Source of the DNA: Candidatus Kaiserbacteria bacterium
Lineage (GTDB): Bacteria > Patescibacteriota > Minisyncoccia > Phycocordibacterales > UBA2100
Assembly (NCBI GenBank): GCA_016217975.1
Contig: JACRFH010000028.1
Location: forward strand, 1-61,674
Direction: 5' to 3'
DNA length: 61,674 bases
Shown one piece after another: positions 1 through 61,674 of this stretch. Each line of letters begins with the position of its first letter. Position 1 is the stretch's first letter. The notes beneath the pieces were generated by a model. It was not told where the DNA came from. It made no database searches and saw nothing but the letters and a program-made list of their open reading frames with translations. Position numbers and translations under genes: made by a program.

Positions 1-140
1 CTCGTTCGTGCTTGCCTAACCAGTTGAAAGAAATTATTCGTGCTTCAAGGTGACAATCTGTGTTCGCTTTCAAAACCTCGCTGGAGGAGTTTTTGCATGC
101 CTTGAAAAGCCCACGTTTAGGGGGTTTCGTTATTCACAGT
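1..140. repeat. Left arm of a perfect 140-nt terminal inverted repeat (partner 61535..61674)
   Basis: The reverse complement of 1..140 is identical to 61535..61674, checked base by base. Identity stops at 141 versus 61534. Confidence 0.97.
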
Positions 141-771
141 GTTTTACCTGTCGCAACTCCCCTGTTTGTCCGTACGCATAAGCAAGTACAAGAAAAATGA
201 TACTTGCGCCCAAAAGATTTACAAAACTATAGAAGACCGGAGTCGAGGCACCGATTGCAATCTTGTCCATCGTGGAGCCTATCGCCATGCAGATGCAGGA
301 GATGAGCATGAAAAGAACAGGCTTGTTATACTTCGAATCAGAATCTTCATGGGTGTCGATAAGGAGCAAAAATGTCGCAAACACGATCGCGAATATCCCC
401 GAGAGTCCGAGTATCGAGACGTGCTCGCCGATGATGAAGAACGATGTCGCCGCGTTGAACACAGGCACGAGTGCGAGGACGGGTGTCACATGCGAAAGAT
501 CTCCTTCGCGGATTGCGCGAAAAAGATAATACTGTTGAACTGGATATAGAATGAACCAGATCACGAGAAGCGGCCACCAGAATTGCCACGAGAGCGCAAG
601 GAAATTGGATGGTATAGGAAAGAAGAGGAAAAGGAGAAGCGTTGGCGCGAGTGAGAAGGCTTGCTGTACGAAGCTTAAAGAAAAATTGTCGTATTGCCCC
701 GTGAGCTTCTTGTCGTAGATGCGTCGTATCCCAAATACGAGTCCGCTCAAAAGTGCAAAGGGAAGCCACAT
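130..771 (-). CDS. EamA/DMT-family transporter, apparently truncated at its C-terminus by the inverted-repeat junction
   Basis: 213-aa multi-helix membrane ORF with EamA-like layout (RAIREGDLSHVTPVLALVPVFNA). The second half has only about two helices, and the frame stops 10 nt inside the repeat. Confidence 0.55.
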   Translation of the reverse strand: MWLPFALLSGLVFGIRRIYDKKLTGQYDNFSLSFVQQAFSLAPTLLLFLFFPIPSNFLALSWQFWWPLLVIWFILYPVQQYYLFRAIREGDLSHVTPVLALVPVFNAATSFFIIGEHVSILGLSGIFAIVFATFLLLIDTHEDSDSKYNKPVLFMLISCICMAIGSTMDKIAIGASTPVFYSFVNLLGASIIFLVLAYAYGQTGELRQVKHCE

Positions 772-780
772 ATTGTCTTG

Positions 781-853
781 TCCGCCCGGTAGGGATCGAA
801 CCTACGACCTTATCCTTAAGAGGGATCTGCTCTACCAACTGAGCTACGGGCGG
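781..853 (-). tRNA. tRNA-Lys (anticodon CUU)
   Basis: Cloverleaf on the minus strand. Acceptor CCGCCCG/CGGGCGG, D arm GCTC-AGTTGGTA-GAGC, anticodon loop CT-CTT-AA, T arm GTAGG-TTCGATC-CCTAC. No encoded CCA. Confidence 0.85.
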
Positions 854-941
854 GAACGACGATGATAATATCACGAATCATTGCCCTGTCATGGTATATT
901 CCGCATGTTGGCCGCCTTCGGTGGACTTTCGGCGAGCCGAC

Positions 942-1022
942 GGGCAGGTGGTGAAATGGTAGACACGCAAGGTTTAGGACCTTGTGCCGCAAGGCGTGAG
1001 AGTTCAAGTCTCTCCCTGCCCA
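942..1022 (+). tRNA. tRNA-Leu (anticodon UAG), class II with long variable arm
   Basis: Acceptor GGGCAGG/CCTGCCC, anticodon stem CAAGG/CCTTG with loop TT-TAG-GA, variable arm GCC-GCAA-GGC, T arm GAGAG-TTCAAGT-CTCTC. No encoded CCA. Confidence 0.85.
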
Positions 1023-1055
1023 CTCAACTCGCAACGCTTACTCGTGGCAAGCCGC

Positions 1056-1370
1056 CTACTGAAAAAGATTCCCGGTGACGCCGGGGAGATTCCCCGTGCC
1101 GTCGTTGAAGCCGCCGGAATTCACGCCCAAATTGAAGGTGTTGTTTATCATGCCGATGATGCCCCAGATCGATACCATGATAAACATGCCGATGATGCCC
1201 CAGAACATGTGCTGCTTGCCTTCTTCGTGACTCGAGCTCTCATCGAGATTCCAGAGAAACTGCACAAGACCCCACAGAAACAGGAGAAATCCCGCGGCAA
1301 ATACTACCTGCATGACGGGCCCGATGATGAGTCGTTCAAACTTATCGAGCACCGTGCTGAAGGCTTGCAT
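1056..1370 (-). CDS. Small two-helix membrane protein, member of a five-gene paralog array (TrbC/VirB2-like pilin-type layout)
   Basis: 104 aa with two hydrophobic helices around a charged loop (NLDESSSHEEGKQH). The helix-2 motif MFWGIIGMFIMVSIWGIIG is shared with 1415..1789 and 2309..2647. Confidence 0.5.
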   Translation of the reverse strand: MQAFSTVLDKFERLIIGPVMQVVFAAGFLLFLWGLVQFLWNLDESSSHEEGKQHMFWGIIGMFIMVSIWGIIGMINNTFNLGVNSGGFNDGTGNLPGVTGNLFQ

Positions 1371-1414
1371 GCGCTAGTATGGAAGCCGCGGGACGGCCGT
1401 AAGATTTAAGATAT

Positions 1415-1789
1415 TTAGTACGACGGAGGCGGTACGGCGCGCGGAACGAGAGCCGAAGCGGTGCTTGAGATGCCGAAGGTCGCCTGCATGATGCGAAGAA
1501 TTCCCCAGATAGATACCATCACGAATATCGCGATAAGCCCATAGAACATGATCTTAAGGCCCTCAGATTTCTGCTCGCCCACATTGACCAAGTATTGCAC
1601 GAGTCCCCAGAAGAAAACGATGATCGCCAGCGTGATGAGGATACCGATAAGACCGTTGAGGAAACCCGCAACAAGCGATAGCGCGCCGAAAAGCCCGGCA
1701 CCCGTCCCGGTGGTCGCTTGGGCCAGTACCGCAACCGGAAGTGCAAGATTAGCAAGAACAAGCGTCGAGACCCCTATAATTTTGCGCAT
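1415..1789 (-). CDS. Small secreted/two-helix membrane protein, array paralog
   Basis: Start moved to MRKIIGVS. Signal-like N-terminus ends VLAQA and is followed by two helices. Shared motif MFYGLIAIFVMVSIWGIL. Confidence 0.55.
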   Translation of the reverse strand: MRKIIGVSTLVLANLALPVAVLAQATTGTGAGLFGALSLVAGFLNGLIGILITLAIIVFFWGLVQYLVNVGEQKSEGLKIMFYGLIAIFVMVSIWGILRIMQATFGISSTASALVPRAVPPPSY

Positions 1790-1899
1790 AATTAATTGCA
1801 AGCGTGTTCAATAATTTATAAATTGCGTAAGTCTCCTAATGGTACGGGGACGGTGCCAAAAAACAAGGGCCACCCGGGTATCGTGTGGATATCGTCGTA

Positions 1900-2316
1900 T
1901 TATCGTTTCGTCTCTTCGGCTTCGCCCGAACTTCGCGCAATCTGAATCGCAACATAGGCGGCGAGTGCGACGAGTGCAAGCGCGAGCAGCATGAGCACAA
2001 GCTGGGTGTGGAATTGCACAAATCTGATGAGTCCGAGGCCGATAACGAGCACGAACAAAATCGAGACTCCCCAGGACATAAACTGCAGCCCCTGCTCGCG
2101 GCCGGTAAGACCGAGCCGTGTGATCCAGCCGATGAAGCCTCCGACGAAGAAAAGTATTGCGGCGACCAGCATGAGGCCGACAAGCACGTTGAGGAGCCCT
2201 ACTGCTTGTGCGAGTGTAGCGCCACCATCCTGTGCGCCCGCAGGAGGTGCAGCTTCTGCTCCGACAACACCGGCTGTCATAGACCCTTGTTGCGAATATC
2301 CTCGCATACTAGCCAT
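1900..2316 (-). CDS. Small multi-helix membrane protein, divergent array paralog
   Basis: 138 aa with an Ala/Gly-rich N-terminus followed by three hydrophobic helices. Same strand and tight spacing with its neighbours. Confidence 0.45.
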   Translation of the reverse strand: MASMRGYSQQGSMTAGVVGAEAAPPAGAQDGGATLAQAVGLLNVLVGLMLVAAILFFVGGFIGWITRLGLTGREQGLQFMSWGVSILFVLVIGLGLIRFVQFHTQLVLMLLALALVALAAYVAIQIARSSGEAEETKR

Positions 2317-2647
2317 TGATAGTCCCCGGCGGATTGCCGTTGAAGACGGTTTGCGAAAGCAGGCTCAAGATGCCCCATATCGAGACCATAATAAAAAGAG
2401 CGATAATGCCCCAGAAGAAATAGGCGCGCAGTTTCTCTGGACTGCCCTCGGTGAATGTCGACATGTTATAAAAGATCCCGTAGAAATATACGACGATCGC
2501 AAACGCGATGAGTACGACCGTCGCAGCCGAGATAAGTTTTACGACGAGTGTGGCAAGCTCGCCTAATGTCTGCGGAGCGCCTTGTGCGGCAGCAACGGCG
2601 GGAAGCAGAAAAACGATGCCCGGCAGTATGATACGAAATACTTTCAT
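2309..2647 (-). CDS. Small secreted/two-helix membrane protein, array paralog
   Basis: Start moved to MKVFRIILPG. Signal-like N-terminus ends AAAQG. Shared motif FFWGIIALFIMVSIWGIL. The ATG lies 3 nt after the upstream stop. Confidence 0.55.
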   Translation of the reverse strand: MKVFRIILPGIVFLLPAVAAAQGAPQTLGELATLVVKLISAATVVLIAFAIVVYFYGIFYNMSTFTEGSPEKLRAYFFWGIIALFIMVSIWGILSLLSQTVFNGNPPGTING

Positions 2648-2649
2648 AA

Positions 2650-3078
2650 TTAGTTCACGAGTTGGGAAACGGTGCCGTTGATAAGTGTCGCGATCACCCA
2701 CGCACCGAGAATGAGAAGCGCGCCGATGATGACATACACGAAATTCTCCTTGGCTTCCGAGAGTTTGCCGGGGTTGCCTTGCGCGGATACGAATTTGAAA
2801 CCCGATATCACCAAGAAAAGCGCCACGACCGGAAGTGCGAGCATCACCATCGCTTTCAGAAATCCTGCGATGAAGGTCGGAATCGTGCTGAATGCGGAGT
2901 TCAGTGGATTCTGGACACCCTGTGCAGCGGCCACTACGGGAAGTGCAACAACAGCGGCAGTTATAAGATGCGCAAGCATGAGAGATTTCTTTTTCATCCC
3001 GCGAGATGCATGTACAAGATCTTTCATAAAATTTATGACTTTTCTAATCAGTCGGTTGTTGCTCTCAACGGGATTCAT
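2650..3078 (-). CDS. TrbC/VirB2-like pilin-type small membrane protein
   Basis: Signal-like segment ends AAAQG, followed by two helices around the loop SAQGNPGKLSEAKE. I associate this layout with conjugative-pilin-like proteins common in CPR genomes. The ORF start overlaps the upstream stop (ATGA at 3075..3078). Internal starts at 3027 or 2997 are possible. Confidence 0.55.
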   Translation of the reverse strand: MNPVESNNRLIRKVINFMKDLVHASRGMKKKSLMLAHLITAAVVALPVVAAAQGVQNPLNSAFSTIPTFIAGFLKAMVMLALPVVALFLVISGFKFVSAQGNPGKLSEAKENFVYVIIGALLILGAWVIATLINGTVSQLVN

Positions 3079-4385
3079 GTTCCTTCGCCTTCGCCTATGA
3101 TCTGCTTCATAAGCTTATCCGCCTGCGAGACAGCATCGATAATCTTCGAGCTTCCGCTCACGGTGTCTTCAATCATAGCGCGAAAGAGGTCTTCCGTCGC
3201 TACCGGATCGGGATCAAGCCACGCTCGTGAAATGATGGCCGCCTTATTGACGAGATCGGCATTCCCTTGCGCCGGAAGCGATACGGCACTTCGGAGCGCG
3301 CTCGCCATGCCTGACTGCTCCGCAAGCGCGAGCGAAACCGGCTGCTTTGCAATGAGGTAGGCGGCGGTGAGCGCGTCGGTCTGGTGCCGACTCGTGCGCG
3401 CAATGGCAATTCCATAGACCAGCGCAGTATCGAGCGTACGATCCATGGCACGAATCTGCGGCAACGGCGCCATCGCGAGATTGAGATTCGGATTGGTTTT
3501 CGCTATGTTTGCCGCTTCGCTCGCATGGCCCACGTAGAGCCCCACGTCTCCTGCAGCAAATGACGTCTGGCTCTCGGGAAGCGCACGGCTCCATGCGTAT
3601 GCATCATTTGCGGGATCGGCGAATTGCGTGTAGAAACCCAGAGCGTTTTGCGACGCTGCGGCAAGCGTCGAGCCTTGTGGCGAGATAGTCGAGACGAGGA
3701 CGCCGCGGGAATCGTGGCCAGTAATAGTGCCGCCCGCCTGTAAGATGAGCGTGGAGAGGATATCCTTGGCATTGTGAATATTGCGGTGTTCACCGAGCGC
3801 AACTCCGCTCTTTATGATCGAGCCGCCATCATCGCGCTTCGTCATTTTGCGCACCATGGGCGCTACCTCATCCCAGAACGCGGGAGGATTCGCATACCCG
3901 GCAGTTGCGAGCATGTCGCGATTCCAGAATAGGACGAGTGGATCTACGACGAGCGGCACTGCGATGATTCCGTCGTCGGCAAGATACGAGCTTGCGGCAT
4001 CGAGAAACGCGCTTTGGAATTGCGCTTGGGGGAATGAAGAATACGGAATGTGCATCGCTTTGCCAGAATCATGGAGCGCATAGTCGCCGCGAAGGATGAA
4101 CATGTCGGGGCCACCGCCCTCCGCTAGTGCCTCAGTGAGATCTCGCTCATACGTCGCTGGATCTTTGCGCACGTAGGTCACTTGTTCGAGCCTTTTATCG
4201 GCATCAATCGCCTGCTGCATCACCAGCGCGACAAGCGTATCGTCGAACGTGCCCCACATTGTGACAGGAGCAATGGCTTTTGAATTCCCGCCCGCGGTCG
4301 CGAGTGCGAAAATAAGCACGCCCGCGGCAAAAAGAGAGCCAAAGACAACGAGAAGAGTTATCTGAAAATTAGAAAGTTTTTTCAT
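3075..4385 (-). CDS. Membrane-anchored extracellular solute-binding-like protein (orphan, no permease or ATPase nearby)
   Basis: 436 aa with an N-terminal anchor (LLVVFGSLFAAGVLIFALA) and a large soluble domain. Resemblance to family-1 solute-binding proteins is weak and from memory. The start overlaps the upstream stop by 4 nt. Confidence 0.4.
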   Translation of the reverse strand: MKKLSNFQITLLVVFGSLFAAGVLIFALATAGGNSKAIAPVTMWGTFDDTLVALVMQQAIDADKRLEQVTYVRKDPATYERDLTEALAEGGGPDMFILRGDYALHDSGKAMHIPYSSFPQAQFQSAFLDAASSYLADDGIIAVPLVVDPLVLFWNRDMLATAGYANPPAFWDEVAPMVRKMTKRDDGGSIIKSGVALGEHRNIHNAKDILSTLILQAGGTITGHDSRGVLVSTISPQGSTLAAASQNALGFYTQFADPANDAYAWSRALPESQTSFAAGDVGLYVGHASEAANIAKTNPNLNLAMAPLPQIRAMDRTLDTALVYGIAIARTSRHQTDALTAAYLIAKQPVSLALAEQSGMASALRSAVSLPAQGNADLVNKAAIISRAWLDPDPVATEDLFRAMIEDTVSGSSKIIDAVSQADKLMKQIIGEGEGT

Positions 4386-4972
4386 GCAATCTTGAATACG
4401 AGCCCATAGTGGTGCGCACCGGCGTCAAACTCTTTGTGCGTTCCAAATCCTGCGTCTTTGGCAATAGCGAGCGCCGCGTCTTTACTCACCACATGACTCT
4501 TGATCGGACCCATACGCCATCCGCCCGCTGGCGGAGATTCGCTCCAATCGATAATGGCAAGCTTGCCTCGAGGTTTGAGTACCCTCTTTGCTTCCGCGAG
4601 GAGTGCATCTTTGTTTTCAACTTGAAAGAGAAGGTTAGAAACAAGCACGATATCGCAGGAAGCACTGGCAAGTTTCGATCCCTGCGGTCTCTCCAGATCA
4701 CCCCAGAGAATGTGCACCGTGCTTAATCCTTTTTTTTGTGCATCGTTGTGAATGCGGCGCAATAGATCTTTCTGAATGTCGATAGCGTACACTCTTCCGC
4801 TCCCAGCCATGCGCTGTGCCATCTCCATTACATACGCGCCCGAGCCTGACCCAAAATCAGCTATCGTCATCCCCGGCTCCACGCCAAGCGCTGCCACATT
4901 CCTCGCGGGATGCGCGAAACCCGCCGTATTCGGCATTGTCGAACGAGCGATATGCGCTCCCATTACGTTCAA
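4382..4972 (-). CDS. Class I SAM-dependent methyltransferase
   Basis: Motif I IADFGSGSGAY, post-I VYAIDI, and LKPRGKLAIID. Confidence 0.75.
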   Translation of the reverse strand: MNVMGAHIARSTMPNTAGFAHPARNVAALGVEPGMTIADFGSGSGAYVMEMAQRMAGSGRVYAIDIQKDLLRRIHNDAQKKGLSTVHILWGDLERPQGSKLASASCDIVLVSNLLFQVENKDALLAEAKRVLKPRGKLAIIDWSESPPAGGWRMGPIKSHVVSKDAALAIAKDAGFGTHKEFDAGAHHYGLVFKIA

Positions 4973-5019
4973 TTATATATCCTCCAGGAGTGAACCGCTG
5001 CAGGTACTGGGGAAAGAGT

Positions 5020-7545
5020 TTATGCGCCCGCCACTTCCTGCGCTTCAAATACTACAAACGATGCGACAGAATCGCCTTCGCGCATTTTCATGACGCGCAC
5101 TCCCTGCGTGGCGCGAGAGAGTGTTGGGATTTCGTCGAGGCCCGTGCGGATGGTTTGAGATTTCTTGGACATCGCGACGAGTTCGCCGCCTTTTGAAACG
5201 AGGACTGCTGCACCAACGAGTTGCTTGGTCTTCGCGGTAATCGACATCGTCTTGATGCCACTGCCGCCTCTCCCCTGGCATTTGTATTCAGAAAGCTTGG
5301 TCTTCTTGCCGTAGCCAGTGCTTGATACAACGAGAAGCTGCGCATCTTTTGCATCCTTCGGCACAATTCCGGTACCAACAATACTGTCTCCTGCTCCAAG
5401 CTTCATGCCGCGTACACCCGCTGCTTGCCTGCCCATTTCGCGCACATCGGATTCTTTGAAGCGGATTGACTGGCCTTTGGAAGTCGTGAGCATCACATCG
5501 TCGCCCTTGCGAACGAATTGCGCGCTGATGAGCGCGTCTCCCTTGTCGAGCGTAATGCCGATAAGACCCGAGCGGCGCACTTCTCTAAACGCAACGGCTG
5601 CGGTTTTCTTTACCGTGCCGTTTCGAGTTGCCATGAAAAGAGCAACTTCGTCTTCAGCTTTTCCTCCGGAGGAGGATCCGCCTTTGGCGGACACGGCTTT
5701 AGGCATCGCAAGAATCGATGTGATGTTTTCACCTTGCTCAATCGAAAGGAAATTCATGATTGACTTGCCCTTGGTCGCGCGCTTGCCTTCCGGCACGTCA
5801 TACATCTTGAGTTGGTAGACCTTGCCGCGATCGGAGAAGAACAGAAGATCGCAGTGCGCCGATGCGGTCAAGAATTGTGTGACGAAATCCTCTTCTTTGG
5901 TATCGAGATCGACAACACCGACGCCACCGCGCTTTTGCTTGCGGTATTCCGCGGGATTCGTGCGCTTGATGTAGCCGCCTTGCGTGAGCACCAAGACAGA
6001 TTCTTCGTCAGCGACGAGGTCTTCGGCAGAAAGAATCGTCGCGCCCTTCTTCACTATCTTGGTGCGACGATCGTCGCCGTATTTCTCCATGATCTCGCGT
6101 GTTTCGTCCTTGATCACCGTCATGAGTTTCTTATCGCTCTTGAGAAGCGCCGTAAGCTCCTCAATCAATTTCTGCACTTCCTTGAGTTCGTCCTCGATTT
6201 TCTTGCGCTCGAGACCCGCGAGCTTTTGCAGGCGCATGTCGAGAATCGCATTGGCCTGCAATTCAGAAAATTTGAATGTCTTCATCAATCCCGCTCGCGC
6301 GTCATCCACGTCTTTTGACTTCTTGATGAGCTTGATGATCTCGTCGATATGATCGAGCGCCTTTTTGAGCCCAAGCAGGATGTGTTCGCGCGCCTTGGCC
6401 TTCTCAAGATCAAATTTCGTGCGTTTGATGACGACATCTTTGCGATGAGCGATGAAATATTCGAGAAGCGCCTTGAGCGAGAGCGTCTGCGGCACGCCAT
6501 CGACAAGCGCGACGACGTTGTAGTGAAAGGCTTCTTCGAGCTGCGTGTGCTTGTAGAGATAATTCAAGACGGTCTGCGGATGCGCGTTATTCTTGAGCTC
6601 GATGACGATGCGGATGTCCTTGGTCGATTCGTCGTGGATATCACGTATGCCTTCGAGCTTCTTTTCGTGAACGAGATCCGCGATCTTGGTGATGAGATCG
6701 GCTTTGATGACTCTGAAAGGGATCGAGGTGACGATGATTTGATAGTCCCCCTTTTTGCCCTCGACTATCTCCGCGTCGCCGCGCACAACGACCGGCCCGC
6801 GGCCAGTAGTATACGCATGCCTGATATCGGTTTGATTGAACGCGATGCAGCCCGTGGGAAAATCAGGACCCTGCACAAATTGCATGAGGTCCTCGGTCGT
6901 CGCGTCGGGATTTTCTATTAAGTGAATCGCCGCCCCACACACCTCGCGCAAATTGTGCGGCGGGATGTTGCTCGCCATGCCGACGGCAATACCGAGCGTG
7001 CCGTTGAGCAGAAGATTTGGGATCGCGGCGGGAAGCACCGTTGGCTCTTGCTTGGTGTTGTCATAATTCGGGCGAAATTCCACCGTCTCTTTTTCAATAT
7101 CGCGCATCATTTCGCTGGCAAGCCTGCTCATCTTGGCTTCCGTGTATCGCATGGCCGCTGCGTTGTCGCCGTCGATCGAGCCGAAGTTGCCCTGGCCGAG
7201 GATCAGCGGATAGCGCATCGTGAAATCTTGCGCGAGCTTTACCATTGCGTCGTATACAGATGCGTCGCCGTGCGGGTGATATTTGCCCAAGACTTCTCCT
7301 ACCACGGTCGCAGATTTGCGCGTCTTTGCGGTGGCCGTGAGACCGACATCCTGCATCGCATAGAGAATGCGCCGGTGTACGGGCTTGAGTCCATCGCGGA
7401 CATCTGGGAGGGCGCGTGCGGTGATCACTGTCATTGCGTAATCGAGATACGACTCGCGCATCTCTGTCGTGATCGAACGTGCGATCACTCCTTTGTGGGG
7501 CTGCGGCGCGGGAGATGATGTTTCCGGAGTGCTTTTTCGCGCCAT
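5020..7545 (-). CDS. gyrA: DNA gyrase subunit A
   Basis: 841 aa with [28 protein letters not shown], and the active-site region AAMRYTE. C-terminal beta-pinwheel repeats are present. Confidence 0.97.
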
Positions 7546-7613
7546 AGAGGTCTCACATTATAGCAAAAACACGAGATTTCGCCACTCATTGCGAAGAAAA
7601 ATTATGAGGAAAA

Positions 7614-7820
7614 CTACCTAATCTCGACGACTCCTGCTCCCGCTGTTTGCGACGTACTTTGCAATGCAAGATTATGGATGTTGCGTACAAAAAAGAACAG
7701 CCACCCGATGAAAAGTACAAGCGTGATGCTTGCCGCAAAGATAAGAGCTACGGCGCGCCGCTCGTGCCTGGGCCTACCTTTCAGACTTTCTATGGTTTGC
7801 AGAGTGCGATGCACCACCAT
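7614..7820 (-). CDS. Small single-helix membrane protein (hypothetical)
   Basis: 68-aa ORF with one hydrophobic helix (VALIFAASITLVLFIGWLFFFV). It lies 2 nt downstream of the preceding gene on the same strand. Confidence 0.3.
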   Translation of the reverse strand: MVVHRTLQTIESLKGRPRHERRAVALIFAASITLVLFIGWLFFFVRNIHNLALQSTSQTAGAGVVEIR

Positions 7821-7821
7821 C

Positions 7822-8439
7822 TTAGGATGATAACACGACGACTTCGTTCTGTTTGTCGCTCACGTCGCGAGGCTTGATAGTGAGTTTGTCGACGGCTTTT
7901 GTGCCCTCGGCGCCCGCTTCTTTGAGAAATTGTTTGAGTGACTTGTCGTCGTACATGATGGGGATGACGATCTTGGCCTCGAGCTTCACTGCAAGCTTTT
8001 GTGCGTCGGACGGTGTGAGCATCTTGCCACCGCCAACCGGAATGATGAGCACGTCGGGCTCGTCCATTTCCAAAAGCTCTTTTGGGAGTTCAGAGGTGCC
8101 GAGTGCGCCGAGGTACAACACACTTAGCCCGTCGAATTTGATCGAGTACACCGTATTGATGAGATCACCTTCCGATGACTTCGACGTGGGAAATCCTGAT
8201 GCAGTTATTTCCTTGATTTCATATTCTCCTGCGCCATAGACGACGAATGGTCTTTTATCACCACGGCTCGCCTCGTCGGCGCCGTTCATGTCTGGATGAT
8301 TGAGCGGAATGAATGCCACATCGGCGCCAAAATTGGTTGCCTTGAAATTCTTTGAGTCTTTTGAGACCGGCCCGAATACGACTGTCGTGTCCCCTGCGGA
8401 GGCCCGTATGCATGCGCCTGTGTGATAGGTGAGAATCAT
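7822..8439 (-). CDS. MBL-fold (beta-lactamase-like) hydrolase family protein, short type
   Basis: Start moved to MILTYHTGACIRASAGD. Overall pattern matches short metallo-beta-lactamase-fold proteins. The His motif is degenerate (LNHPDMNG). Confidence 0.55.
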   Translation of the reverse strand: MILTYHTGACIRASAGDTTVVFGPVSKDSKNFKATNFGADVAFIPLNHPDMNGADEASRGDKRPFVVYGAGEYEIKEITASGFPTSKSSEGDLINTVYSIKFDGLSVLYLGALGTSELPKELLEMDEPDVLIIPVGGGKMLTPSDAQKLAVKLEAKIVIPIMYDDKSLKQFLKEAGAEGTKAVDKLTIKPRDVSDKQNEVVVLSS

Positions 8440-8584
8440 GAGCGAAAAGTATACCTTGCGCAGAAGGCTAATACAATATATAGTGTGGGTCGCCCCAAGG
8501 GGCATGTTTTTTAACAGCTAGTTCGGATAAAAACGTACGGGTATTAATAGAGCGAAGAGCTCCACCGTAGGTTCCGACAACAAA

Positions 8585-9703
8585 ATGGTAACAGCAACAG
8601 ATGAACGCGACCCACGAGTAGAGATGGACGAAGATATAGTAGAAGCGAAAAAGGGGCCGATGGAGGAGATGCTTGCGAGCTCGCCCGCGCGCCCTGAAAT
8701 TGACGACGTTGTCGAAGGCCCCGTAGTGGCTATCGGCCGCGCGCGAGTATTTGTCGATCTCTCGCCATATGGGACCGGCATTATTTATGGCCGTGAATAT
8801 CTCTCGGCCCGCGATTCTCTCAAGAATGTAAACGTCGGCGACATTGTGACCGCCAAGGTCGTCGGATCCGACAACGACGAAGGCTATATAGAATTGTCGC
8901 TGCGCGAAGCACGCCAAGCACTCATCTGGGGCGAGGCGGAGACGGCGATGCAAAAGAAAACGTCATTCACGCTTGCGATCACCGATGCCAACAAGGGCGG
9001 CCTTATCATCGCGTGGAACGGCATCCAAGGATTTCTTCCCGCTTCGCAACTGGCAGCCTCGCACTATCCGCGCGTGCCTGATGGCGATAAGGACAAGATC
9101 TTTGTCGAGCTCAAGAAACTTATCGGCACCTCACTCGATGTGCAGATCATCACTGCCTCGCCCAAGGAGCAGAAGCTTATTTTCTCCGAAAAAGGTGCTG
9201 GCTCATCGGAGAGGGCAAATCTCGTCGAGAAATATCATGTGGGCGACGTGCAGGAAGGTGTCGTCACTGGCGCCACAGAATTCGGCGTCTTCGTGAAGCT
9301 CGAAGATGGGCTTGAAGGTCTCGTGCACATCTCGGAAATGGATTGGGCGCTCGTGGAGAATCCAAAATCGCGCTACAAGGTTGGTGAAAAATTGAGCGTG
9401 AAGGTGATCGAAATCAAGGAAGGCAAGATTTCACTCTCGATCAAAGCGCTCAAGGACGATCCGTGGAAAGCTGCAGCAGCAAAATACGTCAAGGATCAGA
9501 AAGTGGATGCAGTTGTCATCAAGTACAACAAGCATGGCGCGCTTGCTTCGATCGAGGAGGGCGTTGCAGGCCTCGTGCACATTTCCGAATTCGCATCAGA
9601 AGCGGATCTGCGCGCAAAATTGGAACTCGGCAAGGTATATCCGTTTACGATTACTTTCTTCGAACCCAAAGATCGCCGGATGACCTTGAAGCCTGCGAAT
9701 TAA
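8585..9703 (+). CDS. rpsA: 30S ribosomal protein S1 (four S1 domains)
   Basis: Repeated S1 OB-fold signatures, for example GDVQEGVVTGATEFGVFVKLEDGLEGLVHISE and VDAVVIKYNKHGALASIEEGVAGLVHISE. The exact start is uncertain. Confidence 0.85.
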   Translation: MVTATDERDPRVEMDEDIVEAKKGPMEEMLASSPARPEIDDVVEGPVVAIGRARVFVDLSPYGTGIIYGREYLSARDSLKNVNVGDIVTAKVVGSDNDEGYIELSLREARQALIWGEAETAMQKKTSFTLAITDANKGGLIIAWNGIQGFLPASQLAASHYPRVPDGDKDKIFVELKKLIGTSLDVQIITASPKEQKLIFSEKGAGSSERANLVEKYHVGDVQEGVVTGATEFGVFVKLEDGLEGLVHISEMDWALVENPKSRYKVGEKLSVKVIEIKEGKISLSIKALKDDPWKAAAAKYVKDQKVDAVVIKYNKHGALASIEEGVAGLVHISEFASEADLRAKLELGKVYPFTITFFEPKDRRMTLKPAN

Positions 9704-9735
9704 TCACACCTTCGTCTCGCTCTGGAAACGTCATT

Positions 9736-9758
9736 TGTCCGAGGTTCGACCTCGGACA
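9736..9758. repeat. REP-B palindrome copy 1 (TGTCCGAGG-TTCGA-CCTCGGACA)
   Basis: Perfect 9-bp arms with a 5-nt loop, 33 nt after the rpsA stop and 38 nt before the RAYT ATG. Confidence 0.9.
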
Positions 9759-9795
9759 CCGTGAGTGTCAGTTTGTGGTGTAGTATAATTTGGCA

Positions 9796-10443
9796 ATGAC
9801 GCGACAAATCGAGTTTGCGAGCGATGAGTTGTATCACATCTACAATCGCGGTACCGAGAAGCGCATTGTATTTCTTTCCCGCTGGGATTACGACCGCTTC
9901 CTGACGCTCCTTTATCTTTGCAATCAGGAGGAGCGAATAGACGAGCGTCTCAACAGGCATACTTTGGCGCAAGCATTGGAGTTGCCCCAAGGTTCACCGC
10001 TTGTGAATATCGTTGCCTATTGCCTGATGCCCAATCACTTCCATCTTGTGCTGCGCGAAATCAGCGGGAGCGGTATAAGTCGATACATGCAGAAGGTCAT
10101 CACGGGCTACACCATGTATTTCAATAAAAAGTATGATCGAAGTGGTGTCTTATTTCAGGGGAAATTCAAAGCGGCTCATGCAAAGGATGATCGTTACCTC
10201 CAATACCTCATGGCATATGTACATCTGAACCCGACTACACTGACTAACGTATTTGAGAAAGACAAACTCTCATCTACGGTACGATCATTAAAACAATATC
10301 GATATTCGAGCTATCTGGACTATATAGGCACAAAGCGTCCGGAAAACAAATTGGTAGACATGTACGCGCTACCTGGATATCTTTCAGGCCCAAAACATTT
10401 CAAGAAACATATCAAAGAGTGGCTCGATCTGAAACTGGATTAA
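9796..10443 (+). CDS. REP-associated tyrosine transposase (RAYT, IS200/IS605 TnpA-like HUH Y1 enzyme)
   Basis: HUH motif in CLMPNHFHLVL and catalytic Tyr motif in LMAYVHLNP, about 215 aa. A TATAAT box at 9784..9789 lies only 6 nt before the ATG. Confidence 0.8.
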   Translation: MTRQIEFASDELYHIYNRGTEKRIVFLSRWDYDRFLTLLYLCNQEERIDERLNRHTLAQALELPQGSPLVNIVAYCLMPNHFHLVLREISGSGISRYMQKVITGYTMYFNKKYDRSGVLFQGKFKAAHAKDDRYLQYLMAYVHLNPTTLTNVFEKDKLSSTVRSLKQYRYSSYLDYIGTKRPENKLVDMYALPGYLSGPKHFKKHIKEWLDLKLD

Positions 10444-10450
10444 CTCAAAA

Positions 10451-10473
10451 TGTCCGAGGTCGGACCTCGGACA
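10451..10473. repeat. REP-B palindrome copy 2 (TGTCCGAGG-TCGGA-CCTCGGACA)
   Basis: Same 9-bp arms as copy 1 with a variant loop, 8 nt after the RAYT stop. Confidence 0.9.
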
Positions 10474-10490
10474 CGCAGGTTCGTATCTCG

Positions 10491-10499
10491 TGGTATAAT
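10491..10499 (+). promoter_or_regulatory. Extended -10 element (TGgTATAAT)
   Basis: TGGTATAAT lies 50 nt upstream of the ATG at 10549. No convincing -35 was seen. Confidence 0.3.
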
Positions 10500-10548
10500 A
10501 TGATTGGCGATATTTTCAATACACATCGATATCTTGTATACTCTTTCA

Positions 10549-10914
10549 ATGGACAAAGAACCCGCTCCGCTAACAGAAAAGCAACGTCAGCGAATTGTTG
10601 GCGTCATTAGAAATCTTGTTTCTGGTGGAAGTGCGAGGTCAGAAACAAGCAAGGCAGTGCAACGCCATTTGCGAGAACTGAATTTTAAGTACCCAATAAT
10701 GGTCATCTTCTCAAGTAAGAAAAACAAAAGCGAGGATCGCGTACAAGCACGTGACGAAAATCATTTTCTTGATCTTCTTCGGTATGGTCCCGAAGCGGAC
10801 GGTCTCAAAGATTCTAGTACAGACATGGTCCCAGAAATGATCCTACACCGATTGTCATATCCAAGGCGACCTCATGAGTTCATTGTCAATGTAGAACTGG
10901 ACTCTAGCGATTGA
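10549..10914 (+). CDS. Hypothetical protein
   Basis: 121 aa from MDKEPAPL. No motif recognised. AT-richer than its neighbours. Confidence 0.4.
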   Translation: MDKEPAPLTEKQRQRIVGVIRNLVSGGSARSETSKAVQRHLRELNFKYPIMVIFSSKKNKSEDRVQARDENHFLDLLRYGPEADGLKDSSTDMVPEMILHRLSYPRRPHEFIVNVELDSSD

Positions 10915-11506
10915 ACTCATTCATCGCCATCATTGGTCCTTGATTAATAGTTGCGGTTATCGCTTCACTTGTGCGCTTGAAAATCTTTTTCAGGTCGTCT
11001 AGTTCTGATGGTTTAAACTTTTGGAGAATGAATTTTAGGACGGCACCTTCCCCATGCGGTTTTTTGGCGACGCCTTTTGCAGTAGCAGGCGAGACGCCGA
11101 TCCTGATGCGTGTGAATTTCTTGGTTTTGACCGCGCGCATGACGCTCTCGAGTCCTTTGTGCCCGCCAGATCCCCTATCAAATGACATTTTCATGACTCC
11201 GAGCGGCAAATCGAGGTCGTCATAGACCACAATCATCTTCTCGGCCGCTTTTGCGCTCCCTCCTTCGCGGCGGGCAGGCTTTACATACTTCAAAACTGCG
11301 CTTCCCGACTTGTTCATAAATGTATTGGGTAACAAACATATAGTAGTGCCAACTTTTGCGACTGTCGCATTCGCTTTTTTGTCTTCTTTCCACTCTTCGA
11401 CACCGTTTTGTTTTGCAAAATGCATCACGGCCATCCTGCCTGCGTTGTGCCGCGTGCTTTCGTACTCGCTTCCGGGGTTCCCAAGACCAACAATCACCCA
11501 AGTCAT
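10904..11506 (-). CDS. pth: Peptidyl-tRNA hydrolase
   Basis: VIVGLGNPGSEYESTRHNAG at the N-terminus. Start moved to MTWVIVGLGNPG. Confidence 0.9.
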   Translation of the reverse strand: MTWVIVGLGNPGSEYESTRHNAGRMAVMHFAKQNGVEEWKEDKKANATVAKVGTTICLLPNTFMNKSGSAVLKYVKPARREGGSAKAAEKMIVVYDDLDLPLGVMKMSFDRGSGGHKGLESVMRAVKTKKFTRIRIGVSPATAKGVAKKPHGEGAVLKFILQKFKPSELDDLKKIFKRTSEAITATINQGPMMAMNEFNR

Positions 11507-11589
11507 AGTCGCAAGTATCATCCACACGCGCGAAAGTAGCAAGTGAATACACATTTACTTGACTCGGGATGCACAGCTAGTAGAATGCC

Positions 11590-12195
11590 GTGTACATGCC
11601 TGATTCGGTGATGCAAAAAGAAAGTTCACCGGACTCGTCGATCGAAAACGATCGTTCTTTGTTCTCTTATGCGCTCATTGCGCTCGTTTTGGCACTCATC
11701 ATTCGCTTCTTTATAGCGACACCCTATATCGTGCAAGGAGCATCGATGGAGCACGTCTTCGAAAATCACGATTATTTGATCATCGATAGGCTTACGTACG
11801 ATGTTTCTACTCCCAAACGAGGCGATGTGGTCGTCTTTGGACTTCCGCAAGAGACCTCGCGCGACCTCATCAAGCGCGTGATAGGGCTTCCGGAAGAGAC
11901 AGTCGTCCTTTCTGGGAAAGCTCCCGATGTCACCATCATTAATGCTACTCATCCCAATGGCTTCAAGCTCGATCAGTCGTATCTTTCAGCTGAAAATCTA
12001 GGCGGCTCAACAAATATGCGTGTGACACTTGGGCCCGATGAATACTTCGTGCTCGGCGACAATCGTCGTGTCTCTTCGGACTCGCGCATTTGGGGAGTCT
12101 TGCCGCGCAAAGACATTGTCGGCAGGGTTTTCGTCAGATTATTCCCGTTCAGCATGATCTCACTCTTTCCCGGAAAAGCTCACTATCAGGATTAA
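11590..12195 (+). CDS. lepB: Signal peptidase I
   Basis: N-terminal anchor, catalytic Ser box GASMEHV, and GDNRRVSSDSR box. Confidence 0.85.
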   Translation: MYMPDSVMQKESSPDSSIENDRSLFSYALIALVLALIIRFFIATPYIVQGASMEHVFENHDYLIIDRLTYDVSTPKRGDVVVFGLPQETSRDLIKRVIGLPEETVVLSGKAPDVTIINATHPNGFKLDQSYLSAENLGGSTNMRVTLGPDEYFVLGDNRRVSSDSRIWGVLPRKDIVGRVFVRLFPFSMISLFPGKAHYQD

Positions 12196-12204
12196 CACAA
12201 TCCA

Positions 12205-13398
12205 ATGATACGTATACGCGATACGCGACACTCTTCGACGGCAAGCCTCTTGGGGGACGCAGTGCAGATTGCCGAGTACTACGGTTTTGTTCCGCTCGAG
12301 AGTCTCGAACGAAACGAAACACTCACGAGAAAACCACCGGCGACTGCTGAAATCGAAGAACAACTCAACTTCGCCAGGCGCGATGAGCGTACACTCCCCT
12401 CGATCGCGCGCCGAATCGCACTTTCGACGCGAAAAATCGGAAACGCGATTTTTGCGTGGCGCGTTGTGCAATCCGGTGTCTCACTTCCGGGCGTCTCTCT
12501 TGAGCTTCACGTAATCGGACACGCTTCGGCCATGGCCGAAGCGCTTCTCATCGTCGTCGGAAATGCGATTGCCGAAGCCGCGGGCCTTGCAACGCGCGTA
12601 CTTTCCATCAACAACATTGGCTCAAGCGAATCATCCGGCAGATACGTGCGCGATGTAAGCGCCTACTTGCGCAAACACATCGAATCGATCTCGCCGACGC
12701 TGCGCCCGCGTGCAGCGCACGATCCGATCGGCACTTTAGTGCAGCTTATCGAGCGCGGGCACCCCGCGATCTCGCGCGCACCGCAAGCGATGGAATATCT
12801 CACTGAAGACGAGCGCAAACGTTTCTGGGAATTTCTTGAATATCTCGAAGTGTTTGGCCTGCCGTATGAATTGAGCGGGCATGTCCTCGGGAGCCGCGAT
12901 GTGTGGTCAAATTCTCTCTATGAAATTTCAACGGTCGATATGGAGACACAGGCACGCATTCCGTTTGCCTTTGGCGGCCGCTATGATCCGGTGATGAGCA
13001 GATTTGCCAGGCAGCCGGAGAGCGCGGCGATGATAGGCATCACTGTGGAGAGTCGGGGCGGCGTACGCCCTAAAAAGGCGGCGCGCTCAACTCCTGGGAT
13101 CTTTTTTGCGCATCTGGGGATGGAAGCGAGGCGGCGTGCGCTTTCGGTGATGGAGAACTTACGGCGTTCTGAAATACCCGTGCACCAATCGCTTACCTAC
13201 GAGCGCCTCGGCGATCAGATGGCCACGGCGCGCGCGCTCGCAGTACCCTATATATTGATCATGGGACACAAAGAGGCCGTTGAGAACGCAATACTGGTAC
13301 GCGAAGTCGCCACCAATTCACAAGAGCAAGTGCCGCTTGACGATCTCGCCAATTATCTGAAGCGCCGCCGCATGGGAAGCCGCGAAATCCACGCGTAA
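12205..13398 (+). CDS. Histidyl-tRNA-synthetase-like protein with degenerate catalytic motifs
   Basis: GGRYD box (AFGGRYDPV) and a C-terminal HGTP-type anticodon-binding-like domain (PYILIMGHKEAVENAILVREV). I could not find the motif-2 RxE/GRxREF pattern. Confidence 0.5.
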   Translation: MIRIRDTRHSSTASLLGDAVQIAEYYGFVPLESLERNETLTRKPPATAEIEEQLNFARRDERTLPSIARRIALSTRKIGNAIFAWRVVQSGVSLPGVSLELHVIGHASAMAEALLIVVGNAIAEAAGLATRVLSINNIGSSESSGRYVRDVSAYLRKHIESISPTLRPRAAHDPIGTLVQLIERGHPAISRAPQAMEYLTEDERKRFWEFLEYLEVFGLPYELSGHVLGSRDVWSNSLYEISTVDMETQARIPFAFGGRYDPVMSRFARQPESAAMIGITVESRGGVRPKKAARSTPGIFFAHLGMEARRRALSVMENLRRSEIPVHQSLTYERLGDQMATARALAVPYILIMGHKEAVENAILVREVATNSQEQVPLDDLANYLKRRRMGSREIHA

Positions 13399-13444
13399 CT
13401 TTTATCTTGCGGCTAATGGACTGACGTGGTATATTCACGCCTAC

Positions 13445-13762
13445 ATGATAAACGCAGAAGTGACCAAGAGCGGAAGCGAAAGCGCGCTCTCTACCATTCG
13501 CAAATTCAGCCGCAAGGTGCAGAGCACTGGCCTCATCAAGAATTCCCGCAAGCGAAGGTACTACGAGCGCGATATGTCTAAGGCGGTAAAGAAAAAGCGC
13601 GCACTCAAGCGCATCAAGAGCCATTCTGATTTCCGCAAGCTTGTAAAAGAAGGCAAGGCCGAGGAAAAACAGCATCGCCGCTCATTCCGCGATGCCGCCC
13701 CAACTCCCCGCCCGGCCACCTCCGGCAGCGGCCTCGGCGAAAACACTCCTATCGCTCGTTAG
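13445..13762 (+). CDS. rpsU: 30S ribosomal protein S21 with basic C-terminal extension
   Basis: SALSTIRKFSRKVQSTGLIKNSRKRRYYERDMSKAVKKKRALKR matches the S21 pattern. Confidence 0.75.
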   Translation: MINAEVTKSGSESALSTIRKFSRKVQSTGLIKNSRKRRYYERDMSKAVKKKRALKRIKSHSDFRKLVKEGKAEEKQHRRSFRDAAPTPRPATSGSGLGENTPIAR

Positions 13763-13769
13763 TTTTTCA

Positions 13770-14144
13770 ATGCTCGATATTCGACGTACTGTACGCTCTG
13801 CGCCATCGCTCCCTTACGAGGAGATCACTACAGCCGTTCTTGGAAAAAACTACGACCTGTCTCTCCTCATCTGCGGCGACTCGCTTGCTCGCACGGTGAA
13901 TATGAAATACCGCAGGAAGAGCTATTCACCCAACGTCCTCTCCTTCCCCTATTCCAAGATCGAGGGCGAGATATTCCTCAATGTGCGCAAGGCTAGCCGC
14001 GAAGCGCGTGTGGGAGGCATCTCAGACCGCGCCCGAATGGCCCTTTTATTTGTCCACGGTTGCTTTCATTTGAAGGGGTATCGTCATGGGCGTACAATGG
14101 AGCGCGAGGAGGCCCGCGTTTTGCGCAAGTTCGGATTCGAGTGA
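13770..14144 (+). CDS. ybeY: rRNA maturation endoribonuclease YbeY
   Basis: Zinc motif HGCFHLKGYRH (H-x3-H-x5-H). Start moved to MLDIRRTV. Confidence 0.8.
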   Translation: MLDIRRTVRSAPSLPYEEITTAVLGKNYDLSLLICGDSLARTVNMKYRRKSYSPNVLSFPYSKIEGEIFLNVRKASREARVGGISDRARMALLFVHGCFHLKGYRHGRTMEREEARVLRKFGFE

Positions 14145-14172
14145 ACGCCGCGCAAGCTTCTCTCTTGCGCAC

Positions 14173-15345
14173 ATGGCACAAAAAACATACACCGGCATCG
14201 ACATAGGCACGTACCATGTAAAAGTGGTCATCGCTGCCGCACCAGAATCCCCCGACTCACCGATGCAAATACTTGGTAGCGGCACCGCAGGCTCTCGGGG
14301 CATGCGACACGGCTACATCATCGACGTGAAGGAAGTGGGCAAGAGCGTGCGCGAGGCCATGTCGCGCGCAGAGACTGCTGCCCGCATACGGGTGAGTCAC
14401 GCGCGCGTCGCGGTGGGCGGCGTAGGGCTCGACGAAGTGAGATCGAGCGGTGATGTCACGCTCACAGCTTCGGGCGGTATCGTCACGACAGATTTGATGG
14501 AGCGAGCCGTGCGCGAAGCAGAAAAGCGTGCCGCATCCAAACTCATCAATAGAAGCGTGATCCATGCGATACCGCTCGAATATCGCCTCGACGGCGAAAA
14601 AGTATTTGGCAAACCCCTAGGCCTCCAAGGCACCAAGCTCGTCGTCGATGTCCTCCTCATTACGATGCTCACCAAACATCACGACGACATTCTTGAGGCA
14701 GTCGAAAGTGCGGGCGTGGAAGTCGAAGGTGTCATGGCATCTCCCGTTGCCGCGAGTTTTGTGACACTCTCCAAGGCGCAGAAAACCGCAGGTGTCGTCC
14801 TTGCCAACATCGGTGCCGAGACACTCTCCGTCATCGTCTACGACAATGACACACCCATATCGGTAAAAGTTTTCCCTGTTGGCGCGGCAGATATCACTGA
14901 AAAGATCGCGCTCACTTTCCAGATGCCGCTTCCCGAAGCCGAGCAGGCAAAGCGCGGCGCGGTATTGGGTGGCGACGTTCCGGGGAGAAAAATCCAATCG
15001 CTTATGAGCGCGCGCCTCAAAGAAATGTTTACACTGGTGAATGCGCACTTGCGCACGATCAATCGTCAGCGTCTGCTTCCTGCGGGCATCGTCATTACCG
15101 GTGGCGGCTCATCAATTGCAAGTGCTTCCGACGTCGCACGCACCATTCTAAGATTGCCTTCACAAGTCAGCGTCATCGGCTCCTTGGCGCGCTCGTCATC
15201 AATAGACGCCACATGGGCTGTCGCATACGGCCTCTGCAGATGGGCATATGCAGAAGAAATTTCGGGCAAAGGCCATTCATTAAGTGAAGTATTAAAAGGA
15301 GGATGGGATTCCCTGCGAGGCGCGTTCAAATCGCTCCTCCCCTAG
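14173..15345 (+). CDS. ftsA: Cell division protein FtsA
   Basis: Actin-like ATPase with N-terminal YTGIDIGTYHVKVV and later GIVITGGGSS. Located directly upstream of ftsZ. Start moved to MAQKTYTG. Confidence 0.8.
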   Translation: MAQKTYTGIDIGTYHVKVVIAAAPESPDSPMQILGSGTAGSRGMRHGYIIDVKEVGKSVREAMSRAETAARIRVSHARVAVGGVGLDEVRSSGDVTLTASGGIVTTDLMERAVREAEKRAASKLINRSVIHAIPLEYRLDGEKVFGKPLGLQGTKLVVDVLLITMLTKHHDDILEAVESAGVEVEGVMASPVAASFVTLSKAQKTAGVVLANIGAETLSVIVYDNDTPISVKVFPVGAADITEKIALTFQMPLPEAEQAKRGAVLGGDVPGRKIQSLMSARLKEMFTLVNAHLRTINRQRLLPAGIVITGGGSSIASASDVARTILRLPSQVSVIGSLARSSSIDATWAVAYGLCRWAYAEEISGKGHSLSEVLKGGWDSLRGAFKSLLP

Positions 15346-15566
15346 AGCTTTTCACCTCACATATTACGCATCAATACCGGATTTCAATCAACTTTCAGAG
15401 CTCCCCCCTTGTGATATAGTGGCCCGACTATGCCCGGTAGAACAATTTCGAATCGCCTTGATATGGGTCTCCCGGCACATAGTTCCAGTAGCCTAATTTC
15501 GTCGTATTTTCGCACATACTCAAATATGACAGCGGCAAGAATTATTCGAAATTGTACTGACCGGGT

Positions 15567-16784
15567 ATGACAAAGCTGGTCAAGCCCGATGTGGAATCTT
15601 TTGCAAGAATTCGAGTGATAGGCGTAGGCGGCTCCGGCGGCAACACCATCAATCACATGATGTCGTCCAATGTGGCGGGCGTCGATTTCATCGCGATTAA
15701 CACCGACGCGCAAGATCTTGCGAAATCAAAAGCGAGGAAGAAGATACACATCGGTAAAACTCTTACCCGCGGCCTCGGCACAGGCATGAACTCTGATATG
15801 GGCAAACAGGCTGCAGAGGAAACGCGCGAAGAAATTCAAGAAGCGGTCAAGGGGAGTGATATGGTATTCATCACCTGCGGCATGGGCGGAGGCACCGGTA
15901 CTGGTGCCGCACCAGTCGTCGCAAAACTTGCGCGAGAGCTAGGAGCACTCACCGTCGGCGTCGTCACTCGTCCCTTTGCTTTTGAAGGACAGCAGCGCAT
16001 GCGCCTCGCCGAGCAGGGGCTTACCGAGCTGAAGAAGGCCGTCGACGCGTCAATTGTGATTCCTAACGACAAATTACTCGCGATCGTGAGCCGTGAGACC
16101 GGCATCAAGAACGCATTTGCAATGTGCGACGACATTTTGAAGCAAGCGGTCGAGGGAATCTCGGATTTGATCACGCAGACCGGTATTATCAATGTCGACT
16201 TCGCCGATGTGCGCACCATCATGCAAAATGCAGGCTCGGCGCTCATGGGTATCGGCACCGCCATCGGCGAGAAGCGTGCAGAGGCTGCCGCGCGTGCCGC
16301 AATCAATTCTCCGCTCCTCGAAGTCTCCATTCACGGGGCAAAAGGTGTCCTCTTCTCGGTTGCGGGAGGCGATGATCTTGGCATGCTCGAGATCCAAGAT
16401 GCCGCCAATGTTATTACCGAAGCAATCGATCCGGAAGCCAAAGTCATCTTCGGCGCGATCCAAGACGAGAGCCTCAAAAAGGGCCAGGTCCGCGTCACCG
16501 TCATCGCAACAGGATTCCCCGAGTCGTCACTCAGAAGTGGTGGCCTATTCCCTGGCACTACACGCCTGAGTACGGTTTCGAAAAAAGACCAAGACGTACC
16601 TCCTGCTGCACCAGTGCGCGTCGTACGCGATGAAAAAAAGGAAGAGCAATCAGAGCGACCCATCGCACGCGACCCGTTCCGCATTGCCGATCATATGCCG
16701 CGCCAGAATCCCCCGCAGCCAGCGACACCAGGTGCAGACGACGAAGCATGGGGAGGACTACCGTCCTTCTTGCGAAGGAAGTAA
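15567..16784 (+). CDS. ftsZ: Cell division GTPase FtsZ
   Basis: VIGVGGSGGNTINHM and the tubulin signature GGGTGTGAAPVVA. Confidence 0.97.
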   Translation: MTKLVKPDVESFARIRVIGVGGSGGNTINHMMSSNVAGVDFIAINTDAQDLAKSKARKKIHIGKTLTRGLGTGMNSDMGKQAAEETREEIQEAVKGSDMVFITCGMGGGTGTGAAPVVAKLARELGALTVGVVTRPFAFEGQQRMRLAEQGLTELKKAVDASIVIPNDKLLAIVSRETGIKNAFAMCDDILKQAVEGISDLITQTGIINVDFADVRTIMQNAGSALMGIGTAIGEKRAEAAARAAINSPLLEVSIHGAKGVLFSVAGGDDLGMLEIQDAANVITEAIDPEAKVIFGAIQDESLKKGQVRVTVIATGFPESSLRSGGLFPGTTRLSTVSKKDQDVPPAAPVRVVRDEKKEEQSERPIARDPFRIADHMPRQNPPQPATPGADDEAWGGLPSFLRRK

Positions 16785-16799
16785 ATAGTGATTAGAGAG

Positions 16800-16855
16800 A
16801 AGTGAACAGGAAATGCATAATCCTGTGGTATCCTGCTGTTCTCTGTTCACTTTTT
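16800..16855 (+). terminator. Possible intrinsic terminator after ftsZ
   Basis: AAGTGAACAG (16800..16809) pairs with CTGTTCACTT (16843..16852) and is followed by TTT-AC-TTT. The loop is long (33 nt), so this is weak. Confidence 0.3.
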
Positions 16856-16863
16856 ACTTTTCT

Positions 16864-17787
16864 ATGTATGATCTGATTATTGTCGGAGGAGGCCCTGCGG
16901 GCGCAGCTGCTGCGGTGTACGCGGCGCGCAAACAATTGAAGACCGTACTCATCGTCCAAGAGTGGGGCGGGCAGAGCAACGTCTCGGCCGACATTCACAA
17001 CTGGATCGGAACGCCATCGATATCCGGTGCTGATCTCGCTAAGGCGTTGAAAGGACATTCGGAAAAACACGTTGGTGACTATCTTACGATCAAATCTCCT
17101 GCGATGGCAACGGGCCTCTTTGCGGCAAACGACAAGGTATCGGTGACAACAAATAAGGGAGAAATACTTGAAGCAAAGGCACTTTTAATCGCATCGGGAA
17201 GCAGCCGCCGCAAACTCGATGTGCCGGGAGCAGCCGAGTATGACCAAAAGGGCCTCACCTATTGTGCGTCATGCGACGGCCCGCTTTTTGCTGGCCAAGA
17301 TGTGGCGGTCGTGGGCGGCGGTAACGCCGGGTTTGAATCAGCGCTCCAACTCCTCGCCTATTGCAAGACCGTCTATCTCTTGAATCGTACCGAGGCTTTC
17401 AGGGCCGATGAAATAACGGTCGCGGCCGCAAAAGCACATCCAAATATGCGCATTATTATGAATGCGGTACCGGCGGCCGTGGAAGGTGCGCAATTTGTGT
17501 CAGGCCTCCGATATAAGGATGCACACACAGATGAAGAAAAGAAACTCGACGTAACCGGTATTTTCGTCGAGATAGGACTACTGCCTAATACCGGATGGCT
17601 CGGAGAGACCGTAAAATTGAACGCGATCAAACAAGTGGTAACGGACCCGATGACCCAGCGCACCTCGCACCCACGCATCTGGGCCGCGGGCGATTGCACC
17701 GACGGCCTCTATCATCAAAACAACATCGCCGCGGGTGACGCCGTGAAAGCACTCGAGGATATTTATATGACTCTCAAGAGGTCGTGA
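16864..17787 (+). CDS. trxB: Thioredoxin-disulfide reductase
   Basis: FAD motif DLIIVGGGPAGAAAAVYAARK, redox CASCDG, and NADPH motif VAVVGGGNAG. Start moved to MYDLII. Confidence 0.9.
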   Translation: MYDLIIVGGGPAGAAAAVYAARKQLKTVLIVQEWGGQSNVSADIHNWIGTPSISGADLAKALKGHSEKHVGDYLTIKSPAMATGLFAANDKVSVTTNKGEILEAKALLIASGSSRRKLDVPGAAEYDQKGLTYCASCDGPLFAGQDVAVVGGGNAGFESALQLLAYCKTVYLLNRTEAFRADEITVAAAKAHPNMRIIMNAVPAAVEGAQFVSGLRYKDAHTDEEKKLDVTGIFVEIGLLPNTGWLGETVKLNAIKQVVTDPMTQRTSHPRIWAAGDCTDGLYHQNNIAAGDAVKALEDIYMTLKRS

Positions 17788-19744
17788 TGCCAAGACTTTT
17801 GAGTTTCTCGAGGTAGCGCAAAACGGCATGCACATAGGCGGCGTGACTCCAGGTGAGGGGTGCGGCAGATATCTGCGCACCCGTATGAGGATCCAACTGC
17901 TCGGAGAGCACGCCCGAGGGCTGTGCGTGCTTCGCGGTCCAAGTAAAAATATCTCGTACCTTCTCCAAATCTGCGTCGCTCTTTGCGCGAGCTATTAAGT
18001 ATCGCGCATACCAAAGCGTCGTCATGATCCACGGATTACCCGCCGATTCCCTATCTCGACGATAATAATTGTCCCCTTCATACCGAGCAAGTCCACCAAC
18101 AGATATGCCGAGAGAGAGACGCCTGACGCTTATCTCAAACGCACGAATAAGTCGCTCGTCATCCGGTGGCAGGATTTCAAATGCATATATCCCATATGCA
18201 CTCGATATGTCCAGCGTCTTGTCTTTCGTTATAGTCTCTCCTTCTCTGTCAATGTGCTTTATAAAGTAGCCTTCTTTCTCGTCCCATAAATTTGCGAGAA
18301 TGCCGTCACGCACTTCTTCTGCGGCAGAGCGATACCGCTCCTCGTTATTCTTCTTGTTGATGATGTTCGACAGCTCTGCTGCCGCGCTCAAGGCCCCGTA
18401 TACGACAGATGCGGTGAATGTCGAGCTGCCGCGCTTTTCTTCCCATACATCGTACGAAGAAAGAGGAAGCCCGGTCGTGGGATCACGATACGAGACGAGA
18501 AAATCCGCCGCTTTCTCGATGAGCGACGTGTACAAACTTTCTATCATTTCGACATCATGGCTGTGCGTGTAGTGATTATGGAGCGCGCACAACACAAGCG
18601 CGGTTTCATCTTCTTGAATGGGCAATTCCGAATGGCCATTCCTGATCCATGGATGCCACGAACTCCCGAGAGAGCGATCGGGAAGATATTTGTGCATAAA
18701 GTAACCATCCTTGGATATTGTCTCCTTGCAAAAATCAAAAAAACGCGACGCCGTCTCGGTGTCTCCCACCTGACCGAGCGCCATCGCCGCATAGGCAGCA
18801 TCGCGTGGCCAAACATATGAATAGGTATCGAGTCCGTATTGCAACATGTCGGAATCTAAGGATGCAATAATGCCCCCGCCGCGATCTACGTGAGCGCGCA
18901 CATACATAAGGCTTTTCTTGAAAAGCGCGATATGCGCAGGCTGCAATCCATGGAAACCGTGCGATCTTGAATCGAGCCACGTCTTCCAATACGCGGCAGT
19001 GGTCATCAGAAGATTCTCCGGCGTCTCTTTCTTGAGATAGCTGTCCAACTCGCACGCATCGGGAATACTCTCGGCCGCTACTATCCAATACTCGACCGTT
19101 CGCGATTGCTGCGGCGCATACTGCTCATAAAATCCGACGGTTGAATCCGCCGGTCCATGCTCAATAGGATTCTTGCTCAATTGCCCATCTTCTGCATCCT
19201 TGTGCGTGCCCTCATGCCCGGCGAAATTAGCAAGGCCCGTCGCATAATCCTGAAATGGTGCGCCATCTATCGTGCCGCCGATGAGAAAAACCCTGCGGCC
19301 TTTGTAGTGCACGATCGAATGACTTTCCGGATCGTAGTACGCGGTATCTCCCCCGTGTGATTTGTAGATTTCAAATTGGTGACCGACATACAGTTTTATT
19401 TCTCTACCTCGTGCTCCGTCGTTTCTGATCGTGATATGTCGAAGAAATATGGCATGATCGTGGCATACGGCATCGGCAAATTCGAGTGACACCTGGAGCC
19501 TCGGATGAAGCGCGTGGATGCGACTTATGAGCGCCTCTTCCTCGCATCCCACGCGTATCTGCCAATTTCTATCGTGTGAGAGCCAGCTCATTTCACCATC
19601 GACCCAAATGCCAACGCGGTGGACGTAGTGCCCCCGCACATGATCCTCAAGCCCCACATGCGGATAATAAATATCGCGCACGGCAGCCTTGTCATCAAGC
19701 GCTACGCACAATTCGCCGTTGGAAAGAACAATCGAGCGGGACAT
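17774..19744 (-). CDS. Glycoside hydrolase family 15 (glucoamylase/glucodextranase-like)
   Basis: 656 aa with an N-terminal beta-sandwich and an (alpha/alpha)6 domain. Contains YSYVWPRDAAYAAMAL and SEQLDPHTG. Confidence 0.8.
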   Translation of the reverse strand: MSRSIVLSNGELCVALDDKAAVRDIYYPHVGLEDHVRGHYVHRVGIWVDGEMSWLSHDRNWQIRVGCEEEALISRIHALHPRLQVSLEFADAVCHDHAIFLRHITIRNDGARGREIKLYVGHQFEIYKSHGGDTAYYDPESHSIVHYKGRRVFLIGGTIDGAPFQDYATGLANFAGHEGTHKDAEDGQLSKNPIEHGPADSTVGFYEQYAPQQSRTVEYWIVAAESIPDACELDSYLKKETPENLLMTTAAYWKTWLDSRSHGFHGLQPAHIALFKKSLMYVRAHVDRGGGIIASLDSDMLQYGLDTYSYVWPRDAAYAAMALGQVGDTETASRFFDFCKETISKDGYFMHKYLPDRSLGSSWHPWIRNGHSELPIQEDETALVLCALHNHYTHSHDVEMIESLYTSLIEKAADFLVSYRDPTTGLPLSSYDVWEEKRGSSTFTASVVYGALSAAAELSNIINKKNNEERYRSAAEEVRDGILANLWDEKEGYFIKHIDREGETITKDKTLDISSAYGIYAFEILPPDDERLIRAFEISVRRLSLGISVGGLARYEGDNYYRRDRESAGNPWIMTTLWYARYLIARAKSDADLEKVRDIFTWTAKHAQPSGVLSEQLDPHTGAQISAAPLTWSHAAYVHAVLRYLEKLKSLGITTS

Positions 19745-19746
19745 AG

Positions 19747-20055
19747 ATGAAAATAGTATACACTAGTGCGATGCAGCATTTTCGCTCTCCATATGGATCA
19801 ATATTGCTCACAGACGAGCGCAAGCGGCATATCCTTGAATTTCATCCTGAAGTGAGAATGTATCTGCGATACTTCGTAGATACTCTCGCGAAGCCTGAAT
19901 ATGAAAGTCGTTCCGTGCACGATGCCGCGGTCGTCATTTGCTACCAATATATACCGCGACGAAAGCGATATCTGGCGATCGTCGTAAAGACGGGGACGAG
20001 ACCCTTCATCCTGACCGCCTATCTTGCGAGAAAACTGAAACAAGATACACTATGA
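19747..20055 (+). CDS. Hypothetical small protein, possible toxin-like partner of the downstream DUF2283-like gene
   Basis: 102 aa. Its stop overlaps the next start (ATGA at 20052..20055). No catalytic motif recognised. Confidence 0.35.
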   Translation: MKIVYTSAMQHFRSPYGSILLTDERKRHILEFHPEVRMYLRYFVDTLAKPEYESRSVHDAAVVICYQYIPRRKRYLAIVVKTGTRPFILTAYLARKLKQDTL

Positions 20056-20285
20056 CCATGCTTAAGTACTTCTACGACAAAGAAGCAGATATCTTTTACT
20101 TCTCCCAGGGCACGCCAAGCGCCTTTGATCAGACCATCGAGGCTGGCGATGATGTACTCTTGCGTATAAGTCCTCGCACGAAACGCGTGCGTGGATTTAC
20201 GCTCCTCAATGCGTCGCGCAAGACGAGAAATGCTCCGACTGGAGTACCCTTCACTCTCGTCCCGAATGTCTCCGTGCGAGCTTAA
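20052..20285 (+). CDS. DUF2283-like small protein
   Basis: The N-terminus MTMLKYFYDKEADIFYFS is the pattern I associate with DUF2283 (YDKEADxLYI). Confidence 0.5.
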   Translation: MTMLKYFYDKEADIFYFSQGTPSAFDQTIEAGDDVLLRISPRTKRVRGFTLLNASRKTRNAPTGVPFTLVPNVSVRA

Positions 20286-20331
20286 GGTCTGCGCACAACT
20301 CCCCTTGGTAGAACGGCAGAACAGAAGACAC

Positions 20332-20760
20332 TTATTTCTTTTTAGGTCTTACTTTCCGAATGCCGACGATCATTGAGAGAGATATCAGGTGCCAGGCACG
20401 ACTTTCTTCTCCTGATCCCGGAGCGCCGCGAACCAGAAATCTTCCGTTATCAACCTCAACAAAAACACGGTCACCTGCGCTGCGCCAGACACGCCTCTCG
20501 AATGTCCCGGTTTTCTTGTTTATATTGGGAGCTCGTTCTTTTATGCGCAATTCGAAATTGTCGCCTGGCACTATACCTGCCACCTGAATAAGATCATCAA
20601 CGCGCGCCATATCTTGAGCGGTTTCAAGATTATAATCAGAGCGTTTTTTACCATAGCGACTGTCGAGACTATATGAATCTTTCGCCGCATCAGGGTCCAT
20701 ATGCATTCGAGTGATCTCCGAACGCGGACCGTTCTTCTCATTCTTAGGATCTGAATCCAT
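20332..20760 (-). CDS. Hypothetical protein, tightly spaced downstream of GH57
   Basis: 143 aa from MDSDPKNEK. Its ATG at 20760 lies 1 nt after the GH57 stop codon (20762..20764). Confidence 0.4.
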   Translation of the reverse strand: MDSDPKNEKNGPRSEITRMHMDPDAAKDSYSLDSRYGKKRSDYNLETAQDMARVDDLIQVAGIVPGDNFELRIKERAPNINKKTGTFERRVWRSAGDRVFVEVDNGRFLVRGAPGSGEESRAWHLISLSMIVGIRKVRPKKK

Positions 20761-20761
20761 A

Positions 20762-21958
20762 TTAGAGATTGCGCTTCTCCAGGCGCAATCTAAGATCCGA
20801 AAGGGCATTCATATATGCAATGTAGGCGTCATAGGGTGATTCATAGGGAGAAAAATAGGCATGCACGTCGCCATCGGCGAACCATTTGGTGCACATGTAA
20901 TAGAAGTGATCCGACGTCTGGAGCTTGCGCCAATCGTCCATGATCTTGTGGTCGTTGGCAAGAAGCACCGGCTCCTCAAGATCGTAGATCGCTTTGATCG
21001 CTGCTTCTTGCATTGGGTTCCCCACCCAAGCGGTAAGATCACGATCGGTGTCGGCCCAGGTGACGATGTGCGGCATGTCAATCTCGCCTTTATGATCATG
21101 CGCACGGATCACTTCCGATGGCGTCCGGAATTTAAGCTCGGGATTCTTGAAGACCTCTTCGGGGAGATGCTCGAGAAAACTGAAAATACCGGTGGCTTCC
21201 CATTGATGCTCGCCGAAAGTCTCATAATCCATAAAGAGGTTTACGGTATCGCCCTCCGTCGCGGAGAGCCACGCGCCGAATTTCTCGGCCGTGAGCGGCC
21301 ACTCGCTCCAATCGCGAGATGAAAAGCGAAATGCCACATCGTCGGAGAGTTTGTAATTCTTGAGAAGCAACTTGATTTTCGATGCGCCTGCGGGTTGGTA
21401 AACATAATTGGGACTCTTCCAGCCCAAGATTGGATCCCAACCTTCCGCCAAGATGCCGTCGTAGCCTGCCCTCTCTGCCCAAGAACCCAGGTCATTTCTG
21501 TATGAAAGTTCGGTATTGCGAAACACTCTGGGCCAGTACCCGAAGAGTCGTTGGATGAGGGAGCGGTGGTGCGACACCTGGCGCTCAAATTCGGGAAGTG
21601 AGTAGAAAAACGCGAGCGAATGATAGTACGTCTCTCCCAATACTTCGGCTTGCCCCGTATCAAGCACGGCTTTAAAGAGTGCGAGGGCATCCGGAGCATA
21701 CCGCTCAAGCTGTTCCAAGACAACTCCTGAAAATGAGAAACTCACGCGCATCTCGTGATGTTTTTTGAGCAGGTCGAGAAGCAACTGCGTCGTGGGGACG
21801 TAGGATTTGCGTGCGACCTTCTCGATGATGCGGCGATTATTGAGATCGGTGTCGGAGCGGTCGTTGAAATATTCTGGATCATTGCCGATATCAAACACGC
21901 GATAGCGCTTGACGCGATACGGCTGGTGAACTTGAAAATAAAAGCAGACTGATTTCAT
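20762..21958 (-). CDS. Glycoside hydrolase family 57 (alpha-amylase/branching-enzyme-like)
   Basis: N-terminus MKSVCFYFQVHQPYRVKRY and EHQWEATG-type segments are typical of GH57. Confidence 0.8.
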   Translation of the reverse strand: MKSVCFYFQVHQPYRVKRYRVFDIGNDPEYFNDRSDTDLNNRRIIEKVARKSYVPTTQLLLDLLKKHHEMRVSFSFSGVVLEQLERYAPDALALFKAVLDTGQAEVLGETYYHSLAFFYSLPEFERQVSHHRSLIQRLFGYWPRVFRNTELSYRNDLGSWAERAGYDGILAEGWDPILGWKSPNYVYQPAGASKIKLLLKNYKLSDDVAFRFSSRDWSEWPLTAEKFGAWLSATEGDTVNLFMDYETFGEHQWEATGIFSFLEHLPEEVFKNPELKFRTPSEVIRAHDHKGEIDMPHIVTWADTDRDLTAWVGNPMQEAAIKAIYDLEEPVLLANDHKIMDDWRKLQTSDHFYYMCTKWFADGDVHAYFSPYESPYDAYIAYMNALSDLRLRLEKRNL

Positions 21959-21965
21959 AAAAAGC

Positions 21966-21993
21966 GTATAGGGTATAGGGTATAGGGTATAGC
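21966..21993. repeat. Tandem heptamer (GTATAGG x3 plus GTATAGC)
   Basis: Four head-to-tail 7-mers begin 8 nt upstream of the GH57 ATG (21958, minus strand). Confidence 0.9.
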
Positions 21994-22045
21994 TAAACGC
22001 AAAAACGCTCGGTCGCAGGCCGTTGACATCGCATCATTATACAAC

Positions 22046-23278
22046 CTACGCGGTCAATTCATGGATAATGCTATCCACTTTTTGAGCCGCGCTCTCCCAG
22101 GTAAGGCGATCGGCTTCACGAATGCCATTCTTGGAAAGTGAACTCGAGAGCGGCGCGTGCTTGAGTGTCGAGAGAATCTTATTGGCCATCTCATCGATAT
22201 CCCAAAAATCGGCCTTGAGCGCATGGCGCACCACTTCCGATATCCCCGACTGCTTTGAAACTAATACCGGAACTCCAAGCTTCATAGCTTCAAGTGTCGA
22301 GAGACCGAAAGGCTCTGAGACGGAAGGCATCACAAAAAGATCAGCCGCCGCGTACATTTCATGACGCTCATGTCCTCCAACAAAACCCGTGAAAAGTACT
22401 TTGTCGGAGATACCGAGCCGTGCCGCGAGATCCATCACCTGTGACTCCATATCCCCAGACCCAGAAAGCACAAAAAGTACCTTATTGTTGCGCTCGCTTA
22501 CACGCTTTGCGGTGCGCACGAAATAATCAGGGCCTTTTTGAAGGGTAATTCGCCCGAGAAAAAGAACCAATTTATAGCCAGCGTGTTTGAGCTGTCGCAG
22601 ACGCGGGAGCGCGCCACTTCCTGTAGGCGCCGTCGATTCGTCGATACCATTGTGAACCACACGGATCTTTTCTGCTGGTATCCCATATTCCCGCACGATG
22701 AGATCCTTGGTGAATTGCGACACCGCAATAACGACATCCGCAGCCTGCATTCCTTCTTTTTCCAATTCGTACACCTGTTCGTTGATGCTCTCTTTATTCC
22801 ACCCCGCCTTCGCCGAGGCTTCGGCGGGCACAGCGCATCTATCAAATTCAGTCGCGTGTACATGCACGATGAGCGGCTTCCCAGTCGCTTTTTTGGCTTC
22901 GACACCAGCACCAAACGAGAGCCAATCGTGCGCATAGATGATGTCGAATTGTTCCTCAAGTGCGATCTCTCTACCTGCCTGAGCATAACGCAAGACCTCT
23001 TCCATCAAGTCAAAACCGTATACCTCTGGCCGTGCATACTTTTTGTTCCACGCATACGCTCTCACAGGCGAGTTGATGATGCGCGCCGCGATTTCCGGAA
23101 TGTCTGCAAAAACCATTTTTACCCACGGCGCTCCCACATCGAGCTTTTTCGGCATTACAAACAACACCGACGCGCCCAAGCTTGTCATGGCACGCGTGAG
23201 TCCATAGCATGCCACTCCCAACCCTCCGCTATGGTGCGGAGGAAATTCCCAACCAAACATCAAAACGCGAGTTTTCAT
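22046..23278 (-). CDS. Glycogen-synthase-like glycosyltransferase (GT-B fold, GT4/GT5 type)
   Basis: MFGWEFPPHHSGGLGVACYGL at the N-terminus. C-terminal EPFGLSTLEAM motif. Confidence 0.8.
   Translation of the reverse strand: MKTRVLMFGWEFPPHHSGGLGVACYGLTRAMTSLGASVLFVMPKKLDVGAPWVKMVFADIPEIAARIINSPVRAYAWNKKYARPEVYGFDLMEEVLRYAQAGREIALEEQFDIIYAHDWLSFGAGVEAKKATGKPLIVHVHATEFDRCAVPAEASAKAGWNKESINEQVYELEKEGMQAADVVIAVSQFTKDLIVREYGIPAEKIRVVHNGIDESTAPTGSGALPRLRQLKHAGYKLVLFLGRITLQKGPDYFVRTAKRVSERNNKVLFVLSGSGDMESQVMDLAARLGISDKVLFTGFVGGHERHEMYAAADLFVMPSVSEPFGLSTLEAMKLGVPVLVSKQSGISEVVRHALKADFWDIDEMANKILSTLKHAPLSSSLSKNGIREADRLTWESAAQKVDSIIHELTA
22803..22830. repeat. 28-nt hairpin element, copy 1 (identical to 52718..52745), in frame inside the GT gene
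   Basis: CCCGCCTTCGCCGAGGCTTCGGCGGGCA is read on the minus strand as PAEASAKAG. Confidence 0.9.
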
Positions 23279-23343
23279 GGTTTACGCAACATCTTCACGC
23301 CATTGTACCACCGGCGTGTACAAATTCTTCCGTCATGAAAAAA

Positions 23344-23366
23344 ATGGCAAGGTTCAACCTTGCCAT
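23344..23366. repeat. REP-A palindrome copy 1 (ATGGCAAGG-TTCAA-CCTTGCCAT), terminator-like
   Basis: Perfect 9-bp arms with an A-run before and a T-run after, 36 nt downstream of the minus-strand stop at 23402. Confidence 0.9.
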
Positions 23367-23401
23367 TTCGAGATCAGAGTTAGTACTCACAATGCTGCCG
23401 A

Positions 23402-23686
23402 TCAATTTGAGACAGGCCACTCGGTCTCAGGAAGATTTAGTGCCCCCGCTATTGTTCTAAGTTTGTGCTGAACTCTCAATACTCGTGCTTTCTCGGGACT
23501 CATGGCAGCTTTATCGAGCGTCTTATCTACGTCGGCCGTCGCCTCTCTTATTCGTACATATTCAGCCTTCATCTCCTGTTGGACAAACATATCCATATTC
23601 GGTTCACAGCGATCAGACAAGGCATTTACTTCCTGAAAAAGTATTTCCAGTGTTCCACTTTCTCCTGTATTTGGTTCTTGTTGCAT
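23402..23686 (-). CDS. Hypothetical small acidic helical protein
   Basis: 94-aa ORF followed by a terminator-like palindrome. No motif recognised. Confidence 0.4.
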   Translation of the reverse strand: MQQEPNTGESGTLEILFQEVNALSDRCEPNMDMFVQQEMKAEYVRIREATADVDKTLDKAAMSPEKARVLRVQHKLRTIAGALNLPETEWPVSN

Positions 23687-23691
23687 AATTA

Positions 23692-23922
23692 TTATTCGTC
23701 GAGATTTTCAACTTGGTCAAACCAGTCACTTACTGATCCGATGACAAGATTTCCTTCGGCGCGCTTATTAAGTTTGCTCCAAAATTGACTTCGCTCATCA
23801 TCTGGCAAAGCATCAACCTGATCTTTAACGCGCTTTAACTCTCGTAACATTTCCCTTGCCTTATTCTCAAGCCCCTTAATCATGCCGTCAAAATCTGGTC
23901 CTTTCGGTGCTTCGTTCGACAT
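23692..23922 (-). CDS. Hypothetical small helical protein
   Basis: Start moved to MSNEAPKGPD. The longer ORF would read through the REP-B3 palindrome. Confidence 0.35.
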   Translation of the reverse strand: MSNEAPKGPDFDGMIKGLENKAREMLRELKRVKDQVDALPDDERSQFWSKLNKRAEGNLVIGSVSDWFDQVENLDE

Positions 23923-23999
23923 AAAGTAAAAAACTAGTCTTGTATGAGTGAATAGTTGCACATCCGTTAATTTCGTCAACTTCTCATCCGAGGTTCTTC

Positions 24000-24024
24000 G
24001 TGTCCGAGGTTCGACCTCGGACAC
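24000..24024. repeat. REP-B palindrome copy 3 (GTGTCCGAGG-TTCGA-CCTCGGACAC)
   Basis: 10-bp arms. It is preceded by a partial half-site duplication (TCCGAGGTTC at 23987..23996). Confidence 0.9.
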
Positions 24025-24129
24025 CAAGAGCTGATTTTTGTTGTGTAATATCTCAATAAACATGGACTACGAATGCTGCAGAAACTGATATACCTTTGGT
24101 GGATGTCATGTTTGTGCTAACCTCTCCTG

Positions 24130-24894
24130 ATGCCGCTTCCTCGTGCCCTACTTTTTGACCTCGATGATACGCTCGCGGAGAGCTTTGAGTTACCGACGCC
24201 CGAGATTATAGAGCGCGTGATGCGCATGCTCGATCAGGTGCCCGTTGCCATCATCACTGGTCGCGATTTTCCGTGGATGGAGAGGAGTTTTTTGCCGGCC
24301 TTGACACTCGCTCCGCATGTCGACCGATTCTTTCTCTTCCCAGAGGGTGCCGCGCAATGTCTCCAGTGGAACGGCACCACATGGAAAGACTGGTATGCAA
24401 AATCGATCACGCCCGAAGAACGTGAACGCATCCGTAAGGCAGTGGAAACGTCCGTTCGTGAGACCAACGTGCTTGACGGACTCGCGATATCCGGAGCGCA
24501 GTTCGTGCAAAAGCGGGCAATGGTTGCTTTCGCCGCGCTTGGTGTCGAAGTCCCGGGTAATCTGAAATATTCCTGGGATCCGGACAACGCCCGCCGAAGA
24601 GCGCTTCGAGATGCTATCGCCGCCAAGCTCCCGGAATTCGACGTGCTTATGGGCGGCGCAACATCCATCGATGTTACGGAAAAAGGCATCAACAAGTCGT
24701 ACGGCGTGCGCTGGCTCTCAGAACATTTGCGTATCCCAGCATCGGAGATGCTCTACATCGGTGACGCGCTCTTCCCGGGCGGCAACGACGAGGTCGTGAA
24801 GCAGACCGGGATACAGACGCAGGCGACGAAAGGCCCTTCCGAAACTGCCGTAATTATCGATAGTCTGCTCGCGCAATACCAAGCCGCAAAGTGA
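24130..24894 (+). CDS. HAD-IIB family hydrolase (sugar-phosphate phosphatase/phosphomannomutase-like)
   Basis: Motif I LFDLDDTLA, TGR motif II, SIDVTEKGINKS, and motif IV GDALFPGGNDE. Confidence 0.7.
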   Translation: MPLPRALLFDLDDTLAESFELPTPEIIERVMRMLDQVPVAIITGRDFPWMERSFLPALTLAPHVDRFFLFPEGAAQCLQWNGTTWKDWYAKSITPEERERIRKAVETSVRETNVLDGLAISGAQFVQKRAMVAFAALGVEVPGNLKYSWDPDNARRRALRDAIAAKLPEFDVLMGGATSIDVTEKGINKSYGVRWLSEHLRIPASEMLYIGDALFPGGNDEVVKQTGIQTQATKGPSETAVIIDSLLAQYQAAK

Positions 24895-24906
24895 TACAAT
24901 CAGTGC

Positions 24907-25683
24907 ATGAGCGCGAAACGAATCGCGATTGTGTGTGGAGTGCTGTTGGCGATCCCGTTTACCACATCAGCTGAGATCCTTTCTGCAGGATTCCCGCCGC
25001 ATTCTCTATGGCTCTCAAAGACTAATGCGTCTGCCGGTGAAAACATCCGAATCTACACCGTCGTATACGATAGCGGCACAGCTGCGATTTCAGGAACTGT
25101 CTCGTTCTTTGTCGACGACGCCGTTCTTGCGCAGCAGCAGTTCAAGCTTGCCTCCGGCGATAGCAGTATTATTTCTGCTGATTGGACCGCAAAAGAAGGA
25201 GCACACGCGTTTACCGCTCGAATAGATGGGCTGAAAGACGACAGAGGCTCACCGATTTCGATTTCCAATGCCTCCGCTGAAAGCGTATCTCTCGCGGTTT
25301 CTTCTCCAGCGCCTCCATCTGGAATGCAGGCGGCGATCACTTCTGCGCAAACGACATTCGCAAGCACGACACCGATCGCGCTCCAAACCGCATCCAAAAT
25401 CGCAAACACCGCAGAATTTGTCCGTAAATCTGCTGTTGCAAGTCTCCAGGGTGCCTTAAACAAAAACCCAAAGAGCTCAGGATTCGTGCTGGGCACAAGC
25501 ACGGCAGCAGAAACCGCGTCGTCCGGTTCTCTTTTTTCAAATATATGGGAGGCCATTTTGAAAGCACTGCTTTTTATCTGCCAAATCCAATGGCTTTTCT
25601 ACGCCGCAGTCCTTGCAATTGTGTACATACTCTTCAAACTCCTGCGCACCTACCTCCTTGAGCGCCGCCGCCCCAATTTCTGA
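24907..25683 (+). CDS. Secreted protein with C-terminal membrane anchor (hypothetical)
   Basis: Signal peptide (VLLAIPFTTSA), a beta-rich middle, and a C-terminal helix (WLFYAAVLAIVYILFKLL). Confidence 0.45.
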   Translation: MSAKRIAIVCGVLLAIPFTTSAEILSAGFPPHSLWLSKTNASAGENIRIYTVVYDSGTAAISGTVSFFVDDAVLAQQQFKLASGDSSIISADWTAKEGAHAFTARIDGLKDDRGSPISISNASAESVSLAVSSPAPPSGMQAAITSAQTTFASTTPIALQTASKIANTAEFVRKSAVASLQGALNKNPKSSGFVLGTSTAAETASSGSLFSNIWEAILKALLFICQIQWLFYAAVLAIVYILFKLLRTYLLERRRPNF

Positions 25684-25685
25684 CG

Positions 25686-27125
25686 TCATCCAGGCGAAAT
25701 GATAGAAATCCAGCCATTCCCACTTACGTCATTTGATCCGACATAGAGCGTGTTCCCTTCGCAATCCATTGATGTAGCACTTGAGGGTAATGTAGTTGAT
25801 GCTATCGCGGTAAAACTATTGTCCGCATTCCTATGCAAAACGATAAACTTTGTCTTACTCGCAATAAACGCAAAATCGTCGCGAATTCGTAGTCCATAGA
25901 TGCTTGTCTGATTGTTCGTGCCTATATCAAAACTACTTTGCGCGGAGATACTCGTCGGATCTGAGACATCAAGAACATACAATTCATTCGTTCCGAACGA
26001 TCTGCCTAGATAGATACTATCTCCGACAAGATATAACCTTTCGCCATAATTAGATCCTACGCCTGGTGGATATGGTGACGTATAACCTCCCAAGTACGAT
26101 GGATGCATGGGATCGATGACATCGAGCACTGCCATATTTTCAGAACCTGGACTTGCTATATATGCATGTCTATCTCGTACGATAATCGAGTTCGCGTCAT
26201 GCCCGAGTGAATATCCACCTTTCCAGACGGGACTTGCAGGTGAGTGTACATCAATGATTTGCAACTCCTGAGCAGCTTCCGACGTGAGGCCCAAATAAAC
26301 ATATCCATCATGGTAGCTGATGGCATTCCCGTCTCCACCTCCAGTCGTCGTCGTCGAAACCATGCTGATAGTGCCATCCGTGACATCCATTATCTGAAAC
26401 TGTGGCGTGTGCGTGAGAGATGAATTTTTACTCGCAAGATATGCGTATCGCTTATGCGCGAGAAAATCATCAGCGACGCGCAAAGCAGTTGGTCCGAGCG
26501 TCGCAGATGCCTTATTGCTGAAATTCGTATCAATAACCGGATGACTGGGAATCGAGGCATCGATGATGAAAAGCACTGGGTCTGTTTTATATGATCGTCG
26601 ATCCGAGGTGACGTATACTTTTCCCTTATATGCGTCAACGTCACTTATCGAGAACAGACTTGTCGTGCCCAGAAGCGATGAAATTGTGCTACTGGCAATC
26701 CTCGGATTCGACCAATCTCCCGATGGCGTGGAGTCACATGTATCCGGCGAATTCACGTTCTCGATATTCGTCACAAGCGTCATATAGCTCGTGGCAATCG
26801 CCGGATTTTCTGTCATGGTGACACGCGTCGTCACGAGCTTGGTTACGAAATCTGGCTGGAGCGTCACGGAAACAGATTTCGTGTAGTCACTGATTGTTGA
26901 GGTCGGATTAACCAGATTAAAATCCTTGCGAGCAAGCGATTGCACCTCTTCGATAAGCGTCCTTGCACCGGAAACCACCTCTGCGCTCTGCACCGAACTC
27001 GTGAGCGACGTCTGATTTCCAAACGCTGCGATCTCGACGGCCGTGATCATCATCACCCCAATTGCCATCGCAATGACAATCTCGATGATCGAGAAACCGT
27101 GATCAGTCACAAACACCTCCAACAT
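25686..27125 (-). CDS. Prepilin-type N-terminus fused to an LVIVD-like beta-propeller (candidate pilus tip or adhesin subunit)
   Basis: MLEVFVTDHG-FSIIEIVIAMAIG is a class III signal. Repeats follow: LFIIDASIPSHP, FQIMDVTDGT, LQIIDVHSPASP, MAVLDVIDPMHP, LYVLDVSDPTS. An alternative start at 27158 would overlap the pilin gene. Confidence 0.7.
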   Translation of the reverse strand: MLEVFVTDHGFSIIEIVIAMAIGVMMITAVEIAAFGNQTSLTSSVQSAEVVSGARTLIEEVQSLARKDFNLVNPTSTISDYTKSVSVTLQPDFVTKLVTTRVTMTENPAIATSYMTLVTNIENVNSPDTCDSTPSGDWSNPRIASSTISSLLGTTSLFSISDVDAYKGKVYVTSDRRSYKTDPVLFIIDASIPSHPVIDTNFSNKASATLGPTALRVADDFLAHKRYAYLASKNSSLTHTPQFQIMDVTDGTISMVSTTTTGGGDGNAISYHDGYVYLGLTSEAAQELQIIDVHSPASPVWKGGYSLGHDANSIIVRDRHAYIASPGSENMAVLDVIDPMHPSYLGGYTSPYPPGVGSNYGERLYLVGDSIYLGRSFGTNELYVLDVSDPTSISAQSSFDIGTNNQTSIYGLRIRDDFAFIASKTKFIVLHRNADNSFTAIASTTLPSSATSMDCEGNTLYVGSNDVSGNGWISIISPG

Positions 27126-27135
27126 CGTTTTCTTG

Positions 27136-27594
27136 TTAGCGTGACAAACAGTACGCACTTGAAATGCCTAATGCAGATTCCTTATATCCCTCCGAGCAAA
27201 CCAAATACCTGCCAAGCGACGAACTAAACGAAACGGTATACCCTGTGTCAGCTAGAGTCCCAGTGCTTGGATCCATGGGGAGCGATGCGGGGATGTATGT
27301 TGGCACGAGGCACGAAGCGAGATCGGCTCCGGATGTACCGATCGTGGAGGTTGAAACACCAATCGTGATAGTGCCGCACTTGAATAAACCTTTATTGTCG
27401 ACAGTGTTTTGACCTATTGCATTCAGAAGCGTATTGATATTCGATTCACGTTGAGAGTTGCGAGCTTGAGCAAACTGTCTCGCCGGGTTGATGGCGATGA
27501 GCACGATTGCTGCAAGAATCGCAATAAGACCGATAACAACCAAAATCTCGATGAGCGTAAATGCTCGTTCTTTCTTTTTACCAACATTGAACAT
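27136..27594 (-). CDS. Type IV pilin (probable major subunit)
   Basis: MFNVGKKKERA-FTLIEILVVIGLIAILAAIV, 152 aa, with a Cys pair in the C-terminal domain. Confidence 0.8.
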   Translation of the reverse strand: MFNVGKKKERAFTLIEILVVIGLIAILAAIVLIAINPARQFAQARNSQRESNINTLLNAIGQNTVDNKGLFKCGTITIGVSTSTIGTSGADLASCLVPTYIPASLPMDPSTGTLADTGYTVSFSSSLGRYLVCSEGYKESALGISSAYCLSR

Positions 27595-27687
27595 ACTTGT
27601 AGGAAGATGTTAGTTGACCCCAATAATTACGAGATTTATACCGTGCAGGATTCCCATGCACAACAAGCCCTAGGGGACAACTTTCTG

Positions 27688-27716
27688 TTGACAATGTATC
27701 CTATATGGGATACAAT
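27688..27716 (+). promoter_or_regulatory. Near-consensus sigma70-type promoter with an embedded palindromic operator, upstream of the DinJ-YafQ pair
   Basis: TTGACA (27688..27693), a 17-nt spacer, then TACAAT (27711..27716). The spacer carries the inverted repeat TGTATCC-n6-GGATACA (27695..27714). Confidence 0.6.
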
Positions 27717-27728
27717 TGATATATAAGT

Positions 27729-28013
27729 ATTTCAACCAACAAAAGTGCCTATATTCGTGCGCGCGTTCGACCACAGATCAAGAAGGATGCCGAGCGCGTC
27801 TTGGATCGCCTTGGTATGAGTACGACCGATGCGGTCTCGGTATTTTTGCGCCAGATATATCTGCAGGACGGTCTTCCATTCGACGTTAAGATCCCGAACG
27901 AGGAAACGCAATCGGCTTTCCGTGAAGATCTCTCGAAAGCGAAAAGGTACACCGATGTCAATAAGATGTTCGATGATATTCTTGGTAAAAATTGGAGAAA
28001 GAAGCGATCATAG
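27729..28013 (+). CDS. dinJ: DinJ/RelB-family antitoxin (start codon uncertain)
   Basis: YIRARVRPQIKKDAERVLDRLGMSTTDAVSVFLRQIYLQDGLPFDV aligns with the DinJ pattern. There is no in-frame ATG, GTG or TTG between the TGA at 27717 and the TTG at 27801. Confidence 0.65.
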   Translation: MSTNKSAYIRARVRPQIKKDAERVLDRLGMSTTDAVSVFLRQIYLQDGLPFDVKIPNEETQSAFREDLSKAKRYTDVNKMFDDILGKNWRKKRS

Positions 28014-28019
28014 CCCCAC

Positions 28020-28289
28020 ATGTGGACCGTCATCCATACAAAACGGTTCGCGAAAGGCCTCGCCACGATGCAGAAGCGCGGCAACGATATTGCAAGTGCA
28101 GAGCGAGCAATCGCGTACATGCAAAAGCACGGACAGGCGGAATCGCGCGCGCATCCGCATAAACTCACGGGGGTTTGGGAAGGCTATTGGGAATCTCATA
28201 TCGGTTTCGATTGGCTCTTGATATACACCATAACCAGCAAGACCATAACTCTCTGGCGCACCGGCACCCACGAAGATCTTTTCGGATAG
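28020..28289 (+). CDS. yafQ: YafQ-family type II toxin (mRNA interferase)
   Basis: HPHKLTGVWEGYWESHIGFDWLLIYTI...LWRTGTHEDLFG closely follows the YafQ consensus. Confidence 0.85.
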   Translation: MWTVIHTKRFAKGLATMQKRGNDIASAERAIAYMQKHGQAESRAHPHKLTGVWEGYWESHIGFDWLLIYTITSKTITLWRTGTHEDLFG

Positions 28290-28305
28290 ACTTTGTACCC
28301 GATGA

Positions 28306-28755
28306 CTACGGGACAACGCAGGACGGTCCAGAATATGTGGGTATTTCTTGATACCCGCCGGAAAAGTCCCCTGACGTCGTATCAATGTAAGCTACGAGAT
28401 TGGTATATGCACCGTTGTAGGTAGCACGCGTTTGCATCATCGCCGTGGTGCCGGTAATTACGACACTACAGATCTTACAAACCTTTTGCACACCACTCCC
28501 GCCGCATGTACCACCCACGCTCACACACTCTCCCCCGGAGATCGGCGTGTAGGTAGAGTTTTGCGCGATCTTGAGCGCTGCTGCTTGCATGCATCCTTCC
28601 GCAAGTACCTCGCTCATCTTTTTGTTTTCGGCGTCCAAAATGCCATACCGAGCATAAAATGTCGAGACGCCAAGAGTAAAGACAAAAATCGAGAGTATGG
28701 CACCAATGATAATCACCGACATGAGTGCAATAAATCCTCGAGTGTCATCTTTCAT
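28306..28755 (-). CDS. Pilus minor-subunit-like protein (PilX-like hydrophobic N-terminus, no Glu5)
   Basis: MKDDTRG-FIALMSVIIIGAILSIF, with Cys-rich C-terminal domain. Sits in the pilin operon. Confidence 0.5.
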   Translation of the reverse strand: MKDDTRGFIALMSVIIIGAILSIFVFTLGVSTFYARYGILDAENKKMSEVLAEGCMQAAALKIAQNSTYTPISGGECVSVGGTCGGSGVQKVCKICSVVITGTTAMMQTRATYNGAYTNLVAYIDTTSGDFSGGYQEIPTYSGPSCVVP

Positions 28756-28756
28756 A

Positions 28757-29263
28757 TCACAGGTATAGGTAGCGCGTCGTCGACGCGGTTTGTGAAATTA
28801 TCATGCCATTGGAAGTCGTTGCGCTGATGATAAATCCAACTTCTAAACGCGCTTGCGTGCGTATGAAAACGAGATTGCTAATACGTACGTTGGAATTATT
28901 GAGTGTCTCTGCAGATGCACACGTCACGCCTCCCACCGAGAGTCGCATGTCGCTCCCAGCGAGGCAGATCTGTACGGGATTTCCTTCAGACGCGTCTCGC
29001 ATTGTGACGGAAAGTCGTGCAGCACTTGGCACAGCAACCGATTCTGCGCCGTCGAGCGCCCAATTAATCTTACTCGCAAGAAAATCCTGTTCGAGCTGCA
29101 TCATGGCTTTTGTTTGATTACGACCCCCAGACTCAAAAAACGCATACGCGGATGCGAGGAGGCCGCCGATCACAATTGTGAAGAGCGCAAGATACACGAG
29201 CGTCTCGATAAGAGTGATACCTGCCGAGTATCTGGATGTCATATCAATAGTTAATTCGTCCAA
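28757..29263 (-). CDS. Prepilin-type minor pilin
   Basis: RYSAG-ITLIETLVYLALFTIVIGG is a class III signal. Confidence 0.7.
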   Translation of the reverse strand: MDELTIDMTSRYSAGITLIETLVYLALFTIVIGGLLASAYAFFESGGRNQTKAMMQLEQDFLASKINWALDGAESVAVPSAARLSVTMRDASEGNPVQICLAGSDMRLSVGGVTCASAETLNNSNVRISNLVFIRTQARLEVGFIISATTSNGMIISQTASTTRYLYL

Positions 29264-29745
29264 CTGATCTGGCCCAAAGGGCTCACGGTGATCTCCGATG
29301 TCTTGCTCTCACCCGAAAGTGTGATCGTGATCGGGCCCGACGTCGTTGCAGAGAGCTGCGTAAATATGAAGTCGCCGTTAAATGAATGAGTGACATTTAC
29401 ATCCGTCTCGAACGAAGAATTCATCTCGTCCCCCGCATCGTATACAGCGCCCTGAAAGAGAATATATTTGTCGGGCTGAATATGGACACCGTGCGGTTTG
29501 CCATCTTCGCAATCGCTTCCATAACATAGATTATTGATCGCCTGCGCGCGAGCGCGCTGGAGAAGCGCAAGCAAGAGATCCCGATCCGAATGATATGTGG
29601 CACCTCGATATGATTCCATGCTCACAAGCAGCCCAAAACTGCTTATAATCACAAACATTCCCATCACGAGGAGCACTTCGATCAGAGTGAACCCATTCCC
29701 CATATATGGACATGGCATGTCCATAAATTGCTTGGAACGAGACAT
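29251..29745 (-). CDS. Prepilin-type minor pilin (GspH/FimT-like)
   Basis: YMGNG-FTLIEVLLVMGMFVII is a class III signal. Confidence 0.7.
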   Translation of the reverse strand: MSRSKQFMDMPCPYMGNGFTLIEVLLVMGMFVIISSFGLLVSMESYRGATYHSDRDLLLALLQRARAQAINNLCYGSDCEDGKPHGVHIQPDKYILFQGAVYDAGDEMNSSFETDVNVTHSFNGDFIFTQLSATTSGPITITLSGESKTSEITVSPLGQISWTN

Positions 29746-29747
29746 AC

Positions 29748-30830
29748 CTAGCGGGGGTTGAGATTGGACGTAATGGAATAGATCGGGGTGATGATTGATA
29801 TTGCGATAAACCCGACAATCAGCCCCATCACGATCATGAGGATTGGCTCCAGAAGTGTGGTGAGATTTTTCGTGAGATCGCTTATCTCGTCTTCGTACAT
29901 GAGCGAGAGATATGAAAGCGTACCGGCAAGATCTCCGGTCGACTCGCCTACCGAGATCATCTGCGCCATGATTACCGGAAAGAGTTTTGTATTGCCTTTG
30001 AATTGCATTGAAAATCTCTGACCCTTCATCATGCGCTCTTTGACGGCTAGTAATTGCGCACGGTAGACAAGATTTTTAGTCGAGGCGGCGACAAGCTCGA
30101 GTGCCTCCACAATGCGCGTATCGCTTTTGAGAAGGAGCGACATCGTGCGACAGATATTCGTGAGATTATACGTACGAGACAGCTTCCCCAAAATCGGTAT
30201 GCGCAAAAGCGCGTGATCAAGCAGCAGATGAAATCCAGTAGAGTATCGCATGAGTACAATGGTGAACATGACAAGCGCTGCGAGTCCCGCAATAAGATAC
30301 AGTCCAAAATGACTAAGAAATTTGCTAATCGCAATAAGCGCGCGGGTAGAGAATGGAAGCGTCGAGTGTACGCTTTGGAAAACCGGGATAATCTTCGGAA
30401 AGATAAATACCGTGAGCATGATTGTGATGCCAAACGTGCATGCAACGATAAGTGCCGGGTAGATGAGCGCGCCGTATACCTGTCTGCGGAGCGCTTGTTT
30501 CTTTTTAAGTTCTTGCGAAAGATATTCGAGATTTTCGTGCAAGGTGCCGCTCGTTTCCCCTACACGAATAATCTGAATTGAAAATTCACCAAACGCCCTT
30601 CTGAACTTCGAGACTGCCTCAGAAAGTCCCTTCCCGTGTGAGACGTCAGTAATCAGGCTCTCAAATATAAAGATAGACGAGCGGGTACGCGCTTCGTCTT
30701 TGAGCATCGCGAGAGCCTGCATGATCGGCATACCGCTTTTCAGGATCATGGCGAGACGTTTGGTGAAGAGAATCTGATCTTGATTGGAAAATCGCAGTAT
30801 TCTTGGTTTCTTTTTTTGCATCTTTTTCAT
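29748..30830 (-). CDS. pilC: Type IV pilus platform protein PilC (GspF family)
   Basis: 360 aa with two GspF-type repeats and three hydrophobic helices. Its start overlaps the pilB stop by 4 nt. Confidence 0.85.
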   Translation of the reverse strand: MKKMQKKKPRILRFSNQDQILFTKRLAMILKSGMPIMQALAMLKDEARTRSSIFIFESLITDVSHGKGLSEAVSKFRRAFGEFSIQIIRVGETSGTLHENLEYLSQELKKKQALRRQVYGALIYPALIVACTFGITIMLTVFIFPKIIPVFQSVHSTLPFSTRALIAISKFLSHFGLYLIAGLAALVMFTIVLMRYSTGFHLLLDHALLRIPILGKLSRTYNLTNICRTMSLLLKSDTRIVEALELVAASTKNLVYRAQLLAVKERMMKGQRFSMQFKGNTKLFPVIMAQMISVGESTGDLAGTLSYLSLMYEDEISDLTKNLTTLLEPILMIVMGLIVGFIAISIITPIYSITSNLNPR

Positions 30831-32065
30831 TCGTGCCGCATACGGAGCACCTCTTCAATCGTTGTGTCCCCTCGCGCCGCTTTCCCAAAACCATCTTCGA
30901 TCATCGGCACCATTCCTTTCGTGCGAGCGCAGACGCGAAGCTCGTTCGCCGAAGCCTTCCCCACTATTGCCTCGCGGAGCGTGTCATCGATTTCAAGTAC
31001 CTCATGAATGCCGACACGTCCTCGATAGCCGGTACCATTACATGCGTCGCATCCTGCGCCGCAATAGTATGTCGCGTCGGTTACAATGTTCTCCCGAGGT
31101 AGTATCTCGGAGATACTCGCACGTTCTGCATCGCGGACGACACGCTCGCGTTTGCAATCGCGGCAGATACGACGAACGAGCCGCTGCGCAATCGCAAGGT
31201 TCACCGTGGAGGCAATCAAATATGGTTCGACCTTCATATCGAGAAGCCGCGGTAGAGTCGTCGGTGCGTCACTTGTGTGTAAGGTCGAGAGGAGAAGATG
31301 GCCGGTGAGCGCGGTATTCACTGCCAGTCCAGCGGTCTCTACATCCCGAATTTCTCCAACCATAATAATATTCGGATCTTGCCGCAGCAGGCTTCGAAGC
31401 CCACTGCCAAACGTTAGGCCGCTCCGCGTATTAACCTGAATCTGATTGATCCCCGGTATCGAATATTCTATCGGATCTTCTATGGTGATAATCGATATGC
31501 CAGGGACGTTGAGCATTTTTACGATCGTATACAAAGTCGTGGTCTTCCCGCTTCCCGTCGGCCCTGTCGCAAGGATCATGCCATGCGGCATATGGGCGGC
31601 GCGAACGATTTTCGCATAATTTTCTGGCGTAAAATCGAGCGTGTCGAGCGTGAATTCTGCCGCGTGATCCGAGAGTAACCGCAGGACGGCGTTCTCGCCA
31701 TAGTACGTCGGCATAATGGAGACGCGGACATCAACGCTTCCCCCTATGTCGAGTGCGAGTCGGAAACGTCCATCTTGCGCTGCGTTATGTTCGTCGGTAC
31801 GCAAGCCCGAAAGAATCTTCACGCGCGCGATCGCCTCAAGATGGGTTGATAGAATCATCTCGTGAATATCCTGGAGCACACCGTCGATCCTGAATCGAAC
31901 CATCACACTACTTCCTCGCGGATCAAGGTGGATATCACTTGCGCGCGAAGCGTAGGCATCGCTGACTAAGACCTCGACGAGCCTGATGATTGACACGTCA
32001 CCTTTCGAAAGCTCTCTTTTCACCTGCCATCCTGTGCCGGCCGACAGATTGATGACGGGCATCAT
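30827..32065 (-). CDS. pilB: Type IV pilus assembly ATPase (GspE/PilB family, short form)
   Basis: Walker A GPTGSGKTTT, Walker B IMVGEIRD, His box TGHLLLSTLHT, and tetracysteine CRDC...CDAC. At 412 aa it lacks a long N-terminal domain. Confidence 0.92.
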   Translation of the reverse strand: MMPVINLSAGTGWQVKRELSKGDVSIIRLVEVLVSDAYASRASDIHLDPRGSSVMVRFRIDGVLQDIHEMILSTHLEAIARVKILSGLRTDEHNAAQDGRFRLALDIGGSVDVRVSIMPTYYGENAVLRLLSDHAAEFTLDTLDFTPENYAKIVRAAHMPHGMILATGPTGSGKTTTLYTIVKMLNVPGISIITIEDPIEYSIPGINQIQVNTRSGLTFGSGLRSLLRQDPNIIMVGEIRDVETAGLAVNTALTGHLLLSTLHTSDAPTTLPRLLDMKVEPYLIASTVNLAIAQRLVRRICRDCKRERVVRDAERASISEILPRENIVTDATYYCGAGCDACNGTGYRGRVGIHEVLEIDDTLREAIVGKASANELRVCARTKGMVPMIEDGFGKAARGDTTIEEVLRMRHE

Positions 32066-32259
32066 GCAACGCTTCGGCGATAATTAATGATGTAGCGGCA
32101 GATCATAGCTGCCATGAGGATGAAATAGGTAGCGGTGAGCGCGAGGAAACAAACTGCGATCCAATAATTTCCGGAGTGGAGAAGCAAATATCCGGCGTAG
32201 ACGCCGAGAGGCGAAATAGATGTTCCGAGTCCTACCGTGCCGCCATTGAAGTTAAGCAT
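32062..32259 (-). CDS. Small two-helix membrane protein (hypothetical)
   Basis: 65 aa. Its stop overlaps the pilB start by 4 nt, and it lies 12 nt after the GT2 stop. Confidence 0.35.
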   Translation of the reverse strand: MLNFNGGTVGLGTSISPLGVYAGYLLLHSGNYWIAVCFLALTATYFILMAAMICRYIINYRRSVA

Positions 32260-32271
32260 GATCGTATGATG

Positions 32272-33642
32272 TTATCGTACCCTTGTCCCCCACGCGCCTT
32301 CAGTATATCCGCATATGCGGAATATGTGCCGCCCCGTGTCGAACAATCCGTGGATCTTGCGGAACCGCGTTTTTTTGACAGTATGACGCACGCCATTGAA
32401 TACAAGAAATACGTACGACCCCAAAAGCGCAAACGTCATCGCGTATCCATACACGAATTCCGGAATGAGACTCAAGCGCAAGAGCCAATCATATCCATCG
32501 CGTTCTTCGTAGAGGCGCATGAGCCAAATCTGAAAGATATACCACACCGCGAGTTGCACAAACGATAGTGTAATTATGAGTCGCGACACCGTAGGAGGAA
32601 CAAAGCCGCCGCCACGAGCAAAGAAAAGAAGATACGCAACCATGGCGAGCGTGGCAAGAAACACGGTATGCCCCATGATGTCCTGAAATATCGATGAGAG
32701 CCTCTTTGCCCGGGCAACGACCGTGATGCCGCCGTACGACCAGCGCGTCCTCTGCCGCCAAAATCGCGATAGACGTTCGGGGACCATCGTCCACGCGGGC
32801 GCATGCCTGGCGGATTTCACACTCCAGCCTTTCGCTTTGAGGCGCGTCGTTACTTCATAATCTTCGATGAGATGACCTTCTCTGAATCCGCCTACTTCCT
32901 TTAAGGCGTTCGCGCGAAAGGCGGTGAGCATGCCGTGCATCACCAGGGGGCCGTTTAGAAATCCCTCATCGGCAAGACGTATGGCATTGAAGCCGACGTA
33001 TTCCAATCCTTGGAGGCGCGTGAGAAGATTCTTGTTCTTGTTCAAGACGCGACATTGCGAACACACGGCACCGAGGCACGCACAACTCATAAGCTCGCCC
33101 GCGAGATTTGAGATCGTCGCTCTCTCTATCACCACATCATCATCGAGCGTGAGGATAACATCGGGTACATACGTCGTATCGCTCCAGATGTGTGAGAGGG
33201 CGACGTTCAAGGCTCCGGCCTTGAGTTTGTTTGCGGGTGTGCGCACGACGCGGATCTTGTCGGAAATCAAGATGACGTCCTCAAGAATTTTCATGCAATC
33301 GAGGTACTGGCGCGGTGTCGAGTCATCGACTATATAGATGTATATGCCGGGATTCCACCGCACAAGATCCGCTGCCAACCGATAGGTCAATGGACCCGGC
33401 GCATACGTTGGAATGACTGCGCAGACATTCGTTTGCGCAATCTTGAGTGGCTCGCGTGCATGCACATGCGGCACCACAAAACTTCGCACGTCCCTTACAG
33501 TTTTTCCTGCATTTTTTCTGAACCGTGAAAATGGATATACCATGGCGCTTGACTGCGCTGGTTCCCCTAACACAAGTAAGTATATCGCGCCGCGACCATT
33601 GACATGCGTGCATATTGATAGGGTGTTGATATCGTCAACCAC
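32272..33642 (-). CDS. Processive family-2 glycosyltransferase (cellulose/chitin/hyaluronan-synthase-like)
   Basis: IVDDSTP, TLDDD and the QRTRW (QxxRW) motif, followed by C-terminal transmembrane helices. Confidence 0.8.
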   Translation of the reverse strand: MVDDINTLSICTHVNGRGAIYLLVLGEPAQSSAMVYPFSRFRKNAGKTVRDVRSFVVPHVHAREPLKIAQTNVCAVIPTYAPGPLTYRLAADLVRWNPGIYIYIVDDSTPRQYLDCMKILEDVILISDKIRVVRTPANKLKAGALNVALSHIWSDTTYVPDVILTLDDDVVIERATISNLAGELMSCACLGAVCSQCRVLNKNKNLLTRLQGLEYVGFNAIRLADEGFLNGPLVMHGMLTAFRANALKEVGGFREGHLIEDYEVTTRLKAKGWSVKSARHAPAWTMVPERLSRFWRQRTRWSYGGITVVARAKRLSSIFQDIMGHTVFLATLAMVAYLLFFARGGGFVPPTVSRLIITLSFVQLAVWYIFQIWLMRLYEERDGYDWLLRLSLIPEFVYGYAMTFALLGSYVFLVFNGVRHTVKKTRFRKIHGLFDTGRHIFRICGYTEGAWGTRVR

Positions 33643-33689
33643 GAGACCTTTGTCGGATGGCGATATTCACAACCAAAACCTACAGTTAG

Positions 33690-33717
33690 TTGACTTTTCG
33701 TGCCTAGTCTGTACTAT
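33690..33717 (+). promoter_or_regulatory. Candidate sigma70-type promoter for the NYN-domain gene
   Basis: TTGACT (33690..33695), a 16-nt spacer, then TACTAT (33712..33717), 85 nt upstream of the start at 33803. Confidence 0.35.
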
Positions 33718-33802
33718 CTTAGGCATAACTCCTGTTGCTTCGGTGGCAGGACGCGAAGCCGCACTTTGTTGCGGCTTCTGCATTTCTCGATATGCTATGT
33801 GA

Positions 33803-34420
33803 GTGAAAACCTACGTCTACATCGATGGTTTTAATCTGTTCTATGGCGCACTCAAGAAAAGCCCGTATAAATGGCTTGATATTTCAAAGCTCTGCGCATA
33901 TTTGTTGCAAGGGCATCAGATTGAAACTATTAAATATTTCACTGCGCCCATGAAAATTCGCGATGGAGAAGACCACGACAAATCGAATCGCCAACAGATA
34001 TATCTACGCGCACTCCGGACGCTCCCCAATGTTGAGATTGTCGAGGGCTTCTTTCTAACCCACAAAGTAACAATGAAACGAGCAGACGGTCGAGGATTTG
34101 TGGATGTAATCAAGACTGAAGAAAAAGGAACCGACGTAAAACTCGCCGCGCATTTACTTCACGACGGACATAGGGATGAATATGAAATGGCCGCAGTAAT
34201 CTCGAACGATGCCGACCTCGCGGAACCAATACGCATGGTCGTAGAGGATTTGAAGCGGCCCGTCGTTGTAATAAGTCCGTTCAAGAAAAACACGCTGGCT
34301 CTCGCCAAAGTTGCCAGCTCACGAAGAAAAATCCGCAAAGGCGTCTTGAGTATTTCGCAATTTCCCGATGAACTCGCGGATGAAATCGGGACATTCAAGA
34401 AACCCGAGGCATGGTCTTAA
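33803..34420 (+). CDS. NYN-domain (LabA/PIN-like) protein
   Basis: VYIDGFNLFYGA, EEKGTDVKLAAHLL and VISNDADL motifs. Confidence 0.8.
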   Translation: MKTYVYIDGFNLFYGALKKSPYKWLDISKLCAYLLQGHQIETIKYFTAPMKIRDGEDHDKSNRQQIYLRALRTLPNVEIVEGFFLTHKVTMKRADGRGFVDVIKTEEKGTDVKLAAHLLHDGHRDEYEMAAVISNDADLAEPIRMVVEDLKRPVVVISPFKKNTLALAKVASSRRKIRKGVLSISQFPDELADEIGTFKKPEAWS

Positions 34421-34439
34421 TCAGGTCTTCCCAGAGATC

Positions 34440-35732
34440 TCAAAACGCACCGACGCCCTTGGGTGAGCCGAGGCCTGTGGGGCCGTCGAATCCTGCCGTG
34501 GCAGTGCAGAGATACGAACCTCCGCAGCTGCCGTTGCTCCCGCTTACGATGTCGTGGAGATTGCTTGAATTTCCAAGCGTATATGGGATTTGGTTGGCAT
34601 TTCCAGAAGTATTGCCAGAGAGCGCATAGACTGCGGCTATGATGGGAGAAGAGAGACTCGTCCCTCCCACTTGCCACCATCCCGACTGGCCAAAGTAGTT
34701 CACGCTGTCGTACACTGCCGCGCCGGTATTTGGATCCGCAACGGCCGAGACATCCGCATTTGTGCGGCGCGCGCAACCCGTATCCGTCTGCCAGGATTGT
34801 TTTGCTTCAAACGCGCTGCATCCGCTTCCGGCACCGCTCCACGTCAGCTCGCTATTATACGAGCCGTCGGAATTAAGGAACAAGCTCGTACCGCCGACGG
34901 ACGTCACGTAGCGCGAGGACGCGGGGTACTCGGCACCATAGCCACTATCTCCCGATGAGACGGTAAACGCGACTCCTGGGCGATTGAAATGGTGATCGTA
35001 TGACGTTTCGCCCGAAAACTCATTGGAGCCGTACGAATTTGAAACGACGTTTGCACCAAGTGCGACCGCGCGATCCACCGCCGTCATCATATTGCTGTAG
35101 CTTGAAGAGTCGGCCTCGACGAGAAGTATGCTGCAATTCTGACACATGGCGTGCGCCACCTCCACATCGAGCGCAATCTCAAGCGCCCAGCCAGCATTTG
35201 TGCGTGGGTAGCGAGTGCCTCCTCGCTGATCTACTTTCTTGAAACACGGCACGGCAGAGTTTGCAATCGCGCCTGCGCACGCGGGCAATTTTGGAATACC
35301 AAACGTGGTGCTATAGGTATCGAGATCGCTTTGGATATTGGGATGATTATACGCATCCACGATCGCGATGATCTTTTTACTTCCCGCAATTCCGTTCACG
35401 CCGTACGCACTGCGCAATTGCGCGGGGCCATAGCCGGCAATGATCTTTGATGAGGCACGCGGCGTAAGTCCCGCGTCTGCAATTACGCGCGCGTTGCAGT
35501 GCGTCTCGCCATCTGCTGCGTCGGTGCATACCGCCACGTGCGGATTGAAACGTACGCCAAACCTGCTCTCGATATCCAGTCGCGCAAACTGCTCCTGATC
35601 CCTCTCTGAAACCGCATCTTGCCGCGCCTGCATCCGATCAGCCACCCTCCCCGCGACATCGGCAAAGGCAGCCATGCCAAAAAGCAGTGTCGTCAGAGCT
35701 ATGCCCGAGGCAACTATGCCCTTTTTGCTCAT
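34440..35732 (-). CDS. Secreted S53 (sedolisin/kumamolisin-like) serine peptidase with pro-domain
   Basis: Signal peptide, SGDSGYG, and catalytic-Ser box GGTSLSSPIIAAVYAL. Start moved to MSKKGIVAS. Confidence 0.8.
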   Translation of the reverse strand: MSKKGIVASGIALTTLLFGMAAFADVAGRVADRMQARQDAVSERDQEQFARLDIESRFGVRFNPHVAVCTDAADGETHCNARVIADAGLTPRASSKIIAGYGPAQLRSAYGVNGIAGSKKIIAIVDAYNHPNIQSDLDTYSTTFGIPKLPACAGAIANSAVPCFKKVDQRGGTRYPRTNAGWALEIALDVEVAHAMCQNCSILLVEADSSSYSNMMTAVDRAVALGANVVSNSYGSNEFSGETSYDHHFNRPGVAFTVSSGDSGYGAEYPASSRYVTSVGGTSLFLNSDGSYNSELTWSGAGSGCSAFEAKQSWQTDTGCARRTNADVSAVADPNTGAAVYDSVNYFGQSGWWQVGGTSLSSPIIAAVYALSGNTSGNANQIPYTLGNSSNLHDIVSGSNGSCGGSYLCTATAGFDGPTGLGSPKGVGAF

Positions 35733-35888
35733 GTCTGTATGGTACCACAAGTCGCCCTATCTTGTAATCCAACTCTTGTTCTTAACTGTAAAGAGCGCGT
35801 ACACGCTCATCCCAGGGGGAGAAGATATGCATAGCGCAGGAGCCGAAACGGGCCCAAAGAAAGGACCCGGATCGGGATATCACCCGTA

Positions 35889-35924
35889 GCAAAAGGTGTG
35901 GCCATAGGGAAACATGGCCACACC
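35889..35924 (-). terminator. Intrinsic terminator (minus strand)
   Basis: 11-bp stem GGTGTGGCCAT / ATGGCCACACC (35895..35905 and 35914..35924), followed on the minus strand by TTTTG. Confidence 0.55.
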
Positions 35925-35954
35925 CCCCGTCGCAATGAAGCGACCTGTCGTCAA

Positions 35955-36149
35955 CTACCGCAGGATCATCTCCTGCAGCATGCATTGGTGCTCTGCCCTG
36001 TCTCGTTTCTTTTTGCAAAGAAGCGTCCTGCCGTTCAGACAGGCTCGCGTGGCTTCGAAGAGAAGCTCCGCGTCTTTTTGGGACAGATCCTTGATGTCGA
36101 GATAGAGCCTGAGCTTTATCTCGATCGCTGGCGACTCATGACGATGCAT
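35955..36149 (-). CDS. Small hypothetical protein (64 aa)
   Basis: SD-like AAGGGGG lies 6-7 nt before the ATG. The terminator hairpin lies 30 nt after the stop. The protein is charged and helical. Confidence 0.4.
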   Translation of the reverse strand: MHRHESPAIEIKLRLYLDIKDLSQKDAELLFEATRACLNGRTLLCKKKRDRAEHQCMLQEMILR

Positions 36150-36357
36150 TGGAAACCCCCTTTCTCGTCATGTGGATGTGTTATACGCCTAAAAAGCGAA
36201 AATTCAAAGAGGCCTTTGGAGTATGTTAAATTGCACCTTAGTTGAGAACATCTGCGTTCCCTTTGCTGTCCCCCCGTCCAGCGAAGGATGCGATGGTCTC
36301 GATGGGTCCCCGAATGCCTAGTCGCATTCGGGGACTCGATGCTTTACTACGGATTGT

Positions 36358-36759
36358 TTAGAAGAAGCTGAAAAAGCTGCGCAGGCGCACCCACAGGCTT
36401 ATGAAGAAATTGACGTGGGCGGTAGTGGAGGCCGCCTGGACATCGATAGTAGTACTCGCTTGTGTACCTTGAGCTGCATCGAGGGGCAAAACGGTGGGCG
36501 CTTGTATCGGCGGCTTGGTAATGATCGTGGCGCTGTGGACAACGCCGTCGGAGGCAGCGCGAATCTCGATCTTGCCCGAATCACCATCGAGCATTGTATG
36601 GATTTCTGCATCAGCGTCTGAATTTCCGGTGACCGTCACCTGCCCCGACGAGACCTGACCGCCGGTATTAGTATCGCCGTAGTTTTGCACGACCAGCGCG
36701 GAAACCGCGACAGGAAATACGAGTGCAAACCCCGCAAAGAGAGTTCCTATTTTTTGCAT
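36358..36759 (-). CDS. Small secreted protein, weak member of the shared-module family
   Basis: Signal peptide (FALVFPVAVSA), then GGQVSSGQVTVTGNSDADAEIHT. Hydrophobic-basic C-terminus FFISLWVRLRSFFSFF. Confidence 0.55.
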   Translation of the reverse strand: MQKIGTLFAGFALVFPVAVSALVVQNYGDTNTGGQVSSGQVTVTGNSDADAEIHTMLDGDSGKIEIRAASDGVVHSATIITKPPIQAPTVLPLDAAQGTQASTTIDVQAASTTAHVNFFISLWVRLRSFFSFF

Positions 36760-36825
36760 ACCCCCACCCTACCATATCAGTGACGCGCGGCAAATTTGGG
36801 TTTACGAAACCCAAATTCTTTCACG

Positions 36826-37305
36826 TTAGCGTACCTGAAAACCGCGAATGATGATAAGCGTGGAATTGAGCCGGTTGACGGAATTCGAAACGGAGCTCGT
36901 ATTGCCCGAATTTACCGTCCCGCCGGTCTCGCCCGTGCCTCCGTCGCCGCCACTCCCAGCTAACGCTCCACCGTTATTGTTGCTGGAAGGAACAGGCGGA
37001 ACTATGTTAGTCGCATCGGAATTGCTATTGGGTGGTGCCACACCATCTGCGCCTTGTGGGCCAGCGGGTGGTGTCGTATTGCCGCCCGAATTTGCGCTTG
37101 CACCGGTAGAATTCCCGGGGTCAGTGTGTGCGAAGGGATCCCGAGGGACGACGGGACGCACGGGAATGAGCGGAGTGGTGCTGGTCACTTTTGGCACGAC
37201 GGTAACGGAGATTGCAAAAGCCGATGCTGGAGTCGTGAGCATCGCGGAGATCGCGACTACCGCAGAGACCAAACTGAAGAGCGAAACGCGGGAATATAAT
37301 TTCAT
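36826..37305 (-). CDS. Small secreted Gly/Asn/Pro-rich protein with C-terminal shared module
   Basis: Start moved to MKLYSRVSLF (signal peptide). The C-terminus is NNNGGALAGSGGDGGTGETGGTVNSGNTSSVSNSVNRLNSTLIIIR. Confidence 0.6.
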   Translation of the reverse strand: MKLYSRVSLFSLVSAVVAISAMLTTPASAFAISVTVVPKVTSTTPLIPVRPVVPRDPFAHTDPGNSTGASANSGGNTTPPAGPQGADGVAPPNSNSDATNIVPPVPSSNNNGGALAGSGGDGGTGETGGTVNSGNTSSVSNSVNRLNSTLIIIRGFQVR

Positions 37306-37337
37306 AGATGTTGCCGATAATTTATAATGTGCCGCTA

Positions 37338-40300
37338 TCAGTGGGATTTCGAGAACCAACCGCCAATAGCATTGAGAATATTTTTGTTGTCTTTTGCGTT
37401 TGCTTTCGTCGTTTGCGGTTTTGCGGGAACTTTTGGTTTCGCAATGGGGATTGCCGCAGCTGCGGGCATAGCACTTCCGGTAGTCTTCAGAGTTGAGGTG
37501 GCGGGAGATGCAGGAGGGATGGATTGTGTCGAAGGAGGAACTCCGCCGCACGCGAGGATATTAATCTTCTTGATCGTCGAGGCGTATACGCTTCCCGTCG
37601 GTGATTTCAAACCCAGCGGCTTCAAAATATCTGCGGCATATTTGGTCTGGAATGCGCGCACGGCCGCAAGAGTGAGCGTCCCAAAGAAGCCGCTTGTGGG
37701 AAGCTTGGTACCTATGGTGTTGTTGAGGAAGGTCTGCAATTTCGTCACCTGCGCCCTGTTGGTAGAGCCCATTTGGAGATTGCTGGTGATGAGCGCCTCG
37801 CATCCCCCCGAAGAAGAGTGGCCGGTATTTGAAGTCGAAACGCCCAATACTTTTCCTCCCGCAAATATCTGCACGTCATTGGATGCATCAAAAGGTTTGA
37901 GGAAGGTCGCGTCGCTCGTTGAATCAGGATTTCCCCGCGTGCCGGTGACTTCGGCCACGTTGTGATATACACCCGGCGTCGAACTTGCAGAAAATTCCAT
38001 CGTATAGGTCACCGTTATCTGATCGCCGGGAGCTACCGTGTCGAGCGCCCACTGATGTTGTGAACGTACGCTTCCCGCCGGATCATAGAGCGTGTCGGTG
38101 AGGACGCCATGATAGAGCGCGCCTGCGCTACTGTCGTTACTTACAACCACGGTGTAGTCCACCTTGGTGGGGAGTGTCGAGGTGGAGATGCTCGAGGTCT
38201 TGGTCACCGTCATTTTTGGATCTGCGGACCATCCGAGTGCATTGTTTGAGAAACCTCCCGCTACAATTCCACCCCCGCCTGCTGAACCAGAAGAACCGGT
38301 GTCTCCGGTGTTTGCAGTTTCGGTATTGGTACTCGCACCTCCGCCGCCTTGCCCAGTGCCCTCTGAACCGGAAGGACTGCCTCCGCCCCCTCCGCCCGAG
38401 CTCGAAACCGGCGGGCCTCCACCACCCGAGGAACCACTACCGCTTGAGCCGCCCGATGTGGGACTTGTCCCACCACCCGAAGTGCCAGAGCCTGCGCTTG
38501 AAGAAGTTCCCCCGCCCGAACTACCGCTCGCAGGCGGAGAAGAAAATCCGACCGGGAGGTTGATCGTCGCCGTATTGTTGCTTGAATCCTGATCATGCTG
38601 GTCCGACCCGGTGCCGACCGATGCCACAAGCGGTGCCGTCACGAAGCCACTCGAAGTAAGACCCGGCGCAAACACGCGCGCCGATGCGTCGATTGTCACG
38701 GTCGCACCTGGCGCGAGCGTGCCCAGATTCCACTGTATTCCCGAGGGAATACTAGTGAAGCGAACCGTGCTTCTCCCGAAGACAAGAAGATTTGCATTAA
38801 ACGCCGCCTGCAGTGTCGCCGTATTTGCGGCAACATCGCCGATATTTTGGACGGTGAAATGATACGTGACGTCAGTGCCCGGAGCGGTCGGATTGGGCGC
38901 ATCGACGGTGGCCGTCACTTTGAGATCGGGGCTGTGGCCGCCGAAATCGATATCGCCGTTCCAATCGCCCGCGATGTTGAAGACAGCAAACATGAAATTG
39001 CGATTCACGACATTGGTGTTGACCATGTTCACGACATTGGCGCTCGCATACGCATCACCCGTTTTGATTTTTGCGGCGCCATCCTCCACCTGTGCCGTGT
39101 TTGCGCCGGTTTCGGCCCACACATTGACGTCGGTATTCACGATCGCTTTATTTGTCGACGACGCAATGAAGTTCGCCGAATTATAGATACCTTGCGAGCC
39201 CTGCGTCGAATTGACCGCGCCGTTGCTATAGACCTCGACACCATAGTCGGTGCGGCGCCAGCTCATGCCTTCGGGAAGACCCTTCACCGTGCCGCGCCAT
39301 GCTCCCGAGACGTGGAAGACGAAGAGCGCCGATGAGCCTCCCACATGCGTTTGGTTGGCGGCGGTGAAGCTATTGGATGACGTGTGCGCGGTGCCAGTCG
39401 TTATCTCGCCGTGCCCGAGAGCGGTCGAAGTCGCGACGTTTTGCCCGGTGATCGCGTTTGCGGTCGTGGTGCCGGTAAATGTTTCGTTGTTGTTGTTTTG
39501 CACGATGTACGAGCTCGAGTTCAGATCGGGCAGCGTATTTCCCTTCTCAAAGAACGATCTAAAGAAATTCGCATCTGGAAGAACGATGTCGCCTTGCATG
39601 TCGCCGAAATTATCAAATGATGAAACGAGGTATTTCGAATTGATGAAATTCGTGTTGACGAGGTTGAGTACTCCGGCAGATGCGTAAGCGTTGCCGGTCT
39701 GCATATCTATATTGCCTGCGCGCGTCGAGGTCGCCGAGTTGCGACCGGTCGCCGCGCGTACCTCTACGATATTGTTGACCGTTCCCTCATTTTTGTTGAG
39801 TATTTGCAGCGTCGCGCTATTGAGACACGTGAGAATGGTACAGCCGAGCTGTGTCGGGCTTGCGCCTACTCCTCCGCCGATGAGGTAGGAGAGATCAGCA
39901 GCGCGCAGATCAAGACTGTCGCTCCCTTGCGGCTTCAGAAACAAGACTAGTCCCTTGGAATTGAAGAAATTAGTGTTGACGACGTTTAAGACTTGCGCGG
40001 AAGCGTTTGCCGATCCCGTGTGCACCGTAGAGTCGCCTTCTCCTCCCTCTCCCTTGTTCTCACCGGTAAATGCGATCGTCTCGTCGCTCGTGGTGACGAC
40101 GCCGGCATTCTCCGTATCGGCGGTAATCCTTGAGCTGTTGGTCGCGCCCGGCCCGTCAATGCTCGAGCGTGTGATGTTGAGAATGTTGCTCACCGTCGTC
40201 GAGGCAACTGCGCTTCCGGTAAATATGGTGCCGCCGATTTTGGCTCCGGTGCCATCGGTCGAGGTCGCAACTTTAAACAAAGGATCGATCGCGAGCGCTT

Positions 40301-41084
40301 CTGTCGAAGTCGCGCTTGCGTCTAAGACGGGCCGTGTGTCGTTTGGTCCCGGAAGCGGCGGGCCACTCGTCACATTCTGAAAATCCGTGTTGTCGGTATC
40401 GGACTGGCCCGTGGGCACGACACCAGAACCCGTGGAAGCAGTCGAGGCCGTATTCGGATTGCCAGGATCTGCCGTGGGAGTTGAGCCGCTTCCTCCGGTC
40501 GGAGGTGTGGACGTGGCACCCGAGGTTGGCGGCGTCGACGATGCCGATCCAGAACCCGGATCGGTCGGCGGCGTACTCGTCGCGGTTGGCGCAGTTGATG
40601 TCGCAATCGGCGGCGTGGTTGTCGACGCGCCGGAATCTGGAGGGGTTGATGTTGCACTTCCCGAATCCGGTGGTGAGATTGGTGTGGGATCTATATAAGA
40701 AACGATGACATTAAATGTAACGGGTATCGCGGCATTACTTGCCGCATCTGCGGCTGTGCAGGTGACGAGTGTAGTCCCGACTGGAAAATTCGAATCGGAT
40801 CCGGGTGAGCACAAGGCAACACCGGGTGGATCAATGTTGTCGGACGTAGCCGGCGCCACATATGAGACCACAATGCCCGTCGAGGACGCGGCGGTCACGC
40901 TTATGTCGCTCATGCTTGCGATCACCGGAGGAGTGATATCCGTGTGTGCATCAATCGCCGCCTGGAGCCTCTCGGAGACCTGGTCGGCACTGGTGATTAC
41001 GGGAGAAAGAGGACTGTAGACAAGAACCGTCACCAGAAGTGCGGCGAGAGTCCGAGCTATTGGTGTTGACAGATGTTTGTTCAT
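37338..41084 (-). CDS. Giant (1248 aa) surface protein: HYR-like domain, Pro/Thr linker, five shared modules, DUF11-like domain, Gly/Ser tract, second Ig-like domain, peptidoglycan-binding domain
   Basis: Signal peptide. HYR-like PPVIASMSDISVTAASSTGIVVSYVAPATSDNIDPP. Modules such as TGDAYASANVVNMVNTN. DUF11-like PDLKVTATVDAPNPTAPGTDVTYHFTVQNIGD. PG_binding_1-like NRAQVTKLQTFLNN...AVRAFQTKYA. Confidence 0.75.
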   Translation of the reverse strand: MNKHLSTPIARTLAALLVTVLVYSPLSPVITSADQVSERLQAAIDAHTDITPPVIASMSDISVTAASSTGIVVSYVAPATSDNIDPPGVALCSPGSDSNFPVGTTLVTCTAADAASNAAIPVTFNVIVSYIDPTPISPPDSGSATSTPPDSGASTTTPPIATSTAPTATSTPPTDPGSGSASSTPPTSGATSTPPTGGSGSTPTADPGNPNTASTASTGSGVVPTGQSDTDNTDFQNVTSGPPLPGPNDTRPVLDASATSTEALAIDPLFKVATSTDGTGAKIGGTIFTGSAVASTTVSNILNITRSSIDGPGATNSSRITADTENAGVVTTSDETIAFTGENKGEGGEGDSTVHTGSANASAQVLNVVNTNFFNSKGLVLFLKPQGSDSLDLRAADLSYLIGGGVGASPTQLGCTILTCLNSATLQILNKNEGTVNNIVEVRAATGRNSATSTRAGNIDMQTGNAYASAGVLNLVNTNFINSKYLVSSFDNFGDMQGDIVLPDANFFRSFFEKGNTLPDLNSSSYIVQNNNNETFTGTTTANAITGQNVATSTALGHGEITTGTAHTSSNSFTAANQTHVGGSSALFVFHVSGAWRGTVKGLPEGMSWRRTDYGVEVYSNGAVNSTQGSQGIYNSANFIASSTNKAIVNTDVNVWAETGANTAQVEDGAAKIKTGDAYASANVVNMVNTNVVNRNFMFAVFNIAGDWNGDIDFGGHSPDLKVTATVDAPNPTAPGTDVTYHFTVQNIGDVAANTATLQAAFNANLLVFGRSTVRFTSIPSGIQWNLGTLAPGATVTIDASARVFAPGLTSSGFVTAPLVASVGTGSDQHDQDSSNNTATINLPVGFSSPPASGSSGGGTSSSAGSGTSGGGTSPTSGGSSGSGSSGGGGPPVSSSGGGGGGSPSGSEGTGQGGGGASTNTETANTGDTGSSGSAGGGGIVAGGFSNNALGWSADPKMTVTKTSSISTSTLPTKVDYTVVVSNDSSAGALYHGVLTDTLYDPAGSVRSQHQWALDTVAPGDQITVTYTMEFSASSTPGVYHNVAEVTGTRGNPDSTSDATFLKPFDASNDVQIFAGGKVLGVSTSNTGHSSSGGCEALITSNLQMGSTNRAQVTKLQTFLNNTIGTKLPTSGFFGTLTLAAVRAFQTKYAADILKPLGLKSPTGSVYASTIKKINILACGGVPPSTQSIPPASPATSTLKTTGSAMPAAAAIPIAKPKVPAKPQTTKANAKDNKNILNAIGGWFSKSH

Positions 41085-41187
41085 GTTTCCCTCTATGAGG
41101 ACTCCTTTGGGATCCGGATGGGCCGTCCTTTTACCACAAACAAGACCTCATGAGAAGGAAGGATCATTGTCTGATCCTTCCTTGCTT

Positions 41188-41622
41188 TTATCGCGCACGT
41201 GCGGCTCCCGGCGCTATACAACCCGATGTTCGCGCATCACATTGGGGTGCAGGCGTGGGAGCTGGCGCAGGAGGTGGCGGATCGTCCGCAGGAGCGGGAG
41301 GATCGTTCACGGGACCGGTATTTGTCTCATGCACGTCGACAGTCTGATCGCCAGTGGTGACTGTGCCGCCAGTGTTTCCACCCGAATTTACGCTACCGTC
41401 GGTCGTCGATGTGATACCTCCCGATGGAGGCGGTCCGCCAGCTGGCGGATTAGGTGGCGTCGCGGGAGTCGATGGCACAGGGGAAGAGCTTACCGGTGCG
41501 CTCTGCAGGGTAGCGCGAAGATCAGAGCGCAGATCCGCAAATGCAGAGAATGCCGGCGACAACACCGCCCCGATCACGACTGCCAAGATTGCTGCGCGCA
41601 TACGTGTGTTTTGGGTGTTCAT
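41188..41622 (-). CDS. Small secreted Pro-rich protein with one shared module
   Basis: Signal peptide (AVVIGAVLSPAFSAFA). Module NSGGNTGGTVTTGDQTVDVHETNTG. Pro-rich tail with two Cys. Confidence 0.55.
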   Translation of the reverse strand: MNTQNTRMRAAILAVVIGAVLSPAFSAFADLRSDLRATLQSAPVSSSPVPSTPATPPNPPAGGPPPSGGITSTTDGSVNSGGNTGGTVTTGDQTVDVHETNTGPVNDPPAPADDPPPPAPAPTPAPQCDARTSGCIAPGAARAR

Positions 41623-41818
41623 AATTGTTTTATCGCAAGCGCTCCATGTATGCGTTTAGTGCCGTCCATCCTTGCGCGGCGTCCCGGTGAACTGCCGGGA
41701 GTGGTGGAAGACTCACACAAACCGCGGCAGATGCTGCAAGCGGAGAGAGCGCAATAAGAACCGTGGTACTGATCGCAAATCCTTTGATTGCTGACGCCAT
41801 AAAAAGATGTGACTTGAA

Positions 41819-42301
41819 TTAACGAAGACTAATGCGCACGATATTGGCGTTGATCACGTTGAGTGCGGTCGCGTTAGTTACCACGCTCCCTGCTCTCACC
41901 AGTCCTCCGGGAGAGGCATTGCCGCCGTTGCCGCCGTTGCCGCTCGAGGGGCCGCCGTTGTTGTCGTTACCATTTTCATTCCCATCACCATTGGGATTTA
42001 CTGGGATTGCGTTCGGATTATTTTGAGATGGTTCGTTCGTGTTGCCATCATTACCTCCTGCATTACTGTGAGATGGAGGAGTATCATCGGGCCTGCCACC
42101 GCGAGTACTCGCGAGCGTAAGATGCGCAAGAAGATCGCTCGCAAGATTGGCGTGAACTATCCCCTGCGACTGCCCACCAAGAGCGCGTGCGAGTGCGTTA
42201 CCACCACCGAGTGCCGCATTTGATTCCGCACTCGCCGCAAGCGGAGAGAGTGTGAGAAGTACTGTCGTGCCGGTAACTAGTGCCTTGAGTGTTTTTTTCA
42301 T
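41819..42301 (-). CDS. Small secreted Gly/Asn-rich protein with C-terminal shared module
   Basis: Signal peptide (TVLLTLSPLAASA). The C-terminus is DNNGGPSSGNGGNGGNASPGGLVRAGSVVTNATALNVINANIVRISLR. Confidence 0.6.
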   Translation of the reverse strand: MKKTLKALVTGTTVLLTLSPLAASAESNAALGGGNALARALGGQSQGIVHANLASDLLAHLTLASTRGGRPDDTPPSHSNAGGNDGNTNEPSQNNPNAIPVNPNGDGNENGNDNNGGPSSGNGGNGGNASPGGLVRAGSVVTNATALNVINANIVRISLR

Positions 42302-42505
42302 ACTGATTTCGAATTTGTCTTCCCTGAAAGCTGGAAGCTGATAACTGAAAGCTAGTAATGGTTCCCTCTCTGAAGTCTCGTTTCCACGCCCTTCAACTTT
42401 GTTCAGGGTAAAAAGACCTCATGAGAAGGAGGGATAAAACTCGAGCGAGCGATATCCCTACCTTCTTCAGTTCCCGATTCCTTGGGCCTGATACGTCAGA
42501 TCAAA

Positions 42506-43225
42506 CTAGATGCGAACACGAATCATGGACGTGTTCAACATGTTGATCGTTCCTGCAGTCGAAGAGGCTGCTCCAGTGCCGATTGTGCCACCGAGACCAC
42601 CTGCTCCACCTGCCCCGCCAGTGCCAGCATGGGCACCGCCGTTGTTCTCGCTGCCTACGCCACCGTCAACGACGCCGCCGTTGCCAGCTGCACCACCGGT
42701 CGAGCCATCTGCCGTGTTCTCGCCTGTGCGAGCCTTGGCGCGTGTGTCGTTATCGATGTGGTTCTGGGTCGGATACTGTCTGCTGTTATCCGTGGTGACA
42801 TCAAGAGTCAAGCTGTTGATATCGCCGCAACCGCAGTCCCCGAGGTCAACACCAGTGTCGGTGTTGTTGAGGTCATTGGAGGTTCCAGCCGTTGCCGTCG
42901 CGTCACCTGTTGTGACGAGTCCGCCAGCACCGCCGTTGCCGCCGTTGCCGCCGTTGCCGCCGAGTGCACCGCCGTTGTTTTCAGAGCCGTTCGACGTTAC
43001 ATCGCCGCCCTGACCGCCTGTACCGCCCGTGCTTCCGCCGGCTGTGTTGTCGCCAGTGTGTGAGCGAGCAGAGGTCGTGTTGTCGATCGAACCACGGTTT
43101 GTGGTCGTGATCGTGATGTGTGTGGAATTCACAGCCGCAAACGCAGGAGCTGCGAATGCGAATGTTCCCATAGACGTAGCAACCATAGTTGCGATTGCTG
43201 CCGCCTTTCTGAGTGAGTTTGTCAT
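42506..43225 (-). CDS. Secreted Gly/Asn-rich protein with two copies of the shared module
   Basis: Start moved to MTNSLRKAAAIATMV (signal peptide). Internal duplication: SHTGDNTAGGSTGG...LVTTGDATATAGTSNDLNNT and ARTGENTADGSTGG...TIGTGAASSTAGTINMLNTSMIRVRI. Confidence 0.65.
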   Translation of the reverse strand: MTNSLRKAAAIATMVATSMGTFAFAAPAFAAVNSTHITITTTNRGSIDNTTSARSHTGDNTAGGSTGGTGGQGGDVTSNGSENNGGALGGNGGNGGNGGAGGLVTTGDATATAGTSNDLNNTDTGVDLGDCGCGDINSLTLDVTTDNSRQYPTQNHIDNDTRAKARTGENTADGSTGGAAGNGGVVDGGVGSENNGGAHAGTGGAGGAGGLGGTIGTGAASSTAGTINMLNTSMIRVRI

Positions 43226-43385
43226 ATCGATTTTATTCGTTATGTGTTTTGTAATGAATAAGTTCCTGAAAGAGGCGCTTGCACACCTCCTGCAGGTATC
43301 GACCATTAATGTGGGCTGGAGCCCACGACGCGATCTCCCTAGTCCAACCACGTCGTGTGCTTCACTTTTTAATTTTTCCTTCTAA

Positions 43386-43427
43386 AGAACAAACAAAAAC
43401 AGCGAACCGCGGAATACGCTTCGCTGT
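43386..43427 (-). terminator. Intrinsic terminator (minus strand) inside the 5' region of gene 42506..43225
   Basis: Stem AACAGCGAA / TTCGCTGTT (43397..43405 and 43419..43427) with an inner GCG/CGC extension, followed on the minus strand by TTTTTGTTTGTT. Confidence 0.6.
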
Positions 43428-43552
43428 TCACACTTTCTTTATTTCTCCTGCGGTCATAATTAACCGCTGGTTCCCCTTGCCCCGTGACAACGCAGTTGTT
43501 TTACGGGGCTTGTTGCTTCTTCGCCTTTTCGGGCGCGCACGCAACGTTTTGG

Positions 43553-43580
43553 GATTATCACTCGTCTGGCACACAAGTCA
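43553..43580 (-). promoter_or_regulatory. Candidate sigma70-type promoter (minus strand)
   Basis: On the minus strand: TTGACT (43580..43575), a 16-nt spacer, then GATAAT (43558..43553). Confidence 0.4.
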
Positions 43581-43624
43581 ATGAAATAGTGAGAGAAAGG
43601 CGCATTGCGCAGGTCTCTTGACTT

Positions 43625-43653
43625 CCTGTCAAAGAAAATCTCCCGTGCTATAA
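43625..43653 (+). promoter_or_regulatory. Candidate extended -10 promoter (plus strand)
   Basis: TGcTATAAT at 43645..43653 with a weak -35 CTGTCA at 43625..43630 (17-nt spacer). No plus-strand CDS lies downstream. Confidence 0.45.
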
Positions 43654-43659
43654 TTTCCC

Positions 43660-43881
43660 TCCAAACGAAGATACGGATTCGAAGTGGATCCAAAACCTAG
43701 GGAAACCAGCGAAAGCTGATCGGTCTTGGATCCGCTTCGGAGCCCTACCAAAGAAAGTCCGTACAAAAGGACCTTAATCGACCGGCATCCTATATGAAGA
43801 AGTGGGGGTGTCAATTTCTTTTCGTTGCGTAGTATGACGGAGGTACGGCACAAAAATGGCAAGGTTCAACCTTGCCATTTT
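43660..43881 (+). ncRNA. Candidate ~220-nt structured ncRNA of unknown class
   Basis: Bounded by the promoter above and by the REP-A2 hairpin plus T-run. Internal helices: GGATCCAA/TTGGATCC (43685..43692 / 43725..43732), CAGC-GAAA-GCTG (43706..43717), GTCC/GGAC, and a closing CCTCC/GGAGG (43657..43661 / 43838..43842). No convincing ORF. Confidence 0.35.
43855..43877. repeat. REP-A palindrome copy 2, bidirectional terminator
   Basis: AAAAATGGCAAGGTTCAACCTTGCCATTTTT, 29 nt downstream of the minus-strand stop at 43906. Confidence 0.9.
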
Positions 43882-43905
43882 TGTGCGGTTAGTTCGTAAT
43901 ATATT

Positions 43906-46758
43906 TTACTCGCAATTCACCAAAGAATTCGAGCCGCTCCCGGGATTACAGCTATCGATCCCTGGTCCGCCATTGATTGCGTCATTTCCTGTGCCAGTCG
44001 TCACTGTGTCGTTACCTCCACCCGCATTCACGGCGTTCTGTCCATTTCCGGCATTAATGATGTCGCTCCCGCCACCAGTTTTGATGGTATCGTTTCCATT
44101 TCCCGTCGTGATCGTGTGATTGCCATCACCTGTCGAGATCGTGTTGTTGCCATTACCCGTGCTGATGAATGCATTGCCATCTCCGGTTTTGATTGTATTT
44201 TGCCCACCGAGAGCATCAATTGTGGCATTCCCAGAGCCCAGAGTGATGATGTCATTTCCTGCTCCGGTGCACACGATATAATCCCCCGTGCCTGCCTTTA
44301 CGACGTCGTTGCCGCCATTGCCTTTAAACATCGTAAACGGGACGAGTGTGACGATGTCGTTTCCGGGAGAACCATTCCGGAGAGTGTAGCCCGTGGGCGG
44401 TGCTGAAAGAGTACAGGCGTTCGCCGGAGGCGGCGGAGGCGGGCATGGAGTGTTCCACACGACCACCCATTTATTCACGGTAATGTTGCCGAAATTCGGG
44501 ATCAAGGTATGCGGCGTCCCCGCTTGAGCTTGCGCGAGCGTATTTCCCGTGGTGTAACCCACAAGCTTGAATTGCTGGCCGTTTGCGCAATTGGGGCCGA
44601 CGACCGGAGTCGTTGTGTCTTCATTCGTTGTATAGCTCGATCCGTTGGTCATGTCGGAAGTCACCGCTTCATACGCATTCGGTGTATTGAATCCAATAGT
44701 GCTCAAAGCATAATTACCGCTTCCCGCGCCGCCGAGATTCACCGCATTCCAGCTAGCCGTCATCGGGAAAGCTGCGCTACCAGCATTCCCTGCGGTTGCA
44801 TGCACGCCACTGATATTTTTAACAATCGTCACTTTGACATCCTTGCCGTTTACGAACGTGCAGATAACTTCGTCGCCGCTGTGTACCGTGATCTGCTCTC
44901 CACCCGCGATTGGTGTGCCAATGCTCTGATTTTCGTACACGCACGAGACGCTCTTGAAAGTCCATCCTGCGGGAGGCGTGAGTTCGTTGACGTCATACGT
45001 TCCTGGATTGAGTGACATCGGCGAAGATGTCGCCCAGCCATTTACGGTCGTGAGTGCGGGGACCGCGGGATTCATGGGACCAGTAACTGTGAAGTTGAAT
45101 GTGTCATTGCCATTGAGCGTCTTTTTGACAATCGTAAGAGTTGCTGGCGGGCACGTTTTGTTCCAAACGATTACGTATTTGTCGCTCGTGATATTTGTGA
45201 AGCTTGGGATGGTCGAGGTCGAAGGAGTCCCGGACTGCGCATCGGAAAGCGTCTCTCCCGTGGTGTAGCCCTCGAGCGCAAACGGCTTGTCTTCGGCACA
45301 GCTCGCGCCGACGACCGACTCACTGGTCACTTCATGCGTCGCGTAATCCGAGCCAGCATTAGCATTTGCAAACGATGCCTCGTAGGCCGGATCGCTTCCC
45401 CATCCGGCAGGCCCCAGGGTAAACGGCGCGTCCACCGCATTGCCATACGTAACGGAATTAAACGTGGTGAGCATCGGGAAGTCGGAATTGTTGCCGCTTG
45501 CGATAGTCGCATGCGCGCCGTCGATGTATTTCTCGATCTTCACCGTAATCGGTGGGAGTGGCCCGTTGCATGGGCCCGCAAGATCTGATGTCGTGAGCCA
45601 CGGCGTGTAGTCGATGGTGACGCTCGTGCCGACCGAATCGCCCGAGCCTGGGCCGATAGGCCCGGGACCGCTCGAAGAGCCCCACCAGTTGCACTCGGCG
45701 TTTATCGATTCAGTGCCGCTATATGCGATGCCTTTTGCGTTGCCGGCGATGCTGTTGCGGTTTATGACGTTTGTCGAGATTGTTCCTGCCGCCTGACCCG
45801 CCGAGAGGAAGATGCCTTCGCCACTTTGCGTAGCGCCATTTCCGATAAACGTATTGAGAGTGATTGTGTCTCGCTGTCCACCCCGATCTACAGCCGTATT
45901 GCCAAAGGAGGTAAGTTCAAGTCCGCCTCGACCGTTTCCGTCGAAGGTATTGTTGGTGATCGTGGTGTCCTGAATGCCGCCCTGCAAACCAGGGAACGAG
46001 TTGTTTTTGAAGGTATTGCCGGAAATATCGCCGAATCCGAACGCTCGTGAGCCGAGATTTGCGCCGGTGACATTGGCCTGGAACAAATTGCCGGTCATCT
46101 TCGGTGAGCGCGGCGTCGCGCTTATACCGACATTGTGATTGCCGTCGACGAAGAAGCCTGTCGCGTGTCCATTAACGACGTTGTTGTTGGTAAACCAAAG
46201 TCCTGCGAAACTGTCAGTGTCCAAGTGAACGACATCACCACTCCCCGTTTGCGAAATGCCGTCAATTTCATTCTTGTCGATGTTGATGTCTTTGCCGCTG
46301 TCGTTGAGGAACATTCCGTTGCCGGTAAATCCTATGATGCGATTGTTGAGAATGCTCAAGCCGTCGAGCGGTCCGCTAGTCGAAAGAATGCTTTGCGCGC
46401 CGCCCGAGATCGTGAAGCCGTCGACAGTCGCCCCCGCAGAACCCGTCACCAGTGTGATACCCGCCCCGGAGACCGGAGCAATGATGGATTCGCTTGCAAC
46501 ACGTCCGCGCGCGTCAACGCCGTTTTGCGCGCCTTTCAGATTCACCGAGCGATTGAGTGTAATATTTTCTGCATACGTGCCAGCTGCCACATTTATCGTC
46601 GTGCATCCCGCGTCATTTATCGCGTCTTGGATCGTCGCATAATCGCCGGGCACACTGCACGTAGGCCCTGCCGCGAGAGTGACCCCTGCGTACGCGAGAA
46701 GTGCGAAAGCGATAAGGCTGATAAGCGGGGCTACCTTCGAGGGAATCGAAGTATGCAT
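43906..46758 (-). CDS. Secreted 950-aa protein: right-handed parallel beta-helix (pectate-lyase/NosD-like) repeats, two prealbumin/SpaA-like domains, C-terminal Gly-Asp nonapeptide (RTX-like) repeats
   Basis: Signal peptide. Beta-helix repeats include NNRIIGFTGNGMFLND, NNVVNGHATGFFVDG and NTFKNNSFPGLQGG. SpaA-like TLTIVKKTLNGNDTFNFTVTG...GTYDVNELTPPAGWTF. The C-terminus carries more than 10 repeats of the GxGNDxI type. Confidence 0.7.
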   Translation of the reverse strand: MHTSIPSKVAPLISLIAFALLAYAGVTLAAGPTCSVPGDYATIQDAINDAGCTTINVAAGTYAENITLNRSVNLKGAQNGVDARGRVASESIIAPVSGAGITLVTGSAGATVDGFTISGGAQSILSTSGPLDGLSILNNRIIGFTGNGMFLNDSGKDINIDKNEIDGISQTGSGDVVHLDTDSFAGLWFTNNNVVNGHATGFFVDGNHNVGISATPRSPKMTGNLFQANVTGANLGSRAFGFGDISGNTFKNNSFPGLQGGIQDTTITNNTFDGNGRGGLELTSFGNTAVDRGGQRDTITLNTFIGNGATQSGEGIFLSAGQAAGTISTNVINRNSIAGNAKGIAYSGTESINAECNWWGSSSGPGPIGPGSGDSVGTSVTIDYTPWLTTSDLAGPCNGPLPPITVKIEKYIDGAHATIASGNNSDFPMLTTFNSVTYGNAVDAPFTLGPAGWGSDPAYEASFANANAGSDYATHEVTSESVVGASCAEDKPFALEGYTTGETLSDAQSGTPSTSTIPSFTNITSDKYVIVWNKTCPPATLTIVKKTLNGNDTFNFTVTGPMNPAVPALTTVNGWATSSPMSLNPGTYDVNELTPPAGWTFKSVSCVYENQSIGTPIAGGEQITVHSGDEVICTFVNGKDVKVTIVKNISGVHATAGNAGSAAFPMTASWNAVNLGGAGSGNYALSTIGFNTPNAYEAVTSDMTNGSSYTTNEDTTTPVVGPNCANGQQFKLVGYTTGNTLAQAQAGTPHTLIPNFGNITVNKWVVVWNTPCPPPPPPANACTLSAPPTGYTLRNGSPGNDIVTLVPFTMFKGNGGNDVVKAGTGDYIVCTGAGNDIITLGSGNATIDALGGQNTIKTGDGNAFISTGNGNNTISTGDGNHTITTGNGNDTIKTGGGSDIINAGNGQNAVNAGGGNDTVTTGTGNDAINGGPGIDSCNPGSGSNSLVNCE

Positions 46759-46999
46759 ATTGGTTTCCTTAAGTTATAAAAAACCTTAGGAGTAATGGCC
46801 ACTGATAATAATGACATGAGCGCAACCTCTGCCAATCCTATTGACTGCGTATGAAATCTTGGTGAACTGCGGGCCTGCGGGGCAGGTGTCTCGGAGGGGC
46901 CCCGCAGGGCTTGGCCCGAGGACAGGCGATTTTTCAGCAGAAAAATCGCGAACTCCGGAGAAACGCCTGCCCTGCGCGGCTTTCTTGATGGGCCCAACT

Positions 47000-47025
47000 A
47001 AAAACGCCCCTCCAGAGGCGTTTTT
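47000..47025 (-). terminator. Intrinsic (bidirectional-looking) terminator after gene 47053..49194
   Basis: AAAAACGCC-CCTCCAGA-GGCGTTTTT, 28 nt downstream of the minus-strand stop. Confidence 0.65.
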
Positions 47026-47052
47026 AGTTTTGAGTCTGGTTCTCGATCTCTG

Positions 47053-49194
47053 TCACTCGAGCGAGAAGTAGCGCTTCCACGCCCACCACCCACCGGCCAA
47101 GATCAGGATAAGGAGAACGAACAGCCACCAGAGACTGCGCACGTCTTTCATAGCTCCGGTAGAAGTCGCCGTACTCGTGCTCGAAGATGAGAAAACGCTT
47201 GACGACGGGTTCGTATCTACCGTTGTACCCGTTGGATTCTGCCTTGGTCCCGAAGCTGCCGGCGTATAGCCCGCACCCCCTGCTCTTGCGCGAGCGATGA
47301 TCGATTGCTCATCGGCGGTAAGCGGAAACGGCACGCCTCCGCAATACAACTCGTTTATCTTCTTTCGCGTCGTGAGGTAGACGTAGCCGGTGGGCTCGCT
47401 GATGCCCCATGGCGTAAGAACGTCTGATGCGTATTTCACCTGGAATTTCTTCACCGCGTCCAAGGTCGCCGCGTCATACATGCCACTTAGTGAGAGTGAA
47501 TTCTTTTCGAAAGCATTCAAGAATACTTGAAGACGCAAGACTTGTTCGCGATCGTTGCTTCTTCCCTCTTTGATGAAGCTCGTAAGGAATGCGCCACAGC
47601 TTCCGGCGGGCACCGTGGATGCGCCTAGCACTTCTCCGCCTCCGCCAACTCCAAATGTGGGGATGATAGAGCCGCCTCCGCCTCCAAGTGAGCCGACGAT
47701 CGGGCCGTTGCCTCCTCCTCCACCTCCCCCGCCTCCTCCTCCACCACCGCCTCCCGAAGACGCTGGGACTGTCGAAGGACTGCTTCCAGGGGCAGTGGAC
47801 ACGAAGCTCTTTGTCGCCGTGTTGTTATCAGTGTTTGAATCAGGGTTGTTGCTCGTTATCGTCGCAGTGTTGGTTATGGTAGCCCCTGCCGTGCTGCTGC
47901 CAACGGTGACGGCAATTTTCAGTTTCGTGCTCGAGCCATTTGCGAGCTCTCCGATTGTCCAGATGCCAGTCGAGGTGGCATATGCGCCATTTCCATCATC
48001 GGATACGTAGGTGACGCCGCTTGGCAACACATCAGTTACCGTCGCCCCCGCCGCAGTGTTGGGGCCGTTGTTGGTCGCAGTAAGCGTGTATAACACACCC
48101 GTCCCGGGATTTGGCGACGCCTCGCTCACTTCTTTTGCGAGCGACACATCAGCCGTCGAGGTGCTGTAGGTGTTGGTGACGGTGCAGACGCTCGTGCTGC
48201 CTACTCCCATCACGCCCTGACATCCCGAAGTCCGCGTCATCGCGTATGTCCCCGGGCCGCCGGTTTCCGTCACATTGAAGGCACCGACACCGAGCGTCAA
48301 TGTCGTGCCAGTAGCACTTCCCGTGAATGACGAATTAGAAACGCTTGTCCCCGTTACGTGCATGGTGAAGTCGCTCGAGGTCGCCGAGCCTCCAAGGGAG
48401 TTGTCGACGAGCTTCGTCACCGTGAGCTGCGGAATGAATGCAGCACAATCGGGATCGGCAAGATCTACAAGACCATCTCCATCGTTGTCGACTCCGTCGG
48501 AGCAAAGCGCGAGCGTGTTTTCTGGAATGCCGCCGCCTCCTCCGCCTCCTCCTCCGCCGGCAGTTGCAGCTTCGTTATTTCCTTCTCGATTGTATGATGC
48601 CGAATTTGACGCGTCAAAATCGGTGTGACATCCGGGATCAAGAATATCAATCTTTTCATCCAAGTCGTTATCAATCCCATCTCGGCACTGTGGTACAAAT
48701 AGAAGCTCGTTGTCCAAGTCCGGGTCATATGCGCCTAAACCACCTGTGCCCGTATTGATGTGACATGCAGGATCGCCAGCATCGATGAGTCCGTCGTCGT
48801 CGTTGTCGAGTCCGTCCCGACATTGCGGAACAAAAAGCGACTCATCATCGAGCGTTGGGTCGTAGGTATTATTGACATTTCCTCCCGTATGGCAGGCCGG
48901 ATCCTCGCCATCGATGAACCCGTCTGGTATGGGTTCGTTATCAATGCCGTCCGAGCACTGTGCCTGATGTCCGCCTTGCTCTTGGCACTGATCTGGAAAA
49001 AGATTTACAGGTGTACCATGACTATCTATTGCAGTGAAAACTATACAGACGATGCATCCCCCGGAATTCGGGAACGGGCAACTGTCGGCTGATAATGCTC
49101 GAGCTGGACGCTGGTTTCCCACGACGATGGAGACGATTGCAAGCACCAAAAAAAGCGTGCCGCAAATCGTCCACATCTTTTTTTTCAACGCCAT
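47053..49194 (-). CDS. 713-aa surface protein: four Cys-bracketed Asp-rich repeats, poly-Gly tracts, DUF11-like domains, peptidoglycan-binding domain, C-terminal membrane anchor
   Basis: QCSDGIDNE...DPACH, QCRDGLDNDDDGLIDAGDPACH, QCRDGIDNDLDEKIDILDPGCH, LCSDGVDNDGDGLVDLADPDCA. G11 and G15 runs. DUF11-like VSLAKEVSEASPNPGTGVLYTLTATNNGP. PG_binding_1-like REQVLRLQVFLN...AVKKFQVKYA. C-terminal WWLFVLLILILAGGWWAW. Confidence 0.7.
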   Translation of the reverse strand: MALKKKMWTICGTLFLVLAIVSIVVGNQRPARALSADSCPFPNSGGCIVCIVFTAIDSHGTPVNLFPDQCQEQGGHQAQCSDGIDNEPIPDGFIDGEDPACHTGGNVNNTYDPTLDDESLFVPQCRDGLDNDDDGLIDAGDPACHINTGTGGLGAYDPDLDNELLFVPQCRDGIDNDLDEKIDILDPGCHTDFDASNSASYNREGNNEAATAGGGGGGGGGGIPENTLALCSDGVDNDGDGLVDLADPDCAAFIPQLTVTKLVDNSLGGSATSSDFTMHVTGTSVSNSSFTGSATGTTLTLGVGAFNVTETGGPGTYAMTRTSGCQGVMGVGSTSVCTVTNTYSTSTADVSLAKEVSEASPNPGTGVLYTLTATNNGPNTAAGATVTDVLPSGVTYVSDDGNGAYATSTGIWTIGELANGSSTKLKIAVTVGSSTAGATITNTATITSNNPDSNTDNNTATKSFVSTAPGSSPSTVPASSGGGGGGGGGGGGGGGNGPIVGSLGGGGGSIIPTFGVGGGGEVLGASTVPAGSCGAFLTSFIKEGRSNDREQVLRLQVFLNAFEKNSLSLSGMYDAATLDAVKKFQVKYASDVLTPWGISEPTGYVYLTTRKKINELYCGGVPFPLTADEQSIIARARAGGAGYTPAASGPRQNPTGTTVDTNPSSSVFSSSSTSTATSTGAMKDVRSLWWLFVLLILILAGGWWAWKRYFSLE

Positions 49195-49484
49195 ACGCTC
49201 TGAAAATTAAAAGATGAGTAATAATTTTTTTCAATATTTTCTATGCCCAAGCGTACTACCGTGCACGCACGCGTCAATTTTTTTCTGCGTCAGACACCAA
49301 ATCAAATGGACTGTCTAACAGACAATCTCTGTCCGTGAGGATGTCCTTATGGAGTGCTCACTTTGAGCCATGAATCCAACGACGTCATTTGCCAGCTCGT
49401 CGCCATTTCGCACCTGTAGCCGCGTTCGAAAAACGAGAATTTCGCGTTCCAGCGACCAAAATGAAGTAATTTAATCTCCAAAAT

Positions 49485-49886
49485 TTAGAAGTATTTCTTC
49501 CAACTCTCAAACCGCGGCATTTTGCCGAGAATCTTGGTCGCGACAAAACGAGAAACTAGACCTATTACAAACCCCAACATTGCGAGTACAAGATCCTGCA
49601 TCAAAAAAAGCGAACTACTACCCCATTCGAAAAGAAGAATAGGAATCAGAAATACGATAACGAGTATATATTTCCTTCGCTCACCAAAAAGTACGAACAT
49701 TAGCGGTATAAGGAAGATGTAGTTAAGCATCAGTCCAACAATGTCGCCTAAGTCAAGCCAAGCCCCTCCTGATTCGTGGAAAATTGCTTTGTACAAACTC
49801 CAACTCTGCTTAGCCAAGAGTCCTGCGAATAGAATTACTGCCGCAAACAAAATTGCATATCTGATCACGTTTTTGACAGACGTCAT
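49485..49886 (-). CDS. Hypothetical four-helix membrane protein
   Basis: 133 aa, AT-rich, 4 nt after the upstream stop. Confidence 0.4.
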   Translation of the reverse strand: MTSVKNVIRYAILFAAVILFAGLLAKQSWSLYKAIFHESGGAWLDLGDIVGLMLNYIFLIPLMFVLFGERRKYILVIVFLIPILLFEWGSSSLFLMQDLVLAMLGFVIGLVSRFVATKILGKMPRFESWKKYF

Positions 49887-49889
49887 AAT

Positions 49890-52004
49890 TTAATGACTGA
49901 CTAGCCAATTAATATCTGCAACAAGCAAGTCGTACGCTTGCTTGTTGATGTCTCGATCCTCTCGCGCATCCTGAAGATCTTCTAGCATATCCTCATATGC
50001 CTCAATTCTATCACCTCTTTTCTTCATTTGCGCCGCTTTCCCCAGACTCTTCAAAAAAGAGTCTCTAAATTTCTTGGACTTAATCCATCTGGCATTATAT
50101 GCGCGATTGACATCATTTTGAGTACTACTGATTGTAGCTACTATTTGAACGCTACCAATCGTTGCATTTGATCCAGTCACTCCAACATTGATATCGTGCT
50201 CTGTTATCAAGTCCGGTTGCGTCAGGCCGGTGAAGAATTGCGTGGTTGAAGTCGCATCATTTATCGCACTGGCGGCAATCGTGTAAGACCCGCCAGACCC
50301 GGTGCCTTGCGTAATGACTTTGTATTTGCCATTCAGGGGATTGGGAATGGTGACATATTCTTCGTCCGTACCGAATCCGGAATAGAAAGCATCTGGTATC
50401 TCGTTAATTTCCTGACTAGTTGTGAACTCTTTTCCGATCCTCTTTCCATCCGGGCCTATCACAACAATATCTGCAGGGGAAAGAACCTGAAATATGAGTA
50501 TCCCCTTTGCGGTTCCTAACAATCCATGACTGTTGTTTATGAGAGTTGACGCCTCTTGACCAGCGAGCTTCTTGAACACCGATCCTTCGGTTGCGGTAGG
50601 AAGCTCGTTGTGTTCAAAATTCACAATGTTGAGATCGTTTGCAATGAAGCTTGCCGATGAGAGAGGAACGGTGCCATCTCCCACCCCTCTTTCCAAGCCT
50701 TGATCGGTTGATGCTTTCCCGAAATTCTCGGGCTTCCCGAAACCCCAGAGTGCAGTGGTGCTTATCGTGGTTGGTGGAACGACTCGAATGACGCTAATAG
50801 TGGTACTGCTAGTGAGTTTCCCTACAAAGTTTGTGATCGCTATGCCAGAGCTATAAAGCGCAGACATGTTATTGTCTAAATCCGACAAGAAAAGGTTTCC
50901 GGGATACCAATTCGTATTTGGATATGATGAAATAGCTGAAGAGTCGGCATGCTTAATGTAGCTGTAGACTGGTAATAATTCTTGTGCTGATGGAATTGGC
51001 TTACTTCTGACATAATTAAACAGACTCGTATATCCATTTTCTATGGCTTCGATTAAAAGAAAATACTTAAAGAGTCGCCCTTCACGTGTCACATCAGTTT
51101 CCCCGCCTTCCCACATCAAATATGCATTTGGGGCACCCATTTGCGGAGTGCCGAGGAAGATGAGTTTGCGGACGTCGTGGGCATAATCGCCAGATTGGAT
51201 ATATTGGCGGGCGACGAGTCCTCCCATTGAATGCGCCACGATATCCACCTTGTCGCATCCGCATATCGCTTTTACATCTGCAATCTTTTGTTTCAAGAGC
51301 GCAGCCGTGTCGCGATTTGATACATGCCAGTCATACGGGAAAGGAAATAGTGTTTTGTCTTTCTCATACCCATTGGCTACCAAGGTATCGATGAGATTGT
51401 CGTAGGTATGCGCGATCGGATCGATGAGCCACTCTCCGTTGTGCTCTGCAGAGCCCAAAATCCCGGGAATAATAATGACGGGAGTGAAATTGCTGCTCGC
51501 CGCTTCTTGTATGGTGAAATGCAGAGTCTCGATAGATGGCGGGCCAAATTGCGCATGGGCGGACTTAGCAAATATGTCGGCCAGAAATTGTTTGAGACGA
51601 TCATTGAAATTGAGCACCGGCCCCGGCTCCTCGATGACGTCAAGCTCGTACTCGCCTTCCGCGGGCCACGCAAGCTCCGTATCGCCCAATACATTTTGCC
51701 TAAAGAACGTACCAATCTGCACGCGCGCCGGCGTCGCGCCCGAATTGTCTATTGCATACAAGACGCCCGAGACCGGCCCAAACGCGAGCGGATCAAAAAT
51801 ATATGCGGGCGCGGGAGTATTGAGCGGTACCTCATAGGTGCCCCCGTGCGAAATCTCGATCTGCGTCGGCGTCCCACCATTTTCATCGCCCCAAATGAAA
51901 GTCGACGCGTGCGCGGATACGGGCAACGCAAAAATAAACGCGGCCGCGACCATTGCGACGTATGCTGATAAAACCCCAACGCCCGACCGCATGGCGCGCA
52001 ACAT
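49890..52004 (-). CDS. Secreted alpha/beta-hydrolase (lipase/LCAT/PGAP1-like) with large C-terminal extension
   Basis: Signal peptide after MLRAMRSGVG. Nucleophile elbow DIVAHSMGGLVARQY. The start was chosen downstream of the palindromes, and alternatives exist at 52028 and 51992. Confidence 0.65.
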   Translation of the reverse strand: MLRAMRSGVGVLSAYVAMVAAAFIFALPVSAHASTFIWGDENGGTPTQIEISHGGTYEVPLNTPAPAYIFDPLAFGPVSGVLYAIDNSGATPARVQIGTFFRQNVLGDTELAWPAEGEYELDVIEEPGPVLNFNDRLKQFLADIFAKSAHAQFGPPSIETLHFTIQEAASSNFTPVIIIPGILGSAEHNGEWLIDPIAHTYDNLIDTLVANGYEKDKTLFPFPYDWHVSNRDTAALLKQKIADVKAICGCDKVDIVAHSMGGLVARQYIQSGDYAHDVRKLIFLGTPQMGAPNAYLMWEGGETDVTREGRLFKYFLLIEAIENGYTSLFNYVRSKPIPSAQELLPVYSYIKHADSSAISSYPNTNWYPGNLFLSDLDNNMSALYSSGIAITNFVGKLTSSTTISVIRVVPPTTISTTALWGFGKPENFGKASTDQGLERGVGDGTVPLSSASFIANDLNIVNFEHNELPTATEGSVFKKLAGQEASTLINNSHGLLGTAKGILIFQVLSPADIVVIGPDGKRIGKEFTTSQEINEIPDAFYSGFGTDEEYVTIPNPLNGKYKVITQGTGSGGSYTIAASAINDATSTTQFFTGLTQPDLITEHDINVGVTGSNATIGSVQIVATISSTQNDVNRAYNARWIKSKKFRDSFLKSLGKAAQMKKRGDRIEAYEDMLEDLQDAREDRDINKQAYDLLVADINWLVSH

Positions 52005-52063
52005 ATGGCGGCCATTATGGCACTTCATGAACAAATGAACCTTAATCACCTGTGGAAAAGTAG

Positions 52064-52103
52064 ATATATCTCTCCTTGCGCGGCCGCGCAAGGAGAGATA
52101 TAT
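52064..52103. repeat. Perfect 40-bp palindrome without loop (centre GCGGCCGC)
   Basis: ATATATCTCTCCTTGCGCGG|CCGCGCAAGGAGAGATATAT. It lies 8 nt from REP-A3. Confidence 0.95.
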
Positions 52104-52110
52104 GTTAAAA

Positions 52111-52133
52111 ATGGCAAGGTTCGACCTTGCCAT
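52111..52133. repeat. REP-A palindrome copy 3 (loop variant TTCGA), terminator-like
   Basis: AAAAATGGCAAGGTTCGACCTTGCCATTTT, 70 nt downstream of the minus-strand stop at 52204. Confidence 0.9.
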
Positions 52134-52203
52134 TTTCACGGCGTGCATTGCTGTTTTTAGGTATATCTCTAGCCTCCGCGGCCGCATCAGCTAGCGATAT
52201 ATA

Positions 52204-53277
52204 TCAAAACGCCTCGGCTGCTGAAGCCGTGATTGCGCTCGGATCCACTGTGGGCCGCGTGAAGATGAAATTGTCGGCTGTTGCAAATAGAGTGCCCATG
52301 AGGACAAAAAGCGCGCCCGCGGCGATTGCTTTGCCGCGGTGATGCCACCTCAATTCAAGCCCGGTCGCAAGTGCAAATATCGCCGCGAGGAGGAGCGCCA
52401 CGAAATAATATGCGTATTGCAAAAGCGAGCGCGGCGAACCGAACATGTGCGCCCAGAATGATGCGTATCGCGGCGCAGGAGCGGACTGGACTCCAGATTG
52501 CGCGCTCTGCGGTTGTCCTGCGGTGGAATCAAGCACGGTTGCAGGCGAGGGCGAAGCAGCAAGTACATCTTTTTGAGAAACTTCTTTTCCGGTGAGCGGT
52601 GCGGGCGCCAGCTGATCGGCTGGCTGCGTGCTTGCACCGAGCACAACCGTCCCTGTTGCAGTGGTTGCAAGCGCTGGCTCGGCGGGATTTTGCGGCGTGA
52701 TCTCATGGGTCGGCGCACCCGCCTTCGCCGAGGCTTCGGCGGGCAAGCCAAATTCCTGCACGACAAATGTCGTCGAGCGGCCCTCATAGAAGCCTTGCGC
52801 AACCGCGATCCCGATTTCGGTAAAATGCGGATCAAGAATATTTTCGCGATGCGTGCGCGAATTCATCCATGCATTATTTACATCCGTCGAATCGCTAAAA
52901 TCTACCGCCAGATTCTCCCCCGCATATTTGTATCTATACCCAGCTTCCTCAAACCAGTGCCATGGATCGACACCCTCCGGCGAAATATGTGCAAAGTAGC
53001 TCTTAGCTGCCATGTCGTTGGCCTTGGCTTGTGCCGCAGCAACCAAAAGAGGATTGAGAGTCAGCGTCGAGACGTTGTTGACATTGCGATCGTTGTTGGC
53101 CATGTCAACCAAGACCGCGGCCATGACCGATGCGTACTGAGCAGTGCCAATAAGATATTTATCGAGCGAGGTGGCAACAAAGATCACGATAGTGAGCGCC
53201 GCGACGGAAAGCCCTGCCGCGCCTACGAGCTCAAATTCTCGCCAAGACAGTTTCTTGTCTTTATGATTCTTCACCAT
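52204..53277 (-). CDS. Membrane-anchored CAP/SCP (PR-1-like, YkwD-type) domain protein
   Basis: N-terminal helix. CAP core AKANDMAAKSYFAHISPEGVDPWHWF...YAGENLA...AWMNSRTHRENILDP. Low-complexity linker and C-terminal helices. Confidence 0.75.
   Translation of the reverse strand: MVKNHKDKKLSWREFELVGAAGLSVAALTIVIFVATSLDKYLIGTAQYASVMAAVLVDMANNDRNVNNVSTLTLNPLLVAAAQAKANDMAAKSYFAHISPEGVDPWHWFEEAGYRYKYAGENLAVDFSDSTDVNNAWMNSRTHRENILDPHFTEIGIAVAQGFYEGRSTTFVVQEFGLPAEASAKAGAPTHEITPQNPAEPALATTATGTVVLGASTQPADQLAPAPLTGKEVSQKDVLAASPSPATVLDSTAGQPQSAQSGVQSAPAPRYASFWAHMFGSPRSLLQYAYYFVALLLAAIFALATGLELRWHHRGKAIAAGALFVLMGTLFATADNFIFTRPTVDPSAITASAAEAF
52718..52745. repeat. 28-nt hairpin element, copy 2 (identical to 22803..22830), in frame inside the CAP-domain gene
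   Basis: The same 28 nt are again read on the minus strand as PAEASAKAG. Confidence 0.9.
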
Positions 53278-53295
53278 GCAATTATATGCGCAATA

Positions 53296-55110
53296 TCACC
53301 CAAACGTAAACGTATAGACTTGTAGACCGGGATCAGAAATAATAAATTCAAGCAAATGATCGCCATAGACAGTGTCGTTTACAATAGTGTAGAGGCGATT
53401 CTCGTTGATTCGCACGTAGCTCCTGCCATCTTTGAAAATAATATCTTTGCCGGCAGACGCGGCATTCAGTGGCTCGCTATCGCGCAACACTTCTACCTCG
53501 ATGTCCTTCCCTGTCTTTGATCCGGCGACGATGTAGACGCTCTTGGCCTGGTAGCGATAGTCAATCCGATCGCTGCCGACGCTGCTGCTCCCCACGCCCG
53601 GAGGTGTCTCCGCATATTCAGGCATGATGCTCCACGATCCGATAAGATAGAGTGCGTTCTTTCTCACCGTATCCGGTTCGGTAAATATTTGCACGCCGCT
53701 CTTTCCGGCAATGCCATTCCCTAAATATTCGTTGCGAAGCGCGCCAAAATACGTCTCTCCCGAACCGAGTTTAGTTTCGTCAACCGATATCACCCCTGAA
53801 AGAGATGCAGCGGGCGCAGGCGGCATTGCCATCCCTAGCCTTTGTGCGCGCTCCTGCAAAGCAGTCTGTATTGCACGCTCGGTCTCGTCATAATTCCCTT
53901 CTCCAGCATGATCAAACACGATGTAGCCATCGATGTCGATGAGATACTTGCGCGGCCAATACTGATTGCCAAAGGCCCTCCACGTGCTGTACTCGTTGTC
54001 GAGCACCACGGGATATTTGAGTCCAAAACCAGTTACCGCATTCTGCACATTTCTAAGCACATGCTCGAAAGCAAACTCTGGCGTATGCACACCGATTATT
54101 TCGAGTCCCTGATCATGATATGTGTCGTACCAATCTCTCAAGTACGGAAGCGTACGCTGACAATTTATGCAGCTATAGGTCCAGAAATCAATGAGTACAA
54201 CTCTTTTCCCTTTGAATTCGCTGATCGTTATCGGTGTACCATCCGTATTAATGTATCCGTCGATTGAGGCAAGTTCGGGAGCTCTGTCAAACTGCATTGC
54301 CTTCTTTGCGTCACCGACGACTCCCGAAGTAGACGATGCGTCCTTGCAGGTACCATCGGAACATAGCAGCGGATTTTTTGCGGATTGTGCTCGTCTCTCC
54401 AGGAGATTTTGCTCAAGCTTGGTGATGTCATACACATGTGAAATGAGCCATGCTTCGAGCGGCTGCTCATAGCCCACGAATATAATGACACCAACGACGA
54501 TGAAGAGCGCGCCGATCGTACGCTTAAACCAGCCTCTCGGGTCCGCTGCAAGCCCAAGCTTGTCGACAAGTCTCTGTCCGACAAGTGCGACAACCAAAAG
54601 CATGAGCACGAGTCCGATCGTGTATGCGAGAAGATCCAATAGCCCCACCGCAAATGACGCTGGGAGCACGGTTGCGAGGATAACAAAATAAGTCGGACTG
54701 CACGTGGAAAACACGGGCCCGAGCGCCGCTCCCACCAATACATCTCCCCAGAATGAATGCAGTTGATAGCCACTAGCCACTAGGCGATTAGAATTCCGAT
54801 TCAGACGATTCACGACGGGAAGAGGATCCCAGATTTGCGGAAAGAGTGTTATGAGACCAAAGATGATCAGGATTCCGCCCGAAAACCGCTCGTAGGCATA
54901 TTGCGGAATGTCGATGAATAGCGTCGAAGATTTAAGAAGAAGTGTAAAAAGAATGACCGACACGCCAAGCGAGAGCGCGACGGTAACGGCACGAGCGCGA
55001 TTGACGCCGCCGGAGACCGACCCTCCGACAATGATCGGAAGAAGCGGCAGCACGCATGGCGCAAGCACGGTGAGCACACCAGCAAGAAACGCGATCAAGA
55101 AGAGTGTCAT
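53296..55110 (-). CDS. DipZ-like fusion: CcdA/DsbD-type membrane domain, thioredoxin-like (redoxin) domain, C-terminal beta-sandwich
   Basis: N-terminal CcdA-like helices with LAPCVLPLLP. Redoxin domain with WTYSCINCQRTLP (CxxC). Confidence 0.8.
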   Translation of the reverse strand: MTLFLIAFLAGVLTVLAPCVLPLLPIIVGGSVSGGVNRARAVTVALSLGVSVILFTLLLKSSTLFIDIPQYAYERFSGGILIIFGLITLFPQIWDPLPVVNRLNRNSNRLVASGYQLHSFWGDVLVGAALGPVFSTCSPTYFVILATVLPASFAVGLLDLLAYTIGLVLMLLVVALVGQRLVDKLGLAADPRGWFKRTIGALFIVVGVIIFVGYEQPLEAWLISHVYDITKLEQNLLERRAQSAKNPLLCSDGTCKDASSTSGVVGDAKKAMQFDRAPELASIDGYINTDGTPITISEFKGKRVVLIDFWTYSCINCQRTLPYLRDWYDTYHDQGLEIIGVHTPEFAFEHVLRNVQNAVTGFGLKYPVVLDNEYSTWRAFGNQYWPRKYLIDIDGYIVFDHAGEGNYDETERAIQTALQERAQRLGMAMPPAPAASLSGVISVDETKLGSGETYFGALRNEYLGNGIAGKSGVQIFTEPDTVRKNALYLIGSWSIMPEYAETPPGVGSSSVGSDRIDYRYQAKSVYIVAGSKTGKDIEVEVLRDSEPLNAASAGKDIIFKDGRSYVRINENRLYTIVNDTVYGDHLLEFIISDPGLQVYTFTFG

Positions 55111-55146
55111 GCAGAAATACTATCATTTTCGGGCTATAATTCCGAT

Positions 55147-56820
55147 ATGATATTGCGAGATCGAATAGCCGCTCTTATCAAGGGCGACGTACTGGATGAT
55201 GCGTTTACGCGGGCGAAATACAGTCGTGACACGAGTATTTTTGAGCGCTCTCCCAAAGTCGTCGTGTTCCCCAAAAATGCGGATGATGTTTCCGCGCTCG
55301 TAAAATTCGTGAATGACGCGCGAGACCACGGAGAGAATCTCTCTGTCACCGCACGATCCGCCGGTACCGATATGACCGGCGGACCTCTCACCGATTCAAT
55401 CTCTGTCGTCTTCACGAAATATATGAATCACATAATTGATATTGGGCCTGATCCCGACGCAAAGGACGGGACAGGTTATGCTGTTGCCGAGCCTGGTGTG
55501 TATTACCGCGATCTCGAAAAAGAGTCGCTAGCTAAATACGGCACTATATATCCGGCGTATCCCGCGTCGCGTGATCTCTGCGCGATCGGCGGCATTGTGT
55601 CTAATAATTCTGCGGGTGAATTGAATCTCCGTTACGGTAAGACTGATAGACACGTACGCGAGCTCGACGTTGTTCTTTCAGATGGTTCGCATGCGCAGAT
55701 TCAACCGATTTCGTTAAACGAACTTGCCGCCAAAGAAAAAGAAGCAACATTTGAAGGACGCCTCTACAAACAGATTCATGCGCTCATTGATGAGAACCGC
55801 GAGGAGATTGAGAAAGCCCGACCCACCGTCACCAAAAATTCTGCAGGATACGGTTTGTGGAATGTGATTGACGAAAAAAAGGGCATATTCGATCTTAATC
55901 AGCTGATCGTCGGAAGCCAAGGCACGCTTGCCTTTGTCACCCGCGCCAAGCTCGAAATGGTGAAGACAAAACCACATCGTGCTATGCTCGTCGTTTTCCT
56001 TGCGGATCTCCACATACTGCCCGAGATAGTGACTCGCGTGCTCGCCTTCGATCCCGAATCATTTGAATCATATGACGACAAGACCTTTTCTCTCGCGGTA
56101 CGCCTCATGCCGCGAATGCTTTCGCACATGGGCCCATATGCGGCGCTCAAACTCGGACTCGCCTTCATCCCGGATATTTGGACTGTAATCCGGGGAGGTG
56201 TTCCGAAACTGATTCTACTTGCTGAATTCGCCGAAGATTCGGGAGATGAAGCGGTCGAGAAAGCGCGAATGGCGAGACACTCGCTCGAGGGTCTCGCGGT
56301 CTCGACTCGCATTGCAAAAAGCGAGGCACAGTCGGCCAAGTACTGGAAAGTGCGACGAGAGAGCTTCGCGCTCCTGCGCAAGAATTTCCATGGCCGGTAT
56401 GCGGCACCCTTTATCGACGACATTGTCGTACACGTCGAGGACTACCCTAAATTCCTGCCCGAGCTCGAAAATCTGGTCCGCGGACATCGGTTCATCTACA
56501 CAATCGCTGGGCACATCGGCGATGGCAATTTTCACATCATTCCGCTTGTAAAAATGAACGGCGAAGCGGATCGCAAAGAAATGCTCGAACTCATGCCCAA
56601 AGTCTATGCACTTGTAGGGAAATACAGGGGCTCGATTACCGGCGAGCACAACGACGGCATCATTCGCACCCCGTACTTGCCCACGATGTTTAGCCCTCGT
56701 ATGATCGAGCTTTTCGCGCAGATAAAACACATCTTCGACCCCCTAGGTGTCTTCAATCCGGGAAAAAAGACGGGCGGGACCTTTGCCGATATCGAACGCA
56801 GTATGATCAAGAAAATATGA
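55147..56820 (+). CDS. FAD-linked oxidase/dehydrogenase (GlcD / D-lactate dehydrogenase-like)
   Basis: FAD_binding_4-like N-terminus (VVFPKNADDVSALVKFVN...VTARSAGTDMTGG). C-terminal GEHNDGIIR and IFDPLGVFNPGK. Confidence 0.8.
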   Translation: MILRDRIAALIKGDVLDDAFTRAKYSRDTSIFERSPKVVVFPKNADDVSALVKFVNDARDHGENLSVTARSAGTDMTGGPLTDSISVVFTKYMNHIIDIGPDPDAKDGTGYAVAEPGVYYRDLEKESLAKYGTIYPAYPASRDLCAIGGIVSNNSAGELNLRYGKTDRHVRELDVVLSDGSHAQIQPISLNELAAKEKEATFEGRLYKQIHALIDENREEIEKARPTVTKNSAGYGLWNVIDEKKGIFDLNQLIVGSQGTLAFVTRAKLEMVKTKPHRAMLVVFLADLHILPEIVTRVLAFDPESFESYDDKTFSLAVRLMPRMLSHMGPYAALKLGLAFIPDIWTVIRGGVPKLILLAEFAEDSGDEAVEKARMARHSLEGLAVSTRIAKSEAQSAKYWKVRRESFALLRKNFHGRYAAPFIDDIVVHVEDYPKFLPELENLVRGHRFIYTIAGHIGDGNFHIIPLVKMNGEADRKEMLELMPKVYALVGKYRGSITGEHNDGIIRTPYLPTMFSPRMIELFAQIKHIFDPLGVFNPGKKTGGTFADIERSMIKKI

Positions 56821-57860
56821 CTCGATTCCTCCGCTATATTCCATATTCGATATTCCTCATCCCTTTCAGTGCTTCCGCGCACGAGGTGTACGTCCTCGAC
56901 TCAGCCGCCATCATGCGCGATATCGTAAATCCCTCGCCAAATCCCCTCGCGCTCATTTTGCAAGACCCGCAACAATTCCTCTTCTGGGCTCTCATAGGCG
57001 CAATACTCATCTCGACTGTTTTTACGATGTCAATTACGCACCGCGTGCAGGATACGTTTTCACCATTTCTCATGCGCCTCAAGCCCTGGGCAGCGCCAAT
57101 TGCCCGCGTTACGCTCGGCGCATGCCTCATCGCGAGTGCATATAATAATGCGCTCTTCGGGCCAGAGCTTCCGTTTTCTGATTTCGGCACCTTTGGAAGA
57201 ATGATCCAGATCACGCTCTATATAAGCGGCATCTTGAGTCTTGTTGGACTTTGGACGCGCGCCGCAGGCTCTCTCGCGCTCTTGATATTTGCCGCTGGAA
57301 TCGCGAAATACAACATCTACATGTTCACCTACGCCAATTACCTCGGCGAGATATTCTTTGCGATGATCCTTGGAAGCGGACGATTCTCTCTTGATCACTG
57401 GCTGAACCTCCCAAAGATGGCAAGGTTCAACCTTGCCATCTTTGCCAAACTCGGACGGCGATTGGAACCGTACGCATTTCCCGTTTTGCGTATCCTTTTC
57501 GGAATCTCAATCGCATTCGCTTCGTACTATGCCAAATTTGTACACAGTCAACTCGCGCTCGACGTCGTCACCAAGTATCACCTTACCAACTTCTTCCATT
57601 TCGACCCTCTCTTTATTGTCCTCGGCGCATTCTGCGTGGAACTTTTGATCGGACTATTCTTGATACTCGGCGTCGAGATTCGCCATACTGCCCTTTTCTT
57701 CCTATTCTGGCTCGCCCTTTCGCTCCTCTATTTCGGCGAGGCCGTCTGGCCGCACCTTGTGCTCGTGGGCGTCCTCCTCGCGCTCTTTTGCCACGGCTAC
57801 GACAAACTCTCCTTAGAAGGCTACTACTTCAAACGAGGGTCCCGTGAGCCTGTGTTATGA
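56817..57860 (+). CDS. Polytopic membrane protein, two DoxX-like halves joined by a linker that contains a REP-A palindrome
   Basis: 347 aa with helices on both sides of residue ~200. The linker LNLPKMARFNLAIFAKLG is encoded by the palindrome at 57413..57443. The DoxX assignment is tentative. Confidence 0.5.
   Translation: MTRFLRYIPYSIFLIPFSASAHEVYVLDSAAIMRDIVNPSPNPLALILQDPQQFLFWALIGAILISTVFTMSITHRVQDTFSPFLMRLKPWAAPIARVTLGACLIASAYNNALFGPELPFSDFGTFGRMIQITLYISGILSLVGLWTRAAGSLALLIFAAGIAKYNIYMFTYANYLGEIFFAMILGSGRFSLDHWLNLPKMARFNLAIFAKLGRRLEPYAFPVLRILFGISIAFASYYAKFVHSQLALDVVTKYHLTNFFHFDPLFIVLGAFCVELLIGLFLILGVEIRHTALFFLFWLALSLLYFGEAVWPHLVLVGVLLALFCHGYDKLSLEGYYFKRGSREPVL
57413..57443. repeat. REP-A palindrome copy 4 with 13-bp arms, in frame inside a CDS
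   Basis: AAAGATGGCAAGG-TTCAA-CCTTGCCATCTTT. It has no flanking A5/T5 runs, unlike copies 1-3. Confidence 0.9.
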
Positions 57861-57897
57861 TTTTACTGTATTTATTTAGCAAGTAATTGATCGCGAT

Positions 57898-58236
57898 ATG
57901 TCACAAGACGACATGAAAGATGGTGAAGAAATCAAGATGACGCTGGAGCAGACTTTAAAAAACTTGGAAGCCACATTTAAGGAGAAGATTGAAGGCATGT
58001 TGGAAGATAAAGAGACAAGGGCATCATCGGACGAAGATTCAGATATGGGTAATTTCCTCCAAAACCTTCAGAGTTTTTGGACGAAAAAGAGAGGTGGTAC
58101 TAATGACTTTAAAAAGCAGCAGACTCTTGATCAAGTAGAGGCGTGGGCTAAGACTCTGCATCCAAAAGCGGAGATGTTTATGGAAGCAGACCCAGAAAGT
58201 GACTCGGAAGATCTCACCCTGCGATTGAACCCTTAG
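57898..58236 (+). CDS. Hypothetical acidic protein
   Basis: 112 aa, Glu/Asp/Lys-rich. No motif recognised. Confidence 0.35.
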   Translation: MSQDDMKDGEEIKMTLEQTLKNLEATFKEKIEGMLEDKETRASSDEDSDMGNFLQNLQSFWTKKRGGTNDFKKQQTLDQVEAWAKTLHPKAEMFMEADPESDSEDLTLRLNP

Positions 58237-58781
58237 ACTATTTCCCTCTTGGATCGGACGAACAACATCAGCACAATAAGAAATGCAAACAGCGAGAGGG
58301 CCATCATCGGGAAAGTTACATAGCCAAACTCAACGAAGGTAATTTTGGCACAGCTGGGACCATTCGCCGAACACGGCAGCGTGCCCGCAGGAAACATCTG
58401 TAGTGCATGATGATAGAGCGCAAACGCGGCACCTAATGCGGAGAGCCAGATTGAATACAGCACGGCCGCTCTTTGGAGATCGGGCTTCCAGAGTGCAAGA
58501 CCAAAAAGAAGCGCTTGTGGATACAGACATACGCGCTGCCACCAGCACAGGAAGCATGGTTCAAAGCCGAGGACTTCAGAATAGAAAAGCGTAAGACCGA
58601 TCCCGACAAGTGAGAGTAGGAATCCAATCCATATACCCCACCGAGCAAGAAAGTTGGCAATGTCTTGAAGGTCGGTGAATTTACGACGGAGGAAATAGAG
58701 TGCGAGAAATGCGGCAGCACCAAATTGCATCAAGACCGTGCCGACCGAGAGCCAGTAATTAAGCGTTTCCGTCGGAAACAT
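58233..58781 (-). CDS. DsbB/BdbC-family disulfide bond formation protein
   Basis: Four helices, the CxxC in FEPCFLCWWQRVCLYP, and a second Cys pair (LPCSANGPSC). Confidence 0.75.
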   Translation of the reverse strand: MFPTETLNYWLSVGTVLMQFGAAAFLALYFLRRKFTDLQDIANFLARWGIWIGFLLSLVGIGLTLFYSEVLGFEPCFLCWWQRVCLYPQALLFGLALWKPDLQRAAVLYSIWLSALGAAFALYHHALQMFPAGTLPCSANGPSCAKITFVEFGYVTFPMMALSLFAFLIVLMLFVRSKREIV

Positions 58782-58784
58782 ATC

Positions 58785-59219
58785 TCATTGAGCTTGTGAG
58801 CTCTGCGACGATGGTGTAGTTATCTTTGAAAACGCAGTTTTGTCTCCGGTAACCGTGCAGCCAGAAAATGCTGCCCACTCGTCTATGGTGTGCTCGCCAC
58901 CGAGCTCTGCGCCATCGGGCCGCACCCACGTAGGATACCCTTTTATTCCTTTATCGATACAGACTTGCGTCTGGCCCTGGCCATCAGGAGTCGAGCATTC
59001 CACGTAGGAAAGATAGTGGGCCGCTGAACCGAAAAGTGCCTTGGTGCGCTGACAATGCGGGCACCAGAAGGCCCCGTAGAAAATCACACCCTGTGATTTG
59101 ATGCACTGCGCCAATTTGTCGTACTGACTCGGCTTGGCCGTTATCAAGAAGCTCGACGCAAGACCAACGACAATAAGCGCCGCGAGAATTCCCCAGAAGA
59201 TCAAGACTCCTTTCTTCAT
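58785..59219 (-). CDS. Membrane-anchored thioredoxin-fold protein (DsbA/VKOR-partner-like)
   Basis: N-terminal anchor. GAFWCPHCQRTK is the CxxC. Lies 3 nt upstream of the DsbB-like gene. Confidence 0.7.
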   Translation of the reverse strand: MKKGVLIFWGILAALIVVGLASSFLITAKPSQYDKLAQCIKSQGVIFYGAFWCPHCQRTKALFGSAAHYLSYVECSTPDGQGQTQVCIDKGIKGYPTWVRPDGAELGGEHTIDEWAAFSGCTVTGDKTAFSKITTPSSQSSQAQ

Positions 59220-59248
59220 TGCGGAAAATATAGCATACTTCTGGTGAA

Positions 59249-59776
59249 ATGGTATACGAGGACATCATCGGCAGGATGACGAAGGGCTCAGGGTTTGGCC
59301 GTGACGAATCCGAGACCTCTTTCGTACTCAAAGTAGTGCAGCCCGGCTTGGTTGGTCTCATGGACGGCTCGGTCTCGACGCTCGCTCCGATTTTTGCCGC
59401 CGCATTTGCGACGCACGAACCGCATATCGCTTTTCTTATCGGCGCATCGGCCGCGACAGGCGCGGGCATTTCTATGGCCTTTGCAGAAGCACTCTCGGAT
59501 ACCGGCGAAGAAACAGGCCGCGGGCACCCATTCATGCGCGGCGCGATTGTCGGTGTGATGACATTCGTCGGCGGTATCTTGCACACGCTCCCATTTCTTC
59601 TCTCGCACTACACCGCGGCACTTTCCCTTGCCTTCCTGGTTGTCGGAATCGAGCTCGTTGCCATTGCGTACATCCGCTTCCATTTTTTCAAAATGCGATT
59701 TTGGATGTCGGTCCTGCAAGTCGTCCTCGGCGGTGCCTTGGTATTAGCGGCCGGCCTCCTGATAGGCAGCGCGTGA
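59249..59776 (+). CDS. VIT1/CCC1-family iron/manganese transporter (membrane domain only)
   Basis: GLVGLMDGSVSTLAPIFAAAF and MAFAEALSD motifs, 175 aa. Confidence 0.7.
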   Translation: MVYEDIIGRMTKGSGFGRDESETSFVLKVVQPGLVGLMDGSVSTLAPIFAAAFATHEPHIAFLIGASAATGAGISMAFAEALSDTGEETGRGHPFMRGAIVGVMTFVGGILHTLPFLLSHYTAALSLAFLVVGIELVAIAYIRFHFFKMRFWMSVLQVVLGGALVLAAGLLIGSA

Positions 59777-59789
59777 TACTCTTTGAGAT

Positions 59790-61454
59790 ATGAATGAATG
59801 GGGTGAATCGGTATTGGAATCGGGCGATGGCAAGAATATTGCGGAGCGACGCGCGGAAGGTGCACGGGTGGTCGCCCGTTATAAAGAATTGGTACAGGAA
59901 CGCGAGCAAAAAGCGAACCGGGTTCTGCTAGAAATGAAAGGGGTTATCAAACAATCAGGGCATACGATCAGAGAAGTCTTTGGTGACGACGTTGAGCACG
60001 GTTATGAAGTGCTGAACGTATACTCACCCGAATTCATCATCGAGACAATACAAAAACTGCATGGCGAGAAACTCCCGCTCAAAGGCATATATCTCGCAAG
60101 TACCTTGCTTCACAGAGAAGCTTGTAAAGAGTTCGGAAGTTGGCCACAAGCAATCTCAGCAGCAGGTATTGGTACGGTCGGTACGTTATATACAGAGGTG
60201 GACTGGATTAATGACAAACGGATACGAGACCATTTGATCAAGCTGCTCGAGAATTCTTCTGTTAAATGGTCCGAGATGGAATATGTCGGCGCGCAGCTCG
60301 TAGAGATTAAGCCAAACTCATTCAGAGATTGGTACTATAAGACTCTCGGGCCCCGCACCGCAACCTGGCGTGAAGATTTCATGGATCTTCTGCAGAGCAT
60401 AGATAAGAATGTCCCAGTAGCTACAAAAAAGAAGGAACGGTCAGGTACTATCGAGCTGCGACCGATCCCATCCCTGCGGGAGATTGAAACCGCTCTCTTG
60501 GAACTGGGGATTAAACCAGCTGCGAAAAAAGATGAAAAACCCGGACATGTGGCTGAGTCTACGAAAACATTATTCCGACTGAAACAGATCGCAAGCGAGC
60601 GATTAAAGGAATTATGTGTGCTTCAGGAGAAAGCGGCAGTAATGGCTGAACATGAGGGGTTTACGCTTGAGCAGCTATTTCCTAAAGAGTTCAAAAATAG
60701 ATCGGGAAAAAGAAGTAAAATCTGGACTCCCGAATTCATCGCCAGTACGATCAAAAAGCTCCACAACGAGGGCTTGCCCATCAACTCCTCCGCCGTGCAG
60801 GATCATGCAATTATGAGTGCTGCATATCGAGAATTCGGCGGATGGGAAAATGCAGTGAGAGCCGCGGGAATCGACTACGACCGGGTTCGTTTCAACGAAA
60901 AGGCGCCTCGTGAGGGCGGATTCTTTCAAAAACAAAGCAGATGGTCTCCCGAAAGATTGACTTTGGAAATCCAGCGGCGGTACAGGCTACATCTCCCCCT
61001 AAATCTCAAAGCGGTCGAGAAATCCGATTCTCGCCTAATTTCCCAAGCCAAGAAATACTATCCTCAACGTTCATGGTATGAGGCCCTGCGTACAGCAGGA
61101 TTTGACGCGGATGAAATCAACCTGAGAGGCAGAGGTTCCCGCATGAAATATCCTACTTATAAGGTTAGCTTGCCGCGCAACTGGGTATCTATACACGCCC
61201 CTATTGGGGGCGAGCCCGAATTGACTCTTGAGGGAAGTCGACGTATTGCTACGGAAGATACGGAAGCGATCGCAAAAGTAGACGTACGGCTAATTATCGA
61301 AGCAATATTAAGACAAGGAAGTCTAAGTCGTGAAATGAATCGTCAGCTTCGTAGATATCACGAAGGGCAGCACTTGGAAGATGAGGAATTCGAGGCGCTG
61401 ACCGACGCAATAAATCAGAGTCCGGAGCTAGACAAACTTCTCAAGACGCAGTGA
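59790..61454 (+). CDS. 554-aa protein with three copies of a ~50-aa helical repeat resembling the homing-endonuclease-associated repeat
   Basis: YSPEFIIETIQKLHGEKLPLK...ACKEFGSWPQAISAAGI. WTPEFIASTIKKLHNEGLPIN...AYREFGGWENAVRAAGI. WSPERLTLEIQRRYRLHLPLN...QRSWYEALRTAGF. No nuclease motif seen. Confidence 0.55.
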   Translation: MNEWGESVLESGDGKNIAERRAEGARVVARYKELVQEREQKANRVLLEMKGVIKQSGHTIREVFGDDVEHGYEVLNVYSPEFIIETIQKLHGEKLPLKGIYLASTLLHREACKEFGSWPQAISAAGIGTVGTLYTEVDWINDKRIRDHLIKLLENSSVKWSEMEYVGAQLVEIKPNSFRDWYYKTLGPRTATWREDFMDLLQSIDKNVPVATKKKERSGTIELRPIPSLREIETALLELGIKPAAKKDEKPGHVAESTKTLFRLKQIASERLKELCVLQEKAAVMAEHEGFTLEQLFPKEFKNRSGKRSKIWTPEFIASTIKKLHNEGLPINSSAVQDHAIMSAAYREFGGWENAVRAAGIDYDRVRFNEKAPREGGFFQKQSRWSPERLTLEIQRRYRLHLPLNLKAVEKSDSRLISQAKKYYPQRSWYEALRTAGFDADEINLRGRGSRMKYPTYKVSLPRNWVSIHAPIGGEPELTLEGSRRIATEDTEAIAKVDVRLIIEAILRQGSLSREMNRQLRRYHEGQHLEDEEFEALTDAINQSPELDKLLKTQ

Positions 61455-61534
61455 ACTTTGATCGATCGTGCACAACGCGCATTTGCAGCCCACAGGCTTG
61501 ATGAATTCGTCGAAATATTCCTCGCCGTAATCAA

Positions 61535-61674
61535 ACTGTGAATAACGAAACCCCCTAAACGTGGGCTTTTCAAGGCATGCAAAAACTCCTCCAGCGAGGT
61601 TTTGAAAGCGAACACAGATTGTCACCTTGAAGCACGAATAATTTCTTTCAACTGGTTAGGCAAGCACGAACGAG
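61535..61674. repeat. Right arm of the perfect 140-nt terminal inverted repeat
   Basis: Identical to the reverse complement of 1..140. It starts 80 nt after the stop of the 554-aa gene. Confidence 0.97.

Follow-up and report, generated by a model that had tools for sequence, protein, structure and literature searches.

An in-frame REP-type palindrome in the linker of a two-repeat DoxX-like membrane protein gene: a probable passenger in a small Patescibacteria genome

How does a perfect palindrome come to lie in frame within the gene of a polytopic membrane protein, and does it serve any purpose there? This question is raised by one site in the 61,674-nt stretch of DNA analysed here (the window), which is contig C16 of a 0.94-Mb genome of 65 contigs that is 90.6% complete. 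A preliminary description of this DNA had noticed a palindrome, AAAGATGGCAAGG-TTCAA-CCTTGCCATCTTT, at 57413-57443, and had ascribed to it arms of 13 bp. The palindrome is indeed present and is even longer than that: CAAAGATGGCAAGGTT-C-AACCTTGCCATCTTTG forms a perfect palindrome of 33 bases, in which the two 16-nt arms (57412-57427 and 57429-57444) pair at 100% of their positions, and with CAAAG and CTTTG flanks that extend the core palindrome symmetrically. Translation also bears out that it lies inside ORF 56817-57860 (347 aa) and is read in frame without a stop, as P199-K-M-A-R-F-N-L-A-I-F-A-K211. The RNA around it has a local fold of -29.6 kcal/mol (z = -5.4 against shuffles). We consider this copy of the repeat, named REP-A, to be most probably a tolerated passenger in a variable linker, derived from a REP/RAYT family and without designed function at this site. 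The features concerned are as follows.

57412-57444, no strand assigned: REP-A palindrome in the coding sequence, with 16-nt arms, a central C at 57428 and a core at 57417-57439.
56817-57860, plus strand: host gene for a polytopic membrane protein of 347 aa, whose N-terminus resembles a signal peptide and which has a conserved AHEVYVL...SPNP segment and two DoxX-like repeats.
57081-57386, plus strand: DoxX-like repeat 1 (residues ~89-190, KPWAAPIARVTLG...GSGRFSLD), from hhalign of the N against the C half and from the alignment.
57387-57464, plus strand: variable linker between the repeats (residues ~191-216), from the alignment, the AlphaFold model and codon counts.
57465-57857, plus strand: DoxX-like repeat 2 (residues 217-347, EPYAFPVLRILFG...), from a weak Pfam DoxX match and hhalign.

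The host protein has 466 homologs at E <= 0.001, and the 120 of these that were listed are all single proteins of ~314-388 aa, found across Patescibacteria down to 48% identity, most of them covering 94-100% of the query. When 30 sequences are aligned, the N-terminus resembles a signal peptide and is followed by an AHEVY.L...SP.P segment, which is invariant, and then by two helix bundles. The start of the gene overlaps the stop of an upstream FAD-linked oxidase gene by 4 nt, and the order FAD-linked oxidase, host gene, DsbB, thioredoxin-fold protein is maintained in relatives. That both halves of the protein are of the DoxX type, as had been proposed, is borne out in part. The C half has a Pfam DoxX match below threshold (PF07681, residues 223-304 only, 16.9 bits against a cut-off of 23.6, E 0.01), and the two halves resemble each other in a profile-profile comparison (hhalign, 68.6% probability, E 4.6e-5, 73 columns), but the N half has no DoxX match of its own. 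Precomputed PF07681 matches exist for 5 of the 120 listed homologs, and in part of the database sources homologs go by the names ‘DoxX family’ or ‘YphA (DoxX/SURF4 family)’. Names of homologs in such sources also place the genome among Patescibacteria/Paceibacterota. The AlphaFold model (pLDDT 82.9 overall, pTM 0.82) was also compared with the PDB by Foldseek; the only high-probability matches were to vitamin K-dependent gamma-carboxylase (0.96 and 0.84, TM-score 0.40-0.42), with weak E-values of 0.5-1.3, and this fold search returned nothing at E <= 0.001.

Several observations indicate that the stretch between the two repeats is free to change. Among the 30 aligned homologs the linker varies both in sequence and in length, and the residues encoded by the repeat (201-210) form the block of lowest confidence within the body of the modelled protein (pLDDT 60). 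From GSGRFS to EPYAF there are 31 codons here versus 25, 26 and 25 in the three nearest orthologs with available DNA, which makes the linker 5-6 codons longer and corresponds to a net gain of 15-18 nt. Judging from positive charges and the equivalent positions at which the repeats start, the linker is probably cytoplasmic. REP-A itself was found in none of the 28 orthologous genes in which it was looked for, and scanning these genes over their whole length for hairpins of at least 9 bp gave none, except in the ortholog of genome G045. There, an unrelated perfect palindrome of 30 bp, composed of G and C only, occupies the homologous linker, so that a palindrome appears to have been tolerated in this place more than once. 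A strain with an empty site was sought in the homolog list and in core scans of genomes and metagenomes, and none was encountered; the nearest ortholog is 72-74% identical, the nearest orthologs as a group about 70%. The suggestion that a putatively mobile palindrome came to rest in a tolerant loop thus agrees with the variable linker, its low pLDDT and the second palindrome in one ortholog. Orthologs that lack REP-A and yet have the same linker sequence would have spoken against such an insertion, but the linkers of the orthologs are shorter and of different sequence. It is also very unlikely that a hidden frameshift or stop splits the locus into two genes, since both halves align to the orthologs in one frame.

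Where, then, does the palindrome come from? Four copies of REP-A had been reported for the window, and this number stands: the 23-nt core, ATGGCAAGGnnnnnCCTTGCCAT = ATGGCAAGGTTCAACCTTGCCAT, occurs exactly four times, at 23344, 43856, 52111 and 57417. When up to three mismatches are allowed, five matches are found in the window, as compared to 0.01 in dinucleotide-preserving shuffles. In the whole genome the core recurs 11 times without any change and once with 1 mismatch, which amounts to 12 copies on six contigs. The other three copies in the window are all intergenic.

23344-23366, no strand assigned: REP-A copy in intergenic DNA, 36 nt beyond the stop codon of the minus-strand ORF 23402-23686.
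43856-43878, no strand assigned: REP-A copy in intergenic DNA, 28 nt beyond the stop codon of the minus-strand ORF 43906-46758.
52111-52133, no strand assigned: REP-A copy in intergenic DNA with TTCGA as its loop, 71 nt beyond the stop codon of the minus-strand ORF 52204-53277.

Throughout the genome, nine of the 12 copies are intergenic, at least seven of them within ~90 nt downstream of a stop codon, while the copy at C28:5654 is located between two gene starts. The intergenic copies are flanked by an A-run and a T-run, with a TTTT(T) tail in most, and at 43856 the palindrome reaches out to GCACAAAAATGG...CCATTTTTGTGC. Scans of genome and metagenome contigs for the exact core yielded 14 loci, all from other organisms, in which almost all copies are intergenic and none of which contains the DoxX-like host gene. 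An origin of the palindrome as an assembly or adapter artefact appears unlikely, because the identical core is present in independent public assemblies and the stem recurs with other loops in related genomes. Inverted uptake sequences are known to form terminators in Neisseria, and a DNA-uptake sequence was therefore among the identities considered for REP-A; it was dropped, as REP-A has no more than 12 copies and its half-site, taken alone, shows no enrichment apart from that due to the palindromes.

The assignment to the REP type is backed by a transposase gene. On contig C28, ORF 5670-6362 is bracketed by two inverted copies of REP-A, of which the one at 5654-5676 has G at its centre and the one at 6371-6393 has C. 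Its product carries the motifs PNHFH and YVHLNP and scores 31.4 bits against Pfam Y1_Tnp (cut-off 23); its best NCBIfam match is REP_Tyr_transpos, the REP-associated tyrosine transposase, at 41 bits versus a curated cut-off of 80. A search of the genome with Y1_Tnp gave six matches, all of which contain the HUH motif CLMPNHFHL and the tyrosine motif Y(V/I)HLNP. Five of these six ORFs have copies of a perfect palindrome of their own at their ends, on both sides where the contig allows it, and wherever both ends are readable the copies are oppositely oriented; for the sixth, on contig C4, a palindrome of its own was not found at the ends. One of the genes lies within the window.

9736-10473, plus strand: the window's own RAYT-like Y1 transposase gene (9796-10443) with its flanks, bracketed by REP-B.

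The REP-B palindrome, TGTCCGAGGT..ACCTCGGACA, occurs at 9736-9758 and at 10451-10473, on either side of this gene, in an architecture identical to that of REP-A and its transposase on contig C28. Inverted palindromes that bracket a single Y1 gene are the defining layout of REP-associated tyrosine transposases, and by their profile scores the transposases encoded here seem to be distant relatives of the curated RAYT family. Genes of this kind are present in 56 of the 61 genomes of the genus (the present one included), with a maximum of 15 matches per genome. Among 11 related loci that were scanned, five have a palindrome next to the transposase ORF, be it on one side or on both, and three (L140, L143 and L144) have their own palindrome family on both sides of the transposase. 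An inner AGGT-n-ACCT core is common to several of the palindromes at such loci. Together, this supports the view of REP-A as a putative REP-type repeat family with a cognate RAYT-like Y1 transposase.

The copy in the DoxX-like gene has company. Counting five palindrome families, there are 33 copies in the genome, of which ~11 lie in frame in real genes and encode the following peptides.

REP-A, in the DoxX-like host gene: KMARFNLAIF.
REP-A, in a GT4 glycosyltransferase: WQGSTLPF.
REP-A, in PheT: WQGSTLTL.
Family ATGTAGGACA..., in LeuRS: KCRTSDVLH.
Family ATGTAGGACA..., in ArgRS: KCRTSDVLH.
Family ATGTAGGACA..., in CarB: SVGHPMSYV.
Family ATGTAGGACA..., in TsaE: NVGHPMSYT.
Family ATGTAGGACA..., in a beta-CASP RNase-like protein: NVGHPVSYI.
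REP-B, in IleRS: LSEVEPRT.
Family ATGATGGATTTC..., in MurD: NDGFQKSIT.
Family ATGATGGATTTC..., in its own transposase: MMDLGNPS.

The identities of LeuRS, ArgRS, TsaE and MurD follow from curated models above their cut-offs. Five of these genes were compared with 15-19 orthologs each to derive the net change in length at the palindrome. This change is zero for the REP-A copies in the glycosyltransferase and in PheT (19 orthologs each), about two additional codons for both LeuRS and ArgRS, and a clean gain of five codons for CarB. In the LeuRS of two other genomes the same loop holds a different perfect palindrome (G014) and what appears to be a decayed palindrome copy (G009). We also observed that GTAG occurs inside the stem of the family ATGTAGGACA....

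We therefore propose a course of events in which one copy of REP-A, whose partner RAYT-like Y1 (HUH) transposase is encoded elsewhere in the genome, would have entered the coding sequence of the membrane protein. Its place of arrival would have been the variable and probably cytoplasmic linker that directly precedes the second DoxX-like repeat, where it may have survived because the frame was kept, only 5-6 residues were added and the linker is free to vary. The host protein would still be a single polypeptide, like its counterparts in all relatives. It should be noted that a simple insertion does not fit, the net gain being 15-18 nt versus 23-33 nt for the element. Two routes of arrival, which we regard as about equally likely, could account for this: a RAYT-mediated insertion accompanied by some loss of target bases, or a short-patch replacement that is anchored by microhomology and templated by another copy of the repeat. 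Neutrality of the copy at 57412-57444 is an assumption in either case, and its perfect, symmetrically extended stem could reflect a very recent event or selection for the hairpin.

The second of these routes deserves to be weighed as an explanation in its own right, in which the palindrome arrived not by transposition but by a REP-templated event resembling gene conversion, whereby partly similar linker codons were overwritten and 15-18 nt added. Such an event would be similar to short-patch illegitimate recombination. Its appeal lies in the other intragenic copies: the two that belong to REP-A add no length to their genes (19 orthologs each), and for cores of 23-25 nt the net gains across genes amount to ~0, 0, +6, +6, +15 and +15 to +18 nt. 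Furthermore, orthologs of the glycosyltransferase already possess GG.TGGCAAG, which matches the left arm, together with CC.T.T on the right, and in PheT the one mismatch of the copy coincides with the ancestral TTG-ACx codons, as might be seen at the border of a tract that had been converted. However, these orthologs are only 50-75% identical, which makes the ancestral border bases guesses, loops gain and lose residues regardless, and the similarity at the borders may be due to chance. Nor is such a replacement documented for REPs in the REP literature that was consulted (PMC3733652). Weighing both sides, we give this route a serious chance at the DoxX-like gene, albeit somewhat short of even; from the compared sequences, a clean insertion would explain the gains and borders no better than a replacement that is imprecise and anchored by microhomology. 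The broader claim, that REP palindromes of this lineage enter coding DNA by microhomology-anchored patch replacement, templated by other REP copies, too and not only by cut-and-paste insertion, strikes us as rather improbable, attractive as it may be in what it would explain. It would cover the fact that the glycosyltransferase and PheT genes are not lengthened by their copies, and that cores of 23-25 nt come with net gains of anything from 0 to 18 nt; it would also account for palindromes that turn up repeatedly, in different species, in one and the same loop of LeuRS or of the DoxX-like protein.

Whichever way the palindrome arrived, the reading of it as a passenger has to be set against the possibility that it works. 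The hairpin might be an intragenic control element, either a partial intrinsic terminator or a pause site for ribosomes or RNA polymerase that uncouples the two halves. The stem is very stable, it is perfect and lengthened by compensating flanks, and the intergenic copies of REP-A are found just past stop codons with an A-run and a T-run beside them. This position downstream of stops is also what remains of the earlier statement that REP-A works as a terminator elsewhere, since consensus terminator prediction over 43000-59500 does not pick out any of the three copies in that span (43856, 52111 and 57417). At 57412-57444, where an intrinsic terminator would have a stem followed by at least ~4-5 U, the core stem is followed by CUUUGCC (CTTTGCC in the DNA), a tail with three T only, which pair with an upstream AAA in the best fold. 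A search of 57200-57700 against Rfam gave no match. Save for the one with the unrelated palindrome, the orthologs do without any hairpin of at least 9 bp here, which implies that the protein family needs no such control. Of all REP copies counted in the genome, moreover, roughly one in three resides in an unrelated housekeeping gene, which argues for accident rather than design. A control function is, in our estimation, very unlikely, and nothing in the sequences compared would indicate a function of the palindrome in its host gene.

Still less probable, to a degree that leaves it hardly any weight, is that the ATG within the element (57417) acts as an internal start from which a separate second DoxX-like repeat is produced. 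The codon is in frame and precedes the conserved beginning of repeat 2, EPYAFP, by 16 codons, and repeat 2 on its own does resemble a DoxX unit. However, the 22 nt upstream (TCACTGGCTGAACCTCCCAAAG) are devoid of a purine-rich, GGAGG- or AGGA-like Shine-Dalgarno motif, the ATG is buried in the 16-bp stem, and none of the 29 other sequences has a methionine aligned with M201. The ATG is, besides, part of every REP-A copy wherever that copy is located.

That the palindrome fused two formerly separate genes, each for one DoxX-like protein, has next to no probability. The weak similarity of the halves (hhalign) betrays an ancient duplication or fusion at some time, but the two-repeat protein is a single chain in 120 of 120 listed homologs across Patescibacteria and in 26 full-length orthologs of the same genus without REP, with synteny kept in relatives, so that any fusion long predates the lineage-specific palindrome.

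The host locus is settled as one gene without a recent fusion, and on its own the case of REP-A would be a textbook-style example of a selfish palindrome that survives in an unimportant loop. Its wider interest lies in the setting: a gene-dense genome of 0.94 Mb with six RAYT-like transposases, five of which have their own palindrome family, about one third of the copies in frame in housekeeping genes (tRNA synthetases, CarB, MurD), and relatives with up to 15 RAYT-like transposase genes. The high intragenic share and the zero-length copies are the most notable parts. If the latter were templated patches, this would be a new way of spreading for REP/RAYT, and these systems would supply very small genomes with templated mutations of several bases at a time in essential genes; whoever annotates small genomes should in that case be prepared to meet short peptides that are encoded by repeats and recur in conserved proteins.

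How do these findings compare with known systems? The host protein resembles the DoxX/HTTM superfamily through the weak Pfam match of repeat 2, the names given to homologs and the fold matches to the carboxylase, and departs from it in that the Pfam match stays below its cut-off and in having two repeats plus the AHEVYVL...SPNP segment after a signal-peptide-like N-terminus. With bidirectional intrinsic terminators, REP-A has in common a GC-containing stem with A-run and T-run sides and the placement of intergenic copies after stop codons, whereas the copy in the coding sequence has CAAAG/CTTTG flanks with three T and is part of translated RNA. A closer parallel is offered by the Rickettsia palindromic elements (RPE), which Ogata and colleagues reportedly found in frame in protein-coding genes in 2000. 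As in that case, the genome is reduced and its palindromic repeats are translated in frame as part of conserved, functional genes, at places where extra residues are tolerated. The long RPE-1 elements measure ~100-150 bp and add ~30-50 residues, in contrast to the 23-33 bp and 5-6 residues of REP-A. Furthermore, REP-A has a cognate Y1 transposase, while we know of no transposase dedicated to RPEs.

The closest relatives are the REP/RAYT systems, or REPtrons (PMC3733652; Nunvar et al. 2010, PMC2817692), with which the present elements share a short, perfect palindrome in dispersed, near-identical copies that mostly follow genes on their downstream side, inverted copies that bracket a single gene for a Y1/HUH transposase, and several families in one genome, each with its own transposase. 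Searching the literature at the level of titles, we did not come across a pairing of RAYT with Patescibacteria. There are differences too: REP-A starts with ATGGCAAGG and has no classical GTAG or CGTC tag, it forms a very small family of 12 copies, it resides in a Patescibacteria genome of 0.94 Mb, and its transposase is distant from curated RAYTs (41 versus 80 bits). REPs wholly inside known genes, including tRNA synthetase genes, were already described by Di Nocera, De Gregorio & Rocco in 2013 (PMC3733652), so that intragenic REPs are not new as such and REP-A in the DoxX-like gene is a further case. The same paper notes that intragenic REP insertions may be neutral, as they are in flexible linkers or loops, and also treats the in-frame palindromic elements of Rickettsia, among which the intragenic RPE-4 and RPE-6 are shorter, REP-like repeats. 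The genome studied here shares with those systems the presence of some copies wholly inside known genes, tRNA synthetase genes included, and stands apart from them by the high share of copies within genes, ~11 of 33, and by the fact that some of these copies add no length to the gene that carries them.

Palindromes of the REP type are read in frame in many places in this bacterium's genome. Four REP families have in-frame copies inside nine named genes, which are located as follows (contig:position in its own assembly):

C11:6548, LeuRS
C31:5600, TsaE
C40:35060, PheT (REP-A)
C46:11559, ArgRS
C46:15760, IleRS
C53:5547, MurD
C56:33162, beta-CASP RNase-like protein
C57:24332, CarB
C59:9040, GT4 glycosyltransferase (REP-A)

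One and the same palindrome yields one and the same peptide across different proteins of this genome, with KCRTSDVLH found in two proteins, [NS]VGHP[MV]SY in three and WQGSTL in two. The window itself holds another in-frame hairpin, CCCGCCTTCGCCGAGGCTTCGGCGGGC, at 22803-22830 within the minus-strand ORF 22046-23278.

The REP-A copies in the glycosyltransferase and PheT add no length to either gene when each is compared with 19 orthologs (loci L033-L072 from related genomes). Because the bases in common with the REP-A arms are already present at both borders in these orthologs, the two copies look more like patch replacement than insertion.

Palindromes also occur at homologous sites in other genomes. 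In the host-gene ortholog of a genome from the same genus (L027, on G045:C3), a GC-only perfect palindrome of 30 bp, GCGCGGCGCCGGCGC/GCGCCGGCGCCGCGC, lies at about residue 195, in the homologous inter-repeat linker, where it is read as GDGAAPARAGAARP. The LeuRS loop that carries a REP in the genome under study holds a different perfect palindrome, TATGGATGTC-G-GACATCCATA, in G014 (L080), which is translated as MDVGHPYI, and in G009 (L074) this same loop reads ACT AGG ACG TCC GAC GTT CTA, which looks like a decayed palindrome copy.

Our survey of Y1 transposases across the genus (genomes G001-G076) found RAYT-like genes in 56 of 61 genomes, the present one counted in, with at most 15 matches per genome of roughly 1 Mb. 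At the loci that were inspected (L137-L148), several of the palindromes seen at transposase gene ends have an inner AGGT-n-ACCT core in common. Some transposase genes, namely those at L140 and L143 and, in the genome studied here, at C59:56987, carry a third palindrome copy within their own sequence.

The palindrome's host gene in the window belongs to a cluster that is conserved in relatives. The cluster and two features within its span have these coordinates:

55147-59219: FAD-linked oxidase, two-repeat DoxX-like protein (the host), DsbB (minus strand), thioredoxin-fold protein (minus strand)
56880-56945: AHEVY.L ... SP.P segment, host-protein residues 22-43
57898-58236 (+): acidic ORF of 112 aa, flanked by the host gene and DsbB

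The host gene is directly followed by DsbB in two relatives, L001 and L032, which means that the acidic ORF is either lineage-specific or spurious. The AHEVY.L ... SP.P segment, placed after a signal-peptide-like N-terminus, is invariant across 30 homologs and forms the best-conserved region of the host protein, and is covered by no family model. The cluster may constitute a quinone-linked thiol-oxidation module, and the sole fold matches of note for the host membrane protein are to vitamin K-dependent gamma-carboxylase.
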